Origin: an uncultured virus (IMG/VR IMGVR_UViG_3300029319_000027) | Lineage: Duplodnaviria > Heunggongvirae > Uroviricota > Caudoviricetes | Virus record (IMG/VR): IMGVR_UViG_3300029319_000027 | Reading direction: 5' to 3' (one strand) | DNA length: 64,000 nt | Part shown: piece by piece, positions 1 through 64,000 of the stretch | Numbering within the stretch: position 1 is the first letter of the stretch | Layout of the letters: each line of letters begins with the position of its first letter | Translations under genes and position numbers: made by a program | Notes under the pieces: generated by a model | What the model saw: only the letters and a program-made list of their open reading frames with translations | What the model was told of the DNA's origin: nothing | Database searches by the model: none

Positions 1-131
1 GCAAAGAGCTTGTTTTTTATTTGAAGCCACCTATTAGCGACCCAATGAAAGAATATGAAGCCCTGGGCTTCGAAGGTTTGGGCTTTGAGATAAATGACCG
101 AATAGAAATATATTTATCAAAAAAGATGTAA
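1..131 (+). CDS. 3' end of a hypothetical gene entering the window
   Basis: Frame starting at base 3 is open (KELVFYLKPP...YLSKKM) to TAA at 129-131. Confidence 0.35.
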   Translation, partial: KELVFYLKPPISDPMKEYEALGFEGLGFEINDRIEIYLSKKM

Positions 132-158
132 CCTTTTTCTCTCATGAGAGTCTAAGTA
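127..158 (+). promoter_or_regulatory. ECF-like promoter copy 1 (TGTAAC-N17-GTCTAA)
   Basis: TGTAAC 127-132, GTCTAA 150-155; upstream of ORF 181; five more copies with identical spacing. Confidence 0.8.
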
Positions 159-180
159 TTGAGGCGAAAGAAAGGATATT

Positions 181-597
181 ATGTCAACTAGAAGTTTACA
201 TAATTTTTACAATGATATCGAAAGCTTTGAGGAAGGCAAACCTGTGGCTACTATTTACAGACATTGGGATGGCTATCCATCAGGGGCAGGAGTAGATATC
301 CTTAACTTTATAGAAGCATGTAAGGAATTACCTGACAGCCGAAGCCATGACGCAAGTTATTATTCGGCTAAGTATGTGGTATTTCTTTCTGTTCTATTTG
401 GTAGTAGTGAGCATTACACTGACAACCCTTTAGACTTTCTCAGCGTTGGAATTCAACAGCCTGAGAAGTTAGAAGATAGTTGGTGCGAGTATCAGTACGA
501 TTTTATCTGTGATGGTAACCCTACAGTATATGTAACAGGTTACGATTTGGATAAGGTCAAGTTAGAAGATTTGGAAAAAATCGGAGCTTTAAGTTAG
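181..597 (+). CDS. Conserved phage hypothetical protein (MSTRS...IYRHWDGYP type)
   Basis: ORF with AAAGGA RBS; the YxHxDGYP motif is common in small early phage proteins. Confidence 0.75.
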   Translation: MSTRSLHNFYNDIESFEEGKPVATIYRHWDGYPSGAGVDILNFIEACKELPDSRSHDASYYSAKYVVFLSVLFGSSEHYTDNPLDFLSVGIQQPEKLEDSWCEYQYDFICDGNPTVYVTGYDLDKVKLEDLEKIGALS

Positions 598-602
598 TGA
601 AA

Positions 603-618
603 TGGGGCGAAAGCCCCA
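603..618 (+). terminator. GC-rich GNRA hairpin after ORF 181-597
   Basis: TGGGGC-GAAA-GCCCCA; only a weak U-tract follows. Confidence 0.5.
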
Positions 619-667
619 CTAACTTTATGCCTGGACTTTTTAAGATCATATAATGAGCTGCCTGTGT

Positions 668-928
668 ATTAGGAAGCTTGTAGCATATTGGTTATGTCTA
701 CTTTGTAGTCAAGATTAAAGTTACGCCTGTATGTTACAAGGTTTCTAATGTTAGGAAGCTTGTAGCACATTAGCAGACCAAACCCATGGGTAATGCTATT
801 AACAGTAGTGGTATAGCCGTAGTGTGTTACAAGGTTTCTAATAAAGGATGAGCGAGGGGAAATTTGAACTTACTGAACCTTGCCTGGTACGAAAGTATTT
901 TGTACATCCAAGTTCTGTTAGAAACTTT
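668..928 (+). ncRNA. Candidate structured ncRNA: two tandem hairpins with near-identical stems plus a pseudoknotted junction
   Basis: TTAGGAAGCTTGTAGCA at 669 and 751 pairs with TGTTACAAGGTTTCTAA at 732 and 825; G-U pairs and a compensatory change between copies; no ORF. Confidence 0.65.
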
Positions 929-939
929 TTTAAAAACTA

Positions 940-971
940 TGTAACCCTTTCCCCAGGAGAGAGTCTAAATA
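940..971 (+). promoter_or_regulatory. ECF-like promoter copy 2
   Basis: TGTAAC 940-945, GTCTAA 963-968, 17-bp spacer. Confidence 0.8.
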
Positions 972-992
972 GTAACAACATAATAGATTGGA

Positions 993-1244
993 GTGAATAT
1001 GATTGATTATTCTCATAACAGTTCTGATGAACTTGACCACATGATAGGAGTAACTATCAAGGGATGGCAAGAGGTCAAAATTGATTGGGGTCATTCATTT
1101 GTTTTGCTAGAAACAGACAAAAAGTTTGAGGATGGCAAGACAGTTTACTTCTGTTTGTCTCAAGATGCTGAGATGAACGCAGGTGGATATATTGGGTTTG
1201 TTAGCAAAGATTTCATTAAACAATGTGAAGAGGCTAACGCCTAA
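993..1244 (+). CDS. Hypothetical protein
   Basis: ORF behind promoter copy 2; GGAG at 990-993 favours the ATG at 999. Confidence 0.7.
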   Translation: MNMIDYSHNSSDELDHMIGVTIKGWQEVKIDWGHSFVLLETDKKFEDGKTVYFCLSQDAEMNAGGYIGFVSKDFIKQCEEANA

Positions 1245-1263
1245 AAAAAAATCTTAAATTCCC

Positions 1264-1295
1264 TGTAACCTTTTTGGTTATGGGGAGTCTAAGTA
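1264..1295 (+). promoter_or_regulatory. ECF-like promoter copy 3
   Basis: TGTAAC 1264-1269, GTCTAA 1287-1292, 17-bp spacer. Confidence 0.8.
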
Positions 1296-1297
1296 TT

Positions 1298-1545
1298 AAG
1301 GAAGCAAAATGGTTTGCCTTGTGCGAACTCATTTCGATGACATAGGTGCCTCTAAGGAGTTTCGGAACACCTCTGCATACGATACTGATTTCTGACTTTG
1401 AAACATCCAATGGCTCTGTTTCATTGTGCATACAGTCCCTCTATGGCATGTACGCAGTTCGGCTTACGAGGAGAACTACGAAAGTAGACAAGTAATGCAT
1501 TATGCCTTGTTATTGCGATGGGTTTGCAGAGGGCAATTGCCTTCT
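1298..1545 (+). ncRNA. Candidate structured RNA or long 5' leader
   Basis: Begins at the expected start site of promoter copy 3; many hairpins including CTAC-GAAA-GTAG; long-range stem CCTCTGCA (1370) / TGCAGAGG (1525). Confidence 0.5.
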
Positions 1546-1559
1546 GGAGAGGAGTTATC

Positions 1560-1796
1560 ATGCCAGATAACACGCAGGTCTTTTGGGACCCACTCCTAAC
1601 AAAAACCGATACACCTTACGAGGGTGGGTATTTTGTTAGAAATGATCTCAAGGACAGAATACCTTTCATAGAACAAGATGGGCAAAGGAAAGTGGTTGGA
1701 ATTGTTGTAGATTTCGACAGCTTTGACCTAGAGCTTATCACTATGGACCTTACGGGAGAGGATGTTAATGTTGCTCCAATGAAGCGACAAGACTAA
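1560..1796 (+). CDS. Hypothetical protein
   Basis: GAGAGGAG RBS before ATG 1560, in frame with track ORF 1518-1796. Confidence 0.7.
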   Translation: MPDNTQVFWDPLLTKTDTPYEGGYFVRNDLKDRIPFIEQDGQRKVVGIVVDFDSFDLELITMDLTGEDVNVAPMKRQD

Positions 1797-1802
1797 GGTT
1801 TA

Positions 1803-1844
1803 AGTTGGCTTACCAGGTTTTTTGGTTTCCCTGGTAAGTCAATT
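1803..1844 (+). terminator. Hairpin after ORF 1560-1796
   Basis: AGTTGGCTTACCAGG pairs with CCTGGTAAGTCAATT. Confidence 0.45.
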
Positions 1845-1933
1845 CCCCGGACTTTTTGAAACTATCTAATGCACTCCTGGTCAATCGACCAGATCATAAC
1901 CAGATCATAAATCCAAAAAAAAATAATTTTTTA

Positions 1934-1965
1934 TGTAACCTTTTTCTATCTGAACAGTCTAAATA
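1934..1965 (+). promoter_or_regulatory. ECF-like promoter copy 4
   Basis: TGTAAC 1934-1939, GTCTAA 1957-1962, 17-bp spacer. Confidence 0.8.
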
Positions 1966-1987
1966 GTATCGGCTAAAAAGGAGAAAA

Positions 1988-2251
1988 ATGAATTTAAAAG
2001 TTCGTTTGTCTATTGTGCTATTTAGACACTTTAAAGGCTCTAGCGTTTTAACCAATATGGCATTTATGCCATGGAAAGATGAAAATCTTGTAGTGAGGTT
2101 CACATCTGGGGCGTTATATGGCTATAAAGGTGTAAAGTTTCGAGACTTTATCAAAATAGCACTAAGCCCAATTTTTAATGGAAGTGCAGGGAGTTTATTC
2201 AATGCACTGATTAAAAAGGGTGGCTACGATTATAAAAGACTAGAGATTTAA
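1988..2251 (+). CDS. KTSC-domain protein
   Basis: SSVL...LVVRFTSGALYGYKGV...SAGSLFN matches the KTSC pattern; AAGGAG RBS. Confidence 0.75.
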   Translation: MNLKVRLSIVLFRHFKGSSVLTNMAFMPWKDENLVVRFTSGALYGYKGVKFRDFIKIALSPIFNGSAGSLFNALIKKGGYDYKRLEI

Positions 2252-2270
2252 TTCTCTAGTCTTTTTTTTT
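2234..2270 (+). terminator. Intrinsic terminator
   Basis: GACTAGAGA / TCTCTAGTC stem followed by T9. Confidence 0.8.
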
Positions 2271-2288
2271 GAAAAGAAAGGAGTTCGC

Positions 2289-2456
2289 ATGAGTGAACCA
2301 TTTTTGTATGGCACCAGGCTTTATGACTTTCTCGACTTTTCACAAAATGGGGTTGTTAATACACTCGATTTTATTTTGTGGTGGTGTTGGGGAGTTATTG
2401 CTGTGGTGTTCTATAAGACAGTAATAAAAAAGGTTGTAACCTTTTTGAATAATTGA
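2289..2456 (+). CDS. Small membrane protein (55 aa, below the ORF-track cutoff)
   Basis: AAGGAG RBS; MSEPFLYG...FILWWCWGVIAVVFY hydrophobic segment. Confidence 0.55.
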   Translation: MSEPFLYGTRLYDFLDFSQNGVVNTLDFILWWCWGVIAVVFYKTVIKKVVTFLNN

Positions 2457-2466
2457 AGTCTAAATA
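2435..2466 (+). promoter_or_regulatory. ECF-like promoter copy 5
   Basis: TGTAAC 2435-2440, GTCTAA 2458-2463, 17-bp spacer. Confidence 0.8.
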
Positions 2467-2551
2467 ATGAAGGGGGTTAATTGATGTTATTGACATTAAT
2501 TGCTTATATTCTTTCTGATATTAAGGAAGAAAAAGAAGAAGAGGAGACTAT

Positions 2552-2869
2552 ATGAAACTAATGACCAAAGAGCTTGAGAAAGCTCTCCCACCTATCAGCA
2601 GTACTGATGGGCAGGGTGGAGATGCGATCATTCATGCCAAATTCTTTGACCCTACAGGGTCTTGGACCTGGTATGCGACAGAGTACGACCCAGAAGAAAA
2701 AATATTTTTTGGGTTGGTTCATGGTTGGGATGAAGAACTCGGCTATTTCGGTTTAGATGAACTCGAAAGCGTAGAGTTACCATTCGGCTTGGGGATAGAG
2801 AGAGACAAATCCTGGAAAGCTAAACCATTAAGAGAAGTTATTACAAATAAAGCTTACATTGGCGAATAG
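2552..2869 (+). CDS. DUF2958-family protein
   Basis: KFFDPTGSWTWYATE...FFGLV...ELGYF...LE...GLGIERD signature. Confidence 0.85.
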   Translation: MKLMTKELEKALPPISSTDGQGGDAIIHAKFFDPTGSWTWYATEYDPEEKIFFGLVHGWDEELGYFGLDELESVELPFGLGIERDKSWKAKPLREVITNKAYIGE

Positions 2870-2883
2870 CCCTTGTATATGGG

Positions 2884-2919
2884 AAAAAGAGGAGAGGGAA
2901 ACCTTTCCTCTTTTTTTTT
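2884..2919 (+). terminator. Intrinsic terminator
   Basis: GAGGAGAGG / CCTTTCCTC stem followed by T9. Confidence 0.8.
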
Positions 2920-3093
2920 GTCTGGACTTTTTAGATCATATCAATGGACCTGGACTTTTTTAAAAAAATCATTCGGACCTGGAATTTCACAAGCGATCTT
3001 GTTTGTGAAAATATTTTCACAAGTTTGCGAGTTTGTGCAAGTTTTTCAAATTTGCGATTTAAGAGGGGTTTTTCTCATTCGGCTACATTACCC

Positions 3094-3233
3094 CACAGAC
3101 ACAAAAACACACGCTTAAAAGGGCTTGAAATGGCTTGTTTCAAACAGGCTATTTAGAGCCGATTTAAAGGCTAGTTTCTCTCTTTATGGTATAGACACAC
3201 ACAGACACACAACCCCACGCTTAAAATGGCTTA
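3094..3233. repeat. Imperfect ~33-bp direct repeat, 2 copies
   Basis: CACAGACACA...CACGCTTAAAA.GGCTT at 3094 and 3200. Confidence 0.6.
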
Positions 3234-3426
3234 TTCCTGGAATTTCATATTTTATAGGTTTTCTGCTTTTTTGTGTCTTTTTTTTTCTTTTTGTGTTGCA
3301 TATACTTTTAAAAGTGCTATCGTTAAATTATCGGTTGAATTATAAACGATGTTATGGAGATAAAAATCCAAAATTCAACTTTAGGCTTTTTGACAATCTA
3401 GAACTGAACTCAAGAAAGGGGATAAC

Positions 3427-3804
3427 ATGCCAATGTTAACCGATTACTTAAGCGAGGAATACTGCAAGGCTTATATCAAAGCATTTGATAGAGGGGCAGT
3501 ATCTGATAAAAAACTATACGACAATTGCAAGGCGTTCATGACCCAACTCAAAGAAAGACAACTCTTTCCTTTGGGTTACAATGGACACACTACAGATGAA
3601 GAAACTGTAGAGGGAGCTGAGCAATACCATAATGCAAGAATTGGAGATAAGAAATTTTTTGCAGATTATGGATGGGCTGAACTTGTAGAAGTTCAAGCAC
3701 CGAAAAAAATAAATGGAAAGTATCGATTTAAATCTGACAAAGTAGATAATCATTTTGTTAAGACTTATCAGATACTAGAGGGGGCTTTAGGTTATGACTG
3801 TTAA
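3427..3804 (+). CDS. Hypothetical protein
   Basis: AAGGGG RBS, 125 aa ORF. Confidence 0.7.
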   Translation: MPMLTDYLSEEYCKAYIKAFDRGAVSDKKLYDNCKAFMTQLKERQLFPLGYNGHTTDEETVEGAEQYHNARIGDKKFFADYGWAELVEVQAPKKINGKYRFKSDKVDNHFVKTYQILEGALGYDC

Positions 3805-3957
3805 CCTAATAGCCCAACTCAAAAAACAAGTAATTATTTTTCTTGTCAACTTTCTAAATTTTGAAGTTTATAGAGATGATGAGACAGAATTACTTTACAT
3901 ATACAAAGAAACCAAAATATAAAATAGAGTTTAGCTAGATTGTCAAAAGCAACAGAG

Positions 3958-3985
3958 AAAGCACCCCAAGGGGTGCTTTTTTTTT
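3958..3985 (+). terminator. Intrinsic terminator
   Basis: AAAGCACCCC-AA-GGGGTGC followed by T9. Confidence 0.8.
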
Positions 3986-4051
3986 GTCCGTGTATGATCT
4001 GGAAAGTTGGACTAGTTCAAGGTCCTAGCTTTAAGCTTCAAAAATTCTTTC

Positions 4052-4067
4052 TCGAACATATGTTCGA
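4052..4067. promoter_or_regulatory. LexA (SOS) box, Gram-positive/actinobacterial type
   Basis: Perfect palindrome TCGAAC-ATAT-GTTCGA equals the TCGAAC-N4-GTTCGA consensus. Confidence 0.7.
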
Positions 4068-4306
4068 ACCAGGGGCATGTTAAAAATCGCTAAGGGGGTG
4101 GGGGTATATGTGTTTGGTAAGCAGTGCGTACGATTTTAAGGAATTTTGATTGACATGGCTTCTGTCGGCTTTATGGGGGCACTTTTCCCAAAACTAACCC
4201 TTTTTCACACACTTTCTTACTAGCCTTTTTTAGTTTTTTATATGGATATTTTGAAATAACATGTTCCCATACACTGAAATTAAACATAGTAAAATAGATA
4301 GTAGAT

Positions 4307-4693
4307 ATGGGTAGAAAATTAAAACTAAATGAAGACAAAATAAAAGAATTATCCTCATGGGTACGAGCAGGACATTGGTTGGAGGAAGCTGCACTTTTGA
4401 GTGATATCAGTCCTAGGAGCTTATACTATTGGTACGCTAAAGGCAAGGAAGACATGGATAAGGGAATTGAATCCATATATTCACAGTTTTTGCAGTCCAT
4501 GTTGAAAGCTAAGGCACAATCAGATGCTTTGTTTTTGAGTGTTATTAGGAAGGCAGCTGAAAACGGAGTGTGGCAGGCAGCTACATGGTATTTAGAGAGA
4601 TCAAACCCTAGATTCAATAAAGAGGTACAGAAATTACAACTTGAGGCTGACCTCGATGAACTTGTAGAAGAGATAGTCGTAGACTTCGATTAG
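4307..4693 (+). CDS. Terminase small subunit-like HTH protein
   Basis: MGRKLKLN N-terminus, HTH segment (EEAALLSDISPRSLYYW) and WQAATWYLER motif. Confidence 0.65.
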   Translation: MGRKLKLNEDKIKELSSWVRAGHWLEEAALLSDISPRSLYYWYAKGKEDMDKGIESIYSQFLQSMLKAKAQSDALFLSVIRKAAENGVWQAATWYLERSNPRFNKEVQKLQLEADLDELVEEIVVDFD

Positions 4694-4973
4694 TTACCGG
4701 TTCGCCCAAATATCATAATGGGATTCTGTAATAGTATGTTTCAAAATAAAAATTTTTTTTGACTCCGTCTAAAGAGGTATGTGTATGCATGTGTCCAGGT
4801 ATGTATGTATGTTTAAAAAACAGAAGGGATCAGCATGTGATCCCCCCTGTACCAAAGGAGTGATTATGATTAGTTCCAGGAAGGAAACAAATATAATACT
4901 CTCTTAGTTTATTACGGTATTTATACATTTGCTAGTAAGGAGTGAGGTGTTTTTTAGCGAAGTTTCCATTTTT

Positions 4974-5048
4974 ATACCATATGTAGGGGGTCAATATACG
5001 ATACCCCTAGATATAGTGTTACTATATACTGACCACCATATGTAGTGT
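4974..5048. promoter_or_regulatory. Three tandem NrdR-box-like 16-mers
   Basis: ATACCATATGTAGGGG (4974), CCCCTAGATATAGTGT (5004), CCACCATATGTAGTGT (5033) versus consensus acaCwAtATaTwGtgt. Confidence 0.5.
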
Positions 5049-5151
5049 TATCAAAAACTGTACACCCCCCGTATCAAATATTGAACACCCCCCGTATCGA
5101 AAACTGAACACTAACTATACCTATATAACTATACCTAGTTAACTAAACCTA
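5049..5151. repeat. Candidate replication origin: three 23-bp iteron-like repeats plus three AT-rich 12-mers
   Basis: TATCRAAWAYTGWACACCCCCCG at 5049, 5072 and 5095 (third truncated); TAACTAWACCTA at 5112, 5126, 5140. Confidence 0.65.
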
Positions 5152-5238
5152 ATATAGGGAGAGATATTTATATTTAAGAAGGCAGTAAGGGATGTATGGT
5201 ATACTATGAAAAAGGACGAAAGGAAATATAAGAATTAA

Positions 5239-5503
5239 TACGGGTAGAATACGACCCTTTCTGTATGCCGAGAAACTTCTCGAAAACGGAGCTGGGCAGT
5301 AGAACTGCGAGTAGGTATAAAGTTGATAGTTTGCTTTGTATCTGCAAGAGGGGTGTATTGGCTATTCAATATTCTTCACATGAAGAATAGTCTCCTCGAT
5401 TCATCTGGTATAGAAGGATGGAAAGAAGTGGAGCCTTTTACTATGACGAATAGTAAAGTGTAGAAATACTGAGGCAGGCATATAACTTAGTGTTTTACCC
5501 GTA
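5239..5503 (+). ncRNA. Candidate ~265-nt multi-hairpin ncRNA
   Basis: 14-bp closing stem 5239-5252 / 5490-5503 with two G-U pairs, at least six internal hairpins, possible pseudoknot 5263-5269 / 5477-5483; no ORF. Confidence 0.6.
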
Positions 5504-5508
5504 CCTCC

Positions 5509-5853
5509 TTAGCGTTTACCTCCATCGTAAAATACTGCGTGTCCTTCTTTAACCATAATTTTGTTGATATTACCCTCTTTTGTAAAAAGCTCTCCAAGAA
5601 CACGACCATACTTACCAACACCATGAGATTGCATTTCTATATCTGATCCTGCTGCTTCTAATCTATCAATAAGCCACTGTTTCGCAGCAAGCCCTCGTTT
5701 TTTTTCTTCTTTATCTCTTGTTCGTGATTCAGGAGCATTGATGCCCATAAGTCGTACACGGCATTTATGCCACACATTAAAACCCAAATCCATTCTAACA
5801 TCTACTGTATCCCCATCTACTACCCTAAGTATTTCAACTTTGTAATAGTACAT
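5509..5853 (-). CDS. Thermonuclease (SNase-like)
   Basis: RVVDGDT, RVRLMGINAPE and KYGRVLG motifs. Confidence 0.92.
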   Translation of the reverse strand: MYYYKVEILRVVDGDTVDVRMDLGFNVWHKCRVRLMGINAPESRTRDKEEKKRGLAAKQWLIDRLEAAGSDIEMQSHGVGKYGRVLGELFTKEGNINKIMVKEGHAVFYDGGKR

Positions 5854-5923
5854 ATCATTATTATAGCGTTATACTTTGCGAGATACTTCAAAAGAAGTAT
5901 TAGGTATAAAATACACTATATAT

Positions 5924-5950
5924 AGAAAGGGAGCCGAAGCTCCCTTTTCT
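5924..5950 (-). terminator. UUCG-loop hairpin/terminator
   Basis: Minus strand reads AAAGGGAGC-TTCG-GCTCCCTTT. Confidence 0.6.
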
Positions 5951-6053
5951 ATTCTTTTTGGGTCGCAAGACCTTATCGTTTACGCTTTTTTGGTTTTTTC
6001 TTTTTCTTTGGTTTCATGCTGTGATATGGCATATTTACTCCTTTTTACTAATT

Positions 6054-7055
6054 CTACCTAAAACTATCGGGAATATAATTTGGTTGCGTTTCTCCTGAAA
6101 GTATTTTTACTCGTGCAAAATACTGATAGTTCATAATCTTTTCAAAGTTTCTAGGGTCATCTAAAAAGTCATCTATGTTTTTATCTTTCTTGCGAAGAAA
6201 TCCTTGTAAGTCATTACCAGGTATATATTTCTCTATGTTATCTCTAGTAAGTCTTACATCATAAGGTTCTTTTGTTCCCATATATAAATGTGCTACAACA
6301 GGGTCTTGAAAGATTGGAAACACAAAAGAAAAACCTGCATCATATAAATTTATACTCCAAGGTATTTCTTCATCTTCAAATAAAACCCAATCAGGCAAAT
6401 GTTCGCATATATCATACTCAGTAAAACTAAAGTTACCACTAAATTTTACATTAGGAACTAATTCATCTCCATCAGGATTTGCTTTTGTTATAACAAATGT
6501 AGGTAATCTTTTGTGCCATTTAAACTTAGCTGTTTGTTGGTCTTCATTAGTTGGATCATATTCTTGATAGTATTGGTATCGTATAGTTCTCATATATGGT
6601 TTTGGATGCCAAACTCTTTCTCTGTTAGGACCTAACACATAATATCCTGCATATCCATGCACAATAGGTTTTTGTATATTACGCATTTTGGCTAGTTCAT
6701 ACTTATATATAAGTTTTCTATCCCAATTAGAACCAAACTTTGAATGACCATCAATTAATAAAGCATACTGTTCATCCTCTCGCATGGCATAAGCCCTTTT
6801 TCTTCCTTTAGCTAAACCAACATATTCCCAAAAATTATCATCTGTGTATTTTAAATAATTGACACGAGCGTTTACTATTGGGTTTTCCTTTAACCACTGT
6901 TTCATATCAATCATTGTTTGTTCTTGTATGTATTGAAAATCTATACCAAATACTAAGTTTTGTGGATTTTCTGCTTGTTCTATAGCATCCATAATTGTTG
7001 GATACACTTCAGTGTCATGAAAGCAAGCAAAGTAAATATATATTTTGTTATTCAT
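6054..7055 (-). CDS. GT60-like glycosyltransferase (Skp1-hydroxyproline GlcNAc-transferase, Pfam GlcNAc family)
   Basis: IYIYFACFHDTEVYPTIMDAIEQAENP.NLVFGI, GLAKGR, YALLIDGHSKF..NWD, SGNFSF and FEDEE parallel the ASYRD / IDSH.RF...WD / F.GEE motifs. Confidence 0.75.
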   Translation of the reverse strand: MNNKIYIYFACFHDTEVYPTIMDAIEQAENPQNLVFGIDFQYIQEQTMIDMKQWLKENPIVNARVNYLKYTDDNFWEYVGLAKGRKRAYAMREDEQYALLIDGHSKFGSNWDRKLIYKYELAKMRNIQKPIVHGYAGYYVLGPNRERVWHPKPYMRTIRYQYYQEYDPTNEDQQTAKFKWHKRLPTFVITKANPDGDELVPNVKFSGNFSFTEYDICEHLPDWVLFEDEEIPWSINLYDAGFSFVFPIFQDPVVAHLYMGTKEPYDVRLTRDNIEKYIPGNDLQGFLRKKDKNIDDFLDDPRNFEKIMNYQYFARVKILSGETQPNYIPDSFR

Positions 7056-7211
7056 CTTTTAAGACATATACTGCTAGCAAATCTAAAACACCAAAGACTG
7101 CTGTAACTCCTGCAGTTATGTATGCTTGTTCATACATTGCTGTTCCAAATTCAATAAGATGTGCAAAAGCACCAATAGCAAGTGTATATCTGATATATTG
7201 TCTTAATTTGC

Positions 7212-7340
7212 TCAACAAAATCCTCCCTCACAACAAGCTACTACTTTTTGCTTATATTGTGGACAACTTTCATTATAACAGTACAGACCAGCTTTTATCT
7301 CCAATAACACGGAGTTACATACAGGACAATCGGGGTTCAC
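7212..7340 (-). CDS. Small Cys-rich protein (42 aa)
   Basis: GTG start overlaps the upstream stop; CPVC...CYNESC...CC...C. Confidence 0.5.
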   Translation of the reverse strand: MNPDCPVCNSVLLEIKAGLYCYNESCPQYKQKVVACCEGGFC

Positions 7341-7609
7341 TTATTTAGAGTGCTCGCTGTTAATATTGCACCGAATGATAAGTGAAATAACCCACCACCT
7401 TTAAGAGTGAATGGCTCATGTTGTGATACTAGTTTTTTTAGATATTCCATTTGAACTAATGGGTCTTCTATCAATGCTAAATACTGCATATATTCAGCTA
7501 AATCTAATCCCATTCTTGCTACCCCGTAATATATAGGCACAAGCATAAAGTCATATACACATATAACTAAATAAACTATTAACGCAGCTAAACGCCATTT
7601 ATCTTTCAT
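7337..7609 (-). CDS. Small membrane protein, holin-like
   Basis: WR...YL.IC.YDF...P and P.TL.GGGLFH..FGAIL pattern; two hydrophobic segments. Confidence 0.6.
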   Translation of the reverse strand: MKDKWRLAALIVYLVICVYDFMLVPIYYGVARMGLDLAEYMQYLALIEDPLVQMEYLKKLVSQHEPFTLKGGGLFHLSFGAILTASTLNK

Positions 7610-7764
7610 TCTTCTTCATCTTTCTTTTCTGGTTGGTTTAAAAAAATTATCTTTATAGACATTTTACAATTACTTGGCGACTGATCGCACATCCATTTGT
7701 TGTTATCTACATGTTTGAGTGGTGTCTTGCACTCAACACATCTATAAATTTTTTTTCTGCTCAT
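7606..7764 (-). CDS. Small Zn-ribbon protein (52 aa)
   Basis: CVEC...C.....C; ATGA overlap with the next gene; AGGAG upstream. Confidence 0.55.
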   Translation of the reverse strand: MSRKKIYRCVECKTPLKHVDNNKWMCDQSPSNCKMSIKIIFLNQPEKKDEEE

Positions 7765-7907
7765 CTATAATTTCTCCTATGATTTCATTAAAATATTTAA
7801 AAAATTTGGTGGACATCATTGCAATCCACACTAAAAGTCCAACCGATATTATTGATATTGTTAGGACTAGTATTATTTCTGTCATGTAACCTCCTTTCGA
7901 GGTATTG

Positions 7908-8108
7908 TTACATTACGGCTTGGATTAGTACCACTAATGCAGATACAGCAACTAACCAGCCACTGAGTTCTGCTCTTGAAATTTTCTGATTGACCTTTTC
8001 GTGTAATTGGTCAATGCGTTCATTGATTTTGTCTTGACCTTCCAATATTAAAAGACTTAGCTCCTTTTGTGTTAAACCACTCGTACCATTTGCTTTATGA
8101 TCTGCCAT
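7908..8108 (-). CDS. Small coiled-coil plus C-terminal TM protein
   Basis: Heptad region followed by a hydrophobic tail. Confidence 0.65.
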   Translation of the reverse strand: MADHKANGTSGLTQKELSLLILEGQDKINERIDQLHEKVNQKISRAELSGWLVAVSALVVLIQAVM

Positions 8109-8194
8109 TAGTTGTCCTTACAACAAGTACTTCCATGTTCACAATTGCAAATCTGAACAAATGAACCGTCTTCTTTTTCAGTAACCATGCACAT
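8108..8194 (-). CDS. 28-aa Cys-rich peptide
   Basis: MCMVTEKEDGSFVQICNCEHGSTCCKDN; fills the gap and couples by TAATG. Confidence 0.45.
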   Translation of the reverse strand: MCMVTEKEDGSFVQICNCEHGSTCCKDN

Positions 8195-8195
8195 A

Positions 8196-8594
8196 TTAAT
8201 CTCTTAACCTTATGGTAAGTAACCATATTACAGTAGATACAATTATTGCGATACCTACTATATCTTGTGCAGTTCCTGTAAGAGTAAACCAGGCTATAAA
8301 GAAACCAAGCAAAGTAAATATCTGTGCTATTGATTCTTTTACAACATCCACAATCCATTTAATTATTGCTTTTATATTGATTTTCTTTATAAGTTTCCAC
8401 ATCCATGGAAATGGTTTAACAATTAAAGACACTATGCCTTTTATTATTTGGATGAATATATCGATACCTTTATTTATATATTTAGGTATCTCTTTTAAAA
8501 CCTTGTATATATTTATGATTAACCATTTAACAATGTTGTATGGTAATCCTAGTAAATTGTTTAGAAGCCCTACCACTTTTTTAATTAATTTCAA
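8196..8594 (-). CDS. Membrane protein
   Basis: Amphipathic N-terminus and two C-terminal TM segments; overlaps the stop of the 1067-aa gene. Confidence 0.7.
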   Translation of the reverse strand: MKLIKKVVGLLNNLLGLPYNIVKWLIINIYKVLKEIPKYINKGIDIFIQIIKGIVSLIVKPFPWMWKLIKKINIKAIIKWIVDVVKESIAQIFTLLGFFIAWFTLTGTAQDIVGIAIIVSTVIWLLTIRLRD

Positions 8595-11500
8595 AATGGT
8601 CTCCTAATCAACGCTCCTGCGTTAGCTATAATTTGTGAAGCTATAATCACGGGGACTACAACCTCTTGTGCTTTCTCCTTTTGATCGCTTGTCATATCAC
8701 TACCCAATTCGGATACAGTGATATTATTTAAATCTATATCTATTATAACAGCTACCGGGTCGCTGATGAACGCTTCGAGTTGCACTTCGGTAACAACATC
8801 TGCAAGAGTATAGTTTTCTGTATCAGCGTTTTCAACGGCTCTTTCTACATATTCACTAACAGCTTCTGCGACAACTTCTTCTTTAGCTGCAGCTTCAGCA
8901 ATAATCTGAACATCCTCTTCTTCTTCAAAACCTAAAACTTCAGCAACTGCTTCTACTTCTTCTTCTGATAATTCTTCTACAGTTTCTGTGTCAACAACTT
9001 CTGCAACAACAGCCTGTACAACTTTTACAGTTTGTTCATCTGCTACTGCTAAGTTTTCTACACCAACTTCTGCTATCTGTTCTACAACGACAACAAGTTC
9101 TTCAGTTTCCAACTCTTCTACGAACTCTTCAATGACTTCTTCTAGTTCTTCTTCGTAAGCCTCAAGTTCTTCCTCAGATAAATCTTCTAACTCTTCTTCT
9201 TCAAGTATTTCAATATCTTCAGATTCTATAACTTCTGTAAGTTCTTCTGTATCTACGACTTCTTCAATAACCTCAGTAGCAACTTCTACAACAATAGCTA
9301 CCTCTTCTTCAGTAAGTTCCTCAACTTCTTTTTCTTTAATCTCTTTGAACTCTTCTACAGATACAGTCTCAGGTAAGACTTCTTCGATAATCTCTTCTTC
9401 TAATTCCTCAACATAGGCTTCGACAACTTCTTTACGCTCTTCTTTATATTCCTCAAGCTCCTCTTCAGATAAATCCTCAAGTTCTTCTTCTGACTTGGTT
9501 TGTTCGAAGACTTGCTCTGGTTGTATCTCTTTATCTCCCTCTTCACTATCAAGTGGGTCGGTCTCAGGCTGTTCAGGTTTATCTTCTTCAATTGGTTCAA
9601 TGACAACGACAACATTTTCCAGGTCAATATCAACTTCAATAATTTCGTCTTCAAGTTCAAACTCCGTAAAATCTACATTATTCTTAATGTCTATAATAGC
9701 ATCAACTAACTCTTCTACTTTTTTCTTTTCTTCATCAGTTTGTTCTACAACTACTGTATTGCCATCTTCATCAGTTGTTGTTTCTACAGGAATGACAACA
9801 GAATTTTTGATTTCTTCTTCAATACGAGCTTTTTCTTCAGCTAACTCTCTAGCTTCACGCTCATTATCAAGTTCCATGTAACCTGTTTCGGCATAGTTTT
9901 TTTCTCTTTCTGCCTGTAAACGAGCTTGTTCTTCTTCATATTCACGCTGTTCTCTATCAGCACGCTCTTGGTCAGTCTCAGAATATCCTGTTTCAGAAGC
10001 ATTTTTATCACGCTGTCTTTGTAATTCAGCTAAACGCTCTTGTTCTTCTCTGTCTTCTCTATCAGAACGCTCTTGATCTGTTTCTGAGTAACCTGTTTCA
10101 GATAAGTTTTTATCTCTTTGACGCTGAAGTTCTGCTTGACGCTCTCGTTCTATACGCTCTGCTTCTTCACGAGCTTCTCTTTCCTTACGCTGTCTTTCAG
10201 CTTCGGCAGCAGCCGCATCAGCATCATCCTGTGCTTTCTTGTCAAATACTTCTAGTGTCGGCTCGGTAGAATAACCACTATAAACATTATAAGTAGAGCT
10301 ATAAGCTCTAATTGAAAATTCGTAAGTGTCGTTAGTAATTGCACTGTAAGGAATAGTATAACTTGTTTCTGTGATGTTATATACTACAGTTTCGTTCTGA
10401 GCGTCTATTCTGTAATAAAGTTCATAAGTTGTAGCAGTTCTTGTTCCTGTATTGGGCTCATCCCATTCAACAAGTACACCACTATTGTAAACATTTTCTA
10501 CTGTAGGATTCATAGGCGGTCCAAGAGTGTTATCTACTGTATAAGTTGCCTCGACATCATTACACCACCATGAACTTGCACATGTAGATATTCGGTAGTA
10601 GTAAGTACCATTTAAAGTTGTGTAATCTATTGCCTCACTGTTATCTACCCAAGGCAAAGTAAATTCAGTAGTAGATGTATCTGTACTTCTATAGACTTCA
10701 AACCAGGTGTTTGCACTATAGTCTGCATCATAAGTTTCAGCGACTAATATTCTATATCCACCTATATCAACCCAATTACTTGTAGGGGCATCCCAATCTA
10801 CTGTAATACCACTAGTAGATTCTGTAATTGTATAATTATTACCAACACCACTAGGGCTTTTACCAATAGTTATTGTTACTACATCAGTAAACGCAGACTC
10901 TATTGATTGTGCAACATTTTCTGCTTTTACACTAAACATATAAGCTATGTCTTCACTATTACTTAAGCCTAAAGCTGTCTCTAAATCGCTTCTTGTAAAA
11001 GTCATTTCTGTGTCAGTGGTATTTGGATTTTGGTCTAATACTCCATTGTCTCCATATCGAACTGTATATCTATCAGGAGTTGTATTGCCTGTAGTAGGTG
11101 CATCCCAATCTACAGTTATTGAGCCATTATCATTTTTTGTAACACTAAAATTTGTAGGTACACCTACTGTTGGTAAAGTCGTAGTAGTTGTAGTCGTAGT
11201 AGTCGTGGTGGTAGTAGTAGTCGTAGTTGTAGTAGCAGCAAAACTACCTGTAGCTACTGCATCATCATATTGAAAATAAAAAGTATCAAACAAAGACCAA
11301 TCATGAATATCTAATACAAACTTAGTTATAAATTTATCTGTGTTGTTTTCATCTGCATTGTAATCAGTAAAAGATTTGTAAATGTCATCATACATTGTTG
11401 ATAAGTTTGAATTACTTTGTGCAGATTTGTTTTCTGTTTCTGTTGTACCATCTGAATAGTGCCAATCAATAGAGTAGGCTTGATTTACTGCACCTACTAT

Positions 11501-11794
11501 AAAACCTACTTCATAAACATCTATATCACTAGAGAACTCAAATGTGTATTCAGCAGTACAACCATTGTTCATGTGGCATACGCCTAAAGAAGAACCTGTT
11601 GTTCCATAGTTATTAATTTCAGCAGAATATATTTGTACAGGATCAGAAGTAGCTGATATTGTAAATCCGGACTCATATGTTGAATCTTCAAATCCTTCGT
11701 TTACTTGAACTTCAGTTGCAAATGCTATTGGAAAAGGATATATGAGTAAAGCAACAACTAGTAGGCGTAAAGCCGTATTAATCTTTTTAAGCAT
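8591..11794 (-). CDS. Large secreted/surface protein with poly-Thr linker, about three Fn3 domains and acidic coiled coil
   Basis: Signal peptide, ~19-Thr tract, repeated ITVDWDAP Fn3 motifs, ETGYSETDQER repeats, Glu-rich C-half. Confidence 0.8.
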   Translation of the reverse strand: MLKKINTALRLLVVALLIYPFPIAFATEVQVNEGFEDSTYESGFTISATSDPVQIYSAEINNYGTTGSSLGVCHMNNGCTAEYTFEFSSDIDVYEVGFIVGAVNQAYSIDWHYSDGTTETENKSAQSNSNLSTMYDDIYKSFTDYNADENNTDKFITKFVLDIHDWSLFDTFYFQYDDAVATGSFAATTTTTTTTTTTTTTTTTTTLPTVGVPTNFSVTKNDNGSITVDWDAPTTGNTTPDRYTVRYGDNGVLDQNPNTTDTEMTFTRSDLETALGLSNSEDIAYMFSVKAENVAQSIESAFTDVVTITIGKSPSGVGNNYTITESTSGITVDWDAPTSNWVDIGGYRILVAETYDADYSANTWFEVYRSTDTSTTEFTLPWVDNSEAIDYTTLNGTYYYRISTCASSWWCNDVEATYTVDNTLGPPMNPTVENVYNSGVLVEWDEPNTGTRTATTYELYYRIDAQNETVVYNITETSYTIPYSAITNDTYEFSIRAYSSTYNVYSGYSTEPTLEVFDKKAQDDADAAAAEAERQRKEREAREEAERIERERQAELQRQRDKNLSETGYSETDQERSDREDREEQERLAELQRQRDKNASETGYSETDQERADREQREYEEEQARLQAEREKNYAETGYMELDNEREARELAEEKARIEEEIKNSVVIPVETTTDEDGNTVVVEQTDEEKKKVEELVDAIIDIKNNVDFTEFELEDEIIEVDIDLENVVVVIEPIEEDKPEQPETDPLDSEEGDKEIQPEQVFEQTKSEEELEDLSEEELEEYKEERKEVVEAYVEELEEEIIEEVLPETVSVEEFKEIKEKEVEELTEEEVAIVVEVATEVIEEVVDTEELTEVIESEDIEILEEEELEDLSEEELEAYEEELEEVIEEFVEELETEELVVVVEQIAEVGVENLAVADEQTVKVVQAVVAEVVDTETVEELSEEEVEAVAEVLGFEEEEDVQIIAEAAAKEEVVAEAVSEYVERAVENADTENYTLADVVTEVQLEAFISDPVAVIIDIDLNNITVSELGSDMTSDQKEKAQEVVVPVIIASQIIANAGALIRRPF

Positions 11795-11797
11795 GTC

Positions 11798-12058
11798 CTA
11801 CTTTCTAGTAGGTACGCTATTGAAAACCTCATTAACTTCTTCTAAAGTAATTTTTCCATCATCTATATATTTTCTTGCGAGCATCTCTACTACATGAGCA
11901 ACACCCATTATTCCTGCTAAGAGAGCAGACTGATAAACATCTATACCAACTAAAGAGCCAGCACCAAGTATTGATAGTGCTTGTGCAATAAATACTGCAA
12001 CTATTCTTTTGATTATGTTTATAAAAAGTTGACTATTACTCATTACTCTTTCTACCAT
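11798..12058 (-). CDS. Holin-like membrane protein
   Basis: Two TM segments with a charged C-tail, next to the endolysin. Confidence 0.6.
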   Translation of the reverse strand: MVERVMSNSQLFINIIKRIVAVFIAQALSILGAGSLVGIDVYQSALLAGIMGVAHVVEMLARKYIDDGKITLEEVNEVFNSVPTRK

Positions 12059-12136
12059 TAATTCCTCCTGTATATAGAAAAGGCGAGGTAAAAACCTCGC
12101 CCATCTATATAAATTATACTATATATTTCTAGTCAA

Positions 12137-12349
12137 TTATCCCTTCGGGATTTTTGACATAAATGGAAATGGTGCATCTTCAATTGCATTCTGTACTACA
12201 GAAATTAATGCAGATGCTCCTGCTACTAGAGCAGCCATCATAACATCGGCTTCAAACATTCCTGCTTGATTTGCCATCATCACGGCTACAAAAGCCTGTG
12301 CTGCTGTTCTTGCTCCTCTAATAAGTGCAGTTCTCCAATAGTCTGCCAT
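12137..12349 (-). CDS. Holin, r1t-like
   Basis: WRTALIRGARTAAQAFVA matches the r1t holin pattern; AGGAG RBS before ATG 12349. Confidence 0.7.
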   Translation of the reverse strand: MADYWRTALIRGARTAAQAFVAVMMANQAGMFEADVMMAALVAGASALISVVQNAIEDAPFPFMSKIPKG

Positions 12350-12351
12350 AA

Positions 12352-12600
12352 TTATTCTCCTTTTTTTGAGAAAGTCGCATACCATGTTTGTGGTCCAACT
12401 ATACCGTCTGGAACTAACCCGTTATTTATTTGGATTTGTTTGCATCTTTCTACATCTTGCTCTTCATACCATCCGTTGACTACAACGCCTCCTGCTTGGT
12501 CTTGCCATGCAGAAATGTCATCTCCACGCATTCTTGGATAAGTTAATTTAAAATTTCTACCAACCCAAGGTGGTACTTGTCGTTCAGCTCTTTTTTGCAA
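12352..12600 (-). CDS. Second peptidoglycan-binding domain, out of frame (+1) with the endolysin
   Basis: GDDISAWQ...GLVPDGIVGPQTW; no convincing own start or RBS. Confidence 0.65.
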   Translation of the reverse strand: MQKRAERQVPPWVGRNFKLTYPRMRGDDISAWQDQAGGVVVNGWYEEQDVERCKQIQINNGLVPDGIVGPQTWYATFSKKGE

Positions 12601-13327
12601 AGGAATACTTCCAAACATCCAAATCAAGAACCCCTGTAGGTTCCCAATCATTCTCGTTTTGTATTTGTATTACTTTGCTTTTACTTCCATTGCCAAACCA
12701 TCCATCAGCAGATAGACCAACTTGTTCCTGCCATTTTTTAACATCATCACTCTTTGTAAGAGGAGATGTAACCATAATGTCCCCAGGAAAGTCTGGAATA
12801 TCTGAAAAATCCCAAACAACAGTTTTTTCAGGTTCGGAAGGCTTTTTGCCTTCGATGTAATCGTAGTCTATGTAGTCGACTGTAACTTTTTCGCCACTTA
12901 ATATAGCATCTCTCACAATCGGATAGACCTTTTTATACGCATTTACGGATGAGCCGACAAATCCATCTTTTTGTACTAAATTGCTTGTTTGAGAGTCTCC
13001 CAAAATTAAACAACCAGATGTCGATTCGTCTGTATTCCCCGTGTGCCATAATATATATTCAAACCCCGGAACGGAGTTTACATAAATCATTCCCTTGTGC
13101 CAATCAGAGCCATATTTTGCAGTGTATCTTGAGTGAAAACCACCTTCGCTACGAAGCGTTAACTTGTATGATCCTTCAGGTATTCTCGTCTCATGTTTCA
13201 CTTTTTCTGCCCTGTATTCGTCCTCGACCGTGTAGCAGAGGAATTGGCGTTTCCCATCTGTAACATCAAACAGTATTCCACTAGTAGAATCTGCTTGAGA
13301 ACTGATTCTTAATACTTCTAACTTCAT
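12584..13327 (-). CDS. Endolysin: DUF5675-like domain plus peptidoglycan-binding domain
   Basis: TRIPEGSY, ILWHTGN...TSGCLILG (His/Cys), then DDVKKWQ..GLSADGWFG. Confidence 0.8.
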   Translation of the reverse strand: MKLEVLRISSQADSTSGILFDVTDGKRQFLCYTVEDEYRAEKVKHETRIPEGSYKLTLRSEGGFHSRYTAKYGSDWHKGMIYVNSVPGFEYILWHTGNTDESTSGCLILGDSQTSNLVQKDGFVGSSVNAYKKVYPIVRDAILSGEKVTVDYIDYDYIEGKKPSEPEKTVVWDFSDIPDFPGDIMVTSPLTKSDDVKKWQEQVGLSADGWFGNGSKSKVIQIQNENDWEPTGVLDLDVWKYSFAKKS

Positions 13328-13351
13328 ACATTCCTATTATAGTTGTTTGTT

Positions 13352-14575
13352 TTACAGTATTTCTAGGTTATGGACACCGTTCTTATTGACGCAAAAGGTC
13401 AATATTCCTGGATTTGTCGTTAATCCTAGAGTATTTTGCACCCATAAAGACCCACCATCTAAGGCAGGAGCTTGTATATGTGTCTTTCCATACTCTTGTA
13501 GCATAGAAAAATGATGAAAATGAGCTGATAAAAGTACATCAGCACCACCTGCAGGCAAATCTGCCACAGATTGATTTTTCCACCATGCAAAAGCCTTTTG
13601 AGATGCTCCTCCTGCACCTCTTCTGAATTGATGACCATGTGCAAATGCGATAGTTGTACCATTTACATCTAAAGTTACATCTAAATCTTCGTCAGGAATA
13701 TAAAACTTTACATGACCAAACGCTTTTTTGTTAGCTGCACATATTCTTGCTACTTGGTCTGCTAGCAATAAATCAAAGTTGTCTCCAAAATTTGTATAAG
13801 CTTTACCTGAACCATTTCTATTTTCTCCATGGTTACCACCAACTGCGACTACTAAGACTTCATCAAATAAAGGTGCCCACTTCTTAATGCATTCCATCAT
13901 TAAATTAGAACCGATATTTATCTGATCTCGTTGATTTATTTGGACTGAGAAGGTTTGCATTTCGTAGAATCCATTACACCCCTCGATTATATCCCCTAAG
14001 GAACTGATGACTAATTTACCTATTTTCATGCCACCTTTTCTTAAGAATTTAACTCTAGTTACGACATCATCAATACCACGGAGTACTCTTTCTGTAACTC
14101 CTTCTATGCCATCTCCATCCTCTTTTCCTAGTTGCCAATCTGATAGTGCAACTAAAAACGCATTGTCTCCCTTTTCAACGGTTTTTTTCGGTGCTTTATA
14201 CTTCTTTATTGCCTCAATTAGTGGAGCAGGATCATATATATTAGATGCTCCTTTTTTGATAATATCGACTTTGTAATAGTGCATTCTTTGGGTATTACCT
14301 TGACCCATGTTGGTATCCCATGCTCTATATTGAACTGTATCCCCATCGACTTCAAACTCTTCAGGATTAAATCCCCACTCTTCTAATAAAAAATCCCAAG
14401 AAGTTATTTTCTTGGGAAGTCCTTCAGTGGTTGCAGTTCCTTTTTTAGATTTCTCGTCCCACTTTACTCCTGGTTCGAAACCCGTAGGGTAATCTTTTTT
14501 TGCTTTTGGTACCTGAGAAACATCTTGTTGTGCCTTTCTTAAGTCCTCTACTCGTTTAGAAAAATCACTTGACAT
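13352..14575 (-). CDS. Calcineurin-like metallophosphoesterase (Mre11-like phage nuclease)
   Basis: SDWQLG, GDIIEG, GNHGE, AHGH and AHFH motifs. Confidence 0.85.
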   Translation of the reverse strand: MSSDFSKRVEDLRKAQQDVSQVPKAKKDYPTGFEPGVKWDEKSKKGTATTEGLPKKITSWDFLLEEWGFNPEEFEVDGDTVQYRAWDTNMGQGNTQRMHYYKVDIIKKGASNIYDPAPLIEAIKKYKAPKKTVEKGDNAFLVALSDWQLGKEDGDGIEGVTERVLRGIDDVVTRVKFLRKGGMKIGKLVISSLGDIIEGCNGFYEMQTFSVQINQRDQINIGSNLMMECIKKWAPLFDEVLVVAVGGNHGENRNGSGKAYTNFGDNFDLLLADQVARICAANKKAFGHVKFYIPDEDLDVTLDVNGTTIAFAHGHQFRRGAGGASQKAFAWWKNQSVADLPAGGADVLLSAHFHHFSMLQEYGKTHIQAPALDGGSLWVQNTLGLTTNPGILTFCVNKNGVHNLEIL

Positions 14576-14819
14576 TTGATGCCCTCCAACGCTTGATAGA
14601 AGAGTCTGAAATATTAAAATTAAATTCTTTCATGACTATTGCTAGATTTGATGCAGATATCGACAAGTCATTTAATGCTTCTTGTACATCACTTGCTAAC
14701 TCAGGTTCTTCAGATAATTCTTCAAGTAAGATATCTACTTTTGAGCGTTGAGATTTGGGTCTTTTTGCTGCTTGTAGTCTTGCTTTCTCTAAGAATGATT
14801 CACTGCCCTGTACTGACAT
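14565..14819 (-). CDS. Small HTH-like protein
   Basis: ISASNLA...ISDSSIKRWR; adjacent to the phosphoesterase. Confidence 0.6.
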   Translation of the reverse strand: MSVQGSESFLEKARLQAAKRPKSQRSKVDILLEELSEEPELASDVQEALNDLSISASNLAIVMKEFNFNISDSSIKRWRASNVK

Positions 14820-14827
14820 GATAAGCC

Positions 14828-15064
14828 CTATTCCTCTTCTGTATTAGCTTTTTGATTACCACCTGTTACTTGTTGTAACACGGAATTTAATCTTTTAATC
14901 TCAGCGTCTCTGCTAGCAATTTCAACAGAGTGATTCCCTGCTGCTAGCTTCATTTCGTTAAGAATAGCTAAAAGATTATTCTTTTCGCCTACAAGAACAT
15001 TATATTGCTCTACAAAAGACTCAATATTTTCTTGATTAACTGTGGTATTTTCGTTATCAGCCAT
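14828..15064 (-). CDS. Small coiled-coil protein
   Basis: AAGGAG RBS, heptad pattern. Confidence 0.65.
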   Translation of the reverse strand: MADNENTTVNQENIESFVEQYNVLVGEKNNLLAILNEMKLAAGNHSVEIASRDAEIKRLNSVLQQVTGGNQKANTEEE

Positions 15065-15284
15065 TATTCTCCTTTTTTGGGTCGAACTTAGGTCGCCTTC
15101 ATGATGTATTATAACCGAACTATTGTGAATTATTGGTATTTATGTGTAATTATTTGTCTGTTTTTTTAGAATCACTGTAAGTATTAGATATAGGCTTATC
15201 AACTGTTGATTTTGGAGCCCTATCAGTAACTTTACTTCTTCTAAGCAATTCATACTCTAAGTTGTAATTATTTACCATAATTAA

Positions 15285-15548
15285 TTATAACTCAATGAAT
15301 ATGCACTCGCCTGGACACTCCTCTGCTGACTCTAATACTATATCTTCTTGCCCTTTAGGTACTCTAGCAAGACCTTCAGCACCTTGGTCATTACCATGAT
15401 TAGCACTAAATATTTTAAGGTCTCCAAAATTACCGACTGTTTCTTGAACATAAGCTAAACCATCATTTTGCATGACAAATACATCAGGAGCTATCTCTGC
15501 ACATAAACCATCTCCTGTACATAAATCTTGATCTATCCATACTTTCAT
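15285..15548 (-). CDS. fdx: Single-cluster ferredoxin, actinobacterial type
   Basis: MKVWIDQDLCTGDGLCAEIAPDVF...AEECPGECI (CxxDxxC...CP). Confidence 0.92.
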   Translation of the reverse strand: MKVWIDQDLCTGDGLCAEIAPDVFVMQNDGLAYVQETVGNFGDLKIFSANHGNDQGAEGLARVPKGQEDIVLESAEECPGECIFIEL

Positions 15549-16288
15549 ATTGACTTTCTGAATCTTCTAGTTATTTCCCTATATCCACCTGTAAATTTAG
15601 AACGAAGAGATGTTTGTTCATCTCTAATCATATCCATATCATCTTGTGTAGATTTTCTTACAAGTAGTTTGGGTTTTTTCTCTCTTTTAAATGGTATCAC
15701 ATGTAAGAACGGCATACCTCTTTTGAGGATAGTGTCTCCCTGAGTATGCCAAATACCTGGAAAGTTTATTTGATGAAAGCTATCTGTCTCAACAATACCT
15801 GGTATCAAAGTAAAATGTTCATTCCTTTCTAGTAATGGTGGTATAAACATTGTTGACCAACCAGGTGGTGTTTTAAAAAACCAAGGACTAATAAATTTTA
15901 ATGGGTGTCTATGGTCTCCTTCTTCAAAAGGATATGTTTGTGCTTGTTCATAGTTATGAAACTCTATTTGACCGTAGTCTTGTTTATGATTCTCCCAATG
16001 TAATTCTTCTCCATGTTTTTGTATTAACAAATCGCACCACAAAGGAATAATGTATCCTTCAGTAAGATAATCGATAACAGCAGGACATTTCTTAATAGTG
16101 TGTCCTGTGAATTCTTTTATCCAATCTCCTACTCTTGGGAATGGACCTGAAAAATCTGGAATATCATTACTAAGCATATCGAACCATTTAGGAATCATTT
16201 GGCTTGCAGGAACAGGTGGAGCTATATCTACTAAAGGTGGTACTGTGGTTATGAACTCAATGTTCTTTGTTTTTATTTTCCGAACCAT
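15545..16288 (-). CDS. DUF6065-like protein, paralog 1
   Basis: TIKKCP...GYIIPLW.D...PW..KTPPGWS...PGIVETD...G.P...VIPFKRE. Confidence 0.7.
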   Translation of the reverse strand: MVRKIKTKNIEFITTVPPLVDIAPPVPASQMIPKWFDMLSNDIPDFSGPFPRVGDWIKEFTGHTIKKCPAVIDYLTEGYIIPLWCDLLIQKHGEELHWENHKQDYGQIEFHNYEQAQTYPFEEGDHRHPLKFISPWFFKTPPGWSTMFIPPLLERNEHFTLIPGIVETDSFHQINFPGIWHTQGDTILKRGMPFLHVIPFKREKKPKLLVRKSTQDDMDMIRDEQTSLRSKFTGGYREITRRFRKSI

Positions 16289-17100
16289 TTTTTCCTAGGT
16301 AATAATCTTTTTTGTCTTCTTTCTAATGCTGTAGGGTAAAGCTGATTTGTTTCTCTTCTGTTTTTAGAAACATTAACTATCTGATGCCACTGTTTACTCA
16401 TATCTTCTGTCCACTCTACATACTCTAACTTCACAGGTTTTGAAAACAATAGATTAAACATTGTATAGTCATGACTTAAATCTATTCTGTTAACACTTGT
16501 ATCTAGCCATTCAAAAGCCCAAGACAATCCTCTTGTCCATGCATGTATAGGCATAAAACCACCAACTGTTGCTATTGGAAGATTGTATTTAGGATTTCTG
16601 TCGCTAGGTACAACATCTACCCATACTTCAGGGTCATCTGTAAATAATATAAAAGGAAGAGCTATTTGGCAGACAGGTATGTCAGGACTAGCCCATGCAT
16701 CTTTTTCTTCAAGTATAAAATCTGTAAATGGACCGTAATGTTTTACAGCACCACCATAATGTGCTCTTGCAGACATTCCACCATATCTATCTACCTGATC
16801 TGTAAATTGATTTTTTTCTAAATGTATTTGTACATTGCTCCAAGGAAACTTAACCTCATACAATCTTTCTCTCATATATAAAGTTGATACACAACCATTT
16901 GGAGCTTTAAGAAACTTACTTGGTGTTCTAAAACCTACATCAGGTAAGCTATTTTCACTTTCTTGTCCCTGTGGATTAAGTTGTTTAGGGACAGTAAACC
17001 CTACTGTAGGTGCAGTTCTTCTTGTTAAATTTAAGGGTTGAGACCATATTTTAGACTGATTAGGCATTGGACATTTCATAATATACCCTCTTCTTTCCAT
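16273..17100 (-). CDS. Divergent member of the same or a related family, paralog 2
   Basis: Overlaps neighbours at both ends; GC, LFTDD and W.R.LSWAFEW segments. Confidence 0.55.
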   Translation of the reverse strand: MERRGYIMKCPMPNQSKIWSQPLNLTRRTAPTVGFTVPKQLNPQGQESENSLPDVGFRTPSKFLKAPNGCVSTLYMRERLYEVKFPWSNVQIHLEKNQFTDQVDRYGGMSARAHYGGAVKHYGPFTDFILEEKDAWASPDIPVCQIALPFILFTDDPEVWVDVVPSDRNPKYNLPIATVGGFMPIHAWTRGLSWAFEWLDTSVNRIDLSHDYTMFNLLFSKPVKLEYVEWTEDMSKQWHQIVNVSKNRRETNQLYPTALERRQKRLLPRKKWFGK

Positions 17101-17912
17101 CTTTTTTTATTCATTTTAGTTAGCCACCTATACCAACCATGAAATTTAGTTCTTTCAGCAGCTCTGCTTTTATTGTAATAGATTTGGTCTTCTTTGTCTC
17201 TAGTTGAAACTTTATAATCAGGTATCTCTTCTCTCTTTATAGGAATTACCTGTATTAAAGGCATACCCTGTCTAAATGTTTTTTCTCCAACGCCATGATA
17301 TAGAAAAGGTATATTCATTTGGTGGTAGCTATCAGTTTCTATAATGCTAGGTAATATTTCTATTTCTAAATTTCTGTGATACCAAGGTTGAGTAATAATA
17401 ACAGACCAACCAGGTGGTGTAATAATATCCCAAGGATTTCCAAATTTTAATGCAGTAAACCAACTGTTTTCAGGTATTGGCATAGAACCTATTGATTTTG
17501 GGTCATGAGAAGTTATTGCTTCTATAGTGTCGTCATAAGCGTGCTTATTGTACCAATTAAATCCTGTTGAAGGTCTGTGGTCTATTCTTAAATCTACCCA
17601 CAAAGGTATTATGTATCCTAAGTTCATATAGTCTGCTACAGTTGGACATTTTTTCATGCTATTTTCTCTATAAGGAACTGTGTCCCAATTTTCATCGTGA
17701 TATTTATTATCAACACCATTACGCATTTCTGTCCACTCACGCTGTAAATTTCTATACCAAGTAGGTTCTTTAAACTCAGAGGCAGGTTTTACAGGGCATA
17801 AGTCAATATATTCTTGATGACTAGTTAAAAACTGAATTTCAGGATACTTAACAGAATGTTCTTTTACTTCTAGTATCCTTTTATATTTTTTTGCTTCCCA
17901 CCATTTTGACAT
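17076..17912 (-). CDS. DUF6065-like protein, paralog 3
   Basis: MKKCP...GYIIPLWVD...PWDIITPPGWS...IETDSYHQ...GMPLIQVIPIKRE, clearly paralogous to 15545-16288. Confidence 0.7.
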   Translation of the reverse strand: MSKWWEAKKYKRILEVKEHSVKYPEIQFLTSHQEYIDLCPVKPASEFKEPTWYRNLQREWTEMRNGVDNKYHDENWDTVPYRENSMKKCPTVADYMNLGYIIPLWVDLRIDHRPSTGFNWYNKHAYDDTIEAITSHDPKSIGSMPIPENSWFTALKFGNPWDIITPPGWSVIITQPWYHRNLEIEILPSIIETDSYHQMNIPFLYHGVGEKTFRQGMPLIQVIPIKREEIPDYKVSTRDKEDQIYYNKSRAAERTKFHGWYRWLTKMNKKRWKEEGIL

Positions 17913-17913
17913 A

Positions 17914-18627
17914 TTATTCCATCAATATATCTGCATCAGAAACTACAGAAAGCAAATCCCAAGGATATTGAGCTGTACCAAGTTCTTTTTTTGTTATAGA
18001 ATTGTCAGTCGAATCCCAATGGAGTATTGAACATGTTGCAAGTGAATTTTGTAGATACAAAGCTAATTCATCTTTGCTTTCACAAATATCTGTGTTCCAT
18101 TTCACAATAACTTTATTTGAGGGTGTTATGCTAGCTGCTGAACCTTGTAAAACTTCGTATTCTTTTCCGTTAGCATCTATAACAATCAAATCTGCGTCTG
18201 TAATGTCTAAGCTATCGACAGTGATAATGTCAACACTTTCAGAGTTGTCTCCAAAGTCTATGTCTAATTTTGCTCCTGATTTTGCATCGTCAAAATAATA
18301 CATAGTTCCTGTACCACTCGAATCTGAACATGCTTTGTTGTAGTTAGTAGCATTTTCTAAATTTGCTTCTAGTTTGTTAAACCTATCCTCAACAGGCTCA
18401 ATATTTATAGTTTCTACACCTTGACTATCTAAATACTTGCTGTAAATACCAACACCTGCTCCAACAATAATTACTTTATTTAAATTATCTTTTTCTTCTT
18501 TTAGATAAAATTCAACAGAGGGAGAGTAAAAAGCATAGTTTGATAACCTTTTGTGTTCTTTTAAATCTGTTTCATCGTAATCTATAGTTACGCCTGTTGC
18601 TAATGCAATGTCCATAATTAATACCAA
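17914..18627 (-). CDS. FkbM-family SAM-dependent methyltransferase
   Basis: VGAGVGIYS, IEP, ITVDSL and IDANGKEYEVLQG motifs. Confidence 0.75.
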   Translation of the reverse strand: MVLIMDIALATGVTIDYDETDLKEHKRLSNYAFYSPSVEFYLKEEKDNLNKVIIVGAGVGIYSKYLDSQGVETINIEPVEDRFNKLEANLENATNYNKACSDSSGTGTMYYFDDAKSGAKLDIDFGDNSESVDIITVDSLDITDADLIVIDANGKEYEVLQGSAASITPSNKVIVKWNTDICESKDELALYLQNSLATCSILHWDSTDNSITKKELGTAQYPWDLLSVVSDADILME

Positions 18628-19190
18628 TCCTTCTTAAGCTCGTGTACATTTCTACCTGATGGGAGAGTTATATCTCCATTTATCTGATGTTCCCCAATAA
18701 TATAAAAATAATTACTAGGGTAAGAAAAGTAGAACTTAATTCTTAATGCTATACCACCATTATAACTCATTGCCATGTGCTCATCTGAGCCTTTGTAAAG
18801 CAATGCTGTCTCATTTGCAATATTATAAGACTCTCCATTGACCTGTGTTTCCCAACGATTTTGTGTGTAATGGTTGTATTCAACTACATAATCTTGTGGT
18901 AATGAATCATCATGTATGTGTACATTAGATGGAGTTGCTACAACATTTTCTGCAAATTGAATACAAAAAAAAGAAGGAAGTAATCTTTTATCATCTACTA
19001 AATCTCTTATCTTATCTAGCATTGAAAAATGCATCATCTTTGCAACATTACAATAAGTTTTTTCCCAAATACCATTTCTTTTTTGCTCCCAATTGTTTGG
19101 GTCATTACTTGGATGCTCTAGATCATAAAACGCTGTTATCTCTTCTTGTTGTGTTCCTTTAAATAAATTTGGTAATATGACTGCTTCCAT
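18618..19190 (-). CDS. Divergent phage 2OG-Fe(II) oxygenase-like protein
   Basis: LLPSF...HIHDD...W...ALLYKG..EH...FYF resembles phage double-stranded beta-helix oxygenases. Confidence 0.5.
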   Translation of the reverse strand: MEAVILPNLFKGTQQEEITAFYDLEHPSNDPNNWEQKRNGIWEKTYCNVAKMMHFSMLDKIRDLVDDKRLLPSFFCIQFAENVVATPSNVHIHDDSLPQDYVVEYNHYTQNRWETQVNGESYNIANETALLYKGSDEHMAMSYNGGIALRIKFYFSYPSNYFYIIGEHQINGDITLPSGRNVHELKKDWY

Positions 19191-19900
19191 TACTTAAACT
19201 CTGCTCTATTAAAATATTTATTTTCTCCGTTTGGTAACCACATTGGTGGAATACCATCAAAGTCTATTTGATGACCTAACCAAGTAACTATTGCATATTT
19301 AGTACCACTTACAACCGGTAAAGCTGTATGGGTATAAGCATAATTACTAGGAAACAATACTAGAGATGGTGTTTCAGGTTTAACATTTACATCAAAATGT
19401 GTAAAGTATGTTCCACCACCTTCGTATTCAGTTGGATTCAAAAGTATTAATGCTGATAAATATCTCGGTATGTGTGGTGCATAATCGCAGTGAGCTTTAT
19501 ATTCTTGACCACTTTGGTATTTAAGAATTGTGTATCCTTCATCAAATCCTATAGGAAATTCATATCTTTCGATATAATCCATAACACTTGCTTTCATTTT
19601 TTCGCCTATTAGTTCGTGTATTTTTCTTAAATTTTCTATATGATGAACTGTTCCTTCTTTTAGAGCAGTTCTGTATTCAGGAGAACTATCATCTACATCT
19701 GCATTAGAAGTAATAGGCATTAAATAGTTAGACCTGTAAGTGCCACCATCTTCATTCTTACCAATATCTGCTTTTTTATATTTAGCATGACAGTTAGGTT
19801 CTCTATCTGCATCTCCTATTGTTTTAATTATATTTTGTGCTTGTTCTTCAGTTAACCAATTATTAGTTATCTCTACACATCCCATCACTTTTTCAATCAT
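19190..19900 (-). CDS. 2OG-Fe(II) oxygenase, prolyl-4-hydroxylase-like
   Basis: KYQSGQEYKAHCD, YEGGGT.F and FPSN..YTH...PV.SGTKY (HxD...H...K). Confidence 0.92.
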   Translation of the reverse strand: MIEKVMGCVEITNNWLTEEQAQNIIKTIGDADREPNCHAKYKKADIGKNEDGGTYRSNYLMPITSNADVDDSSPEYRTALKEGTVHHIENLRKIHELIGEKMKASVMDYIERYEFPIGFDEGYTILKYQSGQEYKAHCDYAPHIPRYLSALILLNPTEYEGGGTYFTHFDVNVKPETPSLVLFPSNYAYTHTALPVVSGTKYAIVTWLGHQIDFDGIPPMWLPNGENKYFNRAEFK

Positions 19901-20607
19901 TACATGAACTCCCTTTGAGCTGTTTGCTCAATATCTAATGTTTCTAGGTACTTGTCGTAATCTGTACCTGATGATACAGCTACTAAAAACGCTGATTTTC
20001 TTCCATTCAATAATGGTGTTGTTGCATGAGACCACATAAAACCACTAGGCATAATTACTAAAGAACCTGCAGGTGGTTTATAAGGTAAGTATCCTCTTTC
20101 ACTCCAATATCTAAAATCCAAAGCTCCACCATCAAAATCATCATTTAAGTATGTTAGACATGTAATCCTTCTTAAATATGGAGTAACATACATCATTCCT
20201 GTATTAGGGTTTCTAGTAGCATGATTATCACTATGATATTTCATATGCTTTGGTGGTTTATAAGTTATGTACTGATAAGTTTCAAACCAACCTATTTCTT
20301 CTTTAACATCAGGAAATAATTCAAAATATTGTGCAACTTTGTTCAGAGTGTTATCTTGTACTTGTTTAAGGTAATTTTTATTTTCTTGTCTATTAAAATC
20401 ATTTTCAGGGTCAAACCTAACAGGTCCATTTTCATTTGTTACGGTATAGTAGTTACCTGGTTTGTCTCCTAGATTAGCTACTTTTTTTTTCCAATCATCT
20501 ACTTCTTCGTTCATTGAATCTATTATTCCATCAGGAACATCAATGACTTTTTCCCATGCTACAACACCTGGTACTACTTCTTTAGGCTCTCCTACTCTCC
20601 ACATCAT
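19900..20607 (-). CDS. 2OG-Fe(II) oxygenase, prolyl-4-hydroxylase-like
   Basis: YHSD, YLNDDFDGGAL.F and PSGFMWSH...P..NGRK. Confidence 0.9.
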   Translation of the reverse strand: MMWRVGEPKEVVPGVVAWEKVIDVPDGIIDSMNEEVDDWKKKVANLGDKPGNYYTVTNENGPVRFDPENDFNRQENKNYLKQVQDNTLNKVAQYFELFPDVKEEIGWFETYQYITYKPPKHMKYHSDNHATRNPNTGMMYVTPYLRRITCLTYLNDDFDGGALDFRYWSERGYLPYKPPAGSLVIMPSGFMWSHATTPLLNGRKSAFLVAVSSGTDYDKYLETLDIEQTAQREFM

Positions 20608-21098
20608 CTACCTCTTTTATGGTATATAGTTGTATCGTCCTCATGTTTTTCATAAACAGATATATCTATAGAATCTACAATCTCGCCATCTTTTTTAAAT
20701 TTTAATTTATACCAACCTCTAGGTAGCTGTATATGATCTGTAAAGAATTTGTATAGAACTTTTTCCCACTGCATATTGTAAGTTTCATACAAGATTGGTT
20801 CTTCTTTGGGGTTGTCTAAATTTTGTTTCCATGCTTCCATAACATACTGTGGATTATCTTCAAGCACAGCAAAATCATCTATAAATAAATATTCATAATA
20901 TTCTTGATCGTTTATTAATTTTGGAACTTCAGGATAAGTATATTCAGGTATTAATACCCATTGAGCTACATCTTTATCTTTAACATATTCTTTAATGTTT
21001 TCAGACAAACTATTATGTACTTCTTGAGTGTGATTTAACCAAATATCTTGATAATCAAGTATATCTTGTCCCTCAGGGACATAATAGATTTTACGCAT
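20604..21098 (-). CDS. Hypothetical protein
   Basis: AGGAGG RBS; ATGA overlap with the oxygenase. Confidence 0.7.
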   Translation of the reverse strand: MRKIYYVPEGQDILDYQDIWLNHTQEVHNSLSENIKEYVKDKDVAQWVLIPEYTYPEVPKLINDQEYYEYLFIDDFAVLEDNPQYVMEAWKQNLDNPKEEPILYETYNMQWEKVLYKFFTDHIQLPRGWYKLKFKKDGEIVDSIDISVYEKHEDDTTIYHKRGR

Positions 21099-21114
21099 TA
21101 GCCCTCCTGCTAAT

Positions 21115-22008
21115 TTATAGTAATAAAGCTCTAGAGTCTAAACAAACTTTTAGATAATCTATTGTTCCATCAAGAGATTGCTCTTTTGTTGCTTTGTATG
21201 CATCGACATCTGCTAAAAAAGCAGCTTCATCAAAGTCAGCAATGACTTCTCCTAGTTTGTATAAACAATTGGCAACAGCTTTTTCTAATACTTGCAAAGC
21301 GTCTGCTTTTTCTGCATTTAGGGCATCTGCACTAATTGATAAGTCCATATCATTTTCTCCTACTGTAAAAGTTTTACCATTCAAGTATAACATATCGAGT
21401 TGTGATGATTCTTCGTTTTGAGCTCCTGTATTATATTTATACTGCTCTGAATCAGGCAAAGTTATAGTTGTATAGCTATCTACTGTTGCCCATAGTCTAA
21501 TGTCTTTATATACATTTTCCCACTCATCATGAGTACCATAATCAAGTTCTTCTCTTGGAACCATTTCTCCATACATTACTGCAATATCTGTATAGCTATC
21601 ATCTGTATAGCAGTATTGACTATTTTCTTTTATATAAACAGATGAATAAAATTTAGTATCAGCGTTATAAACATAACCCATAATTAAGCTGTAGTAATCT
21701 TCGTAAGGTATTTCTCCTTCAGAGTTTGTATCTGATAATTCTCCACCATATTGAAGATATAAATCTTTTCTTTTAACTGAAAAACCAAAATTTTCAGCAT
21801 CATTAGTATTAACATCTACATAGGCTAATGTACCTTCAGTTGTGAATTGATACTTCTCTCTTGGATAATCAACAGGGTAATCTTCCTCTATATTTGAAGA
21901 AGGAAACAAAAGTTCTCCTTGAGGTTTTATAATTCCAGGGAAAACATAAAGTTCGTGATTTGCGTAGTCTTGGTCTTCTCTACTGTAGTAGATTCTTACA
22001 GTAGCCAT
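21115..22008 (-). CDS. Hypothetical protein
   Basis: 297 aa, in operon context. Confidence 0.7.
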   Translation of the reverse strand: MATVRIYYSREDQDYANHELYVFPGIIKPQGELLFPSSNIEEDYPVDYPREKYQFTTEGTLAYVDVNTNDAENFGFSVKRKDLYLQYGGELSDTNSEGEIPYEDYYSLIMGYVYNADTKFYSSVYIKENSQYCYTDDSYTDIAVMYGEMVPREELDYGTHDEWENVYKDIRLWATVDSYTTITLPDSEQYKYNTGAQNEESSQLDMLYLNGKTFTVGENDMDLSISADALNAEKADALQVLEKAVANCLYKLGEVIADFDEAAFLADVDAYKATKEQSLDGTIDYLKVCLDSRALLL

Positions 22009-22010
22009 TG

Positions 22011-22670
22011 CTATACCTTATAGGTTTTGACATTACCATCGTTATACCCTGTAACATCGGTTGCTAAACCTGTTAATGGTATATCTTGGCTAACTAAGAA
22101 TATTGCTCCTCCACCTGTAGTGCTTTCTCCTGTGGCGTACACAGTTCCATAACCACTAATGTTTCTTGCACATAAAACTACAATACCACCACCTGCATTA
22201 GTTGTATCTCCTGAACCACCATAGATAGGAGAAGGTGTAGTATCGCCACCATGAACTATATAACCTTGGATAGCTAAATCAGGGTGGTTAAAATAATTAA
22301 TTGTTTCTGTTGGAGCAGTTGCTGATGTTCCGTTTCCTGCACCACCTACGCTGTCAGTAGCATTTCCTGTAACACCACCTTTGAGTGTTCCTGATGTACT
22401 AGCAGCACCTTTTCTTCCTAGAGAACAAGTAGCTTGCTCTGAAGATGTGTTTGACAACATGAGCGAGTTTCTTACGAATACTCTATATCCTGCAGTATTA
22501 AGATGAACATCATCATTAATAGTTAAATTGTTATAGTGCATATCTCTAGTCAAAGTTGTGTTTGCTGAAATAGTTACATTCCCATCATTACCTGATCCAT
22601 AAATACTGTCAGGTATTACATCGAAAGATTCAAAGTCAGTAGGTGTAACTCCTATTTCTACTATTGCCAT
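22011..22670 (-). CDS. Gly-rich virion/fibre protein, short paralog of 22672-24324
   Basis: Shares YG.G.DG.VTI..NTTLTRDM.YNNLTIN and GGG.VV..A..ISG.G blocks. Confidence 0.7.
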   Translation of the reverse strand: MAIVEIGVTPTDFESFDVIPDSIYGSGNDGNVTISANTTLTRDMHYNNLTINDDVHLNTAGYRVFVRNSLMLSNTSSEQATCSLGRKGAASTSGTLKGGVTGNATDSVGGAGNGTSATAPTETINYFNHPDLAIQGYIVHGGDTTPSPIYGGSGDTTNAGGGIVVLCARNISGYGTVYATGESTTGGGAIFLVSQDIPLTGLATDVTGYNDGNVKTYKV

Positions 22671-22671
22671 A

Positions 22672-24324
22672 TTATGCTCCTGGGTCTGTGTCGCTTACAT
22701 TAATGTTAAATACTGTAACAACTGTTCCTGCTGTAGCTGTTCCTGCACCTGAAGTACCTGCAGCAGCAGCTAATGTTAAAGAACCTGGTAATGGTTTGGT
22801 TCCTGTAACAAGTATAACAGTTCCTCCACCTGCATTGAAGCCACCTTTCGCTTTACCCGCAGCACCTCCTGCACCACCTGGATGGTAGTTAGTAGGATTT
22901 GACGAAGGTGGATTCGAACCAGAGTTAGAGCCATAGTTGGTGTTATTAGAACCATAGTTAGCACCATAGTTTGTATTGTTTGATCCATAGTTTGTAGCGT
23001 TAGTATTACCAGGATGTAGATGGTAGTGCTGATGCGAAGAACCAGGGTTTCCAGGAATAACATAGTTATTTATTGGTGGAGAAGGGTTGTTACCAGGATG
23101 ATAATGATTGTAGTGATAGTGTGTAAATGAAGGGTTTGTATTACCTGGATATGAATAGTTGTTACCAGGATAAGAATAACCATAAGAATAATTATTACCA
23201 GGGTAAGAGTATCCATAAGAATAGTTATTTCCTGGTACAGTGTTTCCAGGTGTTTGTGTATCAGGTGCAGGTGTTCCTGCAGTTCCTTGTGTAGCAGCAG
23301 AACCATCATCTCCATCTGCTCTGATAGTTCCATTACCTGAAACTGTCTTGGCTATAACTACAACAACTCCACCACCTGCAGCTCCTGTGCCAGGTGTAGC
23401 AGCATTTCCTGATGTTCCTTTACCACCATCTGCACCAACAACATTTCTATTAGCCCAATTTGTATCTCTGCCAGGTAATCCTTCTTGTGCTCCATGAATC
23501 TCTGTACCATCGGAACCACCAGAACCACCACCTACAGCTTTGAAAGTTCCTGTAGCTTGGTCAAACTTAGAACCTGTAATTGCAGTTGTTAAGTTAAAAA
23601 ATTCATTAGTGCCTGAAAAAAATTGATTAGTAGGGGATGGAGCAGCAGATACATTTATCTGTCCACCTCTACCTGAGGCTTCTTCTGCATAATAATACAG
23701 AGTGCTTGGTGTGCTATCAGTTACAGCTATAACTGTTTTACCATCTGTGCCAGGAGTTCCTGAAACTGTTACACCTGTTGTATATTCTGAACCACCACCA
23801 TGAGTACCATCTGAAGTTGTAGAAAGTCTTATTGTGTACTCACTTAATGTTCCATTATTATTCCAATCATATTTATTTGTATAGTGAGCTTGGTTAAGCT
23901 CATAAGTTAAACCATGATACATAGTTATTGCTGCTTGGTCTGTACCATCTATTTCAAAAACTGAGTTTGAGTTGTCATAAGAAACTACTTTGAAAGTACT
24001 ATCTCCTGCATCTCCACCTAGTGTGTCTGTTGCAGTAGTACCTGCTGCAGAACCACCTTTAAGAGTTCCTGCAGTTGTTTTATTAGAGAATCTACCAATA
24101 CGAGCTGATGCATCTGCAAATGTAAGAGTTCCTTTTACAAAAACTTTATATCCGTTTGTATCTAGATCACAACTTGAATTGATTGTAAGGTTGTTGTAAT
24201 ACATATCTCTTGTAAGAGTTGTATTAGATGCGATTGTAACATCTCCATCTTGCCCAAAACCATATATTTCGTCCCCACCAAGTCTTTCGAGAAAGATTGG
24301 TTCTGGAACTTGTATTTCAGCCAC
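22672..24324 (-). CDS. Fibre/adhesin with a PGN/NY/HxH repeat insertion
   Basis: PGNNYSYGYSY repeats, THYHYNHYH, HQHYHLH and NYGSN repeats inside a Gly-rich scaffold. Confidence 0.75.
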   Translation of the reverse strand: MAEIQVPEPIFLERLGGDEIYGFGQDGDVTIASNTTLTRDMYYNNLTINSSCDLDTNGYKVFVKGTLTFADASARIGRFSNKTTAGTLKGGSAAGTTATDTLGGDAGDSTFKVVSYDNSNSVFEIDGTDQAAITMYHGLTYELNQAHYTNKYDWNNNGTLSEYTIRLSTTSDGTHGGGSEYTTGVTVSGTPGTDGKTVIAVTDSTPSTLYYYAEEASGRGGQINVSAAPSPTNQFFSGTNEFFNLTTAITGSKFDQATGTFKAVGGGSGGSDGTEIHGAQEGLPGRDTNWANRNVVGADGGKGTSGNAATPGTGAAGGGVVVVIAKTVSGNGTIRADGDDGSAATQGTAGTPAPDTQTPGNTVPGNNYSYGYSYPGNNYSYGYSYPGNNYSYPGNTNPSFTHYHYNHYHPGNNPSPPINNYVIPGNPGSSHQHYHLHPGNTNATNYGSNNTNYGANYGSNNTNYGSNSGSNPPSSNPTNYHPGGAGGAAGKAKGGFNAGGGTVILVTGTKPLPGSLTLAAAAGTSGAGTATAGTVVTVFNINVSDTDPGA

Positions 24325-24653
24325 TAGGTAACCTCTACGCCAGAAACATGTACATTAATCGCACTAGCTGCACTTGCTTTACCTCTAATAGAAGCACTAG
24401 CTGCTACAACCATTGCCAAGTCAATCACTTGTGTTGTATTAGCTTGCACAGTAATGTCTCCGAAAATGATATGCTCATCTCCTGTTGAACCACCATTTGG
24501 TACAACTTTAATCTGTGCTGTTCTATCAGTAGCTGTATAATTTGCAAGTATGAGTTGCTTGATAATTATCTTATTGCTGTTACTGAATATTTCAGCTTCA
24601 GATGTACCAAGTGTCTCACTAGCATTTAGTTCGGCTGCTGTATATATCGCCAT
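24324..24653 (-). CDS. Small beta-sandwich tail adaptor (paralog of 28341-28673)
   Basis: I..L..AN...ITV.AN.T...LVL pattern shared by both. Confidence 0.65.
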   Translation of the reverse strand: MAIYTAAELNASETLGTSEAEIFSNSNKIIIKQLILANYTATDRTAQIKVVPNGGSTGDEHIIFGDITVQANTTQVIDLAMVVAASASIRGKASAASAINVHVSGVEVT

Positions 24654-24661
24654 TTATTCTC

Positions 24662-25117
24662 CTATAATCCCATCCACTGCAACGCTTCAGTAGTGTTGAG
24701 TTGGACAGGGTTCATTTTTTTAAGTGTGGTATCTGAGTTGTCATAAACCATAACTAGATCATTATCTTCGTCTACATCTACAGAAGTACCATCTGCAAGT
24801 CTTGTTATATCGACATTTAAGTCTGCTACTCCTGAACCAACACCACCAGATAAACCTGATAATGCGTCAGTTGTAACTCCTGTAACATCTCCTGCTTCTA
24901 ATGAATCCCATGAGGAGCCATTATATACCTGGAGTTTTGAGGTCGAGGAATTAAATATAACTTCGCCTGTAGTAGCTGAAGATATTGCATCCCTCTGAGT
25001 TGTTGTAAAACTTGGAATTAAAGGTCCACCATCTGTGGAACCTGCGACAAATTCAGAGAAACCTGTAGTATCTCCTGCAGTAGTAACAACTCTAATTAAG
25101 TGTTTTCTATTAGCCAT
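24662..25117 (-). CDS. Tail fibre-associated protein
   Basis: FTTTQRDAI...GEVIFNSSTSKLQVYNGSSW fibre motif. Confidence 0.7.
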   Translation of the reverse strand: MANRKHLIRVVTTAGDTTGFSEFVAGSTDGGPLIPSFTTTQRDAISSATTGEVIFNSSTSKLQVYNGSSWDSLEAGDVTGVTTDALSGLSGGVGSGVADLNVDITRLADGTSVDVDEDNDLVMVYDNSDTTLKKMNPVQLNTTEALQWMGL

Positions 25118-25196
25118 GAATTATCCCTCGATATATATATCTTTCTTTATTATAACAGCATATTTTAACGGTTGTATTCTATGGGTTTGCATAGTG

Positions 25197-25973
25197 TTAT
25201 AATCCGAACCTTGTCTTATATGTGTCATATTCTAAATCCATTTCTGCTGCTGTTAAGCCTCTATTAAATACTTTTACTAAGCCTATATAACCTGTAAGTA
25301 AATATCCATTACCATTGTATTCCCCAACTCTAATACCTGATGAATTTGTAGTACCATCTCCACCACCTGTAGTTGTGCTTGTAATTAGTGTTGAGCCATT
25401 TTTATAAATTCTTTTTGAAGTTCCACTTTGCCAAGCGATAGCCATAGTGTAGGCAGAAGAACTAAAATGAGTTGAAGGATTAATTGCCATATCGTGGTCA
25501 GGGTTTGTATCTTTACTCCTGAAATACATTGATGTAGAACTATTAAAAAAGAAAGAATACTGAGTATTAACATAACCTTTTTCAAATAAAAAACCTGTTT
25601 GTGATGGATTAGCTTTTACCCATACAATAATTGTTTTGTTTAAAGTATTTAATGCAGTTATATCAGGAAACTCAAGACCACCTGTTCCATTAAAGTAAAA
25701 ACTACCACCACCATCACTTGAATATAAAGTTTGTGAGCCTGAATTTGCACCTGCAACACTGTTGTCTATATCTGTTACAGAGTTACCTGATCCAGAATAA
25801 GATGCAGAATTAGCAGCGTCAATATAAAAAACTCTTCCATCTATAACTCCCTCTGATGTCCAAAGAGAATCATCATCTAAAACTTTTTGGTCGTTTAATG
25901 TAAATACACCTGATTTTGCACCTGCACTTATATCAGCGTGTGCTCCTATATATCCATATTCATTAGTTGCCAT
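25197..25973 (-). CDS. LamG/ConA-like lectin-domain virion protein
   Basis: IDAAN..SYSGSG, F.FNG, TIIVWV, RIYKNG and G.I..VKVFNRGLT.AE. Confidence 0.8.
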   Translation of the reverse strand: MATNEYGYIGAHADISAGAKSGVFTLNDQKVLDDDSLWTSEGVIDGRVFYIDAANSASYSGSGNSVTDIDNSVAGANSGSQTLYSSDGGGSFYFNGTGGLEFPDITALNTLNKTIIVWVKANPSQTGFLFEKGYVNTQYSFFFNSSTSMYFRSKDTNPDHDMAINPSTHFSSSAYTMAIAWQSGTSKRIYKNGSTLITSTTTGGGDGTTNSSGIRVGEYNGNGYLLTGYIGLVKVFNRGLTAAEMDLEYDTYKTRFGL

Positions 25974-26191
25974 TAGAACATTCCTTTTGTTACTGTCATT
26001 GATTCTTCTTGTGTGTATATTTGGTATGGGTGTAAATTTATAATATTATCAATACACCTAGGAGTTTCTCCTTCCCACCAAATTAAAGTTGTGTTGTTAT
26101 CTTTACTAAATATTAAATCATTAAAATCTAAATTTAATTCTTGTGTATCTAATAGATTTAGATGCTCGGTAGATAAAATAATACAATACAT
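25973..26191 (-). CDS. Small hypothetical protein (possible fibre chaperone)
   Basis: Coupled by TAATG to the LamG gene. Confidence 0.55.
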   Translation of the reverse strand: MYCIILSTEHLNLLDTQELNLDFNDLIFSKDNNTTLIWWEGETPRCIDNIINLHPYQIYTQEESMTVTKGMF

Positions 26192-26193
26192 AT

Positions 26194-27069
26194 TTAATTC
26201 TCTGCTACATAAAAATAATGTATGTAGCCACTTCCTGATCCTAGATTATTACTTGATGAAGGATAAAAATAACCATTGTTTGTTATTTGATCTGAGCTAT
26301 TATGCCAAGGATAGTGGGCACCTGTGCCTGTTCTTTTATAATGTAATCCATAAGAACTTGTGTTGTAACTAGAAGTATAGTTTCTATAAGGTATTGACCT
26401 AACATGATTAGTAGTATCGCTAGTAACTGTATAAGCAGTTCCACTAGGCAAGTTAGTTGTTCCCCATTCCCACCATTCTGCATCTTGTGTTGGATTATCT
26501 CCTGTATGATGATTCCACCAAGTTGAGTAAGTACTATTTCTAAATCTTGTTCTTGTTACACCAACCAAGTTGCTAGATGTATTAAATACTGCCCAATATA
26601 TATATGGCGATGTACTACCACCATTTTCATCAAATAATCTGTTCATTAAATATCCCCACTGTGTAGTAGATAAAAGCATTGTTGAAGTTGTACCAGATTG
26701 ACCTCTCATAACTATATTCAAGTTAGTTGCACCTTCAACCCAACTAGGTCCACCTGAAGGAATGTTTCCTAAACCTGTTATGTCATTGACACAATTAATT
26801 TGAAAAGCACTTTGACTTGCATTTGGCTTTATGTATCTTTGAGTAACTGAAGAAGAAGGTAATGCTGTTAAAACTTCACTTGCAGCATAACCAGCTAAAT
26901 CTGATGTCAATCCTGAATTACCCTCAACAAAGTTAGCCATCTTCATTGAATAAGATTCTTCTGATGTTAATGGACCTTGTAAATTTTCACTACCTATAGC
27001 TGATTCAGTTCCTAAAGTTATAGGTGGATTTCCTTTGTAATTTAATCTAGGTATTTTTCTATTAACCAT
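26194..27069 (-). CDS. Putative receptor-binding protein
   Basis: N-terminal RKIPRL...PP...TSEE.Y..K.AN block shared with 27318-28331; unrelated C-domain. Confidence 0.6.
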   Translation of the reverse strand: MVNRKIPRLNYKGNPPITLGTESAIGSENLQGPLTSEESYSMKMANFVEGNSGLTSDLAGYAASEVLTALPSSSVTQRYIKPNASQSAFQINCVNDITGLGNIPSGGPSWVEGATNLNIVMRGQSGTTSTMLLSTTQWGYLMNRLFDENGGSTSPYIYWAVFNTSSNLVGVTRTRFRNSTYSTWWNHHTGDNPTQDAEWWEWGTTNLPSGTAYTVTSDTTNHVRSIPYRNYTSSYNTSSYGLHYKRTGTGAHYPWHNSSDQITNNGYFYPSSSNNLGSGSGYIHYFYVAEN

Positions 27070-27316
27070 TTATATCATCCTCTGTCTCAGAGTGGTGGTA
27101 ATGTCCTATTCTTTCAAAAACATCTAATCTTTCGTTGTAGTAATCGCCAATCCCTGCATATAAACCTCTAAAGTTTGCATTATAAGAAGTTTGTATCCAA
27201 CGACCTTCTAAACCTAATTCGTGTAAATATTCTTCGCCTCTATGTTCTTCTTCGTTAGGAACGACAAGAACTTCTTGTACTACATTATTTTCATCTATTT
27301 TTGCAAAATGAGCCAT
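27062..27316 (-). CDS. MAHFAK-type small partner of Gly-rich fibre proteins
   Basis: MAHFAK...WIQTSYN..FRG.YAGIG. Confidence 0.75.
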   Translation of the reverse strand: MAHFAKIDENNVVQEVLVVPNEEEHRGEEYLHELGLEGRWIQTSYNANFRGLYAGIGDYYNERLDVFERIGHYHHSETEDDING

Positions 27317-27317
27317 A

Positions 27318-28331
27318 TTATTGTTCCCACTGATACCTAATTAAAACTATACCACTACCACCATTGCCACCAATTCTGCTACCAGAGGAACCAGAGTAAC
27401 CTCCTCCACCTCCACCCCCACCTGTGTTCGCATCGCCAGAACCTGCTGTAGAAGTAGTGCTTGTTCCTGCTTTTCCACCACCTGCTGAAGCACCACCACC
27501 AGAACCATGACCATTTCTTGTAGCACCTCCTCCACCTGAAGAAAAATAACCACCATCTCCAACAGTAGTTCCAAAATATGAGGAATAATCTATGCCAGCA
27601 CCACCTGTTCCACCATTTGTACCTGCGTTGCCACCTGCACCACCTTTTCCTCCTCCTCCACCACCATTATTAGAACCTGTAGAGCTTCCACCATCATTAC
27701 CTTGTCCAGAAACAGCAGTTCCACCACTTCTATCATTGTTACTGCCTCCACCACCAGAGCCACCATCATTCTCTGTTTTATTAGTGTCGGCACCACCATA
27801 AGGAGCTCCACCACCACCACCTATAACAGTGTTACCAAAAGCACTTGTGTTCGTTCCTTTTCCACCTCTGTTAGGAGAATTGTTCCAACCTCGTCCTCCA
27901 GAACCACCACCTCCTACAGTAATTGTGTAAGCACCTGATAAATCTGAAAATATTTGAGCTGAATATAAAACAGTTCCACCTGCTCCACCTCCACCACAGA
28001 TAACGCCACCTCCACCTCCTGCACCTGCAACTAAAAGATAATCAAAATAAGAAATTGAACCTGTGTCATAAACAGTAAATGTAGAAGTAGCTGTAAACTT
28101 ATGTACTTTATAAACTACGCTGTTGCTATCTGTAAAAGTATAAGTAGTTCCACCAACAGCGTTTGGTGCAGTAAAACCATAGACATTAGCTATCTTAAGT
28201 CCATAGTCTTCTTCTGAAGTAAATTTACCTGATAAGGTCTCTTCTGATGTTGTACTTAATTCACTACCTTCACGAGTTTGTGGGGGTTTTCCTCTATAAC
28301 CGAATATTCGAGGCAGTCTTCTACGAGCCAT
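27318..28331 (-). CDS. Glycine-rich domain virion protein
   Basis: YKVHKFT, YLLVAGAGGGG and GGNGGSGIVLIRY. Confidence 0.8.
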   Translation of the reverse strand: MARRRLPRIFGYRGKPPQTREGSELSTTSEETLSGKFTSEEDYGLKIANVYGFTAPNAVGGTTYTFTDSNSVVYKVHKFTATSTFTVYDTGSISYFDYLLVAGAGGGGGVICGGGGAGGTVLYSAQIFSDLSGAYTITVGGGGSGGRGWNNSPNRGGKGTNTSAFGNTVIGGGGGAPYGGADTNKTENDGGSGGGGSNNDRSGGTAVSGQGNDGGSSTGSNNGGGGGGKGGAGGNAGTNGGTGGAGIDYSSYFGTTVGDGGYFSSGGGGATRNGHGSGGGASAGGGKAGTSTTSTAGSGDANTGGGGGGGGYSGSSGSRIGGNGGSGIVLIRYQWEQ

Positions 28332-28340
28332 TTAGAGCTC

Positions 28341-28673
28341 CTAGGTTATCTCAAGAATACTAGCAAATGCTTCTAAATCTCCTGAAGCTGCTCCACCTTG
28401 TAATTGAATATAATCCCCTGCTTCGAGAACTAATTTAGAAGTACCTGCAAGTTCTAATGTAGAATCAGCAGGAACAGTAATTGTATAAGCTATTCTTGCG
28501 TTTGTTGAAGTATCGCTATCAATGACATCGGCTGTAATTGTATCGTCATTTGTACCATCGATATTTGTAATTCTTAATGTTAAAACTATTGCTGTAGTTG
28601 AAGCAGGGCATGTGTATATAGTCGCAGCAGAAGATGTAATATCTTGATACGCATTCTTAAATGTTTCTGCCAT
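28341..28673 (-). CDS. Small beta-sandwich tail adaptor
   Basis: MAETFKN...IYTCPA...VPADSTL...KLVLEAGD...SILEIT. Confidence 0.7.
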   Translation of the reverse strand: MAETFKNAYQDITSSAATIYTCPASTTAIVLTLRITNIDGTNDDTITADVIDSDTSTNARIAYTITVPADSTLELAGTSKLVLEAGDYIQLQGGAASGDLEAFASILEIT

Positions 28674-28684
28674 TGTGATTTCTC

Positions 28685-28930
28685 CTAACTAAGTGCTACT
28701 ACTAGCCCTAAACTTGCTCCTGCAGAGCCTGTAGCCACTGCATCCCAACTACTACCATTATACACTTCCAATTTTGAGGTTGTTGAGTTGTAGATCAGTT
28801 CCCCTGCAGACAAAGAAGACAAAGCGTCTCTTTCTGTGGTTGTGTAATTTTTAACTCCTACAGGTACAGTGAAATCTACACTAGCTCCTGTAGTTCTTGG
28901 TCTTATTTCATTTACTTTTAATATTGACAT
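28685..28930 (-). CDS. Short tail fibre linker protein
   Basis: ILKVNEI plus YTTTERDAL...IYNSTTSKLEVYNGSSW. Confidence 0.7.
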   Translation of the reverse strand: MSILKVNEIRPRTTGASVDFTVPVGVKNYTTTERDALSSLSAGELIYNSTTSKLEVYNGSSWDAVATGSAGASLGLVVALS

Positions 28931-29299
28931 TTATTCTCTCGCTTCCCAACCTGTTGTATTATCAGATTGATATGCCTCTTCATTCCAAATATAATATACA
29001 CCATCTTCATTTGGTCTATCTATTGGTGCTTCCCATAACCAAGTATTAGTATTTATTGTCCAACTCTCATGTGGTTTAGGACTATAAAATACATCATTCT
29101 CCTCATCATAAGTAAAACCAACACCTGCAAAGTTACCTCTAAGTGGTGTTCCACCTTCTGAATGTTCATTACCCCAAGTGTTATAAGATGTTTGTATCCA
29201 ATCTCCAGGGGAATCATCAACAAATGTATCAAAAAATTCTTCTTCAGCCACTATAACTTTTAAAACTACTCCATCTAAAACTTTTGCAAAATGAGCCAT
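28931..29299 (-). CDS. MAHFAK-type small partner protein
   Basis: MAHFAK...WIQTSYN...LRGNFAGVG.TYD...D.FY.PKP.ESW. Confidence 0.75.
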   Translation of the reverse strand: MAHFAKVLDGVVLKVIVAEEEFFDTFVDDSPGDWIQTSYNTWGNEHSEGGTPLRGNFAGVGFTYDEENDVFYSPKPHESWTINTNTWLWEAPIDRPNEDGVYYIWNEEAYQSDNTTGWEARE

Positions 29300-30417
29300 T
29301 ATGTCGTATACCTCACTATAACTACGCCTGATCCACCATTACCACCTAAAGTTCCTGGGTGCGTACCTCCTGCACCTCCACCACCTTTATTGGTATCTCC
29401 TGATTCAGCAGTTCCATTATTACCAAGGCTATTACCACCACCACCTGTTCCACCAGAAACATCTGTGTTATTGGAATTATCATTTCCACCTGCACCACCA
29501 CCTGCGTAAGCAATATCAGAACCTGTTTGGTAAGCATTATTTAAACCATTTCCACCTACTCCACCAACAGCAGAAGTAGAAGCCCCACCTGCGGCACCAG
29601 CACCTCCACCTCCTCCTCCACCACCAGAGTTGTTAGAAGTTCCACCATTGTTACCTTGTCCAGAAATTCCTGTACCGGCAGAGCCTACTTGTTCAGCACC
29701 TTGTAATCCTCCACCACTTCCTCCATTTCCTGCGTTGTTAGCAGAACCTGCAGAACCTCCTTGACCACCACCTGTAGCTGTGTAGCCAAAGCCTGTTGTG
29801 TCATTTCCAGATGTAGCAGCACTACCATTACCATCAGTGGAGTTTCCTCTTGCTCCTCCACTACCTATAACTATTGAATAATTTTGTGCAGAAACAGAAA
29901 CACCTGTTTGTGCAAGCAGTCCCCCTGCACCACCACCACCTGCATTGTCATTTCCTCCTGCACCTCCACCTGCAACGAGTAAAACATCTACAGATGAAGT
30001 AGCACCTGCTGCTGTTACTTGAAAAGTTCCTGAAGAAGTAAATGTGTGTGATTTATAATTTACGCCATCAATAGTATAAGTTTGAGTGGTATTTCCTCCA
30101 GATGCAGTTACACCTGAACCTGAACCTGAAACTTCTATTGAAACCCACTCTGATCCACTACCATCATATACTTTAACTCTTTTGGTAGTTGTGTCGTAAA
30201 CCATTTCTCCATCAGCCATACCTGTTAATGCATCAATTTGTGTTGTAGTTAATTGTTTTAGTTTAAGTGATGAATTTAAAGCTACGCCTGAACCTGAAGT
30301 TTTTTCTTCTACTGTATCTGTCAATACAACATTGTCTTTCATTTTTACGCCATCAATAGTTACTCCATTAGCTGAAGTATTCTCTGATATAGTATCTACT
30401 TTTATTTCACTAGCCAT
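29299..30417 (-). CDS. Glycine-rich domain virion protein
   Basis: SEIKVDTI, YKSHTFTSSGTF, LLVAGGGAGG and GGSGVVIVRY. Confidence 0.8.
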   Translation of the reverse strand: MASEIKVDTISENTSANGVTIDGVKMKDNVVLTDTVEEKTSGSGVALNSSLKLKQLTTTQIDALTGMADGEMVYDTTTKRVKVYDGSGSEWVSIEVSGSGSGVTASGGNTTQTYTIDGVNYKSHTFTSSGTFQVTAAGATSSVDVLLVAGGGAGGNDNAGGGGAGGLLAQTGVSVSAQNYSIVIGSGGARGNSTDGNGSAATSGNDTTGFGYTATGGGQGGSAGSANNAGNGGSGGGLQGAEQVGSAGTGISGQGNNGGTSNNSGGGGGGGGAGAAGGASTSAVGGVGGNGLNNAYQTGSDIAYAGGGAGGNDNSNNTDVSGGTGGGGNSLGNNGTAESGDTNKGGGGAGGTHPGTLGGNGGSGVVIVRYTT

Positions 30418-30448
30418 TATTCTCCTAAACTATCGTATTCTTCACATG

Positions 30449-31201
30449 TCATAATGAAAACCTTGAATCAAATGTGCTAAATCTATCAGATATTTCAGAG
30501 GCAGATGAAGCACTACCTTTTATGGACCAATAATAAAATCTACTATCCTGGTATCTAGTAGGATTGTAATTTGTTTCTCTACCAAATACTAAGTTTTTAT
30601 CACTTTTGTAACTTGCATTTAAAACACCTCTATCTGATTCAGCTACTGTGGTAGTTGATACATTTGTTACAGAACTACCTTTTCCAAAATAAGATTTTAA
30701 GGTTGTTCCATCATAAGTAGCAGCACAATAAACTTTTGTATTAGAAGTATAAGAATAAGCTGAGTTACTACTTGATTGTGTTCTGTCATCTAAACTATAA
30801 TTAGTTCCATTAAAATTAAATACCCAAGCGTTCCAACCTGTCGTAGCTTGAGTAGTAACCATTCTAAAACCAAATTCATTACTTTGATTAAAGTTAAATC
30901 TAGGATATGCGTGTTGTACAGCGTCTGCTCTAAATACACATTCAATCGTAAAAGCACTTAATGAATCAAATGCTGTTCCTACATCTACTTGTGCGTAATC
31001 TGCTGAACCATCTACATCAACATACTTGGTGGCACCTGAACCTGCAACTGTAGTAGAAGTCAATGTTGCATTTAATCCACTACCACTATTGTCTGTCCAA
31101 GTAGACCCACTACCATATTGAGCATCTAACTCAATAATAAACTCTTGACCACTAGGAGCTAGTGAAAAACTATTACGAGCAACGCCTAATGCAACACCCA
31201 T
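30449..31201 (-). CDS. LamG/ConA-like lectin-domain virion protein
   Basis: ELDA...WTDNSG.G.NATL, FTIECVF and ATYDGTTL. Confidence 0.75.
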   Translation of the reverse strand: MGVALGVARNSFSLAPSGQEFIIELDAQYGSGSTWTDNSGSGLNATLTSTTVAGSGATKYVDVDGSADYAQVDVGTAFDSLSAFTIECVFRADAVQHAYPRFNFNQSNEFGFRMVTTQATTGWNAWVFNFNGTNYSLDDRTQSSSNSAYSYTSNTKVYCAATYDGTTLKSYFGKGSSVTNVSTTTVAESDRGVLNASYKSDKNLVFGRETNYNPTRYQDSRFYYWSIKGSASSASEISDRFSTFDSRFSL

Positions 31202-31740
31202 TATCCCATATCCTGTAAAGCGTTTAAGTATGGTGTTCCTGCATTTAAAAATATAAAAGTTACAATATCTATTTTGCCACTTCCTGTTGTCATAGTGTAC
31301 CCACCTGCACCTACTGTTTTGGCTGTAACATCACTTCCACCATTTACAGTAACTGCATTAATAGCTACAGTTCTGTCGGAAGAATCTTGTGTAATTTCTA
31401 AAACAAAAGAAACAGCACCAGAAGTCGGTACATTAGTAAAATCTATATCAGTTACATTTTCAGATAATGTTATTGTTCCAACATTTCCATTATTCATATC
31501 TATAGAAACTACGCCAGATGAAGAAGATAAAGTTTGTATAGTTTCTGAGTAATCTTTTAAATTAAAACTTTCTATGCCTGAATCTTTGACTTTAACACCA
31601 TCAATAGTTACTCCTGCAGCAGAAGTGCTTTCACTAATAGTATCTGTTAAAACAACATTATCTTTAAGTTTTACACCATCTATGGTTACACCATTAGCAG
31701 ATGTTTGTTCGTTTATTGTATCTACATTAAGTTCTGACAT
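31201..31740 (-). CDS. Tail fibre-associated protein
   Basis: SELNVDTI.EQTSANGVTIDGV shared with 29299-30417. Confidence 0.7.
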   Translation of the reverse strand: MSELNVDTINEQTSANGVTIDGVKLKDNVVLTDTISESTSAAGVTIDGVKVKDSGIESFNLKDYSETIQTLSSSSGVVSIDMNNGNVGTITLSENVTDIDFTNVPTSGAVSFVLEITQDSSDRTVAINAVTVNGGSDVTAKTVGAGGYTMTTGSGKIDIVTFIFLNAGTPYLNALQDMG

Positions 31741-31931
31741 TACTTAGTTCCTTCAGCCTTTCCCAAATAGTTTTCTGGATCATATTTGCTATCAACAAAG
31801 TCTGATAAAGACTTCTCTATCATATTATAGTCTATTTCAACAGGGTCTTGCATGAGTAGAAAGGTCTTGTAAGTCCAAAATCCTCCCCAAAATAGTGCAA
31901 AGCCTAATAATACTCCTAGTAAAAAATCCAT
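31740..31931 (-). CDS. Small membrane protein
   Basis: MDFLLGVLLGFALFWGG; ATG 31931 follows GAGG. Confidence 0.55.
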   Translation of the reverse strand: MDFLLGVLLGFALFWGGFWTYKTFLLMQDPVEIDYNMIEKSLSDFVDSKYDPENYLGKAEGTK

Positions 31932-32013
31932 TATTCTTCTTCCTCTGTCCACTCAACCCACTCGTTGTCGTGAGTAGCTCTGTGTATGTGAAAGTTAGCG
32001 TGTGAATAAATCA

Positions 32014-35000
32014 TTAAACAACCACCAATGTTCCTGCGACATCTAATGTGCCTTCTACATCCATTGGACCTGCTGCAACAGTTCCTGTATCTGCTGCAAT
32101 AGTAAAACTTTCTCCTGAAGCTAATGTTTGTCTGTGTAGGAAGAAACCACCATTAGCAGAGGCAGTAACATTTGTATCCATAACAAATCTCTCACTGCCA
32201 CCTGTATCAAATCTTATCTTATCTTCATCAGAGCTTTCTTCTACATGAACTCTTGTATCTCCATCAGCGTCTTCAATATTTGTAGGTCTTTGAGGTACGA
32301 AGTTAGAACCATTATAAACTAAGCTATCTCCTGAGGCTACACCTGAAGTAGCTACATCTGATAAATCATCTAGTGCAGAAGTAGAAGCTACATCTCCCCA
32401 ACTTATACCACCTGAACCATTAGTTATTAATGCTTGTCCATTATTACCTGAAGTACCATTAATCTTTAATTTTGCAGACTTGACATCTACAACACCATCA
32501 GATTCTATTCTTATTCTTTCTGTTCCTGCTGTAAACATTCTGATGTCGTCAACATCAGTAGTAGCTTCAACTTGTATCTTTGTATCTGTATCAGCGTCTG
32601 TAAAGCTTGTAGCACTAGCACTAGAAGAAGTAATCTGTATAGGATCAACAGTTCCATCTGTTAGTGTTACATCAATATCTGTACCTGTCGCACCAATATT
32701 TAAGAAATCAATATCGTCTTCTGTTGTATCTGCGAGGGTAAAGTCTAATGCACCTGTTAAGGCACCTCCTCCACCACCACCTGTAAGGTTTGACTTAGTT
32801 ACTTTCTTGTAAGCAGTTGCACTTGTATCGTAAACAAGTATTAAGTCATCATCAGCAGGAGAGCTGTCTGCAGTCAATCCTGTTATAGCAGAAGTTGTTA
32901 ATCCTGTAGCGTTACCTTCTAAGTCAGCAACTATTGTTCCTGCAGTACCACTAAATACTTCTGAGTTATTTGTAGCGTCAGGTATGAAAGTAAATTTACC
33001 TGTGCTGTCGTCAAATCCAAAGAAACCTACTTTTGCAGCAGAACCTGTGTGGTATCTAAATTCAATACCTCTATCTTTATTATCATCTGAGCCTGGGGCA
33101 GTATCTCCACCTATTGTAAAGATTGGGTCATCAACAGTAACTGTTGTACTGTTTACAGTTGTTGTAGTTCCATTTACTGTTAAGTTTCCTGTAATAGCTG
33201 TATTACCACTAACAGTTAAGTCGTTAGTAACAGTTAAATCATTACCTATGGTTGTATCGCTAGGTAATCCTATAGTTATTGTTCCTGAACTCTCAGCAAC
33301 CTCTACTTCATTAGAAGTTCCTGAGAATGTAATAGTTCCACCTAATGCAGTTGCAGTAGAATTAGAACCATCTGTAACTGTTATAGAACTATTAGCTAAT
33401 TGTGTATTTGGAATAGAACTTGTGTCTATTTCTCCTGTAGAAGAGTTGTAAGCTAATCCTGAGCCTGAAGCAACAGAGATAGCACTTCGACTTCTAGCAT
33501 TTGTGAAATAAAGATTTGAAGAACCTTCTGTTAAGTTGTCAGTTGTTTTTGTACCTAATTGTGTATCAAACCTTGCGTTTGTGTAGTAAAGATTACTTGA
33601 ACCTTCTGCAATATCGTCTGTATCAGCAGTAAAGTTAACGAAAGCAGAACCATTATATTTTATTAATTGTCCATTAGATGGAGAAGTAATAGTTGTATCT
33701 GTTAATCCACTAAATGTTGCAGTAACATCCCCTGGTTCAAATCTTGAGTTGCTTGAGCTATAAACTAATGCTTGACCGTTTGTTACTCCTGAAGTAGTTA
33801 CATCGCTTAAGTCTCCTACAGCCACAGAACCTAAATCAATATCTACTTCATTGTTAGAAGTATCATCTGTGATTGTTATCTTGGCAGAACCTGCATTTAG
33901 TTTTTTGAACTGTAAGTCTTCTCCGACTTTACCATCGAATATACCAACACCTGCAGTACCGACATTAGAAGCTGTGTTAGATTCTCCTGAACCTGCTAAT
34001 CCTGATACTGAGAATAATGCGTAACTACCTGCTGAGTTATCCCATGCAACAACTTTGCCGTCATCGGAAGAACCAGGAGTAGATATACCAACATCATTTA
34101 AATCTTCTAATTTAGCTGCTGATATTCTTGCATCAGCTCTAGCGTTTGTGAAGTAAAGATTAGTTGAACCCTCTGTTAAGTTATCAGTAGTCTTAGTTCC
34201 TAATCTTGTATCAAACCTAGCGTTTGTATAGTAAAGGTTTGTTCCCTCTGATAAATCGCTAGTACTAAATCCTGATAAAGATACAGTTGCATCTATAGCA
34301 CCATCATTGGCATCATCATAAGCAAAAGAAATACCTGTGTGAGAACCATTTGTTACAATCTGTCCACCAACTATATCTTGTACTTCTTCATTACTTAATG
34401 AAGCTGTATTAGCAATAGTTAATGTTCCCGCAGCGTCATCATAGGTAACAGATATATCTGTACCTGCAGTTATAACTCCTGCTACATAATCTTCTACTTG
34501 TTCTTGTGTAAGTTGTGTATTGGTATCAGTTGAGGCAATTGTTAAAGTATTAGCAGCATCATCATAAGTAAGAGATACATTTGAACCTGCTGTAAGTAAA
34601 GCATTTACTCTATCATCAACTCTCTCATTAGTGAAATATAAGTTGGAGGAGCCTTCACTTAGGCTGTCTGTATCGTGATTAGCAATACTAGAAACAGTTC
34701 CTGTTACATTACCTGTTAAGTTTCCTGTAACATTCCCGGTCAAGGCTCCTTCAAAAGTCCCTGCCACAAATGTCTCAGAACCAACAGTCCATTTATCGTC
34801 TGTTTCGTTCCAAATTAAAGTCTTGTTACTGTCATCTCCACGCTCTATTTCTATACCACCATTTTCTGATGCAGAGCCTGTGGCGTTTGAATTTATAAGA
34901 ATTACATTATCAGCTAATGCTATGGTCTCTGTGTTAACAGTTGTAGTTGTTCCTGATACAGTTAAATCTCCTGAAACAGTTAGATCATTAAATGTTACAT

Positions 35001-37956
35001 CTGAAGTTGTTCCTACAGCCTGACCAATGCTAATTTGACCTGAAGATAGAGTTACACCTGTTCCTGCTGAGAAATGTGCTCTAGTTTCTGAAGCACTAGG
35101 TCCTGTATAAGTTATGACACCTGTTCCTGAGTTATATGCTAATGAACCATCGCCACCACTATCTGTTACAGATATGTGTGCTCTTACTTCTGATGCAGAT
35201 GGACCTGTATATGTTATTACTCCTGTTGAAGAGTTGTAGGATAAAGAACCATCTCCACCACTGTCTGTAACTGAAATAGCACTTCTAGCTCTTGCATTAG
35301 TAAAGTAAAGATTTGATGTTCCCTCGGATAAATCATCTGTATCACTAGCAGATAGGCTTGAACCTGCGACTGATACAACTGAATCTCCACCCATTCCTGA
35401 GTGTGCAGTACAGTAATAATATAAAGTATCTGCTGTTGCTGCGTTAACAACAATTTGTGTATAGGCTCCTGCTGAACCTGGGTTACCTGAAGTAGTTACA
35501 TTTGTTGTATAAGCAGAACCTCCACCATGAGTTCCGTCTTGTGTTGTAGATAATCTAAATGGATGTCCTGAGTTGGAGCTATCAGATTGGTCAAATCTAT
35601 AAACCATACCTGGAGCAAGTTGAATACTTGCTGCTGTTTCTCCATCTAAGTGATATTTATTACCACTGACATTTGCTACTGTTACAGCAAATTCAACAAT
35701 TGCACTTCCTTGTACATCAAGAACTCCACCACCCATGCCTGAGTGAGCTGAACATTTGTAGAATAATCTATCTGCTGTAGCACCATCTACAACTATTTGT
35801 GTATAAGCACCTGAAGAACCTGGTGTACCATTTGTGCTAACACCTGTACTGTAAGTACTTCCATCTAAAGATTCAGATAGTAAAAGTGGATGACCTGAGT
35901 TAGAGTTGTCTGATTGGTCAAATCTATATGTAACGCCAGGTATTAGTTTTACACTTGCAGAGGCTTCGCCATCTAAGAAATATTTATTACTACCTGATGC
36001 GTTAGAAACAGTAACAGCGTATGAAATAATTGCTGTGTTATCTTCAAAACTTATTGTTTTATTAGTAAGAGTATCTGTTGATGATTCAGTAACTACAGTT
36101 GAATCTATAGATATTGCACCTGATGAGAAGTCAATACCTGTTCCACCACTTAAATAACTTTCTACTCTTGCATCTGTGTAGTAAAGATTTGAAGAACCTT
36201 CAGATAAATTATCTGTATCTTTTGTTGCAAGTCTTGTATCAAATCTTGTGTTAGTGTAATAAAGATTTCCTGAACCTTCAGTTATATCATCTGTATCTAA
36301 GCTGACACTTCCACCAAGGCTTACAGCATTTGAGTTTATTGTTATTGAGCTATTTGCTAACTGAGTATTAGCTATTGCAGAAGTACCAAACTCTCCTGTG
36401 CTTGAGTTATAAGTTAAACCTGATCCTGATGCTATCGATACTGCACCTCTACTTCTAGCATCGGTGTAATAAAGATTAGAACTTCCTTCAGTAACATTGT
36501 CTGTATCAAACTCACTGAAATCTATACTTATAGTTCCTGAGGCTTCAGTTATACCTGTGCCACCTGTTAGATATGTAGAAACTCTTGCGTCTGTGTAGTA
36601 AAGATTAGTTCCTTCTGATAAATCACTTGTTGATTTACCTGAGAATGCAGAATCAAATCTTGCAGTTGTATAGTATAAATTGCTAGAACCTTCGCTTAAG
36701 CTATCAGTGTCATGGTTGCTTATGCTTGATACTGTACCTGTTACATTTCCTGTAAGATTAGCTTCTACAGTTCCTGCAACAAAAGTTTCAGAACCTATTG
36801 TCCACTTATCATCAGTTTCATTCCATATAAAAGTTTTGTTAGTTGAGGTTCCTCTTTCAATTTCAATACCACCGTTTTCGGTAGGAGAACCTGTTACATT
36901 ATTGTTTAATACAATTATGTTGTCATCAACTGTTAATGTTTCAGTTGATACTGTTGTTGTAGAACCTGATACTGTTAAGTTACCTGTAACAGTAAGGTTA
37001 TTTCCTACAGTTACATCATTTGGTAATCCTACAGTGAAAGTATTAGATGAATTGCTTATTTCTACTTCGTTTGCAGTTCCTTGGATAGTTAATGTATCGC
37101 TATCAAGGTTTACTGTAGAGTTAGTAGAACCATCACTAACAGTTAGATCATCATCTACATCTATTGCATCAACATAAGTTTTAACAGCTTTTGCTGATGG
37201 GATTGTATCATCTGAAGAACTTACACTAGAAAGGTCTGTATCTAAGACACCTGATTTAAGATTATCAACTTCTATATTAGAAACAGTATTGTTATCTACA
37301 TCTATTGTTTTGTTAGTAAGAGTTTCTGAACCTGTTTTAGTTGCAAAACCTGAGTTAGTGTTTGAGTAATTAGCTAAGTCATTATCAACAACGAAATCCA
37401 TTGTTCCGTCAGAATCCTCATAAGTAACAGTGATTAATGTTTCAGTATTACCTGTGAGCATTCCACCAACAAAGTCTTCAATGCTTTCTTCATTTTGTAT
37501 TTGACCTGCAACATAATCAATAATCGCTGCAGTAGTTGGTAAAGATGTGTCATTGTCAGAACCTGCTATTCCCTCTGATTCAGTAACAATTGCAGATAAA
37601 GTAACACTATCTAAAGATAAGGTTGAAAGTGTTAATCCTGTAAATTGTGGACTATCAGAACTAGACAACCCTAATGAACTTCTTGCAGTGTTTCCTGATT
37701 CTGTAACAAAATTAGAACCATCGCCAACAATAAATACACCATCTGTAGGTGTAAGGTTTGATATATCAGTTAACTGTGCATCAAAAGCCTGAATATCTGA
37801 ACCAATGGCTAATCCTAAAGCAGTTCTAGCACCTGCTGCAGAAATTGCACCTGTACCACCATCTGCTATTGCGATAAAATCTGAGGCTTGAAACTCTGCA
37901 AAGCCGACTAAATCGGAACCTGAGTAATCGCCTCTAATTGGATTTTTTGCTGCCAT
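32014..37956 (-). CDS. Long tail fibre (1980 aa)
   Basis: Many TD.L.EG.SNLY(Y/F)T repeats, GNLTV.GTTTTV / GIEIERG modules and two cupredoxin-like domains. Confidence 0.85.
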   Translation of the reverse strand: MAAKNPIRGDYSGSDLVGFAEFQASDFIAIADGGTGAISAAGARTALGLAIGSDIQAFDAQLTDISNLTPTDGVFIVGDGSNFVTESGNTARSSLGLSSSDSPQFTGLTLSTLSLDSVTLSAIVTESEGIAGSDNDTSLPTTAAIIDYVAGQIQNEESIEDFVGGMLTGNTETLITVTYEDSDGTMDFVVDNDLANYSNTNSGFATKTGSETLTNKTIDVDNNTVSNIEVDNLKSGVLDTDLSSVSSSDDTIPSAKAVKTYVDAIDVDDDLTVSDGSTNSTVNLDSDTLTIQGTANEVEISNSSNTFTVGLPNDVTVGNNLTVTGNLTVSGSTTTVSTETLTVDDNIIVLNNNVTGSPTENGGIEIERGTSTNKTFIWNETDDKWTIGSETFVAGTVEANLTGNVTGTVSSISNHDTDSLSEGSSNLYYTTARFDSAFSGKSTSDLSEGTNLYYTDARVSTYLTGGTGITEASGTISIDFSEFDTDNVTEGSSNLYYTDARSRGAVSIASGSGLTYNSSTGEFGTSAIANTQLANSSITINSNAVSLGGSVSLDTDDITEGSGNLYYTNTRFDTRLATKDTDNLSEGSSNLYYTDARVESYLSGGTGIDFSSGAISIDSTVVTESSTDTLTNKTISFEDNTAIISYAVTVSNASGSNKYFLDGEASASVKLIPGVTYRFDQSDNSNSGHPLLLSESLDGSTYSTGVSTNGTPGSSGAYTQIVVDGATADRLFYKCSAHSGMGGGVLDVQGSAIVEFAVTVANVSGNKYHLDGETAASIQLAPGMVYRFDQSDSSNSGHPFRLSTTQDGTHGGGSAYTTNVTTSGNPGSAGAYTQIVVNAATADTLYYYCTAHSGMGGDSVVSVAGSSLSASDTDDLSEGTSNLYFTNARARSAISVTDSGGDGSLSYNSSTGVITYTGPSASEVRAHISVTDSGGDGSLAYNSGTGVITYTGPSASETRAHFSAGTGVTLSSGQISIGQAVGTTSDVTFNDLTVSGDLTVSGTTTTVNTETIALADNVILINSNATGSASENGGIEIERGDDSNKTLIWNETDDKWTVGSETFVAGTFEGALTGNVTGNLTGNVTGTVSSIANHDTDSLSEGSSNLYFTNERVDDRVNALLTAGSNVSLTYDDAANTLTIASTDTNTQLTQEQVEDYVAGVITAGTDISVTYDDAAGTLTIANTASLSNEEVQDIVGGQIVTNGSHTGISFAYDDANDGAIDATVSLSGFSTSDLSEGTNLYYTNARFDTRLGTKTTDNLTEGSTNLYFTNARADARISAAKLEDLNDVGISTPGSSDDGKVVAWDNSAGSYALFSVSGLAGSGESNTASNVGTAGVGIFDGKVGEDLQFKKLNAGSAKITITDDTSNNEVDIDLGSVAVGDLSDVTTSGVTNGQALVYSSSNSRFEPGDVTATFSGLTDTTITSPSNGQLIKYNGSAFVNFTADTDDIAEGSSNLYYTNARFDTQLGTKTTDNLTEGSSNLYFTNARSRSAISVASGSGLAYNSSTGEIDTSSIPNTQLANSSITVTDGSNSTATALGGTITFSGTSNEVEVAESSGTITIGLPSDTTIGNDLTVTNDLTVSGNTAITGNLTVNGTTTTVNSTTVTVDDPIFTIGGDTAPGSDDNKDRGIEFRYHTGSAAKVGFFGFDDSTGKFTFIPDATNNSEVFSGTAGTIVADLEGNATGLTTSAITGLTADSSPADDDLILVYDTSATAYKKVTKSNLTGGGGGGALTGALDFTLADTTEDDIDFLNIGATGTDIDVTLTDGTVDPIQITSSSASATSFTDADTDTKIQVEATTDVDDIRMFTAGTERIRIESDGVVDVKSAKLKINGTSGNNGQALITNGSGGISWGDVASTSALDDLSDVATSGVASGDSLVYNGSNFVPQRPTNIEDADGDTRVHVEESSDEDKIRFDTGGSERFVMDTNVTASANGGFFLHRQTLASGESFTIAADTGTVAAGPMDVEGTLDVAGTLVVV

Positions 37957-37961
37957 TTTCC

Positions 37962-39200
37962 CTACGCTGCCATTGTTATATCTTTAGTTAATTGCGTTCC
38001 ATCAGATTGAGTAAAAGTAAAGACTAAACTATCTCCAGAACTGTTAGCAGGCATAATTATAAAATTATAAGTGCTACCATCTGATTCTAGCATACGGATA
38101 GCCCTGGTTGCCATGCCTACGGAACTACCACCACCATTAACTGAACCACTAAAAGTTTTATTTATAAAGTAGTTTTTTAAAGGAACTTCTGTGCTTGAAC
38201 CATCAGTATCTGTATAAGATAAGTATCCAAGTGGAGATAACAATCTTGATTGGTCTGCTGTAAATGTAATACTATCAGTAGTATCATCAGTTGAAATAGC
38301 CACTCCACTTCCTGCAACAAAAGTAAGAGTATCAGTAGAACTATCTGCAGTAACAGTTGCTTGTCCTGAGACTGCTATATTTTTAAATACATCTTCTGTT
38401 GTTCCACCTGTTCCTGTATTGGTAATCGTTACAGTATCAGTAGAAGCGTCTGTGGTAATAGATATACCTGAACCACCTGCAAAATTTAAAGTATCTGATG
38501 CTTGGTCAATTGTTATATTATCTTGACCTGAAACAGCAATTGTAGAGAATATGTTTGGCTGTGTAGCAGCAATTGTTATTGTATTGTTACTGCTATCAGG
38601 GGTAAGTGTAATATTAGAACCTGCAGTAATTGTTAGAGTATCTCCAACACTTCCTGCATCTAAGCTTGTAGCTCCAACAGTAACAGTTCCAAAAGCATTG
38701 TTACTATCGATACTTGCCCATTCAATAGTTCCATTTCCTGCATTTCTTATATATTGTCCTGCAGTTCCTTGAGAACCACCAATTGTCATCTTAGAAAAGT
38801 CCAGGTATCCACTTTCTGTAATTTTTACCCATTGAGTACCATTTGTACCAAAGTGAAGTTCTTTTTGTCCTGTAGTACCAATAGCAAAGGTTTTATCAGA
38901 GATAATAGATTTACCATCAATGTAAAGATTTGATTGAGGGATTGTAGAGCCATCGCCTGATTGAACCTGAATTACACCATCGGCAACAGCGAAACCATTG
39001 AAAGAACTAGCAGCACCATTTTGGTCGTCTGTAGCGTTTCCTGTTTCTAACTGATCGTTAGGATTTTTAAAAGTTAAAAGAGTTGCAGATTGATTTATTC
39101 TCTCTACGCCATTAATCTCTGCAATTATTTTGGCTAAGGCATCGCTAGAACTATCTACTACCTCTACCTTGGAATTGCCTTCGTTAATTAAATCAGCCAT
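37962..39200 (-). CDS. Tail fibre-associated protein
   Basis: Three repeats of F..IAVSGQ...AD...DTL.F.AG. Confidence 0.75.
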   Translation of the reverse strand: MADLINEGNSKVEVVDSSSDALAKIIAEINGVERINQSATLLTFKNPNDQLETGNATDDQNGAASSFNGFAVADGVIQVQSGDGSTIPQSNLYIDGKSIISDKTFAIGTTGQKELHFGTNGTQWVKITESGYLDFSKMTIGGSQGTAGQYIRNAGNGTIEWASIDSNNAFGTVTVGATSLDAGSVGDTLTITAGSNITLTPDSSNNTITIAATQPNIFSTIAVSGQDNITIDQASDTLNFAGGSGISITTDASTDTVTITNTGTGGTTEDVFKNIAVSGQATVTADSSTDTLTFVAGSGVAISTDDTTDSITFTADQSRLLSPLGYLSYTDTDGSSTEVPLKNYFINKTFSGSVNGGGSSVGMATRAIRMLESDGSTYNFIIMPANSSGDSLVFTFTQSDGTQLTKDITMAA

Positions 39201-39201
39201 C

Positions 39202-42200
39202 TTATCCTTCTAATGCCTCTACTCTTGATTTTAGTGCTTCATTTTCTGCCGAGAGCTCTTGTACTGCTTTTACTAATGGACCTATAAAATTGTTAAAGTA
39301 TAAATGAGGATGTCTGTTTTCATCTGGCATATATGCTTCACACTCTTCAACAGTATCATGTATCCAATTAGTAACTGTTCCATCTATTTCAGTAAATTTA
39401 AAATAATCTTCACAACATGTTTCTTCACATGTGTAATTTCCTTCTTCAAAGTTTTCTAATTCTTCATTAGTACATATTGCAGGATGAGAGCATCTATCTC
39501 TGTATTCGTATTTACTGCTATAGTCTTCAACTAATTTATAATCTAAGCTGTTATCTGTTAGGTAGTCTTGTATATCTTCAGCTATAAGACCTGTATATTT
39601 TTGCGTTCCGTATTCATCAGTATCAATCATAGTAAAATCTTTTACGGTCAAATCATTTATAAAATCTAAACCTAAAGCTGTATCTACAATGTTTTCTTTT
39701 ATGTTTCTTGAAGAAGCGTTAATGTTTTGTCCATAAAAAGTTCCAAAAAAGTTTTGTGAATACATATTGCTAAATCTATTAGAAGTAGAAACACCTATTT
39801 TTTTGGTACCGGTAGGGGTTGCTACACTTATAGAACCAGAAGTACTTTTATTAAAAGTTACAGTGCTACCACTTGAACTTATAGAACTTAAAAATGTTGA
39901 TGTACCACTTGTGGAAAAAGAAACTGTACTACCTGTAGCAGTACCATTTGCAGATATTGTAGAGATACCACTAGAACCAGAGTGAGTATGATCTGACCTA
40001 GCTACAGTTGATTGACTACCGGTACCAGCAAAACTAACATGAAGTCCATGGTCATTGCCTAGCCAAGAAGAAGTAGAGCTATGAGCATGGCTACCTATAT
40101 TAGATATATCACTTTCACTATGGCTATGAGATGTAGCAGCAAAACTATGGTCGCTATCTGGGTGGTCATTACCAGAAGGAAGGTCTATCCAATCAATTCT
40201 TGAACCTGTGCTACTAAGTACTTGTCCACTAGTACCAAGGTCTCCATCTTTATCTTTAATTGCGTATGGTCTAACAGACATGTTAAATGTAGCTGAATCA
40301 GAACTAGAAGAGCCTGGACCATCAAAAAGTAATGTAGGAGAACCTGTGAAATCAGTTTTAATTCCTGGTGCATCTGCACCTAAATGTAAATAATCATCTT
40401 GTGTAGTTATATAAGCAATTTTGTTATAGTCATCAGCACCTGATTGATTAGTCCAAATTAAATCTGCGTCATCAGGACTAGTTGGGAAATTTGATTCAAG
40501 TCGAAATCCCATATCATCATTAGTACCAAGTCCATCAAACAAAAGTTGCATAGTTGAACCACTTGTAGAAGTTGGAGTTAAAACTAATTGGTCTCTTATA
40601 AAAACTTTATTATTAGTTCCTGTTGTGTTCAAATATAAATCATCATTAAATGTATATATCTGAGTATCGCCTACATCTAAAGTTGTCTTACCTGTGCTTG
40701 GAGTAGCACTTGATGCACTATCAACTCTTACATCAACACTGTTAAAGAAAGCGTCTCCATCAGATTTTATTTTGAAACCATCAGTAGAGCTAAAGTTACT
40801 AGAAGCAATTTCTGTGCCACTAATTGTTATACCTGCAATAGTTCCTATATTTGTATCATCTAAGTTTGCACCTACAGCTAATACACCTGTTAGGTTCAAT
40901 TTAGCTGCATCAATAGTAATTCCTTCAGAAGATGCATTTATTGTTGCAAGTATTGTTCCTGATTCTGCACCACCAATATCTCCTGCGTCAAAGTTGATTT
41001 GTGAAGTTGTGATGGTTGGAAGTCTATTTATGTTAATTGTTCCTGCAGTTATGTCTCCTGCGTTTAATGAACCTCTAATAGTTGCATTTTGAAACTCTGC
41101 ACTACCATCAGGACTTATCTGCCAACCTGCAGAACCTGAAGAATAGTTTTGTGATTTTATAAACCCTGAAGTATTACTACTAGAGCCAACAATTATTTCT
41201 CCACCGATAATACTTCCTGAAGTTAATTTATCTGCTGATAAGTCATTTACCTTAGCTGAGGTAATCTGTGCGTCCCCAATCTTTGCAGTTGTTATTTGAG
41301 CGTCTCCGATTTTTGCTGTAGTAATAGTTGCATCAGATATATTTGCTTCTGCAATTAAGTTACCACCTGCAGACTGTCCATCTGAAGGACTAGATTCATT
41401 ACCTGATTTGTCAACAGCTACAATTCTAAAATATTTACTTACAGAGTCTTCTACTTCTATAGTGCCAATAACAGGTATAGCTTGTAGTAAGTTTCCTGAA
41501 GTAACTCTTATCTCGCCAATCTTATTAGCAGTATTAACTGTAAAATCTTGAACATTTCCATCTTGGTCAACGGCATGTACATCTAAGTGATCTACATCGC
41601 CTTCTAATGTGAAATTACCAAAAGGATTACCATTACCGTCTGTTCCATCTTTACCTAGATAATGTGTAACCTGGACACGCAATGGACCTGCTGCAATAGT
41701 TGCAGTCTTTGGTTTTGAAGGTGCTTGCCCATCTTTTTCTATTTCTACTCTTGCGTTAGTTGCAAAACTTGGGTTTACAGATGAAGAGTTAGTATATAAG
41801 TCTTCTCCTGAACCATCGTAAGCAGACATTTTTTTATTGCCTGATTTGTCTACTACAGCAACACCTATGTCATAAGTAACACCAACTGTTAAGTCTTGTA
41901 GTAATAAACTTTCTGAACTTACTCCTGTAAAAGGAAAGTTCTGATAAGAATATTGAGTATCAGTAGTTTTTTTATAACGAACTTTGTAATGACTACCGTC
42001 TGTTATCTGAGAACCATTTTCGTTAGTAGGTTTTGCAACTGTAACCCTTATAAAACCTTTTGAGTTTCCTGTTGCATCTAAATAAGTACCTGCTTGTAAA
42101 GTAGGAGTTGTAGGTAAGTCAGGAATAGAAAATACACCTGCTGTAACTCTGCTTAATGAGAACTCATCAAATCTTAAATCATCTCCAACAAATCTAATTA

Positions 42201-43413
42201 CATCGCCAAGTTCTACTTGTGCAGAACCTGATTCAAACTGTACATAAGGAGATAGGTCTGTATAGTTACCATCTTTATCACGATAGTAAACACCCATGCC
42301 ATCTGAGACAGGGAAGGTTATTCCAAGAACTCTAACTTTTACAGGTGTTATGTTTTGACCTCTAAAGGTTACTTCATACAAGTCTCTACTTTCTGCAGTA
42401 GCATCTGCACTTGTATCAACAAACCCTATGTCAGGGTCAAAAGCGAATATAAAGTCGCCAACTTGAAAGTCTCCTGAAACTTCGTATTGTTCTAAATCTA
42501 AGTTCAATACTTTTTTAATTCTTGATAATTCATTAAGAATTAACTGTGCTCTTGAATTTAGTAAATCAGCATCAACTTCAGGCTGTTGCACCATACCAAC
42601 ACGGGTAAGTTCATTACCATGTAAATCTTTATATGGATTAGATGAAATAGTTGCTTCTCCTGCAACATCTGTTGCTGTGTCGAAATATCCAACTTCTCCA
42701 ACAAAATCTACTCTTGATACAAAATCAGTAGCATCAAATTCTGTTTTTAGACCTTGAGGAACAATACCTTCAAAGGCAGGGTCTTCTCCATAACCTGTTC
42801 TAACAACTATTGTTGTTGGGTCTGAATTTACACCAGCAAATAAGTTAGCTGATGGTCCTGCGTCAATAGTTCCGTTTGAATTTATGCGATATTCTGTACT
42901 TAGTACTTCTGATACTTCTTTTAGTGCAGCTAAAGAGGTTTGAACAAAGTGGCTACCTGAATAAGTTCCTGATGGTTCAAAAATATTACCTTGGGTAATA
43001 GCCATGGTATTTCCTGATTCGTTTCTCATGATACCTAGTGGCTTGTTAGTTACTGCTGTTGATTGAAACAATGTCTCAGCTAATGTGGTATTTTTATATA
43101 CCCTTACTGAACCTACTCCTTTTGTTTCTGCAATTGCTTGACCTTTACCTTCTCCATCTCCAAGATAAAGTTGTAGACCTTGACCTGATATATTTACGAA
43201 ACCTTCTTCTAGTTCACGATTAAGTACTATTCCTGTATATCTTGCAGTGCTTAATATATCTGAGTCGGCTAAAGTATCAACATCTATTTCTTGTGGAGTA
43301 ACAACAATATGACCCCATTCAGTTATAGATTCAATTATTTCTGTCGGTGTAAATTCTTGTGAAAAAGTAACCGTAAAGTTACCTGTTCCCATCAACCTTT
43401 CGGTAATAGCCAT
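39202..43413 (-). CDS. Central tail tip protein with Fn3-like region and C-terminal intramolecular chaperone (peptidase S74-like)
   Basis: Position after the distal tail gene; ITTAKIGDAQ repeats; SSRNIKENI...GLIAED...LVKAVQELS. Confidence 0.85.
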   Translation of the reverse strand: MAITERLMGTGNFTVTFSQEFTPTEIIESITEWGHIVVTPQEIDVDTLADSDILSTARYTGIVLNRELEEGFVNISGQGLQLYLGDGEGKGQAIAETKGVGSVRVYKNTTLAETLFQSTAVTNKPLGIMRNESGNTMAITQGNIFEPSGTYSGSHFVQTSLAALKEVSEVLSTEYRINSNGTIDAGPSANLFAGVNSDPTTIVVRTGYGEDPAFEGIVPQGLKTEFDATDFVSRVDFVGEVGYFDTATDVAGEATISSNPYKDLHGNELTRVGMVQQPEVDADLLNSRAQLILNELSRIKKVLNLDLEQYEVSGDFQVGDFIFAFDPDIGFVDTSADATAESRDLYEVTFRGQNITPVKVRVLGITFPVSDGMGVYYRDKDGNYTDLSPYVQFESGSAQVELGDVIRFVGDDLRFDEFSLSRVTAGVFSIPDLPTTPTLQAGTYLDATGNSKGFIRVTVAKPTNENGSQITDGSHYKVRYKKTTDTQYSYQNFPFTGVSSESLLLQDLTVGVTYDIGVAVVDKSGNKKMSAYDGSGEDLYTNSSSVNPSFATNARVEIEKDGQAPSKPKTATIAAGPLRVQVTHYLGKDGTDGNGNPFGNFTLEGDVDHLDVHAVDQDGNVQDFTVNTANKIGEIRVTSGNLLQAIPVIGTIEVEDSVSKYFRIVAVDKSGNESSPSDGQSAGGNLIAEANISDATITTAKIGDAQITTAKIGDAQITSAKVNDLSADKLTSGSIIGGEIIVGSSSNTSGFIKSQNYSSGSAGWQISPDGSAEFQNATIRGSLNAGDITAGTININRLPTITTSQINFDAGDIGGAESGTILATINASSEGITIDAAKLNLTGVLAVGANLDDTNIGTIAGITISGTEIASSNFSSTDGFKIKSDGDAFFNSVDVRVDSASSATPSTGKTTLDVGDTQIYTFNDDLYLNTTGTNNKVFIRDQLVLTPTSTSGSTMQLLFDGLGTNDDMGFRLESNFPTSPDDADLIWTNQSGADDYNKIAYITTQDDYLHLGADAPGIKTDFTGSPTLLFDGPGSSSSDSATFNMSVRPYAIKDKDGDLGTSGQVLSSTGSRIDWIDLPSGNDHPDSDHSFAATSHSHSESDISNIGSHAHSSTSSWLGNDHGLHVSFAGTGSQSTVARSDHTHSGSSGISTISANGTATGSTVSFSTSGTSTFLSSISSSGSTVTFNKSTSGSISVATPTGTKKIGVSTSNRFSNMYSQNFFGTFYGQNINASSRNIKENIVDTALGLDFINDLTVKDFTMIDTDEYGTQKYTGLIAEDIQDYLTDNSLDYKLVEDYSSKYEYRDRCSHPAICTNEELENFEEGNYTCEETCCEDYFKFTEIDGTVTNWIHDTVEECEAYMPDENRHPHLYFNNFIGPLVKAVQELSAENEALKSRVEALEG

Positions 43414-44684
43414 TACGCCCTCACTAGTCGTACATTCTCATACAAGCCCTCTAAATACTGATCTCTAACTGCATCAGCAGTGTCGTGATTCTCAGGACTT
43501 GCAGAGTTATACTCATAACCTGCGAATACTTTGAATTGGTCAGAACTAATGTGTATCAATCTATTTGTAGTATCTGCTGTGTAGCCTTGTGGACTACCAA
43601 ATAAAAACTTTTGCCCATCTGTGTCAACACTACTTTCAATTGCATATCCTGTACTGTTGGTAATTGTATTTGCAGTAACTAGTTTTACATTCTTTCTTGA
43701 GTTTGTTGCTCTTGCACTAGTACCACCTTCAGATATAACAAATGATGCATGATGTGCTCCTCTTCTAAGAGTTACATCAACAGTTAATCTTCCATCTCCA
43801 TAACTGTCTTCTGAATAAGTTGTAAATCTTACTGCAACCTCTTGGGGTTCATTTCTCATTATTTGTACAGTTTGCCAAACATTCCATTCAGTTTCAGCAC
43901 TACCTCTTGATATGGCAATCTCTCTAGAACTGCCATATGTTCCATTGTCATAAAAAGATAAAGTAAATCTTGATTGGTCTGTTGTACTTCCTGATGTTAC
44001 TTTTACAATTCCATTAGAAAGTTCAACACCTGTAGGTAAGTTTCTTGTTAAGTATCCTGTTTTAACAACTGAATCTATTGTTACTTTTGATGCACCTTTA
44101 TAAAAGTTTTCAGGTTCAACTATCCAATTAGCTGCATTATCTCTTAAATCATTTGCATAGAATAAAGATACATTACCTTCATCTGTTGCTCTTACAACAG
44201 CAGTAGGTCTTGAGCTATGCTTGTAGTTTATTGTATTAACGGGAACAGCATGGAAAGGACCATAAGTTGTACTTCCTGTTGTTATGCTGTGGGAGTTTGT
44301 TAATAATGAACCTGACATATTAGACTCAAAGAACATTTCTGAAGGTCTACCTTTTACTTCGAGTGTTAGATCATAACTAAAATAACCTGTTGCTAACTTT
44401 ACATAACCAACACTTACGCCTACTACTTTACAATAACCCTTCATTGTTGTGTCGCCTTCATAAGTAAAAGGCAACAATAAATTAGAATTACCCATAGAAA
44501 TTAATTCATCTCTTAATTTTTTAGAGCTAGCAATAAAAGCAGCACCATCTCCTGAACCACATAAAGAACCTGAAATACTTATTTCTCTGTCTAAAGAGTT
44601 TCTATTACCTGTCTGTACAGAATTTTCATCAATTCTTCTTGGAGAAGTAAATGTCATTCTTCCGACTGTTATTGTGTTAGCCAT
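43413..44684 (-). CDS. Minor (distal) tail protein
   Basis: Synteny directly after the tape measure gene. Confidence 0.65.
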   Translation of the reverse strand: MANTITVGRMTFTSPRRIDENSVQTGNRNSLDREISISGSLCGSGDGAAFIASSKKLRDELISMGNSNLLLPFTYEGDTTMKGYCKVVGVSVGYVKLATGYFSYDLTLEVKGRPSEMFFESNMSGSLLTNSHSITTGSTTYGPFHAVPVNTINYKHSSRPTAVVRATDEGNVSLFYANDLRDNAANWIVEPENFYKGASKVTIDSVVKTGYLTRNLPTGVELSNGIVKVTSGSTTDQSRFTLSFYDNGTYGSSREIAISRGSAETEWNVWQTVQIMRNEPQEVAVRFTTYSEDSYGDGRLTVDVTLRRGAHHASFVISEGGTSARATNSRKNVKLVTANTITNSTGYAIESSVDTDGQKFLFGSPQGYTADTTNRLIHISSDQFKVFAGYEYNSASPENHDTADAVRDQYLEGLYENVRLVRA

Positions 44685-44685
44685 A

Positions 44686-44790
44686 CTATCTACACCTCAT
44701 GCAATGTTCATAATTAATTTTAAAAAAATATTCTCCACAATTCATACATGGCTCTAAATCTTTACCTGACCTATTATCTAACAATGCCAC
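44686..44790 (-). CDS. 34-aa Zn-ribbon microprotein
   Basis: GTG start; MALLDNRSGKDLEPCMNCGEYFFKINYEHCMRCR with two CxxC. Confidence 0.45.
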   Translation of the reverse strand: MALLDNRSGKDLEPCMNCGEYFFKINYEHCMRCR

Positions 44791-47700
44791 TTCTTCCGTC
44801 TTTCTTTAATTTATTTAATTCTTTTTGTATCAATTGTGCAGTTCTTCTTGCTGCGATTGGGTCAGATGGCATACCAGATACATTTAAGTTTACTGTGTTA
44901 TAAGTGTCTCCACTCCCTCTTCCACCCATAGGTGTTATCTGTCCACCACCACCAGGGAATGCTTTCATCATTTCAGGTCCATATTCTCCAACTAAGTAAT
45001 TTTGTCCTGGTTTAAATGAGCCACCCATATGTCTAGCAATTGGAGAACCTGTAATTCCTGGTTTATACATTCCTGGATTGTTTAATTGATTCATTATGGA
45101 AGCTCGAACTTGGAAACCTTGTCTTCTTGTTGCTGATGTAGTATCTAGGTCAGTGAAATAAGCTGATGTTTCATTATTATATTTTTGTGCAAGACCAACT
45201 AGCATGTTCATCTTATCAATAGGTAACCCTAATGCTTCTGCTGCGGCAATTGCTGCATCAACTGATGTTTGTTTAAAAGTACCCATCTCTTGATACATTT
45301 TTACAGTTAAATCAAGAACTCTTATCTGTGCGTTAGTAATTCCATCTGTTGCCTTTTCTATTTCTTTTGGTATTTCAACTAAACGCTCTTGTGCTTTAGC
45401 TCTATCATCAGCAAGTTGTATAAGTTTTTCTTCTTTACGAGTTTGAGCATCTTCTTCCATCTCAATTGCTTTTTGTCTTTTAGCATCAGCATCTGCCTGT
45501 GTTTTTGTTTTACCATCTATTTCTGCAATTTGGTCAAGTATGTGCTGTCTTTCTAAATCAGCAAATTGTAGTGAACCCATAGAGGCTGCTCTTTCAACCT
45601 CAGCTAAATCCATCTTTAGTTTTTCTTTCTTTAACTGATCTTCAGCAGATAAAGCAAAACCATTTCTAATTTGTTCTTCAATCTTTAGAGCTTCATTCTT
45701 AAGTTCTTGTATTTCTAAAAGTTCTTCTTCGTTAAGTACTGCTTCTTTTTCTACTTCAGCAATTTCTTTGTTAATGTCTGCTATGTCTTGTAGAACTTGT
45801 GTTCTTTCTTCTCCGAGTTCTATAATTCTTTCTTCTAATTCAACAATTGAATCTTCAGTATCTTCAAGAGCCATGACTGTTTTCATAGGTCCTGTAATGT
45901 CATTTACTGCTGTTTGAAAATCTGTAGCTTTTTGTGCAATAGCATTGTAGAACTGTTCCATCTTGGTTAATTCATCAACTTGATTACCTAAGAAAAGTTC
46001 CTGCATTCCTAATGCATTAGCTATGTCTTCGTTTTCTCCTGCTAAATCTTTTGCTGTCTTTAATAAGAACTCCTCATTTACTAACATCCTTGATGTTACT
46101 GTGTCTAACTTGTCTTGTTCTTTTAGTTCATCTCTAACAAGTCTTAGGAGTTTTTGCTTTTCTTGTTCTCTTTTTTGTACACCTTCATTTACTAACTGAA
46201 GTTCAAGTAAAATTAAATCTCTCATAGCTTCTTTTTCTTCAGATGTAATTCCATCAATCCTAGCTATAGTGTCTAAATATTCTTCAGCAGATTTTATTAA
46301 GGGTCCGTATCCTTCTTTGTCTATTTCTTTAAGTGAGTCAATAGCACTAGAAAGTAACTGTCTGTCTAAAGTAGCAAAGTCTGCACCTGTACCACCAACA
46401 TCTAAAGCATTTAATATTTGTTCTTTAACAGCTTGAGGGATAGCTTCTGCACCAAAAAGTTTAAGGAAGTCATCAGTTGTTACTTCTCCTTCTCTAATTC
46501 CTTCCCTAATCTTTTCAGCTACAGCCTCTGGAAGATTTGCTAATAAATTATCAAAAGCATCAACACTTGGTTGCCTCTCTAAAAATGCTCCTGAGAAAAC
46601 TCCATCAATATCTGAGAATGCTTCTTTGACTGCTTTACCACCTTGTGTGAATGCATCAAGTGCTTCTTGACCTTCTTTAAGATTTTTCATGAATACTACT
46701 AAAGCTACACCAACTGCTAAAAATGGACCAAGGGTAGATAGCTTTATTGCTTTGCCCATTTTGGAAATGGCAACACCTAATCTTGTAAACCCTTTTGCTG
46801 CTTCTTTAGAGCTCTTTGCGTTTTCTAAAAATAAGTCTCCTGTTTTTTTAAGATTTCTTATAGCTAAACCTAGACCTGCTGTTGCTAAGGTTGTAAACAT
46901 TCCAAGATTTTCTCCTAGAACTCTAGCTAATCCTCTAAATGCTTTTGTAATGCCTAGAATTGCTTGTAAAAATCTTTCTATTAGTGGAAGTAAGTTATCG
47001 CCTAATTCAATTGCAATAGCATTGAAAGTAGATTTTATCTGTGCGTTTAATTGAACAATAGTTCCGAATCTTTGTTCTGCTTCTTCATTCAAAGCATTTT
47101 GTTCTACAGCTTCTTTATTAGCTCTGTTGATAGCATCAGCCAAACCTTCTTCGTTATTAGCTAAAGAAGTTAAAGCTCTAGCTACACGAACATTACCTAA
47201 TCCTAAATCTCTTAGAGTTTGATTTAATGAACCACCTGATTCTGATATCTCTGAAAAACCAGATAATACTAACTGTGCTGCACCACCAATATCATCCTCA
47301 ACAATACGCCTAAATTCATCCACATTCATGCCTGCTACATCAGCAAATTTTGCTATTTCCGAACCACCTAATATTGCAGCGTCTTTGAGTATTGTAAAGA
47401 ATTTACCAAGAGCAGTAGCACCTGCCTGGGATTGCTGACCTGTCTCTCTCATTGCAGCAGCAAAAGCAAGGGTCATTTCGGCACTCAAACCTGCACTTGT
47501 TGCTTGAGCACCGAAATTCTGTGCAAGGTTAATTATCTCAGATTCTGTAGCTGCGACATTGTTACCTAACTCAACGAGTATGGCACCAAACTTACCTATT
47601 TCTGTAGTATTTTCATTTACGACTGCTAAAAATCTAGCCATTGATGTGGCTGCTTCTTGACCTGTCATGTTCGTAGCAACAGATAACTTACCTGTAACTT

Positions 47701-48100
47701 CTACGAATTCTGATAGATCATCTGCAGAGACACCTAACTGTCCTGCTACTTCTCCTAATTTTGCAAGTTCTCCTGCTGCTAAAGGTATTCGTTGTGAAAG
47801 GTCTAATAAATCTGCTTTAATTTGTTCAAAAACTTTAGGGTCTTTAACATCTGACATTGTCTTTTTAACAAGTGCAAATTGGTCTTCAAATCTTATAGCA
47901 GCTTGAGCAGATGTTGCTAATGCTACACCTAGACCTGCAATTGTAGAAACACCAATAACTGAAAGACCTGCTGATGCTTTATTAAAACTTTGAGCTATAT
48001 TACCGACTGATGAAGAAAAGGCTTTTGTTGCCTGATTTGCCATTGCAGCAGCATTAGAACTTATCTTTACAAATAACGAACCTATCTGTTGACTTGCCAT
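44774..48100 (-). CDS. Tail tape measure protein
   Basis: TP901-type core (FEDQFA.VKKT, AGQLG, LGNNVAATESEI), coiled coil and YLVGEYGPE. Confidence 0.95.
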   Translation of the reverse strand: MASQQIGSLFVKISSNAAAMANQATKAFSSSVGNIAQSFNKASAGLSVIGVSTIAGLGVALATSAQAAIRFEDQFALVKKTMSDVKDPKVFEQIKADLLDLSQRIPLAAGELAKLGEVAGQLGVSADDLSEFVEVTGKLSVATNMTGQEAATSMARFLAVVNENTTEIGKFGAILVELGNNVAATESEIINLAQNFGAQATSAGLSAEMTLAFAAAMRETGQQSQAGATALGKFFTILKDAAILGGSEIAKFADVAGMNVDEFRRIVEDDIGGAAQLVLSGFSEISESGGSLNQTLRDLGLGNVRVARALTSLANNEEGLADAINRANKEAVEQNALNEEAEQRFGTIVQLNAQIKSTFNAIAIELGDNLLPLIERFLQAILGITKAFRGLARVLGENLGMFTTLATAGLGLAIRNLKKTGDLFLENAKSSKEAAKGFTRLGVAISKMGKAIKLSTLGPFLAVGVALVVFMKNLKEGQEALDAFTQGGKAVKEAFSDIDGVFSGAFLERQPSVDAFDNLLANLPEAVAEKIREGIREGEVTTDDFLKLFGAEAIPQAVKEQILNALDVGGTGADFATLDRQLLSSAIDSLKEIDKEGYGPLIKSAEEYLDTIARIDGITSEEKEAMRDLILLELQLVNEGVQKREQEKQKLLRLVRDELKEQDKLDTVTSRMLVNEEFLLKTAKDLAGENEDIANALGMQELFLGNQVDELTKMEQFYNAIAQKATDFQTAVNDITGPMKTVMALEDTEDSIVELEERIIELGEERTQVLQDIADINKEIAEVEKEAVLNEEELLEIQELKNEALKIEEQIRNGFALSAEDQLKKEKLKMDLAEVERAASMGSLQFADLERQHILDQIAEIDGKTKTQADADAKRQKAIEMEEDAQTRKEEKLIQLADDRAKAQERLVEIPKEIEKATDGITNAQIRVLDLTVKMYQEMGTFKQTSVDAAIAAAEALGLPIDKMNMLVGLAQKYNNETSAYFTDLDTTSATRRQGFQVRASIMNQLNNPGMYKPGITGSPIARHMGGSFKPGQNYLVGEYGPEMMKAFPGGGGQITPMGGRGSGDTYNTVNLNVSGMPSDPIAARRTAQLIQKELNKLKKDGRSGIVR

Positions 48101-48104
48101 CTAT

Positions 48105-48386
48105 TTATATTCCTAACTCATCCATAGCAGTATCAAGTGATACTGATACTCTTGGGATATTTTTTCCTGTTTTTTCGTTGAATTCTTGTTCTTGTTTCAT
48201 TTCTTCATACAGTTCTGCCATAAATGGCGAATAAAAACTAGATTCTTGGGAAACAAGATTAAACAAGAGAACTCTAAATCGTCTCCATGTTAGGGACAGA
48301 GGGTTTAAATTATAGAACCTTTGAAAATCTGCCTCTACCGAATTCCATCTTTCTACGACATCATCGATAGAGATACTTATTTTGGG
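48105..48386 (-). CDS. Tail assembly chaperone, -1 frameshift extension (T part of G-T)
   Basis: C CCA AAA heptamer directly before TAA; -1 frame open to 48105 encoding WNSVEADFQRFY...LTWRRFRVLL. Confidence 0.85.
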   Translation of the reverse strand, partial: PKISISIDDVVERWNSVEADFQRFYNLNPLSLTWRRFRVLLFNLVSQESSFYSPFMAELYEEMKQEQEFNEKTGKNIPRVSVSLDTAMDELGI

Positions 48387-48721
48387 TCTTCTTCAGTTCC
48401 TTCTGTAACTTCTAAATCGCTTTGATTTTGAATTACTCCGTACTCAACAAGTAACCAACCAAGTAACTCTTCCAACTGCTTCCAACCTACGCCCGACTCT
48501 AACATATCGTTAAGTATCTGGTCTCCAAGTAAAGCACCTAGCCACTTTGTCATGTCGTTAGGGTTCAACTCTCCTGATTCATTTTGCAAAGTTAATTGCA
48601 TCAAAACCACACGAGCAGGTAGCTGGGCAGGTACTTCGTATTCCCGTCCAGCTATCTTGAACTCTAAAGTGTCTTCTACTTCCTCGCTGATTGCTGCGTC
48701 AAAATCTTTATACTCTGACAT
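48377..48721 (-). CDS. Tail assembly chaperone (G)
   Basis: Between major tail and tape measure genes; ends EDPK at the slippery site. Confidence 0.85.
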   Translation of the reverse strand: MSEYKDFDAAISEEVEDTLEFKIAGREYEVPAQLPARVVLMQLTLQNESGELNPNDMTKWLGALLGDQILNDMLESGVGWKQLEELLGWLLVEYGVIQNQSDLEVTEGTEEDPK

Positions 48722-48755
48722 TCTTCTCCTATCTATTTAATTAATTTTAAAAATT

Positions 48756-49355
48756 CTAGACTGTGTCTATAACTTTGAAAATGTTTGCGAATGGAGCACT
48801 ACTGTTAGGCTTCAACACTTTGTATTCAATAGTGATTGTTACCTTTTGTGGTGCTTTTGCATGTACCATGGAGAAAGCTCCAATGTTCACTGCTCTAGGA
48901 ACTTGAATGTCCCTAACTTTAGCTGTTCCTGCTTCATCATTTCCAGGTGCATTAACTCTCAATATCAATGACTTTTCTTCGAAAGAGTCAGTTGTTGGAG
49001 GGGTTAATGTTGTATAACCTGATGATGGAGAGTCTGCTGTGGTTGTACCACCTGCCATAGCGAACTTCAAACTTCTTAGAGAAGCCTGTGCTAATTCTCC
49101 TGTGATTCTTACTTCTTGTGCAGTTTTGATTGTCTTAATTGGATCAACCTCTTCTGCAACTAAAACATCTTCAAATGTTTTGTCATACTCTAATGAAAAT
49201 CCACCTTCGGAATATCCGATGTCATCCCAATAAGATGAACTTGGTGTATCTGCTGGTGTGGTAGGAAATGTTGCAGTTCCTGCATTCACATCTGTCTCAC
49301 TAGCTACATAAAGAGTACCGGTTCCTAAAAGAACTTCTGTAATTGACTTTGCCAT
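48756..49355 (-). CDS. Major tail (tube) protein
   Basis: VLLGTGTLY, DIGYSEGG..L.Y; synteny. Confidence 0.85.
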   Translation of the reverse strand: MAKSITEVLLGTGTLYVASETDVNAGTATFPTTPADTPSSSYWDDIGYSEGGFSLEYDKTFEDVLVAEEVDPIKTIKTAQEVRITGELAQASLRSLKFAMAGGTTTADSPSSGYTTLTPPTTDSFEEKSLILRVNAPGNDEAGTAKVRDIQVPRAVNIGAFSMVHAKAPQKVTITIEYKVLKPNSSAPFANIFKVIDTV

Positions 49356-49391
49356 TACTTATACCTCATTATTTTCTACTTCAGGAATTTG

Positions 49392-49688
49392 TCATTCCTC
49401 TTCTTGCACTTCGTCAGTTTCCTCGATTTCCATCCACTCATCATCATTAGAATCTTCCTCGATTGTCTCGTTTAAAAGATTCACAACTTCTCCCATACCT
49501 TCATCTTTTTCAATGAATGTAGGGATAAGAACATCTCCTTGTTTTGTTTGAGATTCTTTCAATCTCTTCCATTGGGCTTCTGTAACTTCTTCCCACTTAT
49601 AGCCGTCAAAAATTACATCCAACTTTTCATCCCTGATAGAGTCAAAGACCCTTATTAAAGGATTCATTTTCACATATTTTTTACTCAT
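49392..49688 (-). CDS. Hypothetical protein with acidic tail
   Basis: ATGA overlap with the tail terminator gene. Confidence 0.65.
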   Translation of the reverse strand: MSKKYVKMNPLIRVFDSIRDEKLDVIFDGYKWEEVTEAQWKRLKESQTKQGDVLIPTFIEKDEGMGEVVNLLNETIEEDSNDDEWMEIEETDEVQEEE

Positions 49689-50143
49689 GAACTTGCTCCA
49701 TAAATCATTGCTAACTCAGTTGTATACCGAGCTAATCCTAACTCTGATTCTTCCACTCTGAAAGGTCCAGATATAGGATTAAAACCCATTATAACACCCG
49801 AAACTCCACCAGATGAGGTATAGCGTTTCGGTGTAGAGTCAAATGCAACTCTTGCAACATTATTTGCTATTTGAAAAGCTAATCCATAATCAGGATTACC
49901 TTTTGTATTATTAGCACCCCATTGTCCTGCATAACAATCTATATCAAAGTTTGCTTCATAAATTAAAGCTCCACCGTCTTGATTTACAGGAACTGATGAT
50001 TTCAAAACACATACAACAAAAGGCATGGAACCGTTAGAAGGTAATCTTGTTGCTACATTTGTTCCAACATCTGATGTAACTTCTGACTGATCTAACAACC
50101 ATGTTCTCATTAAAATTTCTGAATCAGGTAAATTCTGTGCCAT
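49685..50143 (-). CDS. Tail terminator (DUF3168-like)
   Basis: V.T.LP....PFVV, FDIDCYA; synteny. Confidence 0.75.
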   Translation of the reverse strand: MAQNLPDSEILMRTWLLDQSEVTSDVGTNVATRLPSNGSMPFVVCVLKSSVPVNQDGGALIYEANFDIDCYAGQWGANNTKGNPDYGLAFQIANNVARVAFDSTPKRYTSSGGVSGVIMGFNPISGPFRVEESELGLARYTTELAMIYGASS

Positions 50144-51144
50144 TAATCCATTCCCTTCATTTTTCTAGCATTGTCTGATAATATTCTTTCCCAACTCTTG
50201 TTACCAAACATGACATCTTTTTTATCAAATCCTGATTTTTTGACCATATCTAACATACCTCTTCTCATCATAGCTCCGTTTCTTGAGGATTTTACTGCCC
50301 TACGGTCTCTTGAAGAACTTCTTAATGCCTGGAAAACTTCAGGAGTAGGGAAGTATTTTTCTAAGTACTGAGCTCCAACATTGAATCCTGAGCCTAAACC
50401 ATACTCAATGTATGGTGCATAATTCTTTTCTAATCCATCTCCAATTTCAATAACAGCTTGTGGTAAACCATCTGCACCTTTTCCTGTTACTGAACCTTTT
50501 AGAGTTGACTTCAAAGCACCTGTCCATACAGGTGTAAATTTCTTAACACTAACAATAGATAACATAACGATTGTGTCTAAAGCATTTTCAATAGGTAATC
50601 CTTTTGCTGCTTTTTGTAGATTCATTACTAATTGAGATTCAAATGTTTGACCTCTTACTTGAGTTCTTACTAATCTATCAAACTCTCTCTGTAAGTTTGC
50701 ACCAACAACAGACCTAGCTGCACGAGTTGCAACAGCACTACCTACATTTGATTTAGGCATAGCTTGTAGTATTTTACCTATTGCTCTACCACCAACACGC
50801 CTAACGAAACGCTCTCCAATAGTGTTTGTTGCCTCCATGTCCATAGCTCTTTTGACTGTACCTAGACCTGCGTTAACATCTCCAAGAACTTTACCGAATT
50901 TAAGCATGTTTCCTCTAGCTCTTCTGAAAGGTTTTGTATTAGCAAAGACACCACCAACATCGCCAATAAAGACTGATGATTCATAGATGAAACTTCTTAT
51001 ACCTGCAAGGCTGTCGAATTTATTTTGAAATCTATATCTTTGTGAAGAAGTTTGAAATACAGGATCACCTTTGTAATCTGATATTTGTTGTAATCTACGA
51101 AGTGTTCTTCGAGATACATTAAGTCTTTGTCTAACTTGAGCCAT
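50143..51144 (-). CDS. HK97 gp10-like tail completion protein with long basic N-terminal extension
   Basis: TPVWTGALKSTL and YAPYIEYG motifs. Confidence 0.75.
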   Translation of the reverse strand: MAQVRQRLNVSRRTLRRLQQISDYKGDPVFQTSSQRYRFQNKFDSLAGIRSFIYESSVFIGDVGGVFANTKPFRRARGNMLKFGKVLGDVNAGLGTVKRAMDMEATNTIGERFVRRVGGRAIGKILQAMPKSNVGSAVATRAARSVVGANLQREFDRLVRTQVRGQTFESQLVMNLQKAAKGLPIENALDTIVMLSIVSVKKFTPVWTGALKSTLKGSVTGKGADGLPQAVIEIGDGLEKNYAPYIEYGLGSGFNVGAQYLEKYFPTPEVFQALRSSSRDRRAVKSSRNGAMMRRGMLDMVKKSGFDKKDVMFGNKSWERILSDNARKMKGMD

Positions 51145-51488
51145 TAGAAACCTGAAGAAATAGTTATTCTTTTATAAAATACATTTCCTGATCTGTCTTT
51201 AACATCTTCTACTTTTATGATGTTGTAATAGTCTGTACCAATCTTGACTCTGTTTCTTACAGATACTGAGGTTCCTGCAGGAATAACTACTGTCTTTCTT
51301 TCTACATTAGAAATTATTCCATCGTTTTGAGTTTCTGTAATGTTAGAAGAATCAACTACTCTAGCTTGTACATTGCTTGCACTAGCAGACCATGTTTCAT
51401 TTGATAATCCTCTGTCATCAACACCTGAGCCTGATAGACCTTCTATTGTTATCGATTCGTTTAATAAAGCTGTTGTTAATTGTGGCAT
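51144..51488 (-). CDS. Head closure protein (SPP1 gp16-like)
   Basis: DDRG....W, RNRVKIG..YYNI..V; synteny. Confidence 0.75.
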   Translation of the reverse strand: MPQLTTALLNESITIEGLSGSGVDDRGLSNETWSASASNVQARVVDSSNITETQNDGIISNVERKTVVIPAGTSVSVRNRVKIGTDYYNIIKVEDVKDRSGNVFYKRITISSGF

Positions 51489-51506
51489 ATATTTATGATA
51501 CCAAAT

Positions 51507-51537
51507 AAAAAAGCACTCGTTTGGAACGAATGCTTTC
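51507..51537 (-). terminator. Intrinsic terminator
   Basis: Minus strand AAAGCATTCGTT / AACGAGTGC stem followed by a T-run. Confidence 0.6.
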
Positions 51538-51569
51538 TTACATCGTTTAGTTGGTTATTTAATAATAAA

Positions 51570-52373
51570 TTAGCTTGAGACTGATTTCAACTTATAGCTA
51601 GAAAGTGCAGATTTCACAGACTGAATAGCTTCAGCCCTAGCTTTTGCTTTCCAATCTCCAAGCACTGCTAACTCACTTATTCTTGTAAGTTCATTAGGAT
51701 TTTTATTTATTTCGTTAAATCTCTTTTGCCATTTCATGTAACATTTCTGATAAATTTTACATTGTCCCTGTAGTCCTGAATTAGCATGTGTGCTTCTGTA
51801 AAAGAAACTTGCAGGCAATAATCCAAGTTCAGGTAATGCACTGCAATGTTTTTCAGAAACAGTTGGTATTAAGACAATTCTTTTTTCATAATATTTTTGA
51901 ACTGTTTTCTTATTGCAAGGAATACATCTTCTATTTCTTCCATCAAGATATGATTTGTCAGGATAATAATGATCTATAGGTTTAATTTTTTTGCAAATAT
52001 TACATTGTTTCTCAGCAGGGTTTCTTCTTTTATTATCTGCATATTCTAAAGCTTCATCTAACTGTGCTTGTAAGTACGGATATTCTTCAACCCATTGCAT
52101 AAATGTAGTTTTTCCTAATCCATCAACAACTTGAAAAGTTCTTATAGTATTTAGAGTCCCCCTGCCATCCCTGATGTAAGCAATTACTTTAGATGCTGAT
52201 ACAGGGTTAAAATCTTTGACACCAGGCAGACCCATTTCGACACGAAGCTGGCGAATTCTTTCTCTTGATACATTATATTTTTCTGCCCAAACTTGATTAA
52301 ATGTATGAGGATTAGCTAAAACATCATGTTTTAATTGATTTAATTCTTCTTCTCTAAGTTTCATCCATCCCAT
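51570..52373 (-). CDS. DNA-binding protein: sigma region-4-like HTH plus Cys zinc-binding modules
   Basis: AEKYNVSRERIRQL; KQCNICKKIKP..YY....DG...CIPC. Confidence 0.65.
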   Translation of the reverse strand: MGWMKLREEELNQLKHDVLANPHTFNQVWAEKYNVSRERIRQLRVEMGLPGVKDFNPVSASKVIAYIRDGRGTLNTIRTFQVVDGLGKTTFMQWVEEYPYLQAQLDEALEYADNKRRNPAEKQCNICKKIKPIDHYYPDKSYLDGRNRRCIPCNKKTVQKYYEKRIVLIPTVSEKHCSALPELGLLPASFFYRSTHANSGLQGQCKIYQKCYMKWQKRFNEINKNPNELTRISELAVLGDWKAKARAEAIQSVKSALSSYKLKSVSS

Positions 52374-52457
52374 TCGTATAGGAAAATAATATCATAAACT
52401 TGAAATATATACAAGTTTATGCCTAAAATAGATATATCGGATAGTTGAGGAGATAAG

Positions 52458-52688
52458 TTGGTAGAAGTACCTTATGTCGATACAGCACCCGTCTTTGAGG
52501 ATGAAGTAATTCACAAAGGCGAAAACATGATACATGTAAGGTGGAATCCTTACTTGAATTGCCACGAAGCTGATGTTTATCAGGTCAAGGCAGTTGGGAC
52601 AAAGACATCCTATAAGCATGTTGGTTCAACAGCAGGAAAGTCAAAATCATTAGCTATATCTGACGCAGAAATGCTTATTGTAGATTAG
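52458..52688 (+). CDS. Hypothetical protein
   Basis: GAGGAG RBS before TTG. Confidence 0.65.
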   Translation: MVEVPYVDTAPVFEDEVIHKGENMIHVRWNPYLNCHEADVYQVKAVGTKTSYKHVGSTAGKSKSLAISDAEMLIVD

Positions 52689-52709
52689 TTATCTTACCAA
52701 AGGAGGAAA

Positions 52710-53246
52710 TTGATAGCTGAATGTATGCTATTTTTAGCAAGTTTTTCGACACCCCTAATAGGTTCGGAAACTGAATTCGTTAATACATCAATCGAATGTA
52801 GACGAGAAATACCTGAGAGTATGCGTCAATACTCTGAATATTATTTAGAATTTTTTGATTTCGAAAATATTGATACAGCCGTAAGAATTGGGTGGTGCGA
52901 AAGCAGGGGAAAAGATACTGCATATCGTGATGACAATTCCGATTCAGGCGTTATGCAATTTGTACCTTGGACCTGGAATTGGGTTGCCGAGGAATATGAT
53001 CTGCCGAGGTGGAACGAGTGGGTAATCCTTCGTTATGGGCGACCATACGAAGGTCCCACTTCAAAATCAAACATGGGTTTTGAACAAACAAAAGTTCAAT
53101 TTACTCCTTACTACAACATTATGTTTGCGAGTATCTTAGCTGAGGACATTTATGGAAGAACTCAGTGGAGAGATTGGAACAGTAGTAAGTGGTGTTGGGA
53201 AGACGAAAAAGATTGGGAGAGAAGATGGAAAAGAGAGCAAAATTAA
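52710..53246 (+). CDS. Secreted lytic transglycosylase (SLT/Rpf-like)
   Basis: RIGWCESRG...SDSGVMQF..WTW; AGGAGG RBS; hydrophobic N-terminus. Confidence 0.75.
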   Translation: MIAECMLFLASFSTPLIGSETEFVNTSIECRREIPESMRQYSEYYLEFFDFENIDTAVRIGWCESRGKDTAYRDDNSDSGVMQFVPWTWNWVAEEYDLPRWNEWVILRYGRPYEGPTSKSNMGFEQTKVQFTPYYNIMFASILAEDIYGRTQWRDWNSSKWCWEDEKDWERRWKREQN

Positions 53247-53386
53247 CAGTTCACATTTGTCGAATCTGTAATATCGAATTATCTAAATCTGACGCTCTGT
53301 CAATTTGTGATGTGTGCTTGTATGGAAAATGAAGATAAAGAATATTGTGATGTCTACGGATATGACGATTTAGATGAGGAGTTATA

Positions 53387-53746
53387 ATGTATGGATTAAT
53401 GATAGTTATGTTGATGGGTGGTGGTTTCATGCCACAACTCTCAGGACCTTTACCAATATTTCATGGACCTGATTTATCTCAACCAAATGTTGAATACAAT
53501 TTTTGGTGTGATGGTAACAGGTGCGATGACCACGATATTAAAGGTTACATAAAAAGTGTAGATGCTGATGGTACTATTACCTGGTATACAACTGAAGAAC
53601 AAATAGATTTAGATATAAGTTCTTTAGAAGATTGGCAAATAATAAGATACACTGCTTCAGAAATGAGTGAATTAGATATTGTTCCTGAAGACTGTACTAC
53701 AGAAGAAGAACAGAATGGTATCTGTGGATTTGGAATTAGACCATGA
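53387..53746 (+). CDS. Hypothetical protein
   Basis: GAGGAG RBS; hydrophobic N-terminus. Confidence 0.65.
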   Translation: MYGLMIVMLMGGGFMPQLSGPLPIFHGPDLSQPNVEYNFWCDGNRCDDHDIKGYIKSVDADGTITWYTTEEQIDLDISSLEDWQIIRYTASEMSELDIVPEDCTTEEEQNGICGFGIRP

Positions 53747-53834
53747 AAAAAAGAAGATTTAGAAAAGAACTACATGAATGGACATATGAGGTAAATTGGA
53801 ATCACAGTTTGCCTGTTTATGGAGATAAGAAAAA

Positions 53835-55439
53835 ATTAAAATAGGAAGTTTATTTAGTGGGATTGGGGGCTTAGACCTAGGTATCGAGCGTGGTCTAAAA
53901 GACTTTAATGCTGAGACTGTATGGCAAATTGAATTTGATGAATACTGTTGTTCAGTTTTGGAAAAAAGATTCCCCAATTCTAAAGTTATTAATGCCGATA
54001 TTAATGATGTAGACTTTACTAAACTAGAACCTGTCGATATTTTAATCGGTGGATTCCCATGCCAAAGTTTTAGTTACGCAGGTAACAGGAAAGGAATGAG
54101 TGAAGAAGATGAGCGAGGAATATTATGGTATCAGTTCGAACGAGCCATTAGCATTCTTAAACCAAAATGGGTTGTGGCAGAAAATGTCAGAGGACTCCTC
54201 ACAGCAAAAGACAACGAAGGAAACAAAGGAGGAGCATTCGGAAGAGTTGTTTCTTTCCTTTCCGATAGGGGGTATAGTGTTGAATGGCAAATTGTATCAG
54301 CAGCCTCGGTTAATGCCTCGCACCTTAGAGAAAGAATCTTCATCGTGGGAAACTCCGAACACTTTAGATCACTTGAAACCAAGGACGGGGGAAGCGTTGG
54401 AGAACGCACTCTACCGTGGGGACAAATCAAAAAAGAGCAAGAGGAAAAGTACAGGCAACTTGAGAGAGAATCCCAAGCTATGGTCAACTCCGAGAGCAAG
54501 TCAAGCATCGAAACCGATAAACAAACAAGCTCCCTCAGTGAAAGCAGGGAAGCACGGGTCGACATTGGAGATGGACATGGGGGAGAGGAATCCGAAATTG
54601 ATTGGGAAAAGATTACACAGCAAGTGGGTCTCCCTTCTAATGGGTTTTCCCCAGGATTGGCAGGAAGATTAGGCTTACCTAATTATTGGACTTACAACAG
54701 AGATTTAATGTGGCGTACTCCCACAACAATGGATTCCAAATCAGGAGAAGATGCATTAAAGTACGCAACAAAATTACTACAAGGAAAAACACACAGAGCT
54801 TCAGGTCAACCGGTACAAATAACTTTGGCTGACCAAATAGCCATAGACCAAATACACAAGAATCCTGATCTGTTCGAAAAATACAAAGACCATGAGATTT
54901 ATAAAAGACCTAACCTACCTCCACAAAAAACTTTTGTTAAGTACTTAAAAGATAATGTAACAAGGTCTACCTTATACGATGCACTAGATGTAAAGAAAAC
55001 AACTATCGACCATTGGTTTAGAAATGATAAATACTTTTCATATCCCTCAATGGAAGATTGGGAAAAACTAAAACCATATTTGAAAGTTATTAAATACGAT
55101 GAAGAAATGACAACAATTGAAAGTTTTGAATGGCAAAAACAAAAATGGCAAACACCTTTAGTTACAAGCAGTAGACCTAGTACTAAACGAATAGCAGAAG
55201 GAATAAATCCAAAAGGGAATTTAGCAGAGAATCCTGATGTTTATAAAGATGAATACATCATAGAACCATGGGAAACAGTTCCAAGGACAATAGAGGACGA
55301 GGAAAAGCGTGTAGATAAAATAAAGGCACTTGGGAACGCTGTAGTGCCTGCCTGTGCAGAGTTTATCGGCATTTGTATATCCAATGCCATAAAATTTAAA
55401 ACAATTGTTTTTGACGCAGATATGTTAGAAGATTGGTAA
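53835..55439 (+). CDS. DNA C5-cytosine methyltransferase, alpha chain (motifs I-VIII and X)
   Basis: SLFSGIGG, GGFPCQ, ENV, RER.F and ALGNAV. The frame extends upstream of the track's TTG to ATT 53835, after an in-frame TAA at 53826. Confidence 0.9.
   Translation: MKIGSLFSGIGGLDLGIERGLKDFNAETVWQIEFDEYCCSVLEKRFPNSKVINADINDVDFTKLEPVDILIGGFPCQSFSYAGNRKGMSEEDERGILWYQFERAISILKPKWVVAENVRGLLTAKDNEGNKGGAFGRVVSFLSDRGYSVEWQIVSAASVNASHLRERIFIVGNSEHFRSLETKDGGSVGERTLPWGQIKKEQEEKYRQLERESQAMVNSESKSSIETDKQTSSLSESREARVDIGDGHGGEESEIDWEKITQQVGLPSNGFSPGLAGRLGLPNYWTYNRDLMWRTPTTMDSKSGEDALKYATKLLQGKTHRASGQPVQITLADQIAIDQIHKNPDLFEKYKDHEIYKRPNLPPQKTFVKYLKDNVTRSTLYDALDVKKTTIDHWFRNDKYFSYPSMEDWEKLKPYLKVIKYDEEMTTIESFEWQKQKWQTPLVTSSRPSTKRIAEGINPKGNLAENPDVYKDEYIIEPWETVPRTIEDEEKRVDKIKALGNAVVPACAEFIGICISNAIKFKTIVFDADMLEDW
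54100..54672 (+). CDS. C5 methyltransferase beta chain nested in an alternative frame (motif IX)
   Basis: AGGAAAGG upstream of GTG; W.TP modules; ends KRLHSKWVSLLMGFPQDW. Confidence 0.75.
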   Translation: MKKMSEEYYGISSNEPLAFLNQNGLWQKMSEDSSQQKTTKETKEEHSEELFLSFPIGGIVLNGKLYQQPRLMPRTLEKESSSWETPNTLDHLKPRTGEALENALYRGDKSKKSKRKSTGNLRENPKLWSTPRASQASKPINKQAPSVKAGKHGSTLEMDMGERNPKLIGKRLHSKWVSLLMGFPQDWQED

Positions 55440-55445
55440 AAAGTA

Positions 55446-55477
55446 TGTAACCTTTTTAGATTCAAAGAGTCTAAATA
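55446..55477 (+). promoter_or_regulatory. ECF-like promoter copy 6
   Basis: TGTAAC 55446-55451, GTCTAA 55469-55474, 17-bp spacer; directly before the adenine methyltransferase RBS. Confidence 0.8.
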
Positions 55478-55490
55478 GTAGGAGGAGATA

Positions 55491-56039
55491 ATGACAAAAG
55501 GAGAAGGAAATTTTCACGGATTTAATCCAAATAGTAATGTAAATAAATCCAAAGAATGGTACACACCAAGGAAGATAATAGATGCTTTGGGCTTACATTT
55601 CGATTTGGACCCTGCATCATCTGAGAAAGCAAATACGCTTATTAAAGCAGATAATATCTTTACTAAAGAAGATGATGGGCTAACTAAAGAGTGGTTTGGT
55701 AAAGTATGGTTAAATCCACCATATGGAAAAGATACACCAATTTGGTTAGATTATGCTTTACAACAAATAGCAAAGAATGATGTAGAAGTTGTTTCTTTAA
55801 TATTTTCTAGAACAGATACAAGGTGGTTTCATGATTTGTGTACACAATTCAATATGCTTTGTTTTGTGAAAGGGCGTATAAACTTTATTGACGGTAATAC
55901 AATGGAAAAGGGACAAGGCTCAACAAACGGTAGTTTGATTGTTGCTAGTGGACCTACAGTTGAACAAGCTGTACTAAATTCAGGTCTTGGGTACTGTGTG
56001 CAAAGATATCCACAGTATCAAGCATCTGATTTTATTTAG
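55491..56039 (+). CDS. Phage N6-adenine DNA methyltransferase (phage Dam family)
   Basis: EWYTP, FDLDPAS, DGL...W, WLNPPY, RTDT.WF and GRI.F. Confidence 0.9.
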   Translation: MTKGEGNFHGFNPNSNVNKSKEWYTPRKIIDALGLHFDLDPASSEKANTLIKADNIFTKEDDGLTKEWFGKVWLNPPYGKDTPIWLDYALQQIAKNDVEVVSLIFSRTDTRWFHDLCTQFNMLCFVKGRINFIDGNTMEKGQGSTNGSLIVASGPTVEQAVLNSGLGYCVQRYPQYQASDFI

Positions 56040-56046
56040 GAGGGAC

Positions 56047-56211
56047 ATGCTAAAAAAATTATGGATAAAACTCAAAGATAGAGTTAGTTATATCATTGAG
56101 CTTCGTATTTATGAAAAACAAAAAAGAGCACAAGACCTTTGGGTAGTCGAACAAGAAGAACTAGATAAACTGCTTGGTACAGATTACGCAAAAGATATAG
56201 AAGAAGAATGA
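56047..56211 (+). CDS. Small hypothetical protein
   Basis: AGGAGG RBS before ATG (MLKKLW...). Confidence 0.55.
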   Translation: MLKKLWIKLKDRVSYIIELRIYEKQKRAQDLWVVEQEELDKLLGTDYAKDIEEE

Positions 56212-56377
56212 TAGAAAGATTTAAAGAAATAGAAAACAGAGTATTTTCTGCACCATACAAGTGGCTAATTAGAAAAGGTTACATTGTTGCTAAAAGAGTG
56301 TATTTAACTATGGATGACTTATATCAAACAAAAGTTCTTGATAGTTATAGAGGAAATCCTAATTTTCCAGGAGACGA

Positions 56378-56617
56378 TTAAAACTTAACTTTTCTTTTTG
56401 CTGCTTTTTTTGCTTTATCTCTCATAGAACTAGATACTTTACTAGGATCAGTATTCCAATCAATACCAACAGTTCCGTAGAGATTAACTGAAGAGCTAAT
56501 TTGTCTATTAGATATTGCTTTACATTTTTCACATTTAATCTCAGGGTCTTCATGAATTGAGTGTGTTACTTCGAATAAATGTTCACATTTAGAACATTTA
56601 TAATCGTATCTAGCCAT
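56378..56617 (-). CDS. FmdB-family zinc-ribbon protein
   Basis: YDYKCSKCEH.FE...CEKC...RQISS. Confidence 0.85.
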   Translation of the reverse strand: MARYDYKCSKCEHLFEVTHSIHEDPEIKCEKCKAISNRQISSSVNLYGTVGIDWNTDPSKVSSSMRDKAKKAAKRKVKF

Positions 56618-56808
56618 TATTCATCAAAGGCTTTGCAAATCTTTAAGTAAAGATTTACCATATCATCTGCATCTTGTACAAGATTGATACCTTTGATACG
56701 CATGTAATTGAATTGTTTTAGAACCATTTCTTTAAATTGCTCGTCATCAATTAGTTCGTTTACTGCGTCTTCTCGTTTTGTCCCATCAGGGAATCTTAAG
56801 TCTTCCAT
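56617..56808 (-). CDS. Hypothetical protein
   Basis: TAATG-coupled on both sides. Confidence 0.65.
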   Translation of the reverse strand: MEDLRFPDGTKREDAVNELIDDEQFKEMVLKQFNYMRIKGINLVQDADDMVNLYLKICKAFDE

Positions 56809-57494
56809 TAGTCTAGTATACCTGCAGAAGTGAAGAATTGCCTCTTATATTTAGAAAGTGCCCTTTTCTCTTCTACTGTTAACAAATCTTGGCTAAACAA
56901 TTCCATCGGAGATTCATATACAACTGAATAGTCTCCTATTTTTTCTTGTTTTACCATTTGGAATTTTGCATCAGAAGTATTATCTGATAAATGAGTTCCA
57001 ACAGTTCCTGTGCTTTGTTGAGTTCCTAAACTTGCACTTGCTGCAAATAATCTAGCTGCAACTCTTGCACTGATGTACTTAATATCTTTTGGTACATCCT
57101 CTGCTGAACTTTCGCTATCTGAATAACCTGCAGAATAAACTACAGTAATATTTTGTAACTTTGCATCTGACCATGTCTCTAATGCTGTTCTTCTCAATCT
57201 ACCCAGGTTGGAATAAAGAACATAATCGTTTGAGTTTCCCTCAGAGAGGGCATTACCATCTTCGGTAACAGATGTTACTGATACTACAGGTGATCTAGAT
57301 AAAAATAAATCTTCGGTATTGTCTCCATCGAATTTTTCGGTTATTGAAGCTGTATAATCTAATTCGTAACCTACGAAGTTGTCTATGGCTTGGTCTGCTG
57401 TTGGTATAAATAAATTTGTAACAGTTGATTCATCAGTAGTATTTAAATCAACGCCAAGCACTTTTTCGACATCGGAAACAGAAGAAAGTGCCAT
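56808..57494 (-). CDS. Head-tail adaptor (gp6/gp15-like)
   Basis: PVVSVTSV, VVYSAGY, VPKDIK and EKIGDYSV.Y. Confidence 0.85.
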   Translation of the reverse strand: MALSSVSDVEKVLGVDLNTTDESTVTNLFIPTADQAIDNFVGYELDYTASITEKFDGDNTEDLFLSRSPVVSVTSVTEDGNALSEGNSNDYVLYSNLGRLRRTALETWSDAKLQNITVVYSAGYSDSESSAEDVPKDIKYISARVAARLFAASASLGTQQSTGTVGTHLSDNTSDAKFQMVKQEKIGDYSVVYESPMELFSQDLLTVEEKRALSKYKRQFFTSAGILD

Positions 57495-57502
57495 GTTAGG
57501 AC

Positions 57503-57772
57503 CTACTTATCTTCTTTTGGCTTAACTGCTTTTGTTTCTACTTTTTTCTTTGGAGCTGCTTTTTTTGCAGGAGCTTTTTTAGGAGCTGCTTTCTTCTTAG
57601 CAGGAGCTTTCTTGCCCCAACCTTGTTCTTTAAGCCACTCAGTAGGATATTCTTTTCCTGCTTTAGCGATTAAAGATGCACCTGATTTAGGTAGTTCTGA
57701 TACAGGACCTTCCCAAATAGTACCATCGCTTAGTTTCCAAATACTTTTTTCTGGTTTTGTAAAATCTGACAT
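57503..57772 (-). CDS. Small capsid-adjacent protein with Lys/Ala/Pro repeats
   Basis: KKAPAKKKAAPKKAPAKKAAPKKK tail. Confidence 0.7.
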   Translation of the reverse strand: MSDFTKPEKSIWKLSDGTIWEGPVSELPKSGASLIAKAGKEYPTEWLKEQGWGKKAPAKKKAAPKKAPAKKAAPKKKVETKAVKPKEDK

Positions 57773-57800
57773 TATTTTCCTTTTTTAATAATTGTAGTTT

Positions 57801-57827
57801 GAAAGGGGTAGGGTTGCTACCCCTTTC
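57801..57827. terminator. Hairpin after the capsid gene
   Basis: GAAAGGGGTAG / CTACCCCTTTC. Confidence 0.65.
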
Positions 57828-57854
57828 GTAAACTATCTAACAAATACTCCTAAT

Positions 57855-59111
57855 TTAGAAGTTTGTTATTTTGTGGAAAGCTGCTTGCCTGTAAACAGGG
57901 AAACCGACTCTCATTGTTGCTCTAATAGCGAGCTGATTCTTAATAAAGAAATCAGAGTGGCTATCAGAAACAGCGATGTCCATTCCTTGTCTCATGACAA
58001 CATGAGCTGCTTCTCCACCACCAAACTTACCGACAAGAACAGTGTTCTCAGCGATAGCTGTGGTTGGGACAACTTTTAATCCCCAAATGGATGCTACAGG
58101 AGCATTGCCCATGGCACCTGCTGCCATGAATAGTGGGACATTAGCTGCATATCCTGCAGATGAGTCTCCAGCAAATCCTGTTAAGGATGTTACTACTGTA
58201 TTCCAATCGTTTGGATGCATAACTATTGCATCTGGTTCTGTAAATGCATTAACACGAATGTTTGTAATTGCACTATAAATCGCACCAACTCTACCTAAGT
58301 TACCATTGAACTCAGTTGAGTAGTTTGTAGAACCAACATTTGATTTACCTGCGTCCAAGATACCTTCTAGGTTTGGAGCAGAACCGTCTCCTGAAAGGAG
58401 TTGGCTGTCCAAACGAAGTTTAATCATTGTTTGTAATCTTGAGTTTAAGTAACCTTGAATTCCAGCTTCATCAGCTAATAATTCATCAGTAACAGGCAAG
58501 AATACACCAAGTTTTCTGATGGATTCTGTGTTTTCTGTGAATGCTAATGCACCTTCGCCAACGGCTGAACCTTCAGCAGCTTCTGCTGCGTTGTTTGTGA
58601 AGGTTGTTTCTTCCAAATAACTGAAAGAGTTTTGATCAGTTGTAATTTGGTCGAATAAGCCGATGACAGAATCAGGGTCTCTTAAAGCAGTCTCAAGAAT
58701 ACCTGGTTGTCTTAGGACCTCAGGTGGATAACCTGTGGTTGTTAATGTGGTTTTTGTTTCAAGATTGTTAGGAGCAAATTTTACTCTGCTGTCTACACCC
58801 TTGATACCACTGTCCTTATAATTTTTCCAAGCATCTGACTTAACAAATTGCTCTCCAATTGTAAGGGTTTCATTCTCTGTTGGGAAATTGCTTGCTACAG
58901 GTTGTGAATCAGCATCAATAGCTTTTTCATTTTTCGCTTGAGCAGATTTAAGATTTACTTCTTCGACTAAAGAAGCGAGTTCTTCGTTTCTTTTTCCGAT
59001 TTCATTCTTTTGCTCTGTAGAATATTTTCCATCCTCTGAGGATTCAAATAATTCTTTTAGCTCAACTCTTTTAGCAGCTAATTTCTCACGGAGGTCTTTG
59101 ATATCTGACAT
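57855..59111 (-). CDS. Major capsid protein, HK97 fold with N-terminal delta domain
   Basis: AEG, VTDELLAD, GDG..PNLEGIL, VMHP.DW and F.KNQLAIRA.MR; AGGAG RBS before ATG 59111. Confidence 0.95.
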   Translation of the reverse strand: MSDIKDLREKLAAKRVELKELFESSEDGKYSTEQKNEIGKRNEELASLVEEVNLKSAQAKNEKAIDADSQPVASNFPTENETLTIGEQFVKSDAWKNYKDSGIKGVDSRVKFAPNNLETKTTLTTTGYPPEVLRQPGILETALRDPDSVIGLFDQITTDQNSFSYLEETTFTNNAAEAAEGSAVGEGALAFTENTESIRKLGVFLPVTDELLADEAGIQGYLNSRLQTMIKLRLDSQLLSGDGSAPNLEGILDAGKSNVGSTNYSTEFNGNLGRVGAIYSAITNIRVNAFTEPDAIVMHPNDWNTVVTSLTGFAGDSSAGYAANVPLFMAAGAMGNAPVASIWGLKVVPTTAIAENTVLVGKFGGGEAAHVVMRQGMDIAVSDSHSDFFIKNQLAIRATMRVGFPVYRQAAFHKITNF

Positions 59112-59127
59112 TGATATTCTCCTATTG

Positions 59128-60495
59128 CTAAATTTCGTCTTCTTCTTCTGTTTCAGCAATTAATGAGTCTGCGATTGTTCTTTGAGTTTCCATGAGTAGA
59201 GACTCTAAATCTTCATCAATTTCATCAGTTGCCACTTCTTCAGTTACAGCTTCGACAGGAACTTCAACTTCTTCAATTACTTCAACTTCTGCTTCTGCAA
59301 TCTCAGCTTCTTCAGTTTCTTCAACTTCTTCAACTGCGACTTCTTCAACTTCAGTTTCAACAACTTCTTCTGTCTCTGTATCCACATCGTCTACTTCAAC
59401 TTCTTCTTCTACTGCAGTAGCAGTAGCTTCAGGAAGTGTTCCGACTTCTTCGATGATTTCATCAATCTCGGTCCATGCGTCATTCAAATCTTCACGGACT
59501 GCATTAAGTGCTTCGGTTGCCTTTTCTGACAATTTCCTACCATCCTTTACTCGTAATAAGCCAATTGCTTTGGCTCGTACTATGAGGCTATCCAATGCAG
59601 CAAGCACATCTTTTACCTCTTCAGAGAAAGTCAACCCTGTCAAGCTAGGTGCCTTTCCTGAATCCTTTTCCTCAGATACATCATCTTCAGGAGTATCTGA
59701 TTCTTCGACAATTTCCTCGCCCATTTCATCTTCAGGCTCTGGATCATTTGTCTCAACATCTTTAATTTCTGTTTCTTCGTCAATAGATTTTCCTACTGCT
59801 TCTTCATACTCTTCATGTGTTTTACATGGCATAAATACTTCTTTGCCATCTACTTCATGAGTGTGAACGCCAACAGGACAACTTAATTCTTTTGACCTGT
59901 TCATAGCTTCAGCAGGATTATCAAAAGTATCTTTTGCATATGCTGCTTTTTCTTCTTCTACTGATTCAGTATCTACAACTTTTTGTTCCAATTCGTCTTT
60001 TTCTGAGGCTTCTTTAATAGCCATGGTATAGGTTTCTTGATTAGCACCAACTAGAACAGGGGAGACTTCGTAAACTGTTAAATCTTTGAGGTATCTTGCA
60101 GTTTCTTCTTCAGCATCAGCAGATTTTTGCCATTTGCCTACTTCTGAATCTTCAACTCTAAAACCAAAAGACCATTGTTGTAAATCGCCCATTGATTTGA
60201 CTAAGTTATAAGCTTCTTTTCCTGCTTCAGTATCCATGAAAAAATTACCTTCAAAGGTAGCTTTGTCATTGTCTTGTTTAATTTTTCCTTTTCCAATAGG
60301 CATGTCCCATTTGTGAGACCAAACCATAGGAACATCGCCTGATTTAAAACCTGACCTTACTGCTCCTGGAATGACAACATCGCCATCGCTATCTTTATTG
60401 TTGAATACTGAGAAAACTGCTTCTACAGCTCCCTTTTTAGATTTTGATTTTTTAAGTTCTATTTCAAACTCTTTTTTTTCTTTTTGTTCGTCCAT
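59128..60495 (-). CDS. HK97-type prohead protease with acidic C-terminal extension
   Basis: DSDGDV, WSH...PIG, WSFGF and YEVSPVLVGAN. Confidence 0.92.
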   Translation of the reverse strand: MDEQKEKKEFEIELKKSKSKKGAVEAVFSVFNNKDSDGDVVIPGAVRSGFKSGDVPMVWSHKWDMPIGKGKIKQDNDKATFEGNFFMDTEAGKEAYNLVKSMGDLQQWSFGFRVEDSEVGKWQKSADAEEETARYLKDLTVYEVSPVLVGANQETYTMAIKEASEKDELEQKVVDTESVEEEKAAYAKDTFDNPAEAMNRSKELSCPVGVHTHEVDGKEVFMPCKTHEEYEEAVGKSIDEETEIKDVETNDPEPEDEMGEEIVEESDTPEDDVSEEKDSGKAPSLTGLTFSEEVKDVLAALDSLIVRAKAIGLLRVKDGRKLSEKATEALNAVREDLNDAWTEIDEIIEEVGTLPEATATAVEEEVEVDDVDTETEEVVETEVEEVAVEEVEETEEAEIAEAEVEVIEEVEVPVEAVTEEVATDEIDEDLESLLMETQRTIADSLIAETEEEDEI

Positions 60496-60554
60496 AACTC
60501 CTATACCTCTTCCTTTTTATAATAACGCAAAAAATGGTCGATTGTCATATATTG

Positions 60555-62999
60555 CTAATTAGTGTGTCCTAATATCTCTTGTGCCTTTTTGTTACGAGCA
60601 TTAACTTTCTTTTTTTGCTCATTGACAAGTTTTTTCATTTCTGAAACACCACCTGTTGTAACTCCACCCCACTTCATAACTGCAATAGCACCATTCAATC
60701 TATTATTATTTTTATGACGATTCATAAAGCGTTCTCTTCGTTTTACCCAAGAAAGCACAGAAGCTGATCTATCGCCTGCTTTATACTTTGTCCATCTGTT
60801 AAAAGCATCATTGCCTGTAAATGCAGTTGGTGGGTTACCACCTGTTCCTGCTCTTCTCCAAATGGTTGGGTAATTTTCTTTTAAATCTTTTACATAGTTG
60901 TAGTCAGGGAATTGTCTGTACTGAGAGTTGCTCAAACTAATTTTTTGATTGTCTCCTGATTTTGGAAAGTTTGTAATTTTATCTTTCTTTTCTGATTTAC
61001 GCCAATCTTTAATTTTTTGTAATTTAGAAATTGGCTGTGTAACATTTCTATCTGTTTTTTTATGAGAACCGTCATCCATGATTGCCCAAACATTCATTGT
61101 TGCATTTTCTTTAGAAACAGAAACAACAACACCGTGAACTGTTGATGGTGGGTCTGGGTCTTTATTTATTGACCAACTAACTGTATCTCCAACACTTACA
61201 GAACTAGCTTTACTGTTCTCAGGCTCTATCTCAAAAGACTGTTCATATAAAGTTTCTGCCTCTTCTGTAGATACTTTTAGTTCTTCAATACCTCCTGATT
61301 TCTTAGAAGATAATGGATGTCCAGCAGGGAGCAGGTCTTGGTCAAAAGGCTTGCGTGGGAATCTTCCCTTTAATCCCTTAATAAAGGCATTAACCCGGGC
61401 TAATCCCCATTGGGTAGCACCTGTTACATTACCTCTTACCGAAGATGGATTTGTTCGATAAGCACCTACTCCTCTCCTGAACACTGCAGCTAACATTCTA
61501 TAGTTAGCTCTGTACTTAGGATTCTTTGCGTTATGGTCTTTTACTTTCTTTTGAAGACTCTTTTTGACTTTTGCAGAAATAGCAGTTGATTTTAGTCTTG
61601 TTGGTTTTTCAACAATTTTAGGACTTCTTTCGCTTTCAACACTTGCACCTTCAGTAGTCAATACATCTTTTAGTTCAAAAGATTTTTCAGGGAGTATAGG
61701 GTTTGCGTAATCTTCTTCTTTTGTAGGTTGTAAGTTTAATGGTCTTAGATAAACTGAATGGTCATCACTAGCATCTAAGCCAACTGCTTTTCTAGCTTCT
61801 CCAACTGTTATCCAACCACCTTGAACACCTGTGTTCATTCTCTTGAATACTTCAGACTTATCTGCATCTAGTGCTCTAACTTCTCCTAGATCATACTTAC
61901 AAACAAGTTTTGTATCTGAAGTAAAGTCTGCTTGTAATAGCTGAGATGTTATTTCATTAGCAACTGTTTGCCATAAAGGAATTAATTTTTGCTCAGTAAA
62001 AAATTCTCTAAGCTCTCTCGTGTTATTGTAAGTAGCAGCTTCAAGACCTGCACCTAATCCTGCAAGAATAGCAGGAACACCAAGAACAGCAGAAACTCTT
62101 TCTTCAGGAAGTCTTCTTAGTTTATTTAAATTTAATTGTTCAGGAGACCATGAAACTACTTTGACATCCATAGAGCCTGTAAGAATCATAGGAGCTCCTC
62201 TGTTTGCTCCACCGAATTTTTGTTTGTAAATCTGTGCGATAGCTTCTGCTTCATCTTTTGAAGGACCACCCATAGAGTCATCTTTTGGAGAAAGTATCAC
62301 TCCTGGTACAGCCATGTTATGCAAAAGGGCTGCTGCATATTGCCCTGCTGCTTCGTCTCCTAAAATTTCTCTTAACACAGATTTAAGGGGAGCAAAACCT
62401 TTTCTGTGGTCATTTGGGTCTATTCCTTGTCGGATATGTACTACCTCACTAGCAGGTATAACTTGAAATTCGTTTATTGATGTACTTCGTTCTTTTACAT
62501 AATATTCATAATGAGTTATGAGTTGTTCTTCATTACCTCTAGGTTTTACATAACTTGGAAGCAATGGAACTAATTCAACAACCCTGCCACTTCTTGCACG
62601 ATTCTTGAATAAGTATGCATCTCCTGTTGCATTCAAGGCTGTAATAATATAGTTCGCTAGTAAAGAACCTGATGTATATTGATTTGGTCTTGTAAGTAAT
62701 TGATTTACAGGATGGTCTTCTTGTTCAACCATTTCCCCGTTTTCTCTTTTGTAAACTTTTAATGATGGTTCAGCGAATGATGTGGATAAAACATTTAGAC
62801 ATGCAACAACTGCTGAGTTACCTGTGCCGTCTCCAACTTCTTGTAATTTTTTATCTGGAAAATATCCTGAACTTGTATTGTATCCATACACTAATGGATC
62901 AACACCTAGTGATTGATTATAGTTCAAGCCTTTAACCCTTTCGGGTGGTGCTTGCAAATATTCTACAAACCTTCTAAAACGAGACTTATCCTCTGCCAT
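60555..62999 (-). CDS. HK97-family portal protein with ~370-aa C-terminal multi-domain extension
   Basis: HP...LL.RPN, G.AY, EVVHIR, G.APL, LGVP and IT.GEARK. Confidence 0.92.
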   Translation of the reverse strand: MAEDKSRFRRFVEYLQAPPERVKGLNYNQSLGVDPLVYGYNTSSGYFPDKKLQEVGDGTGNSAVVACLNVLSTSFAEPSLKVYKRENGEMVEQEDHPVNQLLTRPNQYTSGSLLANYIITALNATGDAYLFKNRARSGRVVELVPLLPSYVKPRGNEEQLITHYEYYVKERSTSINEFQVIPASEVVHIRQGIDPNDHRKGFAPLKSVLREILGDEAAGQYAAALLHNMAVPGVILSPKDDSMGGPSKDEAEAIAQIYKQKFGGANRGAPMILTGSMDVKVVSWSPEQLNLNKLRRLPEERVSAVLGVPAILAGLGAGLEAATYNNTRELREFFTEQKLIPLWQTVANEITSQLLQADFTSDTKLVCKYDLGEVRALDADKSEVFKRMNTGVQGGWITVGEARKAVGLDASDDHSVYLRPLNLQPTKEEDYANPILPEKSFELKDVLTTEGASVESERSPKIVEKPTRLKSTAISAKVKKSLQKKVKDHNAKNPKYRANYRMLAAVFRRGVGAYRTNPSSVRGNVTGATQWGLARVNAFIKGLKGRFPRKPFDQDLLPAGHPLSSKKSGGIEELKVSTEEAETLYEQSFEIEPENSKASSVSVGDTVSWSINKDPDPPSTVHGVVVSVSKENATMNVWAIMDDGSHKKTDRNVTQPISKLQKIKDWRKSEKKDKITNFPKSGDNQKISLSNSQYRQFPDYNYVKDLKENYPTIWRRAGTGGNPPTAFTGNDAFNRWTKYKAGDRSASVLSWVKRRERFMNRHKNNNRLNGAIAVMKWGGVTTGGVSEMKKLVNEQKKKVNARNKKAQEILGHTN

Positions 63000-64000
63000 T
63001 TAGTACGCTACCCACTCTCTCTTATTATTTAAGTTTAACACTCCATATGCTAGCGTGTCGACAATATCGTCATGGCTACCTACAGGAAAAGTAATTAGCT
63101 CTCTTTCTGCTTCTCCAACCCAAGTTGCCAATTCATCATCAGGAAAGTATATTTGTCCACTTTCAAACTTTGCAGACAATGGCATAGCTCTTGACCTTTT
63201 ATCTTTATCTGCTTTTAATTCTTTTACGACAATTCCTTCTCTTTGAGCAAACTGTACAATAGCAAGCTGATAACCTGCTCTTTCAATTCCTACCCAAGAC
63301 AATTCGTTGTCATAAAATATTTTTTTAAGAGTTGGAATAATATCAGGAGCTTGCAATCTGTCTCTAAACATATCAGTAACAAAAAGATTGTTAGTTGCAG
63401 AATCATGAGCAAAAGAAGTTATGACTGTATAGTCAGCAGAATCTTTTGTTGACACAGCCAAGTCAACTGTAGCAAACTTGTGCATGTCATCCATAAGAAA
63501 CTCATCGTTTCCAATCTTACAACTTCTGACACCAGGCTTATAGTATTTAAACCAATCAGCTTTGAAAATTTGAGTTGTCTCATTTACAAACTCTGCTTCA
63601 TACTCTTGAGCAAAAGTTATTGAGCCTAGTTCAGCTTTTGCAGATTCTATTTCTTCAGGATCAATTCTTGGATTAGCAATTGTTGGAAATTTAAATCTTT
63701 CCCAATCTTCTTTGTTTTCTGAATCAACCCACAATCTGTAAAACCAATTGTTCATACCACGAGGTGTAGAAATAAATAATGCAGAACCTTTTCTTTCAGT
63801 AAGAGTCGGTCTTAAAACTTCTGTCCATGTTTCTTCTTTAACAAAGGCAGCCTCATCCATAACTAGGAAATCAAGACCTTCTCCTCTAAGTCTTTGTGGA
63901 TTGTCAGCAGATTTAACAGCAATAAAACCACCATCAGGAAAGTTAACAACCATATCGCCAACTTTGATATCTACTTTGATTCCTGTAAGTTTTGAAGATG
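63000..64000 (-). CDS. terL: Terminase large subunit (5' end outside the window)
   Basis: LRGEGLDFLVMDEAAF, ISTPRG.N.F, FAQEYEAEF, VDLA and HDDIVD. Confidence 0.95.
   Translation of the reverse strand, partial: SSKLTGIKVDIKVGDMVVNFPDGGFIAVKSADNPQRLRGEGLDFLVMDEAAFVKEETWTEVLRPTLTERKGSALFISTPRGMNNWFYRLWVDSENKEDWERFKFPTIANPRIDPEEIESAKAELGSITFAQEYEAEFVNETTQIFKADWFKYYKPGVRSCKIGNDEFLMDDMHKFATVDLAVSTKDSADYTVITSFAHDSATNNLFVTDMFRDRLQAPDIIPTLKKIFYDNELSWVGIERAGYQLAIVQFAQREGIVVKELKADKDKRSRAMPLSAKFESGQIYFPDDELATWVGEAERELITFPVGSHDDIVDTLAYGVLNLNNKREWVAY

Follow-up and report, generated by a model that had tools for sequence, protein, structure and literature searches.

Overlapping frames of one phage gene probably encode a two-chain cytosine-5 DNA methyltransferase

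Two-chain methyltransferases and the viral locus

M.EcoHK31I of E. coli HK31, which recognizes YGGCCR, is a heterodimeric cytosine-5 (C5) methyltransferase whose beta chain lies inside the alpha gene in another frame. Two papers describe both chains as needed, the beta N-terminus as important for association, the target-recognition domain as residing on alpha, and motif IX as all that beta brings (PMC2836561, PMC3404938). The earlier note on our locus had named this alternative-frame arrangement, in agreement with those papers. In the literature searched, only M.EcoHK31I and M.AquI are named as two-chain C5 methyltransferases. Grouped with M.AquI are split actinophage methylases, Severus gp77/gp76 and McKinley gp4/gp5, from Mycobacterium and Gordonia phages. 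Paenibacillus phage Harrison (NC_028746) has an annotated 260-aa methyltransferase and, in the +1 frame, an unannotated 170-codon ORF with LLPTPTKSQ.. and LEALMGFPIGWTDV. The Bacillus phage C5 methyltransferases SPR, phi3T and rho11s are multispecific single chains that carry tandem short recognition units, one for each target. A two-subunit prophage methyltransferase was also considered and set aside as irrelevant; it is reported to be an MT-A70 enzyme with an adjacent subunit (PMC10810198).

Here, we analysed a window of 64,000 nucleotides from an uncultured marine Caudoviricetes virus (IMG/VR IMGVR_UViG_3300029319_000027). On the + strand, which holds every feature described below, positions 53835..55439 very probably specify an orphan phage C5 DNA methyltransferase made as two polypeptides from overlapping frames of one gene. 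We infer that beta is translated and that it forms a heterodimer with alpha, and likewise what that heterodimer does and targets. A Dam-like N6-adenine methyltransferase gene (55491..56039; PF05869, E 4e-23; phrog_111, E 8.4e-42) is a neighbour and not part of the enzyme. Megablast of window positions 44000-64000 against phage records gave no match.

Motif layout and predicted assembly

The alpha frame is open from 53829 and stops at 55437-55439. Counted from the homologous start codon, ATT 53835, it comprises 534 codons (53835..55439) that hold motifs I-VIII, an overprinted linker, a module tail and motif X. Alpha matches Pfam PF00145 (E 1.6e-51, best stretch 4-226) and phrog_363 in PHROGs (E 5.4e-61), and full-length homologues were found at 42-98% identity. 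ATT 53835 aligns with the ATG of the related loci L004, L006 and L007 and has GGAG upstream; were it unused, alpha would be without motif I. ATT is a rare start codon. Reading the sequence further upstream reveals a 6-codon ORF (ATG..AAT TAA, 53819..53839) whose stop overlaps alpha's ATT, a layout also present in L003 and the distant L005 (ATG..AAT TAG), and translational coupling of this ORF to alpha is possible. The gene-caller product for the contig is a truncated alpha (P0008, 493 aa from TTG 53958) that lacks motif I.

Motifs I (FxGxG), IV (PCQ), VI (ENV) and VIII (RxR) follow one another on alpha in the order expected of PF00145. The AdoMet-binding motif I, FSGIGG, lies at 53853..53870, as placed by sequence and homologue alignment, and motif IV, GFPCQ, with the catalytic Cys, at 54051..54065 (F76, P77, C78 and Q79 invariant in 24 homologues). 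The homologue alignment places motif VI, ENV, at 54180..54188 and motif VIII, HLRERIFIVG, at 54321..54350. A pre-X segment (EPWETVPR) and motif X (LGNAVVP, residues 501-507, 55329-55349) occupy 55263..55349, where W481, E482, P485, R486, L501, G502, N503, A504, V505, V506 and P507 are invariant in the alpha alignment. Within the ~20 residues before motif X (GNAV), alpha carries no motif IX (..E..RLQGFP..) on the same chain; only a degenerate YIIEPWETVP stands at that place, opposite YFVEWMMGFP in an alignment with the single-chain relative L036. The long frame with motifs I-VIII as well as X, and without a clear motif IX, as described in the earlier note, matches these coordinates. Past motif VIII runs a 120-aa linker (54351..54710; 72% polar, charged, Gly or Pro) that shows low conservation, yet is open throughout the loci compared, and that makes few confident contacts in the complex model. 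We regard it as mostly a shadow of the beta coding sequence.

Beta (54109..54672, ATG start, 187 codons) lies wholly within alpha, in its +1 frame. From an alternative GTG at 54100 the frame has 190 codons, which is the nested frame of the earlier note, and it ends as described there in an IX-like sequence, RLHSKWVSLLMGFPQDW (54610..54660). Upstream of the beta start is a Shine-Dalgarno-like AGGAAAGGAA (54087..54096), encoded by alpha's R-K-G codons and presumably used for beta initiation; all 12 marine loci inspected have GAAAGGA(A/G) 5' of the beta ATG and the ATG at the homologous place. Beta residues 168-186 align with RMSPYFVEWMMGFPEGWTE of L036 (E 0.003), a segment directly upstream of motif X in that protein, and the spacing from RLQGFPDGW to GNAV is alike in canonical relatives. 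Here the beta stop falls 5 codons past motif IX, and motif X, encoded in the alpha frame, lies 657 nt downstream of that stop. With the MGFP..W motif on beta and motif X on alpha, the C5 methyltransferase motif set is complete only across both chains together.

Beta matches phrog_1008, 'DNA methyltransferase', in PHROGs (E 8.2e-10) and belongs to a family with 637 homologues at E <= 0.001. Pfam returned no family for beta or for its last 33 residues, and no methylase match for split or AquI-like second chains (P0003, P0004, P0150, L015). The beta-family profile found nothing below E 0.43 among sequences of solved structures, and the beta model gave a best Foldseek E of 4.1 against the PDB and no chain at Z >= 2 in a wide VIA-align comparison. 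Because the isolated beta chain is partly disordered, this absence of a structural match does not speak for a new fold.

Modelling of alpha with beta supports docking of the two chains, a check that the earlier note had proposed. The complex scored 0.80 (runs 0.79, 0.84 and 0.80), against 0.00 for the best of 3 controls; the runs share at least 72% of contacts, with partner pLDDT at least 59. Among solved complexes, 116 of 157 attain this score mark, as do 2 of 215 mismatched pairs; these counts hold only roughly here because we supplied our own alignments. In the model, beta motif IX contacts alpha residues 481-508 and 12-17 (motifs X and I). The beta model forms a hairpin from strands E55-58 and E61-64, in the region of IGGIVLNGKLYQQ (54265..54303), which by prediction pairs with strand residues 150-154 of alpha; the lowest-error contacts of the complex join alpha 151-153 to beta 55-57. 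Separately, the model may owe this complex score to having learned monomeric C5 methyltransferases, where motif IX is packed on motif X.

We propose the following mechanism. Alpha would be made from the weak start ATT 53835, and beta by initiation within alpha, in the +1 frame from ATG 54109, with the Shine-Dalgarno-like element that alpha's R-K-G codons provide. Alpha would consist of a catalytic Rossmann domain (I-VIII), the hydrophilic 120-aa linker as largely a by-product of beta coding, and a tail in which two W-x-T-P modules surround a helix-turn-helix-like domain, with motif X folding back onto the catalytic domain. Beta would contribute an N-terminal hairpin docked to a strand of alpha, its pair of W-x-T-P modules, and a motif IX helix packed on motifs X and I. 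Jointly, the two chains would rebuild the usual two-lobed enzyme, its DNA-recognition lobe formed by beta and the alpha tail, and the enzyme would methylate phage DNA as protection against host restriction.

Relatives and recognition modules

Of 111 related loci whose alpha is complete, 90 have the motif-IX part of beta in the +1 frame, ending within alpha; these are 62 of the 76 viral loci and 28 of the 35 from metagenomes. A beta-family profile match was counted only if it included the motif-IX part, because the N-terminal part of the profile also matches the +1 frame in relatives without motif IX there. Twelve relatives gave such matches, so that the similarity of the beta N-part is partly forced by alpha's conserved motifs, or else reflects another nested ORF.

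Both chains carry W-x-T-P modules. Those of beta span 54346..54501 (WETPNTLD 54346-54369, GNLRENP 54454-54474, WSTPRAS 54481-54501), and 48 beta-family sequences show little or no variation at W80, T82, P83, T127 and P128. The alpha tail begins with a 146-aa W-R-T-P module that embeds the helix-turn-helix-like domain (54711..55148; WRTPTTMD 54711-54734), with W295, T297, P298, T299 and D302 invariant or nearly so in the homologue alignment. A W-Q-T-P .. GNLAENP module follows (55146..55235; WQTP 55146-55157, GNLAENP 55215-55235), and homologues have other T-P modules in its place. The four modules are divided between the frames as the earlier note described; the mutual relatedness it saw among them is tentative and shows in short motifs only (E 0.47 for alpha's WQTP..GNLAENP set against WETP..GNLRENP from the beta of a relative).

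The ~146-aa module with the helix-turn-helix matches the beta chain of L009 at 54% identity (E 3e-52), and it lies in the beta frame, internally or C-terminally, in L008-L011, L028, L111, L051, L071 and L072. A second module type (TPTTQD..GRR..SLNL.D.V) is likewise split between alpha and beta frames. It is possible, rather than probable, that the recognition lobe is a composite of interchangeable W-x-T-P modules that evolution has moved between the two overlapping frames; specificity would then be combinatorial across the chains, and a single enzyme might recognize more than one target.

The insert noted earlier as helix-turn-helix-like does lie between the alpha modules, and its fold match is weak. 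The modelled 146-aa module (fold pLDDT 81) has helices at 72-82, 85-91, 96-102 and 114-123. In VIA-align, residues 67-137 reach Z 4-5.7 to many Xre/cI/C-protein domains, with a ribosomal chain at rank 1, and the match to 7t8i_B has Z 5.5 (rmsd 2.6, 58 aligned); Z values under 8 can reflect a common arrangement. Foldseek found nothing at E <= 0.001 for the module model in the PDB, and Pfam, PHROGs and the protein atlas returned no named family for the module. The model weakly suggests an Xre-like helix-turn-helix.

T-P motifs on a long alpha tail occur in only 7 of the 90 nested loci (the window, L003-L006, L084 and L085); in the other 83, alpha after beta's IX part has no T-P motif. Past beta motif IX, the alpha tail measures ~256 aa in the window's subclade, compared with a median of 31.5 aa elsewhere. 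Specific to this subclade are the long alpha tail with W-x-T-P modules, a module that also occurs on sister-phage beta, and the ATT alpha start. Since alpha here, unlike in most relatives, bears T-P modules of its own and, where motif IX would be expected, a degenerate segment, it might keep some activity alone. By extension, alpha could be self-sufficient in the subclade, with its recognition lobe in cis, and beta an alternative lobe in trans that gives two modes or specificities. The rarity of such tails and the conservation of the tail module residues fit this account, as does an alignment of alpha 456-522 with the IX-X region of L036 (E 0.001). However, that alignment is driven by motif X, the MGFP..W signature is absent from alpha, and the EP..R pre-X segment is shared with short-tailed alphas that clearly lack motif IX. 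The complex model, moreover, puts beta's IX on motif X beside the EP..R segment, with no competition between them. We consider a self-sufficient alpha unlikely, and favour the enzyme in which beta supplies motif IX.

Dual coding and comparison with known enzymes

Both frames of the overlap are held open. The +1 frame has no stop in the 187 overlap codons, compared with 23 in 254 codons of the alpha-only 3' part and 8 in 93 of the 5' part; the +2 frame has 15 in the same 187. Synonymous shuffling of the window left the +1 frame open in 1 of 2000 sequences when the alpha protein was kept, and the alpha frame open in 0 of 2000 when the beta protein was kept. Across 18 chosen loci, the +1-open fraction was at most 0.038; in 16 of them none of the 2000 shuffles left alpha open, and the alpha-open fractions of the other two were 0.026 (L012) and 0.0015 (L016). 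When shuffling was restricted to motifs V-VIII, the window showed 1 +1 stop against 5.7 expected. Depletion in this stretch was likewise seen in the intended controls L026, L037, L064 and L081, which hold another nested ORF; the +1 ORFs at this place in the true negatives L018, L032, L034 and L048 are only 64, 5, 3 and 14 aa.

Codon positions were compared pairwise for the window and L004-L007; the DNA-level comparisons as a whole drew on 5-12 close homologues. From the W.TP motif to motif IX, beta identity exceeds alpha identity in 10 of 10 pairs. Where the window is one member of the pair (four pairs), the same nucleotides give 70-94% identity for beta and 36-58% for alpha, with differences mainly at beta third codon positions; against L004, past motif VIII, beta is 94% and alpha 58% identical, with nucleotide identities of 91/97/63 at beta codon positions 1/2/3. 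Over motifs V-VIII, alpha is conserved at least as well as beta in 10 of 10 pairs. By this comparison, the stretch past motif VIII evolves as putative beta-coding sequence in the relatives, and selection in the overlap is divided, with each frame dominant in one half.

Read across frames 0/+1/0, the order I-VIII, T-P modules, IX, X is that of a normal single chain, as in L036 and L019. Programmed frameshifting could in principle yield one such polypeptide, with alpha used to motif VIII, the +1 frame for recognition and IX, and alpha again for X. Such a product would not require an open alpha frame across the overlap, yet this frame is open in all nested loci tested and survived none of the 2000 shuffles of the window. 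Upstream of motif VIII, the beta frame also runs on for ~75 codons, as far as a conserved ATG and its Shine-Dalgarno-like element, and in most relatives the +1 ORF opens even upstream of motif IV. We give frameshifting very little credence. Least probable of all is that only alpha is of consequence and the beta frame is either the decaying remnant of an older recognition domain or a product of misassembly: gene callers yield only truncated alpha and Pfam is silent on beta, but the shuffles and the codon-position pattern already contradict it, the identities and third-position changes run against it, L003, an independent contig from a virus, matches the sequence at 99%, and the beta family is large.

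A two-chain C5 methyltransferase from overlapping frames, as the earlier note proposed, is what the comparison supports, through the open and conserved beta frame, its conserved ATG with the Shine-Dalgarno-like element, and the nesting in relatives. The codon shuffles and the docking of beta's motif IX on alpha's motifs X and I in the model point the same way.

The nested layout, as predicted from these frames, recurs widely in phages. Across a large clade of phages it is the rule, and annotation overlooks it or cuts it short, as in Harrison, annotated without beta, and in this contig's product, which lacks motif I; work on phage methylomes and anti-restriction calls for correct gene models. 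The locus is also a clean natural instance of long dual coding. Because sister phages carry whole modules on one chain or the other, it becomes directly testable how methyltransferase specificity evolves and can be engineered (split, targetable enzymes).

How does this enzyme relate to those already described? Like the M.AquI and actinophage split methylases, it would comprise two polypeptides cut past motif VIII, and their second chain resembles beta in its L-L-P-T-P modules and EWMMG.P.GW motif IX, as members of one family (beta profile against the Severus second gene, E 1.7e-14). That second chain also has motif X (GNGV), and mostly lies downstream of a short alpha without X. Unlike in the M.AquI type, motif X here stays on alpha and beta is entirely nested, so that IX and X do not share the second chain. 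Harrison-type nested methyltransferases have a short alpha tail without T-P modules, whereas the tail in the window's subclade has modules and a helix-turn-helix-like domain. SPR, phi3T and rho11s are alike in placing several short recognition units in a variable region, but as single chains instead of two. The closest layout, as its papers describe it, is that of M.EcoHK31I: beta is nested in alpha, with motifs I-VIII and X on alpha and IX on beta, and the beta N-terminus that matters for association there corresponds to the hairpin that docks on alpha in our model. Because both frames are kept open, the stretch past motif VIII evolves in a beta-like manner, nesting recurs in relatives and the model docks the chains, the locus is most likely an M.EcoHK31I-type nested heterodimer by layout, with translation, assembly, activity and target as predicted above. 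This likeness is one of layout as published; alpha here has 534 aa and a helix-turn-helix-like insert, and, unlike in M.EcoHK31I as described in those papers, two conserved W-x-T-P modules lie on beta and more on alpha. A nested heterodimer layout known from one E. coli enzyme thus most likely appears here with its DNA-recognition pieces distributed over both chains.

Overlapping frames and the place of motif IX

The methyltransferase gene at 53835-55439 (+) carries two overlapping reading frames, which the earlier note had read as the two chains of a cytosine methyltransferase; its motif strings and coordinates all proved correct on re-reading of the sequence. The longer frame, alpha, opens at 53829 and runs to 55439 on the + strand. 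It matches the C5 cytosine methyltransferase family (Pfam PF00145, E 1.6e-51) and contains motifs I (FSGIGG), IV (GFPCQ), VI (ENV), VIII (HLRERIFIVG) and, close to the C-terminus, X (LGNAVVP). The nested frame, beta, lies in +1, is open from 54100 (GTG) or 54109 (ATG) to 54672, and carries WETPNTLD..GNLRENP, then WSTPRAS, then the terminal RLHSKWVSLLMGFPQDW. A search of 1.84 billion representatives gave 637 homologues of beta at E <= 0.001; 15 of the 16 homologues scanned had no Pfam family, while PHROGs places beta in phrog_1008 'DNA methyltransferase' (E 8.2e-10).

Single-chain relatives carry ECERLQGFPDGWT (locus L026) or FVEWMMGFPEGWT (L036) directly before motif X. In L036, this pre-X segment matches beta residues 168-186 (E 0.003). 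The IX-X region of the same protein can be aligned to alpha 456-522 (E 0.001), in which YIIEPWETVP is all that stands opposite L036 YFVEWMMGFP. Hence, the canonical motif IX is supplied by beta and is lacking in alpha.

No in-frame ATG exists for alpha in the window; instead, ATT 53835, with GGAG upstream, is the aligned counterpart of ATG in L004, L006 and L007. An ATT start also occurs in L003 and the distant L005, and TTG in L008 and L010. With a true start other than ATG, GTG or TTG, the gene was called too short: the product on record (P0008, 493 aa) runs from TTG 53958, 3' of motif I, to 55439 and does not include that motif. A 6-codon upstream ORF (53819-53839, ATG GAG ATA AGA AAA AAT TAA) has a stop that overlaps the ATT, an arrangement equal to that in L005 at about 1463-1483 (ATG CAA GGA GAT TCT AAT TAG); in close homologues such as P0005 (MERKKIKIG..), the ATG of this ORF is in frame with alpha. 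The overlapping stop may allow termination-reinitiation at a non-AUG start. The codons for a conserved Asp-Glu of alpha (GAT GAG) contain the beta ATG. All 12 marine loci compared have this ATG at the homologous site and, upstream of it, GAAAGGA(A/G), a sequence that arises from the (R/Q)-K-G codons of alpha. The window's 13-nt spacing to this ATG is long, and beta could alternatively start at GTG 54100.

Chance and selection in the overlap

The +1 frame has no stop in the 187 codons of the overlap, compared with 23 in 254 codons of the alpha 3' part and 8 in 93 of the 5' part; the +2 frame has 15 in 187 across the overlap. Among synonymous shuffles of the window that preserved the alpha protein, +1 remained open in 1 of 2000, and among those preserving the beta protein, alpha remained open in 0 of 2000. 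Both tests were repeated on 17 further loci chosen by hand, giving +1 open fractions of at most 0.038 and alpha open fractions of 0, except in L012 (0.026) and L016 (0.0015).

Selection was compared in the window and four same-subclade relatives with DNA (L004, L005, L006 and L007; alpha identities to the window of 71, 45, 53 and 44%), using a beta-guided codon alignment and 10 pairs. From W.TP to the beta stop, identities between the window and these relatives are, respectively, 94, 79, 83 and 70% for beta versus 58, 43, 50 and 36% for alpha, and beta identity exceeds alpha identity in all 10 pairs. Changes there fall mostly at beta codon position 3 (nucleotide identities of 91/97/63 for window-L004). 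Over the other, upstream half of the overlap, which encodes alpha motifs V-VIII, none of the 10 pairs shows beta more conserved than alpha. Thus, one frame dominates in each half of the overlap. Alpha from motif VIII to WRTP is 120 aa, of which 72% are polar, charged, Gly or Pro; this stretch is mostly a shadow of beta, held stop-free.

Distribution of the layout and of the recognition modules

A profile of 48 beta-family sequences was searched against all + strand ORFs of related loci. Among 76 viral loci with a complete alpha (window included), the motif-IX part lies in +1 and ends within alpha in 62, extends past the alpha stop in one (L015), falls in the alpha frame in one (the single-chain L036) and has no such match in 12. 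The metagenome loci gave 28 nested cases and 7 without among 35 complete alphas; 51 more loci, whose alpha is cut by the locus end, were excluded. Since loci were selected by resemblance to the window's alpha, the counts describe a single clade and not C5 methyltransferases as a whole. The N-terminal part of the profile also matches the +1 frame in 12 relatives that lack motif IX there, so similarity in that part is not independent evidence. Paenibacillus phage Harrison (L164, NC_028746) has an annotated 260-aa methyltransferase (1008-1790) and, within it, an unannotated 170-codon +1 ORF (1192-1704) with LLPTPTKSQ.. and LEALMGFPIGWTDV (MGFPIGWT).

Five of the 12 relatives (L022, L026, L037, L064 and L081), ordinary single chains with motif IX in the alpha frame, have another conserved +1 ORF of 187-224 codons (L026 1547-2110, for example). 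It shares ..RLMNWGMTVNGKCLTAKI..ECSLSDILEE..KYFLS, is more conserved than alpha beyond motif VIII, and represents a second, distinct type of ORF nested within genes for C5 methyltransferases.

Across the 90 nested loci, the median length of the alpha tail past beta's IX part is 31.5 aa, and only 7 (window, L003-L006, L084 and L085) carry T-P motifs on it. The window's 256-aa tail comprises WRTPTTMD, a 146-aa module and WQTP..GNLAENP. Modelled at pLDDT 81, the module had no Foldseek match; its residues 67-137 weakly resemble Xre/cI-type helix-turn-helix (HTH) domains (Z 4-5.7; for example 7t8i_B, Z 5.5, rmsd 2.6, 58 aligned). This HTH-like module is present in 14 loci: in the alpha frame in 5 (window, L003-L006), in the beta frame inside alpha in 6 (L008-L011, L028 and L111, the last uncertain because alpha is cut) and as a C-terminal beta extension past the alpha stop in 3 (L051, L071 and L072). 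L009 beta 122-272 matches window alpha 294-443 at 54% identity (E 3e-52), and a second module type, TPTTQD..GRR..SLNL.D.V, occurs on alpha in the related protein P0058 but on beta in L009 (E 4e-11). In loci with the module on alpha, its +1 frame is closed; when beta carries it, alpha passes through as a low-complexity linker. Recognition modules have therefore moved between chains in evolution, which argues that the alpha tail and the middle of beta would form a single functional lobe. An extreme case is L028 (1498-3297), with an alpha of 599 aa and a nested 541-codon +1 ORF that spans it nearly end to end; this ORF contains the HTH module together with seven T-P motifs, and alpha passes through ~400 codons of low-complexity shadow.

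Predicted assembly, genomic setting and known systems

The alpha-beta complex model scored 0.80 (runs 0.79, 0.84 and 0.80), compared with 0.00 for the best of 3 controls. Of 157 solved complexes, 116 reach the mark for this score, as do 2 of 215 mismatched pairs; these figures apply only roughly, because the model was run on our own alignments. Runs share at least 72% of contacts, with partner pLDDT of at least 59. In the model, beta 167-182 (motif IX) contacts alpha 481-508 (pre-X and X) and 12-17 (motif I), and alpha 150-154 pairs with beta 54-57. The prediction supports alpha-beta binding, although the packing of IX on X may reproduce the solved structures of monomeric C5 methyltransferases rather than be derived anew. 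Beta modelled alone reached pLDDT 70.7 (residues 80-187 good, 1-46 poor). The paired strands map to overlapping or neighbouring nucleotides of the same DNA (54265-54303 and 54276-54290), and Gly60 of beta is forced by the TGG codon of alpha's invariant Trp153.

Around the gene, about 52.4-56.4 kb forms a short + strand island in otherwise - strand surroundings, and GC and AT skew change sign in 52001-56000 of this uncultured phage genome of ~36% GC. The island holds two small unknown ORFs, the two-chain enzyme and, as the next gene, a Dam-like N6-adenine methyltransferase; a head-tail adaptor gene is nearby. We found no close match among phage records and saw no restriction gene beside the methyltransferase gene. 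We infer that the enzyme is likely an orphan with an anti-restriction role. The island (52400-56400) resembles a methylase cassette. Adjoining it, 51570-52373 (-) encodes a 267-aa protein whose residues 111-165 weakly match Lar-like restriction alleviation, endonuclease VII and HNH PHROGs (E 9e-9 to 5e-5).

Taken together, the locus very probably encodes a real, dual-coded phage C5 methyltransferase, predicted to be most likely heterodimeric. Searches of openly available full text returned no description of a phage-wide family of such enzymes, and the sole two-chain C5 enzymes named in PMC3404938 are M.AquI and M.EcoHK31I. In the actinophages Severus and McKinley, the split is AquI-like, with IX and X both on the second gene. 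In M.EcoHK31I, according to PMC2836561 and PMC3404938, beta lies within alpha in another frame, alpha holds motifs I-VIII and X, beta holds IX, and both chains are required. The N-terminus of its beta is also needed (PMC2836561), in agreement with the hairpin contact predicted here. Compared with this published description, the window's enzyme differs in that its beta carries recognition modules, its alpha bears further modules and an HTH-like domain, and its alpha starts at ATT.
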